Assembly (NCBI RefSeq): GCF_001194135.2
Contig: NC_069001.1
Location: 19,723,724-19,756,267, forward strand
Direction: 5' to 3'
DNA length: 32,544 bases
DNA from: Octopus bimaculoides
Taxonomy: Eukaryota
A model generated the notes under the pieces. It searched no databases. It was not told the origin of the DNA and was given only the letters and a program-made list of their open reading frames with translations. Below, piece after piece: positions 1 through 32,544 of the stretch. Made by a program: the position numbers and the translations under genes. The first letter of the stretch is position 1. Every line of letters begins with the position of its first letter.

Positions 1-1143
1 GCGTAGCTGCTAGAATAAGAATAGCCTGGGCAAGGTTCAGAGAGCTCTTACCTCTGCTGGCGACAAAGGGACTCTCACTCAGAATAAAAGGCAGACTGTA
101 TGACGCATGTGTACGAACAGCCATGCTCCATGGCAGTGAACCATGGGCTGTGACAGCTGAGGAAATGCGTAAGCTCGCAAGGAATGAAGCTAGTATGCTC
201 TGATGGACGAGTAATGTCAGTGTGCATACCCGCCAAAGTGTAAGTATCTTGAGAGAAAAGCTGAACATAAGAAGCATCAGCTGTGGTGTGCAAGAGAGAC
301 GATTGCGCTGGTATGGACATGTGGCGAGAATGGACGAGGATAGCTGCTTGAAAAAGTGCCAAACCCTAACAGTTGAGGGAACCCGTGGAAGAGGTAGGCC
401 CAAGAAGACCTGGGCTGAGGTGGTGAAGCAAGACCTTCGAACATTGGGCCTCACCAACGCGATGACTTCTGACCGAGACCTTTGGAAATATGCTGTGCGT
501 GAGAAGACTCGGCAAGCCAAGTGAGACCTNNNNNNNNNNNNNNNNNNNNNNNNNNNNNNNNNNNNNNNNNNNNNNNNNNNNNNNNNNNNNNNNNNNNNNN
601 NNNNNNNNNNNNNNNNNNNNNNNNNNNNNNNNNNNNNNNNNNNNNNNNNNNNNNNNNNNNNNNNNNNNNNNNNNNNNNNNNNNNNNNNNNNNNNNNNNNN
701 NNNNNNNNNNNNNNNNNNNNNNNNNNNNNNNNNNNNNNNNNNNNNNNNNNNNNNNNNNNNNNNNNNNNNNNNNNNNNNNNNNNNNNNNNNNNNNNNNNNN
801 TCGGGATGAAACCTGTGCCCAGCGTCGCCTTTCTGGCACTTGTGCCTGTGACATGTGTAAGGATTTTCGAGCGAGATCGTTGCCAGTGCCCCTGGACTGG
901 CTCTTGTGCGGGTGGCACATAAAATACACCATTTTGAGCGTGGCCGTTGCCATTACTGCCTGACTGGCCTTCGTGCAGGTGACACTCTCTGAGTGGTTGG
1001 CGTTAGGAAGGGCATCCAGCTGTAGAAACTCTGCCAAATCAGATTGGAGCCTGGTGTAGCCATCTGGTTTTACCAGTCCTCAGTCAAATAGTCCAACCCA
1101 TGCTAGCATGGAAATCGGACATTAAACGATGATGATGATGATG
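1..1143 (+). mobile_element. RTE-clade LINE, 3' portion (ORF C-terminus, 3' UTR, (GAT)n tail); cut by the window edge and an N gap
   Basis: Translation ...GRLYDACVRTAMLHGSE...RRLRWYGHVARMDEDS...RGRGRPKKTW ends at 524, typical of the RTE post-RT C-terminus. The 3' UTR (ggcgttaggaagggcatccagc...gctagcatggaa) and the (GAT)n tail at ~1128-1143 recur in other copies in this window. Confidence 0.9.
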
Positions 1144-1345
1144 AGCTTGTTTTTATGAGCTAACCATTGAAAATGTCCCCCCTCGAAAATATAATTTTAT
1201 CTCATGTAATATCGTTAAGATAATTACTCATTTTTTCTCGTTTCTCAGTCTGTTAATCTCATTCTTATTTCCATTATTTTCATCCCTCTGTCCACAAACT
1301 AAACTTGCTTGTTCACAGGGTGTGCCCGCCCTATCCTGCCCCCAA

Positions 1346-1980
1346 CACCAATACCGGATATCTCTATCTTCCCCCACCACCAATACTGGATATCTCTATC
1401 TTTCCACCATCTACACCGGATATCCCTTCTCCCACCACCATTACCTGTGTCTATTCTCCCAATCCCTCCTCCTCACTGGGCTGTTCTTTATATTTTACCT
1501 GCACTTCTCTCTTTTCTAGGGAAAATGCAACCTGCCCAACTGTTCATCCACCCACCCACTTAACCAGCTATCTTACGCAGTCTAGAAATTTGTCACCACC
1601 ACTACCAGATATCTCTTCTCCCAATTCCCACTCCTCACTGGTGTTGTTCCCTATATTACCTGCACTCTCTCTTTCCCTATCTCTCTCCTTCTACTGGGAC
1701 AAACACAACCAGGTTATCTGCCCACCTACTTAACTGGCTATCTTTCGTTTCATTTTCATTCTGTCTAGAAACATGCCAACAACTACCCAGGAATTTTCCT
1801 TAGTCTTATCAAATGGAGAAAGCCATTCAGCTGTCCATGTATGCTTGTTCGTGTGTGGGGGTACCCTTGTGTGTATGTAGAAATGAGCTTGTTTCATCTC
1901 TCTCTGTCTGAACCCTTCCCTGCTGGTGGTATCCTCCATCATACCTGCAATCTCCCTCTTCCTGGACAAGCACAACCAGT
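1346..1980 (+). repeat. Degenerate pyrimidine-rich tandem repeat, possibly the 5' UTR of the downstream RTE
   Basis: caccaatacYggatatctctatctt at 1346-1370 and 1378-1402. Longer modules (ctcctcactgg...tacctgcact...cccaccYacttaacYRgctatctt) recur at ~165 bp spacing, ~1470-1575 and ~1631-1745. Confidence 0.55.
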
Positions 1981-2169
1981 TTTTAGCTGACTTTCTCCTA
2001 ACCTAACATTGGAATATCTATATTTTTGTTACACTGCTTAAATCTACATAATTTGATGTCCATAATGCTTATGCTTACAACGCTGCTAACACCGGCTCCT
2101 ACCACCAGTAGGGGCAACAATTTTAACATGCTTGAATGTTGTCAGGTCAGAAGAGAGAACAAATGAAGC

Positions 2170-5100
2170 ATGCCTAAAAAACAAACACCACAACCTCTCT
2201 CTTCTTTTCAGGCACTGAATAACATATCTCCTCCCCAAACTTCACCCCGCATTCCCTTCCCAGTTTTCAGAGTTAGCACTGTCAATGTTGGCACACTGAA
2301 AGGTAGGTCTAGTGAAATTGTAGAGATGCTTGAAAGGAAACAGGTTGATGTATGCTGCATACAAGAGGTAAGATGGAGAGGAGCTTCAGCTAGGGTCCTC
2401 ACAGGCAAAGCACATAGGTATAAAGTCTTCTGGCAAGATAACATGGATGGTGTAGGGGTGTAGGCATACTCCTTGCAGAGAAATGGGTGGATAAAGTCAG
2501 GGAGGTTGATAGGGTATGTGATAGAGCTTAAGTTCAGGCTAGTCCTGCAGAACAGCACAGCTACAATTATCTCCGCCTATGTCCCACATGCGGGGTTACC
2601 AAATGATCAGAAGGACCACTTTTATGATACCCTTCTACAGGCTACCTCAAAGATGAGTGGCAATGACCTCATCTTTGTGGCTGGAGATTTTAATGGGCAT
2701 GTTGGGCAGGAATCTGGTATCTTCACTGGGGTACACGGGTGCCATGGTATTGGCACCCGGAACAATGAGGGAACTAGGCTACTGGAGTTCTGTGATACAT
2801 GTAACCTTTTAATCTGCAACACTAACTTCAGGAAGCCAGACAAGCACCTGATAACCTATCAATCAGGGGACTCTGCTAGCCAGATTGATTTCATCCTCAC
2901 CAGACAGCAGGACGCAGTGTTGCTCTTAAATACAAAGACCCTTCTGGGTGAGGAATGTACCCCCCCAGCATAGGCTCGTCATTAGTGATTTTAGGCTTGA
3001 GGCCAGAAGGATACCAAGAAGTAGACCAATCCAAAAAAGAAGGATTTGGAAGGTAAAGAACCCTTCACATGGTCAGAGATTTAGGGACATCCTCATCAAG
3101 AAATTTGATGAGAGGGAGGAGGAGCTACAGACTTCTGACATAGAAGGTAGCTGGAAATTCCTACGGGACAGCTTGCTGAGTGCCACAACAGACCAAGTCT
3201 GTGGATGGTGCAAAGTCCCTTCCAGACCCAGAGTTACATGGTGGTGGAATAGTATGGTAGACAAAGCCATTAGAGCAAAGAAACAGGCCTGGAAAGCCTA
3301 GAAGGGTGGGGGTAGCAGGAAACTGTACCATGTAGCCAAAAGGGAGGCTGGGCGGCAGGTATACATAGCCAAGGGTGAAGTGGAAAAGTAGTAGTTTGCC
3401 AATGTCCAGCGACATGAGGACCAAAGAACTGAGGTATTTTGGATTGCAAGACAGTGTGTGAGAGAAAATTGTGATGTCACAGGAGAGAAATGTGTCCGCA
3501 TGGATGATGGTGTACTTGCTTTTAGTGATACTGAAAAGAAAGAGGCTTGGAGAATCCATTATGAAAACTCCTGAATGTGGAGAATGAATGGGAGGAGGAG
3601 AGCCTGCCAAATATTGACTCAGTAGAGAGACCAGCTATCCGAATAGACAGCTCCCTGGTAGATAAAGCAATGAAGGGTATGAAGCTAGGAAAAGCTCCCC
3701 ACCCATCAGGAATCACTACTGAGATGCTTAAAGCATCCGGTGGTGTGGGCTATGGCCTAGTCACCCGCATTGTAAACCAGGTAGTTCATGATGGAGTCAT
3801 ACCATAGTCAACTGCTACAAGGGTAAAGGTGATGCTCTAGATAGAAATAACTACAGGGCTATCAAACTGCTGGATCAAGTGATGAAGGTCATAGAGAGGG
3901 TCATAGCCCATCTCACTAGGGAGAGAGTCTGCTTAGATGAGGTGCAGTTTGGTTTTGTGCCAGGTAGAAGCACCACTGATGCCATATTCCTGGTTCGATA
4001 ACTGCAGGAGAAATACCTAGATAAAGATAAACCCCTATACTTAGCTTTTGTGGTCAGGGTCCTCCAATCCCTTATCTGGTGGGCGATGTGGAAACTGGAG
4101 ATTGACAAATGGTTAATAAGGGCTGTACAGGCCCTATCCAGAGAGGTCATTAGTAAGGTTAGGAAAGTATAGTGAAGAATTCCGGGTAGAAGTAGGGGTC
4201 CACCAAGGTTTAGCCCTCAGTCCCCTTTTATTCATTATAGTCCTCCATGCAGTAACAGAGGATTTCAAGATGGGTTGCCCTGCGAGCTCCTCTATGCTGA
4301 TGACCTAGCCCTAATAACAGAAACACTACTGGAACTAGAAAAGAAATTTCGGGTGTGGAAGCAAGGTTTAGAATCGAAAGGCCTTTGAGTCAATGTAGCA
4401 AAGACCAAAGTTCTAGTAAGTAGGAAGGCGAACTCATCACACACCCCATCAGGTAGGTGGCCCTGCTCGATGTGTAGAAAAGGAGTAGGTATAAACTCCA
4501 TAAGATGTACCAGTGTAAGCTATGGACGCATAAGAGTGCAGCAACATCAAAGGAAGATTAACTGAGAAGTTAGTGTTCGTGTACAGCAGATGCACAGGGG
4601 CAATAGACACCACAGATGCTCAGAAAACAGATTCCATCACACGCCAGGGGGAGAAACTAGAAGTAGTTGATAGCTTCCGCTACCTAGGTAACCAAGTCCG
4701 TAGTAGGCGTGAATGTTCAGAGAGTGTTACCACTAGAATAAGAATAGCTTGGGAAAAGTTCAGAAAGCTTCTACTACTGGTGACAAAGGGTCTCTTGCTC
4801 AGAGTGAAAGGTAGATTGTACGATGCATGTGTGCAAACTGCCATGCTTCATGGCAGTGAAACATGGGCCATGACTGCAGAGGACATGCGTAGGCTTGAAA
4901 GAAATGAAGCTAGCATGATCCACTGGATGTGTAATGTCAGTGTGCACACACGACAGAGTGTAAGCGCCCTGAGAGAAATGTTGGACATAAGTAGCATCGG
5001 ATGTGACATGCAAGAGAGATGTTTGTGCTGGTATGGTCATGTACTGCGGATGGATGGGGAGAGATGTGTGAAGAAGTGTCACTCCCAAACAGTTGAAGGA

Positions 5101-5707
5101 ATCTGGGGTAGAGGGAGACCCAGGAAGACATAGGATGAGGTGGTCAAGCATGACCTTCAAACATTGGGCCTCACAGAGGCAATGATGAAAGACCGAGACC
5201 TCTGGAGATATACTGTGATTGCGAAGACCTGACAAATAAAGTGAGTTCACGGTGTACCCTGCACCAGCTTCACATAACCAGCCCCAGCCCATTCAAGTAC
5301 CTAGGATCGTAGGGCGACCCACTGTGCTTGAGACCTTGAGTCAAGTACATCAGCATCAAAATAAAAATCAAATGGAAATTGTAGTTGTGATACTTGTGCT
5401 GGTGGCACGTAAAAAGCTCAATCCGAACGTGGCTGGTGCCAGCGCAGCCTTGACTGGCTTCTGTGCCGGTGGCACGTAAAAAGCACCAACCAGTTGTGGC
5501 CATTGTCAGCCACCTCTGGCCCCTGTGCCAATGGCACGTAAATAGTACCCACTACACTCACGGAGTAGTTCTCATTAGGAAGGGCATCCAGCAACACTGC
5601 CAGATCAGACTGGAGCCTGGTGCAGCCTCCTGGCTTCCCAGATCCCAGTCGAATCGTCCAACCCATGCTAGCATGGAAAACGGACGTTAAACAATGATGA
5701 TGATGAT
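2170..5707 (+). mobile_element. Near full-length decayed RTE-clade LINE (APE endonuclease + reverse transcriptase, many stops and frameshifts)
   Basis: APE motifs VSTVNVGTLKG, DVCCIQEVRW, FVAGDFNGHVG, SQIDFIL (2270-2910). RT region GKAPHPSGIT, YRGIKLLDQV, GVHQG and LYADDL-like codons (3690-4320). C-terminus GRGRPRKT ends at 5133. 3' UTR has repeated ggtggcacgtaaaaag modules and a (GAT)n tail at ~5694-5707. Confidence 0.92.
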
Positions 5708-5861
5708 ATACATGCATACATACACATATATATATATATATATACACAAACATACATATACATAGATATGTATACACACACACACATATATGTATGTAGG
5801 TATATATCTATCTCTCTCTCTATATATATATATATATATCTATATCTATCTATATATATAT
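5708..5861. repeat. Compound (TA)n/(CA)n/(TCTA)n microsatellite
   Basis: Directly visible simple repeats. Confidence 0.9.
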
Positions 5862-6003
5862 TTGGCGTTAGGAAGGGCATCCAGCTGTAGAAACTCTGCC
5901 AAATCAGATTGGAGCCTGGTGTAGCCATCTGGTTTCACCAGTCCTCAGTCAAATCGTCCAACCCATGCTAGCATGGAAAGCGGACGTTAAACGATGATGA
6001 TGA

Positions 6004-6007
<4 letters not shown>
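5862..6007 (+). mobile_element. Severely 5'-truncated RTE copy (terminal ~145 bp only) embedded in (TA)n
   Basis: Near-identical to 998-1143; (GAT)n tail followed by (TA)n. Confidence 0.88.
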
Positions 6008-6034
<27 letters not shown>

Positions 6035-6036
<2 letters not shown>

Positions 6037-6094
6037 TAACAGTAGAGGTATATGTGTCAATCCTTGGTTTGACACCTGTACCTCTACTGTTACT
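6035..6094. other. 60-nt stem-loop (26-bp arms, 8-nt loop)
   Basis: agtaacagtagaggtatatgtgtcaa (6035-6060) pairs with ttgacacctgtacctctactgttact (6069-6094); one G-U pair and one mismatch on the + transcript. Confidence 0.85.
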
Positions 6095-6637
6095 CATTTA
6101 TATTTTACTCACCTGTGTCGGAATCTGCTTTTCGTAAATATTATGGACTGTATATTTAATATAATGTACATGTCTGAATATGGTATTGTAAATCATTGTG
6201 GTTTAGAAAAAGTTAAGATTACAACGATAACCTTTAAATTGTATCCTACCATGATAGTTATTTAAAACTAATTGGCAAAGAGATATCCAATTTGAAAATA
6301 GCATGATGCACTACTTCCTATTATAGTGTAATGGAAATATATAGTCAGTACAAGGTGTTGATGTGGCTGCATGTGTGTTATTACAATAGTTCATAAAGAG
6401 ATGAAGAATAAATTCAAGAACTATATATTTACTACATAAAAAAATATTTTATTTACTGGTCGATGATGATACATAATCAAAATGTAGAATCTAGTTGAAT
6501 GAAGTAATCTATGCAAGAATGTTCAGAGATAGAAAATGTAGAAATAACAGTGAAGTGGTGGTTTTTAGTCATGTGGCATAGAGAAATAGACGGATGTAGC
6601 AATGATATGAATGACTCTAAGTCTAATCGACTAAGAG

Positions 6638-7546
6638 CAGGGTTAGCAAGCTGTTTTTATTAATGGAACGCTAGACATTCTAGAAACTTCCAAGAGAAAC
6701 GCTAAATTTCTTGAATAATTAATAATCACGTCTCATGACACAGATGCTTCGAGAAAGTTAAAAAGAAGGTTACTTTTTTGCAAGGAAGATCATTCAACTA
6801 TTTAGCTACGTAGACCATTATACCCCAACCCCCAAGCAGAGGTAACATTATAAAATAATGAAAATAACAATGTTTCTCGATGGTTCTGTACCTTACTTTT
6901 AAACTCGGTGCTGATTGCTGTTCTTTATCGCCACCTGTTGGAATCATTTGCCAATCGTCATACAGCATCGTACACATTTCACAACATTTTTGAACTTGAT
7001 GAACGCTTGACCATTGACATTTTGAATAAACAGCATTTCTTCCTTCACGATACAAGTGGATTTTTTTTTCTCCATCAACCATGCCACTTAAATTAATTTC
7101 AACCTGATACAATATTTCAACCAGTTTACATATGGAAGATCGGTACTACTAAAGCAGCGCGGACCTGAACGCGCAGTCGCGCGTCCGCGCTAGCTAGTCT
7201 TGAGTGGTCGATCCTAACCCTAACCCTATCCCTAACCCGCGTGTGCAAATGAATACGTGGTTAGGGTTAGGATCGACCACTCACGACTAGCTAGCGCAGA
7301 CGCGCGACTGCGCGTTCGGGTCCGCGCTGCTTTAGTAGTACCTGGAAGATCAGGGTTAGTAAGCTGTTTCTATTAATGGAACGCTAGTCATTCTAGGAAC
7401 TTCCAAGAGAAATGCTAAGCTTCTTGAATAATTAAGAATCACGTCTCATGACACACATGCTTCAAGAAATTTAAAGAAGGGAGGTTACTCTATAATCTTT
7501 CTTGCAAGGGAGGCCATTCAACTATTTAGCTACGAAGACCACTATA
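6638..7546 (+). repeat. Pair of diverged ~190-bp direct repeats (6638-6820 and 7351-7546)
   Basis: cagggttagYaagctgttt...tattaatggaacgctag...tcacgtctcatgacac...cattcaactatttagctacg...agacca occurs twice. Confidence 0.9.
7142..7342. mobile_element. 201-bp MITE with ~85-bp TIRs, telomere-like core and 9-bp TSD; Merlin-like
   Basis: Termini GGTACTACTAAAGCAGCGCGGACC...GGTCCGCGCTGCTTTAGTAGTACC. TGGAAGATC flanks both sides (7133-7141, 7343-7351). Internal cctaaccctaaccc / ggttagggttagg. Confidence 0.88.
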
Positions 7547-7683
7547 ATAGCAACCATTGAGTTGTGCTTTCTTCCTTCTTTTCTTCCCACCATTCTGAAA
7601 ATAATCAAGAGTGTTGCTTTCCTCCTTTCCGGAAGCTAAGTAAATATGTATTCTAATTAGATATGTTGTATTTTTATTTACAG

Positions 7684-7772
7684 GTTTTGTGCTAGAAGGG
7701 CTGCATCGCTCTGGTGTTACATCTGAAAGTGTTACAACTGAGAAAATGAATGAAGTCTTAAGTCATGTGATT
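7684..7772 (+). CDS. QTRT2: QTRT2 internal coding exon (first seen in window): (G)FVLEGLHRSGVTSESVTTEKMNEVLSHVI
   Basis: tacag acceptor and gtgagt donor; splices in frame to the next exon; resembles the GFLLDG segment preceding LPEDKPRL in recalled vertebrate QTRT2. Confidence 0.85.
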
Positions 7773-8144
7773 GTGAGTCACTCATTTTTGACCCTGTATA
7801 TTACGGGTGGAAAACCCCCTCACTTATGCATGGGATTTCAGCCATATTCAAATTTGAAATCACCTACTGATGATATTTAAAATACATATGAAAAAATAAA
7901 AAAGATTTAAAAGAATAAGAGTAATTTAACAAACGTTTGCACTTGTAATTCAATTCTCATACTGAAATGGTTCCCTACCTTTGCTTCTGTGGCTAGTGAT
8001 TGTTTTATCACCAGTTAGCTCTGATCAAGTAGATCTATGATTAATATGTTCCACAAGTGACTATTCTATCTTTTATATAGGCCAAACATGGTGTGTCTAA
8101 AAGGGTAAAGAAAAATGGTGTATCTAGTACTTCATTATTCAATC

Positions 8145-8460
8145 TTTTATCTATTATTTGTTTCAGTCGTTGGATTGTAACCATGCTGGGAAATTGCCTT
8201 GAAGACTTGAGTTGAACAAATTGATCCCAGTAGTTATTTTATTGTTATCCTGCTACCTTTTCTATCAGTCTCTTTTTGCTAAACTACTAAGTTACAGGGA
8301 CGTAAATAAACTAACATCAAGCTCTGGTGGGGGACAATCATAAAGACACACACACATACACATACTCACTCTCACACACACATATATAATGGATTTCTTT
8401 CCATTTCCATCTACCAAATCCATTCACAAGGTTTTGGTCAGCCCAGGACTATAATGGAAG
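8145..8460 (-). mobile_element. Decayed tRNA-derived SINE (same family as 10444-10850), antisense
   Basis: Reverse complement matches the body and tail of the + copy (gtttcagtc...ccatgctgg; gggggacaa; tttccatctaccaaatccattcacaaggttttggtcagccc). Confidence 0.75.
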
Positions 8461-9815
8461 CAAACTTCTTACCACATTGCCATGCCTGCGCCTATATACA
8501 TGTCAGTGCCCCAGGTGAGGTACGAACTTTCAACCTCCACATTATAATTATAATGCACTAACCAATTGTGCACATATACTTCTTTTCAAGTTGGTAGGTT
8601 GCTATTTGAAGTAGATTTTGCTGCTTTTCTATCAGCTCATGTGACCACATAGCAGTTCCCCACTTTGGTTTAGTTGTGTTGGTACTGGTAGTAAATCTGT
8701 TTGTCAGGAATGTTTTATTTTCTAAACAGTTAATAGAATTTCTAGTATAACTTAGGTAGTGATGTGTATTTTGACTAAGGTCATAAATAGCAGTACTAAT
8801 TATTGAGTTTGATCTCATTACTTTTTTTCTTTAACATGTTAACTGCTATGGCTTGTTACTAGAACTTACTGGTGATGCCATATATTTCACACAGTCATAC
8901 TGATACTGTTTAATTACAAGAAAATGTAATTCTTTTTATATTTTTACACTTTTTCATAATTAAACTTTAATATTTAGCACTTGTGTTATTTAAATGTCCT
9001 TGAAACAATGTCAAAGATGCAGAATAACATATTTTCACAAATTATGAAAATGTACTACCAGTGGTGCATACAGTGGTTGAGTGAAGATTGTGATGAACCA
9101 CTGGTGGTACATGTGGCAGTTAACATATTAATAATTTATTGAGATGTTTTTTTTTGTTTTTTTTTTTAAGAATCATTTTTTAACCATTTCTCTAAGCTTG
9201 GATGGGTGTGGATATGTTCTGAATTTTGTTGCTTAGCCTGTACTGATCTATGATTATAGGCATTCCAACCATGACTATCCCATGACTCTAGATTTTGTAC
9301 ATCCATAAAGATGTCATCTAGTGTGTCTTTTTTTTTTTTAAGATGGTATGGTATTATTTGAGGTGGTTATTTCTAATAAATTGAGTGATCACCCAAAGGG
9401 TCCCACATAGGTTCATTCTAATGTCTGTTTTCCTGGGTTGTCATTTGTTTTATAAATTAGTTAGGGTAGGTAGGACTGTACCCATTACCTTAAGGGCTGT
9501 CCCAGACTGATGATGTGGTTGATTCCATTCTTGAATATCTACAGATCATGTCGTATAAAAAAAAATATGGGATAGGGAGGGATGCAGAGGCTTAGTCCAG
9601 ATGCTTGCAACAAAATTAACTCTCTCAAAGAACCTGACAACCAGGTTGTAATTGGTGCTCATTGATGCCTGCTATTTATTGGGCATGTCCTCAATGTAAC
9701 ATATTGCTGTTCTCTAGCTCTGTTAATTCATAAATTTTTTTTCTTCCTATTGCATTTAAAAAAAATTTTATTGTAAATATTTCAGTGGTGTGTCTTTTTT
9801 TATGTCTTTTGACAG

Positions 9816-9916
9816 AACAATTTACCTGAAGACAAACCTCGCCTAATGCAGTCATTGTGGACACCTGCAAAAGTGTTAGAAGCTGTTGAACAAGGAATTG
9901 ATATATTCGACAGTTC
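9816..9916 (+). CDS. QTRT2: QTRT2 coding exon: NNLPEDKPRLMQSLWTPAKVLEAVEQGIDIFDS(S)
   Basis: gacag acceptor; LPEDKPRL and GIDIFDS are TGT-family motifs; ends in phase 2 before ATATCCCTTT. Confidence 0.93.
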
Positions 9917-10443
9917 ATATCCCTTTTTTAACCTTATAAAGAATAATTCAGTTTCTGTAATCATTCTAATCTTTATTTGTGTATTATATATGATTCTATA
10001 AATAGCTTTTGTCCAGTACCCACTACCCTTTATTTAAAAAAAAAATTATTTAGAAAATATATTGTCTGTAAATTTAATGTGTTGGATTACAAACTGTATA
10101 ATCATAAGTTCATATCTCACTACAGTCTTTATGGTGTTATGCTGTTCTAGATATTTCTGGTTAGCTTTTTAATTTTCCCTGAATTAAATATATACCATAA
10201 TGTGTTAACAGTAATTTTCATAAAGATGGCATCTCTAAATTATTTAATTTCTTAACAATTCTATTTTTTCTACATCAACAATCATACTATCTTATACATA
10301 TACTTAGTGATTCTCTTATTACTTTCCTAAGTACAAAAAGTGAAGTTTGTTTTGCTGATGACTTTGTAATAAGGCAGAATTGTCTCCAGTATTTTCTAAA
10401 AAATGAAAACATTAGTTATTGACTTATGTTTTTTCCTTGCCAT

Positions 10444-10605
10444 AGGCACAAGGGTGGCTGTGCAGTAAGTAGTTTGCTTACCAACCACATGGTTCCAAGT
10501 TCAGTCCCACTGCATGGCACCTTAGGCAAGTGTCTTCTAATATAGCCTCAGGCTGACCAAAGCCTTGTGAGTGGATTTGGTAGACGGAAACTGAAAAAAG
10601 CCCGT

Positions 10606-10654
<49 letters not shown>

Positions 10655-10850
10655 GTGTCTGTGTTTGTCCCCCCACCATTGCTTGACAGCTGATGTTGGT
10701 GTGTTTATGTCCCTGTAACTTAGCCATTTGGCAAAAGAGTCTGATAGAATAAGTACTAGGCTTACAAAGAATAAATCCTGGGGTCAATTTGTTTGACTAA
10801 AGGTGCTGCTCCAGCACAGTCAAATGACTGGAACAAATAAACAAATAAAG
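10444..10850 (+). mobile_element. tRNA-derived SINE with internal (TA)n microsatellite
   Basis: Pol III A-box-like tggctgtgcagtaa and B-box-like ggttccaagttcagtccc; central (TA)n/(TG)n; A-rich tail. Antisense copies at ~8145, ~29100 and ~30734. Confidence 0.85.
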
Positions 10851-11259
10851 TCTATTTATTTCCAGTTAGCTTTTTTTAATGTTCCCTGCATGAAACACAC
10901 TAACTTAACTTCTGTTCCAATGTCCAAAGGCTTTATTGCTACTTCATGGTTGAGTGGTTATCAATAAGAATGACCCATCCAGTACAGCAGAATTGATATC
11001 CTAAAACCACTCAGTTATGCTTGGATGTATGTAGCCCTGTCCCTTCCTCCTCTCTCCCCTGTCTCTAACACATTGAGCACATCCCCCACTCCACTTGTCA
11101 CATTATCTACTCTTATTTTTTTTTCATTTCTGATGGTAATGTGTCATTTGATGAAGATCTGGCTGTTGTTTCTAGCAGGTTAAATAGTCACATAGAGGCT
11201 TCCTCAAAAATTTTTTATGCAGTAAAGAGCACAGAAAGTGTGTGTAGTGTTGCAATCGT

Positions 11260-11660
11260 TTAGCCCTAGATCAGTAGAGCTGTGATTAAAGACATTCTAA
11301 ACTTGACCAGTCCATCTTTTCTTTTGTAGTATTATAGAAGGTGGCGAGCTGGCAGAAACGTCAGCGTGCTGGGCAAAATGCTTAGCAGTATTTCATTTTT
11401 ACATTATGAGTTCAAATTCCGCCGAGGTCGACTTTATCTTTCATCCTTTCAGGGTCGATAAATTAAGTACCAGTTGCATACTGAGGTCGATCTAATTGAC
11501 TGACCCCCTCCCCCCTTGTGCCTAGATTAGAAAAGAATGTCGAGCATTATATTATCTAATGTGTCCTTTTATTGGTAAAGATGGTAGGGTGTGATTTTGA
11601 AGGAGATTTGGCTAAAATTTCTTACAGCTCAAGCAACTGCAAAGAGGTTCTTTTGTTGGC
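11260..11660 (+). mobile_element. Older dispersed repeat (gagggagatttggctgctatttctagc family) split by the SINE at 11336-11538
   Basis: Related fragments at ~8010-8110, ~9230-9400, ~11130-11200, ~13315-13350 (antisense), ~13960-14125 and ~21105-21155. Confidence 0.6.
11336..11538 (+). mobile_element. Second tRNA-derived SINE family
   Basis: A box ggcgagctggcaga, B box gagttcaaattcc. Central ggtcgacttt..ctttcatccttt..gggtcgataaattaagtaccag resembles conserved metazoan SINE central domains (superfamily not verified). Confidence 0.78.
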
Positions 11661-11848
11661 TTGTGTGTACAGAGTTGTTGCAAGAGGTACAAGAAGTGTG
11701 TGTATTGTGTTGGCATCTGCAAAAAAAGCTGTGTAGTATTCTATTATAACTATAGTTCTGTATTAATTTTTTTTTTTCAGTGAAATTTAAAATTATTTTT
11801 TTTCTTATTTAAAGCAAAAATTATAAATATTCCTTAATAGCTTCTCAG

Positions 11849-11974
11849 ATATCCATATCTAGCCACAGAAAGGGGAGCAGCCTTGGTTTTCAGTTTTCAG
11901 TCTACTAAATCTTTGAAAGAGTCTAACAACAGAGCTGGTTTGAAATCATTTGAAATAGCTCTTTCAGACCCAGA
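11849..11974 (+). CDS. QTRT2: QTRT2 coding exon: YPYLATERGAALVFSFQSTKSLKESNNRAGLKSFEIALSDP(D)
   Basis: ctcag acceptor and gtaagt donor; TERG.AL.FSF and SFEI match recalled QTRT2 motifs; phase 2-2, 126 nt. Confidence 0.92.
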
Positions 11975-11999
11975 GTAAGTAAACATTTTTATTATTAAA

Positions 12000-12580
12000 C
12001 TAGCAGTATAACCCGACGTTGTCCAGGTGTGACTTATTATGCCATCTATGATAAGTCTTGGTAGGTGAAAATCAACTAAAAAAGAAAGCCTTACAACGAA
12101 AAAACCCTTATGATGTAAATATGTTCATAATTCAAAAGACGATGAAATTAATAGGGAAAGTCTGAAGGCAGTTTGTACGTAAATTTCATCCGTCTAATTG
12201 GCTATACAAATGTTTGTGCAAAACAACTTTTTGTGCTGCCCTGATTATACATAGCAGGGTAATCCCTTTACGCAGGAGCTAGGACGGCAATTTCTGATGA
12301 AGCAATTGCTGGCGATCTGTTGCTACACAGTTCTTCAGATTGGGCAGTAGATGTTGATACACCATTTTGCATTATGTTCAAAATAGCTTCTGGAATGTGG
12401 TGAATTGCTGCAGTCTGTTGCTGTCTTTTTAAACTGGTTGCTTTCTTTCCCCAGCAAGCTCTCTTCTTTGGAGGCATAATTTATGTACATCTTAAACAGA
12501 ACAACAAAAGTTATAACAAATAGCAGGGTCGGTAGTTTTCACATTTCGGTAATTTTTCAGATTAACACAAGCACGATTAC

Positions 12581-12618
<38 letters not shown>

Positions 12619-13515
12619 CAAAACCCTAACCTAAACCCTAACCCAAAAACCCTAACCTAAACCCTAACACCCTAGTGAAAATTGTGCGGGTGTTAATCTG
12701 AAAAGTTACCCACATTTCTAATGAAGTTAACGGATTTGCAATGTGTTGTCCTGTCTACATAAGCTCCGTAGTTTGTATATTTACAAAACATTGACGCACA
12801 TGTAGTAAGGTAAAATCTAGTTATATTGTAGTGAATGCTTGTATGTACGTGCGCATGTATGCGTTTGAGAGAGTGAGGAGGGGGAGAAAGGAAGAGAGAA
12901 CGGAAGACAGTTATAAAATAGCAATGTGTATGCATGTTTATATAAGAAACACACACAAACTAAATCTTATATCTATAATGTTGATGTGTTTATGTGTATG
13001 TTGTTGTCACAGATCACATATGTGTGGTTGTGTGTGTTTTTACGTTTCTATGTTATGAAAAATATGTTAGAGGTAGAGGGATAGAAGAAAGTTATTAAAT
13101 GGGAGAGAGGAAGAACGAAGTAAGAGTGAAAAGGTAGATAGAGGGGAAGAATAGTTTTAAAGCAAATTAATCTATGACTTTGTATGTATCACTTTCTCTC
13201 TCTCTCTCTTTTTCTCTCTGTGCCTCTTTTACTCTTACTCTCTATATTATATGTTGAGCGCGTGATCGATGTGTAAGAACGCCGGTCCAGGTAGAAGGGA
13301 AGAAATATAAAAGTTGCTAGAAACAACAGCCAAATCTCCCTTAAATCACACAAAGTAAACGGAATTTTAAAAAATCTAATTACTGCACTGGAAAGTTCAC
13401 ATCGAGAAAATTCCATTGATGTAAAAATTTTTACGAAAAAGTGGAAAATGTGGATTTCTATAAACTTTTATAAAGGCTTCACACAGATACACAACTTCAG
13501 CTTTATATATTAAGA
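12000..13515 (-). mobile_element. Non-autonomous (internally deleted) Helitron
   Basis: Minus strand: 5' A|TCTTAATATATAAAG at 13515; 3' hairpin acctggacaacgtcgggt followed by CTAG|T at 12003-11999; A|T target, no TSD. Short ORF MPPKKR... (12477-12268) may be the remnant RepHel start. Confidence 0.8.
12548..12710. mobile_element. 163-bp MITE with (CCCTAA)n core and 8-bp TSD, nested in the Helitron; Merlin-like
   Basis: TIRs GGTAATTTTTCAGATTAACAC...GTGTTAATCTGAAAAGTTACC. CACATTTC at 12540-12547 and 12711-12718. About 95 bp of degenerate CCCTAA repeats inside. Confidence 0.88.
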
Positions 13516-14585
13516 TTACTAGTGTGTTACTTGTTAAAGGACAGATAATTTTGGCAGTATACTGTTGCCATCATGGGTAAAATCAGGAAATAACATGGAA
13601 ATACAAAATGATGAAATGAAAACTAATCTTCAACATAAAAATATTTATTGCCTTAAAATAAAATTTCTCATTTGTATATTTGCAATAGTATGCTACTTTA
13701 AAAAAGATTTTATTCACATAATCGCAATCTAATTCCATAAAAAATCTATCTCTGCTAAGTTTTATTTAAAAAGTGTGTATTTTTCAGAAAGTTATTAGAA
13801 CTCTCATCTCTTATATTAATTCTCTCTATATGAGATAAAGCATGGCTAGGGAAATAACCGATCAACAAACATGTATATTGGCTATTATAATATAGGGAAT
13901 GTCACTTTGGATACAAGTCTAGTTTCCTAAGGAAGCTTCTATAGTTGTTGTATAACCTCATGTTGGCTTTGATCAAAAAGAACTATAATTAAAGGCATTC
14001 AAGTTGTGACCAACCTCTTTTTTTTTTCAGCCATAATGTACCTGGAAATACATTATTCAAAGCATCCGTTTAGGTGTGATTTCAGGGAGATTTGGCTACT
14101 ATTTCAAGCATGTCAAGCAACTAATGATCCCTTTGGAGAGATCTCTTACTGATTTATGCAATTTATGTAATTGGACCCCACAAAGATGAAAAACAAAGTT
14201 TGTTATTTGGACATGGAAAAGTAAAGTAACTAGATGGGTGGGATGCATATCTTTTCAATGTCAACCTTGGTATTTACACCAAATCCATTCTCACTATTTG
14301 CCAATGAGGGGTAACACTTCAACAGATTCTACTTGATGAGTGCTAAACAACAACTGTCAAATTCACTGTTTTAATTCTTAGTAATGTTATTTGACTAGTG
14401 ATTTAGTTTATTAATCAACAATGTGTACTCTTTGCATTAACATGCAAATTTTCCATGCTGTTGAGTGAACTGTTTTCCACAGTCTTTGTCAAATTTTGAC
14501 TGAGTCATGCTCTCGATACCATTATCTTATTAATTTGTTCTTTTTATTCTAATTTTTAAGTCTTGATGCTTAATTGTTTGTATCT

Positions 14586-17500
14586 TCATCATCATCATCA
14601 TTGTTTAATGTCCGCTTTCCATGCTAGCATGGGATGGACGATGTGACTGAGCACTGGTGAACCAGGTGGCTACACCAGGCTCCAATCTGATTTGGCAGAG
14701 TTTCTACAGCTGGATGCCTTTCCTAATGCCAACCACTCTGAGAGTGTAGTGGGTGCTTTTACGTGCCACCGGCACGAAGGCCAGTCAGGCAGTACTGGCA
14801 ATGGCCACGCTCGAAATGGTGTATTTTACGTGCCACCTGCACAGGAGCCAGTCCAATGTCTTTTCACGTACCACCGGCACAAGTGCCAGGAAGGTGACGT
14901 TGGTAACGATCACGCTCAAATGGTGCTATTTATGTGCCACCGGCATGGAAGCCAGACAGCTGCTCTGGCAACGATCACGCTCGAACGGTGCTCTTAGTGC
15001 TCCACTGGTACAGGTGCCATCATGATTTCGCTTTCNNNNNNNNNNNNNNNNNNNNNNNNNNNNNNNNNNNNNNNNNNNNNNNNNNNNNNNNNNNNNNNNN
15101 NNNNNNNNNNNNNNNNNNNNNNNNNNNNNNNNNNNNNNNNNNNNNNNNNNNNNNNNNNNNNNNNNNNNNNNNNNNNNNNNNNNNNNNNNNNNNCAGAGGC
15201 CTTGGATTTTGGTCTCACTTGGCTTGCCGGGTCTTCTCACACACAGCATATTTCCAAAGGTCTTGGTCACAAGTCATTGCCTCAGTGAGGCCTAATGTTC
15301 GGAGGTCGTGCTTCACCACCTCATCCCAGGTCTTCCTGGGCCTGCCTCTTCCACAGGTTCCCTCAACTGCTAGGGTGTGGCACTTTTTCACACAGCTATC
15401 CTCATCCATTCTTGCCACATGTCCATACCAGCGCAATCGTCTCTCTTGCACACCACAACTGATGTTTCTTAGGTTCAACTTTTCTCTCAAGATACTTACA
15501 CTCTGTCGGGTATGCACACTGACGTTACTCATCCATTGGAGCATACTGGCTTTATTCCTTGCAAGCTTATGCATGTCCTCAGCAGTCACGGCCCATGTTT
15601 CACTGCCATGTAGCATGGCTGTTCGTACACATGCGTCATACAGTCTGCCTTTTATTCTGAGTGAGAGGCCCTTTGTCACCAGCAGAGGTAAGAGCTCTCT
15701 GAACTTTGTCCAGGCTCTTCTTATTCTAGCAGCTACACTTTCAGCGCACCCTTCCACCACTCCTAACTTGGTCACCCAGATAGCGGAAGCTATCAACTAC
15801 GTCTAGTTTTTCTCCCTGGAATGTGACAGAAGTTGTTTTCTGCACATTTTCAGTGTTTATTGCTCCTGAACATCTGCCACATACAAAAACTAACTTTCTA
15901 GTTCCTAGTTAACCTTCCTTTGATATTGCTGCACCTCTTATGTGTCCATAGCTTGCACTGGGTACATCTTATAGAGTTTCTACCCACACCTTTTCTACAG
16001 ATCGAGCAGGGCCATCTACCTGAAGGGGTTTGTGTTTTGTCTACCTTCCTACTTATTAGGACTTTGGTTTTAGCTAGGTTGACTCTAAGGCCCTTTGATT
16101 CTAGTCCTTGCTTCCACACCTGAAACTTCTCCTCTAGTTCTTATAGTGAATCAGCAATTAGTGCAAGGTCATCAGCATAGAGGAGCTCCCAAGGGCATCC
16201 TGTCTTGAATTTCTCTGTTATCGCCTGGAGAACTATGATAAATAGGAGGGGGCTGAGGACTGAACCTTGGTGGACCCCTACCTCTACCTGGAATTCTTCA
16301 CTGTACTCGTTGCCAACCCTCACCTTACTGACAGCGTCCTTGTATATGGCCTGCACAGCTCTCACTAACCACTCATCTATCCCTAGTTTCCTCATTGACC
16401 ACCAGATAAGGGAGCGGGGACCCTGTTGAAGGCTTTCTCCATGTCAACAAAAGCCAGGTACAGAGGTTTATCCTTGGCTAGGTATTTCTCCTGCACCTGT
16501 CTTACCAGAAATATAGCATCAGTGGTGCTTTTCCTGGAACGAACCCAAACTGCATCTCATCTAAACTGATTGTCTCCCTAATTAGTTGGGCTATGACCAT
16601 CTCTGTGACCTTTATTACCTGGTCCAACAACTTGATACCTCTGTAATTGTTTGTGTCTAGGGCGTCACCTTTACCTTTGTAGCAGTTGACTATGGTGCTG
16701 CTACACCAGTCATTGGGTATGACTTCTTTGTGTATCACCTGATTAACTATACGGGTCACTAGGTTATAGCCAACACTGCCAGATATTTTGAGCATCTCTG
16801 CAGTGATTCCTGATGGGCCGGGGGCTTTTCCTGCCTTCATACTCTTGATCGCTTTATCTACTAAGGTACTGTCAATTAGGATAGCTGGTCCCTGTGTTGG
16901 GTCAACATGCGGCAAACTCTATCCTCCCATTCATACTCTTTATTAAGTAGCCTTTCATAGTGGCGTCTCAAGACCTTTCTCCTTGCAGCCTCGTTTAGTG
17001 CAAGTGAACCATCATCCAAGTGGACACGATTCCCTCTCACACACTGTCTTGCAACACAAAATACTTCAAGTCTTTGGTCCTCATGGCACAGAACATTGGC
17101 AAATTTTTTCTTATCTGCTTCCCCTCTGGCTAAGTAAACCTGTCTCCTAGCTTCCCTTCTGGCAGTCTGATACAATTCCCTGCTACCACCGTTCTTCCAG
17201 TCCTTCCAAGCCTGTTTCTTTTGTCTAATACCCCTGTCAAGCACATTGTTCCACCACCACGTTACTTTGGGTCGAGAGGGGACTTTACACCAGCCACAGA
17301 TCTGGTCAGTGGTTCTCAGCAGGTTGTCCCATAGAAACCTCCAGTTGCCTTCCACGTTGTATGATGCTATATCCCCTTCTATTTCGTCAAATGTTTTGAG
17401 TAGTATGTCTCTAAATCTCTGTCCATTTTCAGGATCTTTAAGCTTCCAAACCCTTCTCCTCCAAGCCGGTCTACTTCTGGGCATCCATATTGCCTTATCC

Positions 17501-17629
17501 CGAAGTCGCTAACTACTAATCTGTGTTGAGGGGTACATTCTTTGCCAGGGACGGTTTTGGCATTTATAAGCCGCCCACTTTCCCTATTTCTGGCGAGGAT
17601 ATAGTCGATTTGGCTAGTGTGTCTGCCGA
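14586..17629 (-). mobile_element. 5'-truncated decayed RTE-clade LINE, antisense in a QTRT2 intron
   Basis: Minus-strand translations GKAPGPSGIT, NYRGIKLLDQV, GVHQGSVLSPLLF, LLYADDL, RGRGRPRKTW; (ATC)n tail at 14586-14601; truncated at the end of the APE domain. Confidence 0.93.
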
Positions 17630-17964
17630 TAAAAAAAAGGCCTCAGTGGCATAGCCTTTAAATTCATATTTTAACTAGTTAGTGCTAGAAAGTAGCTCGA
17701 TTATCCACATAGGCCATTGGCCTGCATGTCACATACTTTCAATCAGTATAAGAAATATGTCAGTCTAATTACAAATAGTCACAGATTTTGTGTACTGACT
17801 CCACAGCCTTAGCTAAAAGTTAGGAAAATAGCAAAGATAAGGATAATACTTCAAATATATTGAAATGTTAGCATTGTTCTTGTTGGTCATAAGTTAAAAT
17901 CTCATACTTTGTTCTCCTCCTGAATCAGACATATAACTCCTCTTGTTCCAGTTTACATGACTGA

Positions 17965-18138
<174 letters not shown>

Positions 18139-18773
18139 TAGAATATACTTTTTTTTCTGCTTGATTCTAAAGATACTTTGTATTATTTTCATATATTGTT
18201 TTTTGTCATAACCTCAAATTGATCAAAACTTTGTGAGTGGAAAGTTGGCTGATAGAAACCTGATTAGTAGAGCTCTCTACACTCTGAATTCAAATCTCAC
18301 TGAGGTCAACTTTGATGAATAAAATACAAACCCTGCACTGGAGTCTTTTTCTTTTTGTCTATCTCTTCTGGAAGAAACTGGCTGTAGAGAGGGATGGACT
18401 TCACCAGGTGTCAAAGTACCTAAGACATGCTGTACGTCTTAGGTACTCTACAACTCCATCAAGGAATTGAGGACCCAAAGCACAAACGACTCACTCACTC
18501 AATCAATCATCAATCAATCAATCAATCTATCTATCTATATACCTACCCTTTAGACCCTTTGTGTTATTTGTTTTGCACTAAATTTATCTCACACAGCAAA
18601 CTAGAGATTGTCCTGTTAGAAACATATTTCAAATGGTATTGTTCACCAATTATGATGTAAATACATTCTCCACTGTTTAACAAATATAATTCCTCATCCT
18701 ATGCAACATCAAAATGTTAGTTACTTTTTCATTTAGTGCTGTGCGTATTTGACTATTGTTTCTTCTGTTGCAG

Positions 18774-18894
18774 CCACAACTTCAGTCATTATTTCGGTTA
18801 CTTTGAGGCAATACGTCAGGCTCTAAAAGACAATGCATTTCTTCAGCTCAAAGCACTCATCCAAGAACAGGCATCAATGTTAGACAAAGAATAA
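18774..18894 (+). CDS. QTRT2: QTRT2 terminal coding exon: HNFSHYFGYFEAIRQALKDNAFLQLKALIQEQASMLDKE*
   Basis: ttgcag acceptor; HN motif supplies the fourth Zn ligand; stop TAA at 18892-18894. Confidence 0.95.
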
Positions 18895-18908
18895 ACAAAA
18901 CTATGTTA

Positions 18909-18914
18909 AATAAA
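18909..18914 (+). promoter_or_regulatory. Candidate polyadenylation signal AATAAA (another overlaps the stop codon)
   Basis: AATAAA just after the stop codon with T-rich sequence downstream; weak evidence in AT-rich DNA. Confidence 0.35.
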
Positions 18915-19905
18915 TATTTTGTTCTTAAAATACCTGATTTTTTTTGTTTGTTTGTTTCAAGCATCTTTTTATGATCTGTGCAAATGATTATGTATATAAG
19001 ATGTTACATCACCAATGATTTATAGTTATTTAAAATATTTCATAGAAAGGATTTTGGTTATTCTTTTCAAAGAACACATGCATTTGTAGTTAAGTGACTT
19101 TTTTCACAAAGATATTAAAGTTTTCTCTTTTGTTTGGATGTATTTATTAGCAACTGAGGTATTTTTTTTAAGAGAATTTACCTCAGTTATCATGCCTATA
19201 TGTTTTATCTCTTGTATGAATGTATGTATGAGATAATTTTGTAGCACAGAAAAGTGATCAATGTAAAATGTGAGTGGAGAGGATAATATCAAAACTGAAG
19301 GAAATGGTTGTGGGTGGTGAGAAAAATGATGAAATATGTCCAGTAATACTTCGATATACGAGTTAATTTGTTCCCAGAGACTGCTTGTAAAGCAAAACCA
19401 CATAAAGCAGAGCAATAATTTCCAATATTAGCATTGCTATAAATCATAATTCATATCCAGAAAAATATTTTACCTATAAAATTTATAAAACTCGTAAATA
19501 AATGGCAATGAAACAGCAGTAGAATGTAAAAAATATTTTATGTAAAGTAAAAAGAACGTCAAGATCATCTATATATATAAAGATGAGAATGTGTCTGTGA
19601 GTCTGTCTGTGTGAATCCCTAAAACTTGAGAACTACACAACCAATTTCATTCAAATTTTGCACATGCCTTACTTACGGTCTGGGTAGTGTTTTTTTACTT
19701 CTTGCCTAGTGCGAGCCCAGTGCAATAACACATCGCCACTATTGCAGTATTATGTGTCAAAAGTGAAACAATATCATCTCTCTGTTCTAATGTCAAACAC
19801 TTTAACTTTAATAGTTTCACTTTAATACTGAAACTATTCAAGTGAAACTATTATCTCACATATATACATTAACTATAAAAACACTGTCTGGTAATATATA
19901 AAATA

Positions 19906-20910
19906 CTAGCAGTATAGCCTGGCTTTGCCCGGGGATTAAGTTAGGATTATTAAGCTAATGAAGTTCTTTATTTCAAACCAAACTAAGTAACATCGACGTC
20001 AGATTTGGGCAGAATCAGTGTCACAACTGGAGCGCATGGGTCGGGAGTTTGATCGGCAGAGGTGATCAGGCTACACATGCCAGCCCTTTGAAAACACCAC
20101 CCCCAACATCTAACCCATCTTTGCCCATGGGTTGGGAACCCTTCCAGCAAGGAAAATAGAATGCTCAAAAGGGCTCCCGATTCTCTGTGTCAGAAGCGGA
20201 TCACAACTAAGTCTTAAGTATATGTATATATGTATATATATATANNNNNNNNNNNNNNNNNNNNNNNNNNNNNNNNNNNNNNNNNNNNNNNNNNNNNNNN
20301 NNNNNNNNNNNNNNNNNNNNNNNNNNNNNNNNNNNNNNNNNNNNNNNNNNNNNNNNNNNNNNNNNNNNNNNNNNNNNNNNNNNNNNNNNNNNNNNNNNNN
20401 NNNNNNNNNNNNNNNNNNNNNNNNNNNNNNNNNNNNNNNNNNNNNNNNNNNNNNNNNNNNNNNNNNNNNNNNNNNNNNNNNNNNNNNNNNNNNNNNNNNN
20501 NNNNNNNNNNNNNNNNNNNNNNNGACAACATTCTTCGTCCTTCCCTCGGGTGCACAAATAGAAAGACCATGGGGACAGCCAGCGTACAGTTGTGCGTGTG
20601 AGAATACTTGCTCTGTCAGATTCAAACCAACCGCTTGCACTGATTGTCCCTGTGCCTTGTTGATTGTCATGGGAAAGCAGAGTTTGATGGGAAATTGCAT
20701 CTGTTTAAACTTGTAGGTCGTATCGGAGTGGGTAAGGGACATGGGAGTTATAAGTATGTCTTAGCCAGTGGCCAGTTCATTCAAGATTGTTGCCTACAGA
20801 ACTCGGGAGCACAATTTTTTGATAATCATCCGCGTACCATTGCACATCATTGGAGCATCTAAATTCCTTAGCAGCATGATTGGCACACCAACTTTCAGAT
20901 GCAGTTCTCT
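19906..20910 (-). mobile_element. Helitron 3' portion with a PIF1-type helicase C-terminal relic
   Basis: Minus strand ELHLKVGVPIMLLRNLDAPMMCNGTR (~20910-20830) and FKQMQFPIKLCFPMTINKAQGQS...VFSHAQLY...TKNVV (~20715-20524); 3' hairpin cccgggcaaagccagg followed by CTAG|T at 19909-19905. The 5' end was not located. Confidence 0.88.
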
Positions 20911-21613
20911 TCAAATAAAACTTTTACGGATACAACTGCTTACAATAATAGGGATTCATATATAATTTCTTTCTATGTTCATAATTAAATCAATGTTTTC
21001 ATGATTACACACAGGTCCAATAGAATAGCTCTCACAAACACACTACGTACAAATTCGTTCTTCAGGAGTTTTCAAACTACATAATAGGCAGAATTGTCGG
21101 ATTAAGACAGTAGGGTATTTTGAGGGAGATTTGGCTGCTATTTCTACCAGGACTAGCTACCATACAGAGGTTTGATCTTAATTTTCATTCACATATTTGC
21201 ATTTCAAAAATTAAACATAATCTTTTCCATAAATCAACTATTGTAAAAATTTTCTACGATGACATTTTCTATGTATNNNNNNNNNNNNNNNNNNNNNNNN
21301 NNNNNNNNNNNNNNNNNNNNNNNNNNNNNNNNNNNNNNNNNNNNNNNNNNNNNNNNNNNNNNNNNNNNNNNNNNNNNNNNNNNCACACACACACACACAC
21401 ACATCCATTTCATATATCTTCTTTCAATTTCTGCTCTCGGCAAATAACATTTTTACGGATACAACTGCTAACAAAAATAGGGATTAATGTATAATTTCTT
21501 TCAATGTTTTAATGATTAGAGAGAGGTCCAATAGAATAGCTCTCAGAAACAGACAAGTACAAATTCGTTCTTCACAACTCCTGAAGCTGTTTTCTGACAA
21601 GGAGGTGGGAGTC

Positions 21614-21708
21614 AGGAAATTTTCATACAGCTGGAGGCTTAATTGAAACAGGGGACCCGATATGATAAGGTTGAGAAACGCTGTTATAGATTATGCCTAA
21701 CCGAAAAA
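21614..21708 (+). pseudogene. Probable Penelope-like element endonuclease C-terminal relic
   Basis: YDKVEKRCYRLCLTEK (21661-21708) resembles the PY....KRC.LCL.EK motif recalled from PLE ORF ends; the upstream part is frameshifted. Confidence 0.5.
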
Positions 21709-23589
21709 GATCACGGCCACATCATCCAAACAGACCGGGTGAAACAGGGCTTAGCTGCTAGTTTATAATAAAAACTATTATAATTGTTCTCTGAATCACT
21801 TTCACTCACACTAGACTTGCTCACACCATCACTTGTAGACAAAATTGCTGATTCACAAGCACTCATAGATAGACTTGTAGATTTCTTTTTAAAAAACAAG
21901 TCTAGAGTTGTTTGCTTAGAAGAAGCTTTTTTTTTTTTGCTCTCTATAAATTTCTCAGTAACATGCAGAAGCATTTGTTATGGTAGTAGAAATTTTTGCA
22001 CTACATTCAAAATTCCTTTTCAAAGTGATGGCTTTTCATTTCTTTTTGTTCTCATCAGTGTCTGTTGTACACTTTCGTTTAGACATAATGGGTGGGTTTA
22101 AAAATGCTGAAAATAATAGTGTAAATACACATATACAATATAAAATATGTGGTACAAAGAATTAGCTTATAATAATCTCTTTCAACAAAGTGAATGTGCA
22201 AACCAAGACACTGAAATTTTATGCCGTCATTTTACTCCATTGCTATATGCAGCTATGTAGATGCATCAGAAGTAGTGATGCCATACACACAAACTGGCTG
22301 TTCAACCTTTTTATATTTATTATAAAATAAAACTCATAAACCCAGGGTCTCATAAAGTGAGGTATTACTGTAATTCAACTTGCATTTAATTACTGCAGTC
22401 AAATACTTGGTGGATGGTGTCAGTGATAGAGAGTAGTGGGGAAGACTTGGGTGCGAGGCCCAAAATTTCATTTTCACTTAGAAGTATAGATACATACAAT
22501 GATCTACTTCAGTTTTTATCCACCAATTTCATTCACAAGGTGTTTGCCAACCAATGGTTATAATAAGTACCAGCTGACAGCGTCTTCATAGTGGGATCAA
22601 ACCCCTGATGGTGATAGTAGATTCACTGCTGGCAAGTGAAAATTCCTTGTAGGTTTAACTAAACAGAAACCTGATTGTATATGTAGGAGTGCATGAAATA
22701 GGTTTTTCTTTTAGATTTAACTATCATCTGGGAAGAAAAGTTTGATACAGAACACAGCAAAAGACTCAGTAAAGAACTTGGTTAAAAGATGTGTTGAGAC
22801 TGGATGGAAAGCAGAGAATCACCACCTTGGTCATTAAGATTTTTCACCTCATAAAAAACAGGGAAATTAATAAAGTCTGAGAAAATGAAGAAAAAGACTC
22901 AATGTTCTGGCTACAGGTAGATGAAAAATGTGGTAATTAAATGCTGTCCAACACCAGCATCAAAGACCCTCTAGTTGCCATGACAATGAATACAGCGGTT
23001 CCTTTCTTTTAAAAACAGTTAACAACTCAGGTCTTTTTTTCTCTTTTTTTCTTTTAAAAACATGATTACAGTGGTTCCTTCTGATGCAATGTTGGGTCTA
23101 TTAAGGGAACTATTGGTAGGTGAGTATCCTAAGATGTCTACTATTTCTCTCAGACATAAATAACAAATATCAAAAGTATGTATAAGTATATATCATATTT
23201 TAACAGTATCAGTGGCCAGGAAATACATTTCTATTAGACTTAACTTTCACTTGGCTACATCACATGTTCAGAAGATAACCACCATGATTATCATTGAATG
23301 TGCAAACTTATCATTCACCTGTAAATTCCATAGTTTATGGTCATGTCAGCCCTCATTTTGTTAGGTATTCTACATATGGCAAGATGGGAGAATAATTTAT
23401 GAGTAAATCCTCTTTATTTAAATTTCACGCTATTAAAATTATTCACAAAGAATGACGAGATGAAAATTAAATATTTTGGGCCTCTTAGCTGATACAACAA
23501 AAATTGAAAAAAAGTAATGTTTTGTATGTCTAACTTATACTCGCATGCATAAACATGAAAACATTCTCTTTATTGAGCAAACTTTCATA

Positions 23590-23690
23590 GTGGTGTCTCC
23601 AAACCTCTCTCGTTGCAGCCTCTCCTATGACATCACAATTCTCTCTCACACACAGTCTTGCAACACGAAATAGCTCAAGTCTTTGGTCGA
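23590..23690 (-). mobile_element. Short RTE ORF fragment
   Basis: Matches 16965-17090 (cacactgtcttgcaacac...caagtctttggtc) with an internal deletion. Confidence 0.7.
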
Positions 23691-23694
23691 GAGG

Positions 23695-23725
<31 letters not shown>

Positions 23726-24763
23726 TGAGGCAGAGAGAGGGGGGTGCCAGAGTTAAGGTGGTCAGAACACGTGGGAGAAAAATATTCTTTTGGGATTTGG
23801 GTAGCATAATTTAATGAATCAGCAAATGTCGATAATAGTAAAATAGAATTGAAAAATCTGAGAGTTTTCGGTTAGCCAATCTAAGAGAAATAAGTGACTG
23901 TGAATAAATAAAACGTGGTGGTTAAGGATATGCGTGAACTAATGTTATCTTAAGGTAACAACGAGGAAGAAGAAGCTATTGAAACTATATTTACATATCT
24001 GCAAGGTAATGAAATAGATAGAATAATGAAAAGAACTAATAGGAAGTTTATGTTCTGCGCAGAAATAGAAGAATAGATGAACGAGGTTGAAAAGACAAAA
24101 CTTCTTATCTGAGCATCTTCTGAGATTCGTATCGTTCGGCAGGGGTATTAAAAATCGAGTAGGAGAATCCGGGTGCGTGCGCTAGTTTATATAGGGTGGA
24201 GGTGGTGGTGGAGGAGGAAGTCTTGGCGAAGCGAGTGGTAATCAAAAGAGAGAGAGACAGACAGACAGAATGAGGTCAAGAGAGAAAGACAGAGTGAGCT
24301 TCCATGTTGTTGCCTTAAGATAACTTTAGTTCACAGATTCATTTATTTCTCTAATTTTGTCATAGATTGGCTGACCGAAAACTCTCAGATTTTTCATTTC
24401 TATTGTATTATCGGCATTTGCTGTTTCGTTAAATTATGCTACTCAGATCCCAAAAGAATATTTTTCTCCCACGTGTTCTGACCACCTTAACNNNNNNNNN
24501 NNNNNNNNNNNNNNNNNNNNNNNNNNNNNNNNNNNNNNNNNNNTCTCTCTCTCTCTCTCTCTCTGCCTCACTCTGTCTGCCTGCCTGTCTGTCTGTCTGT
24601 CTCTCGGCCTCACTCTGACTCTCTCTCTCTTTCGATTACCACTCACTTCGCCAAGACTTCCTCCTCCACCACCAACCCCACCTTACATAAACTAGCGCAT
24701 GCACTTGGATTCCCCTACTCGATTTTTAATACCGCCACCAAAAGTATACGTATGCAGAAGATG
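23690..24763. repeat. Complex inverted-repeat (foldback) cluster
   Basis: 23752-23969 is the reverse complement of 24299-24491; 24114-24298 is the reverse complement of 24544-24763; GA/TC microsatellites link the modules. Confidence 0.85.
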
Positions 24764-24788
24764 ATCTCGTCTAAATTTGCTCGTTCGC

Positions 24789-25224
24789 GGACAGAAAGAC
24801 CGATTTTATGGCGTGGGTATATTTCTTGCGGAGAAATGGGTTGACAAGGTAATCGAGGTAAGAGTATGTGACAGAATACTTAGGATTAGATTAGAGCTTC
24901 ATCATGGGTTAGCAACCATTATCTCGGCCTATACCTCTCAGCCGATGGACAGACAAACCGATTTTATGACACCATCTTGCAAGCTACCTCGTTGACGAAT
25001 GACAGGGACCTTCCCTTTGTGGCTGGTGACTTCAATGGACATGTTGGACAACATACAGAGGGCTTCCATGGCGTACATGGAGGCTACAGTTTTGGTTTCT
25101 GCAATGAGGAGGGAACCAGGCTGCTGGAGTTCTGCGATGCAAATGATCTTATGGTTTGGAACACTAACTTCAGGAAACCTGCCAGTCATCTAGTCACCTA
25201 CCGTTCTGACAGACACACTAGCCA
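24789..25224 (+). mobile_element. RTE APE-endonuclease fragment
   Basis: YGVGIFLAEKWVDKV, FVAGDFNGHVG, GTRLLEFCDANDL, NTNFRKP; homologous to 2450-2880. Confidence 0.88.
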
Positions 25225-25227
25225 TTC

Positions 25228-28200
25228 CTAGAAAACATGAAGTTGCAAAATGTTGCAAATCAGCCACAAATAGTTTGCAAATTTTGAAATGAAAAATTCT
25301 TCTTTTCCCATATACCATTAATTCTTTTGTGACTTTTCATTTTTCTCATTTATTTGGTTGAAAAGTAAACTTGGTAATATACATTTGCTGGTAGATGTGA
25401 AGATTATATTTATAAAACATTTCACTGAAATCTCACGAATACTTAGAAAACATGAAGTTGCAAATTGTTGCAAACCAGCATCAAATTGTTTGCAAATTTT
25501 GAAATGAAATATTCTTGTTTTCCATATACAATCAGTTCTTTTGAGACTCTACGTTTTTTACCCGTGCACTTATTTCATTGAGAAGTAATGGCTTGATATA
25601 CATTTACTGGAAGATGTGAAGATAATATTTACCAAACATTTCACTAAAATCCTGGAAAATCCTGGAATTCCTGGAAAATATGAAGTTCCAAAACGTCGCA
25701 AACCAAATTCAAATTGTTTGCAAATTTTAAAATGAACAATTCTTGTCTTCCCATACACAATTAGTTTCTTTGTGACTTTTCATATTTCTGACATGCACTT
25801 GTTTGGTTGAGAAGTAATGTGTTACAGGCATTCTTACAAAAACATGAAATTGCAAACTGTTGCAAATCAGCTTCAAATTGTTTCCAAATTTTAAAATGAA
25901 ATATTGTTGTTTTCCATATACAATGAGTTGGTTTGTAACTACGTTTTTTACACACGCACTTATTTCATTGAGAAGTAATGGCTTGGTAAGCATTGTAGAT
26001 ATGAAGATTATATTTACCAAACATTTCACTAAAACATCGAATATTCCTGGAAAACATGAAGTTTCCAATTGATGCAAATCACCCACAAATTGTTTGCAAA
26101 TTTGGAAATGCAAAATTCTTGTTTTCCCATATACCATTAGTTCTTCGTGACTTTTCATTTTTCTCACACGCACCTATTTGGTTGAAAAGTAAATTTGTTA
26201 ATATATATTTGCTGGTAGATGTGAAGATTGTATTAACCAAACATTTCACTGAAATGAATTGTAAATTGTTGCAAATCAGCAATGAAGATGCAAAATGTTG
26301 CAAATGAGCATCAAATTGTTTGCAAATATTGAAATGAAAAATTCTTCTTCTCACATATACGATTAGTTCATTTGTGACATTTCATTTGTTAAACACTCGC
26401 TTATTTGATTCAAACGTGAAGGTTTAATATACATTTGCTGATGGAAGTGACGTTTCAATTTCATACATTTCACTGAAATCTGAAGAATTGTCATAAAAAC
26501 ATGAAGTTGCAAAATGTTGCAAATCAGCATCAAATTATTTTCAAATTTTGAAATGAAAAATTATTCTTTTACCAAATCATTTTTTTATCAAATCATTTGT
26601 TTTTTACACAAGCATTTATTTGATTGAGATGTAATGGCTTGATATACATTTACTGGTAGATGTGAAGACTGTATTTACCAAACATTTCACGAAATCTCCA
26701 GTGTACCTGGAAAACATGTTTTTGCAAAATGTTGCAAATCAACCTCAAATTGTTTGCAAATTTTTGAATGAAAAATTCTTGTTTTTCGATATACCATTAG
26801 TTCATTTCTGATTTTTCATTTTTCTGACACGCACTTATTTGTTTGGGAAGTGATTGTCGATGTTTAGATTATACTTAACAAACTTTTCACTGAAATCTCA
26901 AGCATTGATGGAAAAAAATGAAGTTGCAAAATGTTGCAAATCAGCTTCAAGTTGTTTTAAAATTTTAAAATGAAATATACTTGTTTTCCATAGGAAGGAT
27001 TTCTTTTGTGACTCTACGCTTTTTACACACGCACTTATTTGTTTGAGATGAAATGTTATAATATACATTGGCTGGTGAATGTGAAGATTATTTTTACCTA
27101 ACATTTCACTGAAATCTCAATTCTTCCAAAAACATGAAGATGCAAAATGTTGCAAATCAGCATCAAATTGTTGATTTTCCATACAATTAGTTCATTTGTG
27201 ACTTTTTCATTTTTACACAAGGATTTAATTGATATTTCCACGTGGATGGGAAGATTATATTAACCAAACAATTCACTGAAATCTGAAGAATTGTTACAAA
27301 AACATGAAGTTGAAAATGTTACAAATCAGCATTAATTTATATTCAAATTTTGAAATGAAAAATTCTTCATTTCACTTGTATTTCATTTGTGACTCTATGC
27401 TTTTTACACGCGCAATTATTTCATTAAGAAGTTATGGCTTGATATACATTTACTAGTAGATGTGAAGATTATATTTACATTGCAAATCAGCCGCAAATTG
27501 TTTGCAAATTTTGAATTGAAAATTTCTTGATTTCCCATATAGCAATAGTTCATTTGTTAATAATAGTTCATTTGTTAATAATAGTTCATTTCACTGAATT
27601 ATCAAGCATTCATGGAGAACAAGAAGTTGCAAAATATTACCATTCAGCATCAAATTGTTTCTAGAGTTTGAAATGAAATATTCTTCTCTTCCTAATTGTG
27701 AAATTTCGTTTTTTACACAAGCACGTATTTGATTGAGAAGTAATGGCTTGATATATATTTACTGGTAGATGTGAAGATAATATTTACCAAACATTTCACC
27801 AAAATCTCAGGCATTAATTGAAAACATGAATTTCCAAAACGTTGCAATTGAATCTCAAATTCTTTCCAAAATTCGAAATGAAAAATTCTTGCTTTTCCAC
27901 ATACCATTAGTACCTTTGTGACTTTTTTCATTTTGCTAATAAGCATTTATTTGTTTGAGAATAAATGGGTGAACATACATTTCCATAAATGTGTAAATAG
28001 TAACCTAGAAAACAAGAAATTTTCCTTTCCAAATTCTGCTATAATTTCATGCTTATTTGCAATATTTTATGACTGTTTTTTGAGAAAGATTGTGATTTCA
28101 GTGAAATGTTTGGTGAATTTGATCTTGTCTGATTACTTTTCAATCTGAAAGGTGTTTGTCAGAAAAATGAATACTCACAAATGTTTAAACTGGAAATTAG

Positions 28201-29080
28201 AAACAAGAAATTTCAATTTCAACTATTCCCATGTTTTCATGCTTATTTGCATTATAGTGTGACTTTGTGAATATAATCGTCTGATCTAACGTATATTATC
28301 CAATTACTTTTCAAACTGAAAAGTGTTTCTCACAAAAATGAAAACTGACAAATGTGTAAATAGTAAACTAGGACACAAGAAATCTTCTCATGTTTTCATG
28401 CTTATTTACAATATTTACAGATTCAAGTTCGTTTGAGAAAGATTATGATTTCAGTGAAATGTTAGGTAAATATAATCTGTCACGTATTAACTAACGTACA
28501 TTAACCGATTATTTATCAATCTGAAAAGTGTTTGTCACAAAACTTGAAAAGTCACATATATGTAGTAAAGTAGGACACAAGAAATTTTCATTTTCAACTT
28601 TTCTTTTCTCTGAGAAAGGTTGTGATATCAGTGAAATGTTTGGTAAATATAATCTTCTTGTGTCTCAGTTAACCTATATTAACGTTTATTAGTTCCTCTG
28701 TGACTTTTCATATTTCTGACACGCACTTATTTGTTCGAGAAATAATGTGTTACATGACATCTACTTGTAAATGTGTAGATTATATTTACCAAATATTTCA
28801 CTGAAATCTCAAGCATATTTGATGCTGATTTGCAAAATTTTGCAACTTCATGATTTTGCAACAATTCTTCAGATTTCAGTGAAATGTTTGGTTGATATAA
28901 TCTGCACATCCACCAGAAAATGTATATTAAGCCATCTCGTCGCAATGAAATAAGTGGGTGTGTAAAAAATGAAAAGTCACACATGAACTAATTGTATATG
29001 TGAAAACAAGAATTTTTCAATTCAAAACTTGCAAAGATTTTAAGGCTTTATATTTTCTAAATGTTGCAAATCAACCACAA
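25228..29080. repeat. Degenerate ~205-215-bp satellite array with internal inversions
   Basis: Monomer aaaacatgaagttgcaaaatgttgcaaatcagcatcaaattgtttgcaaattttgaaatgaaa...gtgacttttcat...gatgtgaagattatatttaccaaacatttcactgaaatc. About 14 forward monomers start at ~25232, 25447, 25675, 25839, 26051, 26279, 26496, 26711, 26914, 27129, 27299, 27481, 27617 and 27821; reversed units follow after ~27970. Confidence 0.92.
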
Positions 29081-29099
29081 ATTTGTTTACTCTTACTAT

Positions 29100-29385
29100 T
29101 TTAGTCCTTTACTTGTTTCAGTAATTTGACTGTGGCTATGCTGGAGCACCGCCTCTAGTCGAACAAATCGACCCCGGGACTTCTTTGTAAGCCTAGTACT
29201 TATTCTATCGGTCTCTTGCCGAACTGCTAATTTACGGGGATGTAAACACACCAGCATCGATTGTCAATGGGGACAAACACAGACGCACAAACATACATAC
29301 ACACACACACACATACATAGATATATACATATATACGGCAGGCTTCTTTCAGTTTCCATCTTCTAAATCTACTCACAAGGATTTG
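29100..29385 (-). mobile_element. tRNA-derived SINE, antisense, head missing
   Basis: Reverse complement of the 10444-10850 family. Confidence 0.85.
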
Positions 29386-29642
29386 GAAATTTTGTGAAAA
29401 TGGTTGTGACATCGGTGAACTCTTTGATAAATATACTGTTTTCATCAACCATCTAGCCTATATAAACCCAGTAGACTTCAAAATGAATAGTGGTNNNNNN
29501 NNNNNNNNNNNNNNNNNNNNNNNNNNNNNNNNNNNNNNNNNNNNNNNNNNNNNNNNNNNNNNNNNNNNNNNNNNNNNNNNNNNNNNNNNNNNNNATACAA
29601 TATCCTGTGAGTATTTAAAATTCCCTTCAAAATAAGTTAAGA

Positions 29643-29756
29643 AAGGACGCTGAGGAAGGACGCCGGCAAGAAAACGTGCTAAGGAATTTTCGGTGCATAA
29701 CTGTGTTAAACACAGAGTTTAAGTCTTTGGTCAGGTTGTTAGCGAAAAGGTTAGCG
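29643..29756 (+). pseudogene. L1/Tx1-like reverse transcriptase fragment
   Basis: ENVLRNFRCITVLNTEFKSLVRLLAKRLA resembles the non-LTR RT motif NFRPITLLNTDYKILAKILAKRL. Confidence 0.65.
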
Positions 29757-30293
29757 ATCAGTTAGTTGACATCCGCGACAACTGGACGTCAATTTCACGA
29801 GCAGGATGTCCCGTTCCGTTGATCAAACCAACTGGAAACATTGCCGGAACTGATGGAGTGCTAGTTAAGGTTATGTTTAAATAAAAAATTGGGGCACCGA
29901 AAATATTTAAATTTGTATACATTTTGTAGAATCATCGAAATCGCATATGTTTAAAACATTGAAATCTAATATGATCAACTTAAAAAAACTTTTTCAAAAA
30001 TAGTCTTAAACTATTACGGAGATGTACTTGCATAGCAAGTGAACTGATCTGAGATCGTGTGCTGGAACGAAAACAATTGCAGTGTGGAAGGTGTTTATAA
30101 GTCATTTAAGAAATACAAAATAACCGTTAGATTCACTTCAAATATTATAACACCTTCCAAGCTGCAATTGTAGTCTTAAACTATGCTGATAATTAATAGC
30201 ATGTAGGGTCACTGTATTTTGTTAGGCAACCATAATATACTACCTAGGATATTAAAGACTTAAAAGTAAATACTATATCCTACCTGTGCAATT

Positions 30294-30733
30294 CAATCAC
30301 TTTTTAAAAAGTTATCTCTACAGATTTTCTATAGAAATTTGAGCCAGTACTGAAATTGACAACGTTTTGTATTCGAATACATCTTTGTAAACGATGGGAT
30401 CAAAAATAGAAAAAGATGTATATGCATATTTCAGGAATTATTGCTTCTTCTTCAGCACCACACCCAACTCATTAACTATTAACAAACACAATGCCTGGAT
30501 GGTTAATGGGTTGGATGTGGTGTTGAAAAAAGAGCAATAACTCCTGCTAGGTGCATATACATTCATTACTTATTAGAACCAGCACTGAACGTATACGCAT
30601 ATTCGTATACTAATACGCCTATGCAAATACTCGTATTAGTATACGAATATTCGTATACGAAAGACCTTAATCTTCAATGCTGGTTCTAATTTCTATAGAA
30701 AATCTTTAGAGATGACTTTAAAAAGTGAAATTG
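30294..30733. mobile_element. MITE-like element with ~65-bp TIRs and two internal hairpins
   Basis: 30294-30358 pairs with 30668-30733; 30417-30476 pairs with 30502-30561; 30590-30617 pairs with 30632-30659. Confidence 0.7.
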
Positions 30734-30962
30734 TTCTTTTACTTGTTTCAGTCATTTAACTGTGGCCATGCTGGAGCACCACCTCAAAGGGTATTTTAGT
30801 CGAAAAAATCGACTCCAGAACTTATTCTTTCTAAGCCTAGTACTTAGTCCATCGATCACTTATGCTGAACCGCTAGATTACGGATATGTAAACACCAACA
30901 TCGGTTGTCAAGCGATGGTGGGGGAAAACACAAAGACACACACACGCACACATACACACACA

Positions 30963-31052
<90 letters not shown>

Positions 31053-31185
31053 TATATATACACATATATACATATACGACGGACTTCTTTCAGTTTCCAT
31101 TTATCAAATCCACTCACAAGATTTTGGTCGGCCCAAGGCTATAGTAGAAAACACTTGCCTAAATGGTACTGAATCTGGAACCATG
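30734..31185 (-). mobile_element. tRNA-derived SINE with expanded (CA)n, antisense
   Basis: Reverse complement of the 10444-10850 family; (CA)n at ~30935-31050. Confidence 0.87.
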
Positions 31186-31519
31186 GTGATCAAGTTTTTA
31201 GGAGATTTACTATAATTTAAATTACTTCGCGATGTTACCATTTATTCCTCAAGTCTTCAAGCTAGGCAACGCCAGGTATTCCAGCTCGTTAAATAATATA
31301 TGGAACTCGTACCAAACGTACTGAATGTCAGTTTTTCGTTCCCCCACTCACTCGTACACACACACACACACACGCACACACACACACACACACACAAGCA
31401 CACATACACACACATATAGAAATGCGCATACATCCATCTACACAAAAACATGCTTACATACAAACAAATGATTACATTACACATACATATATACCGCTAT
31501 GATTGACCGCTAGCTCCAA

Positions 31520-31690
31520 AAGTTTTTTTTAATTCTCTCTCTGTTTATTTCACCCTGTTCCTTTCTGTTGAAGAGCGTAGGCTCGAAACGTAAAATACTT
31601 TCTCACCTTCTCGAGCATTAAACTAATACACCTATTTGTTGTTTATACACCTATCGTCGTCTTTTGCTTTTCTGAAAATTTCAACTATAT
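31520..31690 (+). mobile_element. Possible Penelope-like terminal repeat with a degenerate hammerhead-like core
   Basis: TTGAAGA-GCGTAGGCTC-GAAACGTA at 31568-31592 resembles the CUGANGA...GAAAC-GUH minimal hammerheads of PLEs; followed by TA-rich microsatellite. Confidence 0.4.
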
Positions 31691-31723
31691 ATACATATAT
31701 ATACGCATAAATGTACACATACG

Positions 31724-31760
<37 letters not shown>

Positions 31761-31761
31761 A

Positions 31762-32544
31762 TCAACACGACATGCCCCTGCCCCCTTCCGATTCCTCAGA
31801 ACTTTCGTCGGAAGACGAAAGTAATGAGGAATGGCAAATAGCCCAAAAAGGAAGGAGGAAGAGGAGCAAAAAAAGAAAAGCAAACACCAACAAAGCAGGG
31901 AGATACACAACTCCCGAAAACACTCCAGACACCAACACAAGCACACACAACAACAACACAAGCAACAAAACCCCAAAAGTAAACACACACACTGCTCACT
32001 GCCATCAACACAAAAAACTCAGAGTTGATGGAATACATCAACACAAAAACAAACATAAACGAAGACATAAAAACCAGCAACCACCCGTACACAACACCGC
32101 CAGAACACATCAAAATACTACACATAACACCGACCCTGCACCACACGCAAAAAATCCATTTTTCCCAAGGCAGTTGGCAAATGCCAAAAATACCTGGCGA
32201 AATAACTGTACAGTGATCTCCTCGAAGAAAACCCGAAGGAGGAGACACACACACAAAAAAACTCTCGAACGGTAAGTGACTCTCTGTTCCTGTCTTTAGA
32301 ACCTAAATACTCACATCAGGATTATGCTCAAGATTGGTTGTGTAAATGCGCGTGGCTTGGGGTCCCCTTGGAAACAAGGGCTACTACACGACATAAAGTT
32401 ACATAAACTAGAAATCATAGCCATAAGCGAGACCAGACTCCATGATCCGCGGGCCCTAATGTCCATGTTTGGAAGACAGTTTAACATTTGTTTTTCTCCC
32501 TGTCTGCCGAGAATGGGCGGTAGTGGCACGGCGGTACTCTTTCG
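31762..32544 (+). mobile_element. L1/Tx1-like LINE: probable ORF1 tail (low complexity) and ORF2 start
   Basis: Acidic/basic low-complexity ORF at 31772-32275 (SDSSELSSEDES...WQIAQKGRRKRSKK), followed by an APE-domain ORF from 32324. Confidence 0.7.
32324..32544 (+). CDS. LINE ORF2 N-terminus (APE endonuclease), open to the window end; absent from the supplied ORF track
   Basis: MLKIGCVNARGLGSPWKQGLLHDIKLHKLEIIAISETRL...GGSGTAVLF contains APE motif I (I..NARGL), motif II (IIAISETR) and the GG.G.AVL motif. Confidence 0.82.
   Translation, partial: MLKIGCVNARGLGSPWKQGLLHDIKLHKLEIIAISETRLHDPRALMSMFGRQFNICFSPCLPRMGGSGTAVLF

What the first reader, a model, noticed from the sequence alone, without database searches (positions are those of the whole stretch)
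9917..11848. AT-AG U12-type (minor spliceosome) intron in QTRT2
Seen: no GT donor at the end of the 9816 exon preserves the frame to the CAG at 11848. The intron starts ATATCCCTTT, carries TTCCTTAAT 10 nt before the AG, and joining TC|A gives FDSSYPYLATERG. Known: U12 introns have RTATCCTTT 5' sites and TTCCTTRAY branch sites close to the 3' end, are usually GT-AG or AT-AC, and mixed AT-AG ends are rare. Inference: this is a minor intron with hybrid termini, perhaps an intermediate between AT-AC and GT-AG subtypes, that could make tRNA-queuosine enzyme assembly depend on minor-spliceosome activity. ATATCC also starts the downstream exon, so aligners and annotators can misplace the junction by up to 6 nt.
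Basis: partly seen in the sequence, partly recalled or inferred. Interest (0 to 1): 0.75.

Follow-up and report, generated by a model that had tools for sequence, protein, structure and literature searches.

The report
AT-AG minor-spliceosome intron in QTRT2
One intron of the QTRT2 gene (the accessory subunit of the enzyme that puts queuine into tRNA) carries all the sequence signals of the rare minor (U12) spliceosome and has the uncommon but well-catalogued AT...AG ends, so it is a sound new example of a known kind of intron, not a new phenomenon.

Summary
Exon 9816-9916 is followed by ATATCCCTTT. TTCCTTAAT lies at 11830-11838, and its branch adenosines are 11-12 nt from CAG|A at 11848/11849. 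Only the 9916|11849 join gives FDSSYPYLATERG.

That sequence aligns without a gap to human and mouse QTRT2 structures, to six other eukaryotic homologues and to 80 prokaryotic TGT loci. The canonical GT-AG alternatives add 14 or 16 residues inside this conserved motif and cost 12 bits against Pfam TGT. They also use weak donors and an acceptor with a poor pyrimidine tract.

Each U12 motif alone occurs at chance frequency in the window. Both falling on the homology-defined borders has a probability of about 1e-7 to 1e-6.

I read it as a U12-type, phase-2, 1932-nt intron with AT-AG ends. No RNA data or independent reads were reachable, so use of the junction and the A at 9917 remain unconfirmed.

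The class is known. AT-AG introns are about 0.9% of conserved animal minor introns (658 cases), and the "subtype-switch intermediate" idea was published in 2006. QTRT2 is not in the human or mouse minor-intron tables. One unidentified marine eukaryote shares the downstream intron position and phase, and has a matching candidate acceptor upstream, but lacks this intron.

Verdict: a new member of a known kind, of modest interest.

The parts
7684..7772 (+). QTRT2 exon upstream of the finding (…FVLEGLHRSGVTSESVTTEKMNEVLSHVI). It follows the acceptor tttatttacag| and ends at the donor ATT|GTGAGT, phase 0.
   Evidence: tblastn with P0004. It is collinear in a family HMM, positions 90-121, directly before the next exon at 122. 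Adding it extends the ungapped alignment to human QTRT2 residue 221 and raises the score from 159.4 to 166.4 bits. Sequence read.
9816..9916 (+). QTRT2 exon A (NNLPEDKPRLMQSLWTPAKVLEAVEQGIDIFDS + TC). It ends in phase 2.
9917..11848 (+). The intron in question: 1932 nt, phase 2, ends AT...AG, with U12-type signals.
9917..9925 (+). U12-type 5' splice site ATATCCCTT. It matches RTATCCTTT at 8 of 9 positions, with C instead of T at +7, and is followed by TTTT.
   Evidence: The variant is attested: human MATN1 has ATATCCCTT, and GTATCCC occurs 30 times in the MIDB table. TTC|ATATCC is identical to the TMEM231 and SCN8A minor 5' splice sites.
11830..11838 (+). U12-type branch-point sequence TTCCTTAAT. 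The candidate branch adenosines are 11836 and 11837.
   Evidence: Second-best branch-site score in the 65 kb scanned, and at the 38th percentile of 77 real human branch sites. TTCCTTAATA is identical to the human PPP2R2A and ZC3H6 branch sites.
11846..11848 (+). 3' splice site CAG|A, 11-12 nt downstream of the branch adenosines. The C before the AG is typical of animal AT-AG minor introns.
   Evidence: Literature.
11839..11840 (+). Proximal AG, only 3-4 nt from the branch adenosines. Joined to the U12 5' splice site it shifts the frame and gives a TAG at 11860-62. Joined to the GT at 9951 or 9957 it adds 14 or 16 residues.
   Evidence: reading.
9951..9958 (+). Two weak canonical GT donors (TCA|GTTTCT and TCT|GTAATC) that could serve as in-frame U2-type alternatives.
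11849..11974 (+). QTRT2 exon B (A + YPYLATERGAALVFSFQSTKSLKESNNRAGLKSFEIALSDP + GA). It starts with a second ATATCC. Its donor is AGA|GTAAGT, phase 2.
10522..10849 (-). Copy of an interspersed SINE-like repeat with a (TA)n tract, lying inside the intron.
   Evidence: blastn of the intron against the window: 71-79% identity to 8206-8460, 29100-29386 and 30738-31162.
18003..18128 (+). QTRT2 exon C (zinc-site region [18 protein letters not shown]). Acceptor ttttttttttccag|, donor GCT|GTATGT, phase 2.
18774..18894 (+). QTRT2 last coding exon (HNFSHYFGYFEAIRQALKDNAFLQLKALIQEQASMLDKE, stop TAA at 18892-94). AATAAA follows at about 18909.

Best explanation
Bases 9917-11848 are a U12-type (minor-spliceosome) intron of the QTRT2 gene with non-canonical AT-AG ends.

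Inferred mechanism, from the established model of minor splicing:
1. The U11/U12 di-snRNP binds the 5' splice site ATATCCCTT through U11. U6atac takes over this site later. U12 binds the branch site TTCCTTAAT at the same time.
2. One of the two adenosines at 11836/11837 attacks the bond between 9916 and 9917.
3. The 3' splice site is the first usable site at the preferred distance, CAG|A at 11848/11849.
4. The AG at 11839-40 is too close to the branch point. The AC at 11865-66 is too far.
5. The ligated mRNA reads ...GAC AGT TC|A TAT CCA TAT..., which encodes FDSSYPYLATERG, the conserved strand-loop motif of the TGT fold.

Shown here: the motifs, their spacing, the frame, the homology across the junction, and the lack of a canonical alternative that keeps the motif intact.

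Inferred: that this junction is the one used, that it depends on the minor spliceosome, and that the cut sites are in register 0 of the seven that give the same mRNA.

Because A(+1) with a terminal G is reported to be a less efficient combination, this intron may be a slow step in QTRT2 expression. That is an inference only.
For: - The joined peptide aligns ungapped to human and mouse QTRT2 chains 7nq4_B, 7b2i_A and 6fv5_A (E down to 5e-48). The same 13-residue spacing FD..........G is kept in P0001-P0006 and in 80 prokaryotic TGT loci.
- Exhaustive enumeration shows that only 9916|11849, or same-mRNA shifts of it, gives this product.
- Pfam TGT scores 143.4 bits for the AT-AG product and 131.1 bits for the best GT-AG alternative.
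- The 5' splice site matches at 8 of 9 positions, and the +7C variant is attested in human MATN1.
- The branch site matches at 9 of 9 positions and is the only TCCTTRAY on the + strand of the window.
- The branch-to-3' splice site distance is 11-12 nt, against a published optimum of 11-13 nt.
- The pyrimidine tract is weaker than at the three neighbouring U2-type acceptors: longest pyrimidine run 6 against 8-12.
- The C before the terminal AG fits animal AT-AG minor introns.
- The intron is phase 2, which fits the minor-intron bias against phase 0.
- The joint chance placement is about 1e-7 to 1e-6.
- The neighbouring introns are ordinary GT-AG, and the exons give an intact reading frame ending where human QTRT2 ends.
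Against: - There is no transcript, lariat or read-level evidence. None could be reached.
- The 5' splice site is at the weak end. It scores 7.1 bits, in the lowest 4% of 77 real human minor 5' splice sites in my own matrix. Eight or more other 12-mers in the window score higher by chance.
- C at +7 would mismatch U6atac if the organism's snRNA resembles the human one. This rests on my own knowledge of the snRNA sequence.
- AT-AG combinations are described as disfavoured and poorly spliced.
- In-frame GT-AG alternatives exist.
- The window is a draft assembly with six N gaps, so a G-to-A error at 9917 cannot be excluded.
- QTRT2 is not a minor-intron gene in human or mouse, so orthology gives no support.
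Confidence: 0.82

Rival explanations
1. The true base at 9917 is G, through an assembly or consensus error or a heterozygous site. The intron would then be an ordinary GT-AG U12-type intron.
For: The window is a draft with six runs of N. GT-AG minor introns are about 80 times commoner than AT-AG in animals, 74.2% against 0.89%. Even a per-base error rate of 1e-3 therefore gives a posterior of several percent (my estimate: 0.74e-3/(0.74e-3+0.009), about 0.08; with 1e-4, about 0.01). No independent assembly of the locus is on record.
Against: Nothing in the local sequence suggests low quality. It is unique sequence, and the nearest N run (530-800) is more than 9 kb away. ATATCC-type 5' splice sites are common (342 ATATCCT in the MIDB table). 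The C before the AG fits the AT-AG class.
Confidence: 0.05
2. The intron is removed mainly by the major spliceosome from the GT at 9951 or 9957 to the AG at 11840. This would give a QTRT2 with 14 or 16 extra residues, and the U12-like motifs would be coincidental.
For: Both pairs are in frame and free of stops. A T-rich stretch lies about 30-40 nt upstream of the AG. The extended protein still matches Pfam TGT at 131 bits.
Against: The insertion splits a motif that is ungapped from bacteria to human and costs 12.3 bits. The donors TCA|GTTTCT and TCT|GTAATC match the MAG|GTRAGT consensus poorly, whereas the neighbouring donors are GTAAGT, GTGAGT and GTATGT. The acceptor has the lowest pyrimidine fraction of the five compared, 0.53. 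Coincidental placement of both U12 motifs has a probability of about 1e-6 or less.
Confidence: 0.05
3. It is a canonical AT-AC U12 intron that uses the AC at 11865-66 as its 3' end (join 9916|11867).
For: The join is in frame and would give canonical AT-AC ends.
Against: It deletes the six conserved residues YPYLAT. The AC lies 29-30 nt from the branch adenosines, far outside the 11-13 nt optimum.
Confidence: 0.02
4. The locus is a decaying or non-functional gene copy, so the apparent splice signals have no current function.
For: Only the last five exons were found in the window. The further N-terminal exons were not detected. The surrounding DNA is rich in transposon fragments.
Against: All five exons are open, collinear and bounded by good splice sites. 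The reading frame ends at the same residue as human QTRT2, and the zinc-site residues C-x-C-x2-C...H are kept.
Confidence: 0.03

Closest known systems
Natural AT-AG U12-type introns, for example human and mouse NUP210, USP21, RAPGEFL1 and INPP5B (Sheth et al. 2006, PMC1557818), and the 658 conserved animal cases in Larue & Roy 2023 (PMC10639083)
   Same: ATATCC-type 5' splice site, U12 branch site close to the 3' end, terminal AG preceded by C, and a non-zero phase.
   Different: The host gene differs: QTRT2 is not in the human or mouse minor-intron tables. The 5' splice site has the rare C at +7. No transcript support is available here.
Human MATN1 minor intron (MIDB table, Olthof et al. 2019, PMC6717393)
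   Same: The 5' splice site is identical over +1..+9 (ATATCCCTT), and the branch site is a strong TCCTTAAC type.
   Different: It is an unrelated gene. Its 3' terminal dinucleotide was not checked here.
Canonical AT-AC U12-type introns, such as those of SCN8A and TMEM231
   Same: The -3..+6 sequence TTC|ATATCC is identical, and the branch site and spacing follow the same rules.
   Different: The last intron base is G instead of C. According to the literature this combination is spliced less efficiently.
U2-type introns with non-canonical ends (U2-type AT-AC)
   Same: The 5' dinucleotide is non-GT.
   Different: Those introns have U2-like 5' splice sites (ATAAGT-like) and pyrimidine tracts, and they lack the TCCTTAAC box. 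This intron has the U12 box and the short branch-to-3' splice site distance. This comparison rests on Sheth 2006 and my own knowledge.

Membership tests
U12-type (minor) intron | 5' splice site matching RTATCCTTT from +1 | tested here: met
   ATATCCCTT matches at 8 of 9 positions. C at +7 is rare but attested: 31 of 1291 MIDB entries, including human MATN1 with the identical 9-mer. My 77-intron matrix gives 7.1 bits, inside the range of real sites (5.3-16.6) but in the lowest 4%.
U12-type (minor) intron | Branch-point sequence TTCCTTRAY | tested here: met
   TTCCTTAAT at 11830-38 matches at 9 of 9 positions. It scores 10.8 bits, the second-best site in the window on both strands.
U12-type (minor) intron | Short branch-to-3' splice site distance (optimum 11-13 nt) | tested here: met
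   11 or 12 nt from A11837 or A11836 to the last intron base, 11848. The optimum is taken from Turunen et al. 2013.
U12-type (minor) intron | No strong polypyrimidine tract | tested here: met
   The longest pyrimidine run in -43..-4 is 6, against 8, 9 and 12 at the three U2-type acceptors of the same gene that were compared. The pyrimidine fraction is 0.68 against 0.74-0.79. The difference is modest.
U12-type (minor) intron | The junction is actually used in mRNA | not testable with these tools
   No transcript data. No near-identical protein or contig is in the collections. The only support is homology across the junction.
U12-type (minor) intron | Splicing depends on the U11, U12, U4atac and U6atac snRNPs | not testable with these tools
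   This needs an experiment. The source organism was not identified here, so even the presence of a minor spliceosome is assumed. The literature reports conserved minor introns in Octopus and enrichment in molluscs.
AT-AG subtype of U12 introns | Terminal dinucleotides AT and AG, with the cut sites in the consensus register | tested here: met
   A9917-T9918 and A11847-G11848. Of the seven registers that give the same mRNA, only this one puts RTATCC at +1. It depends on the assembly base at 9917 being correct.
QTRT2 (queuine tRNA-ribosyltransferase accessory subunit 2) | Closer to QTRT2 than to the catalytic subunit QTRT1 or to bacterial TGT, with the TGT fold and the zinc site | tested here: met
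   Human and mouse QTRT2 chains give E = 5e-48 to 9e-47, bacterial TGT 2e-22, and QTRT1 1e-11. Pfam TGT scores 143 bits. CTCYSC...H is present. Only residues equivalent to human 221-415 are in the window.

The most novel reading that the evidence does not exclude
This may be a lineage-specific gain of a minor intron, not an ancient one.

For: QTRT2 is not a minor-intron gene in human or mouse. An unidentified marine eukaryote (L001) has the same downstream intron position and phase, and a matching candidate acceptor at the upstream exon border, yet reads straight through this site. The intron is also bracketed by a 6-nt direct repeat, ATATCC, which could be the footprint of an insertion or duplication that created the 5' splice site from coding sequence (TC-A TAT CC = Ser-Tyr-Pro).

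Against: loss of minor introns is common and gain is regarded as extremely rare. Given a conserved S-Y-P, the repeat has a chance of about 1 in 8. The intron ends carry no terminal inverted repeats.
Probability: 0.08. Interest if true: 0.55.

Novelty: new member of a known kind. Interest (0 to 1): 0.25.

Why it matters
For annotation: a gene finder or aligner that allows only GT-AG, GC-AG and AT-AC will fail here in one of three ways. It may break the QTRT2 model, insert 14-16 false residues into the conserved TGT motif, or place the junction up to 6 nt off because of the ATATCC repeat.

For biology: QTRT2 expression in this organism would depend on the low-abundance minor spliceosome, through an intron whose end combination is reported to splice inefficiently. 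That is an ordinary property of several hundred genes in animals.

For evolution: it is one more data point on non-canonical minor-intron ends and on turnover of minor introns. The intron is present here, is not listed as a minor intron in mammals, and is absent from one other eukaryote that shares the downstream intron position. It does not open a new question.

Tried and rejected
- **Orthologous intron in other species.** One scan of metagenome contigs with an alignment of the junction peptide returned 80 loci, all continuous prokaryotic TGT genes. This was useful only to show that the motif is never gapped.
- **Protein searches.** Two searches found six eukaryote-like fragments at 38-54% identity. 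None was a close relative and none was a transcript of this species, so there is no RNA-level evidence. Contigs for P0001, P0002 and P0003 read through the site uninterrupted.
- **Independent assemblies to check A9917.** Exact-product look-ups of two ORFs from the window found nothing.
- **Literature link between QTRT2/QTRTD1 and minor introns.** Nothing in full text, and nothing in the uncut MIDB supplementary tables, where the control gene NUP210 was found. Supplements of two other papers were not held or not informative. Dietrich et al. 2005 is not held.
- **Transposon-insertion origin.** There are no terminal inverted repeats at the intron ends, only A/T-rich low-complexity matches. I rejected this as unsupported.
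- **Functional RNA inside the intron.** No Rfam family and no tRNA anywhere in the window.
- **Further N-terminal exons.** A human QTRT2 sequence recalled from memory was used only as a tblastn probe. With a small family HMM it found five collinear exons and nothing upstream of 7684.
- **A corrected statement.** My first working conclusion, that no exon lies upstream of 9816, was wrong. Searches corrected it.
- **A failed call.** One Pfam call failed on a stop codon and was repeated.
Full report
**What is in the sequence**

On the + strand, an acceptor (ttatgtcttttgacag|) opens an exon at 9816. In frame it reads NNLPEDKPRLMQSLWTPAKVLEAVEQGIDIFDS and leaves two bases, TC, at 9915-16. The next bases are ATATCCCTTTTTT.

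About 1.9 kb downstream lie TTCCTTAAT (11830-38), an AG (11839-40), CTTCTCAG (11841-48) and then ATATCCATATCTAGCCACAGAAAGGGGA.... Joining 9916 to 11849 gives TC|A = Ser, followed by YPYLATERGAALVFSF.

Every statement of fact in the finding checks out. This includes the second ATATCC at the start of the downstream exon and the two in-frame canonical alternatives (GT at 9951 or 9957 joined to the AG at 11840), which add exactly 14 and 16 residues.

**The gene**

The joined peptide hits the solved structures of human and mouse QTRT2 best. QTRT1 and bacterial TGT score far lower. I found five collinear exons in the window:

| Exon | Coordinates |
|---|---|
| Z | 7684-7772 |
| A | 9816-9916 |
| B | 11849-11974 |
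| C | 18003-18128 |
| D | 18774-18894, ending in TAA |

- Their 186-residue product aligns to human QTRT2 residues 221-415 and ends at the same residue.
- The other three introns are ordinary GT-AG, with donors GTGAGT, GTAAGT and GTATGT and clear pyrimidine tracts.
- The downstream exon ends at 11974, not 11975, and this makes the phases fit.
- No exon upstream of 7684 was detectable. The 5' part of the window is a degenerate LINE-like element.

**Which junction is right**

I listed every donor/acceptor pair in the neighbourhood that keeps the frame, has no stop, and uses any terminal dinucleotides reported for either spliceosome.

- Only 9916|11849 gives FDSSYPYLATERG. So do shifts of it by 1-6 nt, which yield the same mRNA because of the ATATCC repeat.
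- That 13-residue spacing from FD to G is kept without a gap in human and mouse QTRT2, in six other eukaryotic homologues and in 80 prokaryotic TGT loci, as FDCVLPTRxARxG.
- Pfam's TGT model gives 143.4 bits to this product and 131.1 bits to the best GT-AG alternative.
- The AT-AC option (9916|11867) deletes six conserved residues.
- The GT donors are poor (TCA|GTTTCT, TCT|GTAATC), and the acceptor at 11840 has the weakest pyrimidine content of the five compared.

**Is it a U12-type intron**

- **5' splice site.** It matches RTATCCTTT at 8 of 9 positions. C at +7 is rare in the mouse and human MIDB table (ATATCCC 1 against ATATCCT 342; GTATCCC 30 against GTATCCT 853). It is attested, though: the human MATN1 minor intron has the identical ATATCCCTT. 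The -3..+6 stretch TTC|ATATCC is identical to the TMEM231 and SCN8A sites.
- **Branch site.** It matches TTCCTTRAY at 9 of 9 positions. TTCCTTAATA is identical to the human PPP2R2A and ZC3H6 branch sites.
- **My own matrix.** In a matrix built from 77 human minor introns, the branch site is the second-best 12-mer in the window on either strand. The 5' splice site scores 7.1 bits. That is within the range of real sites but in the lowest 4%, and several chance 12-mers in transposon sequence score higher. The 5' splice site alone would therefore not be convincing.
- **Geometry.** The branch adenosines are 11-12 nt from the CAG|A, and the published optimum is 11-13 nt. The nearer AG is 3-4 nt away, and using it would shift the frame into a TAG at 11860. 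The AC is 29-30 nt away.
- **Subtype features.** The C before the AG is the feature reported for animal AT-AG minor introns. The intron is phase 2, which fits the minor-intron bias against phase 0.

**Chance**

RTATCCYTT and TTCCTTRAY each occur twice in the window, close to the 1.5 and 2.0 expected from shuffles. Their significance lies in their positions. The probability that one falls on a register-compatible position at the end of the homology-defined exon, and the other 8-20 nt before the start of the next, is about 6e-8. With the looser cores it is about 1e-6.

**What could not be shown**

No transcript, no lariat, no reads and no second assembly of this locus could be reached. Three things therefore remain inferred:
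- that the junction is used;
- that it depends on the minor spliceosome;
- that the base at 9917 is A.

AT-AG introns are about 80 times rarer than GT-AG minor introns, and the assembly is a draft with N gaps. I therefore put a few percent on 9917 really being G. That would leave a perfectly ordinary GT-AG minor intron.

**Comparison with what is known**

- Sheth et al. 2006 listed 11 human, 8 mouse and 1 Arabidopsis AT-AG U12 introns. AT-AG was their commonest non-canonical class, and they already proposed it as a viable intermediate in AT-AC to GT-AG switching.
- Larue & Roy 2023 count 658 AT-AG introns, 0.89% of conserved animal minor introns. They report that molluscs are relatively rich in minor introns and that 83% of human minor introns are conserved in octopus.
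- Turunen et al. 2013 describe AT-AG as disfavoured and poorly spliced.
- From my own memory, because the paper is not held: Dietrich, Fuller & Padgett 2005 showed experimentally that a 5' A can splice to any 3' terminal base, with C preferred.

The class, its rarity and the 'intermediate' idea are thus all in the literature. What appears unreported is the host gene. QTRT2/QTRTD1 is absent from the uncut MIDB tables of human and mouse minor introns, where the control gene NUP210 is present. No paper in the library links the gene to minor splicing.

**Distribution**

One unidentified eukaryote from a marine metagenome (L001, 54% identity) has a single exon spanning exons A and B.
- Its likely acceptor (cag|AAACATCTCCCG) aligns to the first codon of exon A, although the open frame continues upstream.
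- Its donor is at the same position and phase as the end of exon B (AAAAG|gtaaaa against CCAGA|gtaagt).
- It has no intron at this site.

An intron-poor eukaryote (L082) also lacks the intron. Loss in those lineages is the more likely explanation, because loss of minor introns is common and gain is considered extremely rare. Gain is not excluded.

The 6-nt ATATCC direct repeat that brackets the intron is mostly explained by the conserved Ser-Tyr-Pro codons (about 1 in 8). The intron ends have no inverted repeats.

**Verdict**

This is a real, well-formed U12-type intron with AT-AG ends in QTRT2. It is supported by homology, motif content and spacing, and not yet by RNA. It is a new member of a known kind and mainly matters for correct annotation. 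Interest is modest.

Noticed in passing
L001:113-342 (ENA metagenome scaffold, sample ERZ23498428): An unidentified marine eukaryote has a QTRT2 exon spanning window exons A and B. The donor position and phase are the same, and a candidate acceptor lies at the same codon, but there is no intron at the AT-AG site. This is a case of either intron loss or gain.
   Followed up: partly
window 7684-7772: A further QTRT2 exon lies upstream of the finding (FVLEGLHRSGVTSESVTTEKMNEVLSHVI). It was detected only with distant homologues. No exon upstream of it was found, so the 5' part of the gene is probably outside the window.
   Followed up: yes
window 11849-11857: Exon B begins with a second U12-like 5' splice site core, ATATCCATA, produced by the codons for Ser-Tyr-Pro. 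It makes the junction ambiguous by up to 6 nt and could act as a decoy for U11.
   Followed up: partly
window 9917-9929: After ATATCC the intron reads CTTTTTT. If the organism's U11 5' end resembles the human one (AAAAAGGG, from memory), CCCTTTTT could pair with it continuously in a register shifted by one base. That might offset the C at +7.
   Followed up: no
window 8206-8460, 10522-10849 (opposite orientation), 29100-29386, 30738-31162: Four copies of a SINE-like interspersed repeat of about 300 nt, 71-79% identical to one another. Each carries a microsatellite: (TA)n at 10612-10648 and (AC)61 at 30928-31050. One copy sits inside the AT-AG intron.
   Followed up: partly
window 2167-5130 (+), 24890-25228 (+), 32300-32544 (+): Degenerate, frame-shifted non-LTR retrotransposon sequence. 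Pfam matches the endonuclease (Exo_endo_phos_2) and the reverse transcriptase (RVT_1). The fragment at 32300-32544 is endonuclease-like only by eye and has no Pfam match. By eye, similar reading frames also lie on the - strand at about 15200-17900, inside the 6-kb intron between exons B and C, and at the window start; these were not scanned against Pfam.
   Followed up: partly
window 25839-27172: A tandem array of a 215-nt unit with about 6 copies at 70% match. Related units appear to extend to about 28900, judging from repeated ORF-like translations.
   Followed up: no
window 12579-12668: A short tandem array (period 26, 3.5 copies) built from CCCTAA-like units. It resembles an interstitial telomere-like repeat and lies in the intron after exon B.
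   Followed up: no
window 530-800, 15036-15193, 20245-20523, 21277-21383, 24492-24543, 29495-29594: Six runs of N (assembly gaps). The window comes from a draft assembly, which bears on how far the single base at 9917 can be trusted.
   Followed up: yes
window 9910-9912 (codon GAC, Asp of FDSSY): This QTRT2, like homologues P0001-P0006, keeps Asp in the G-x-D-x-F-D motif, where human and mouse QTRT2 have Glu (FES). In catalytic TGTs this is the nucleophile position (from my own knowledge). The rest of the active site is outside the window.
   Followed up: no
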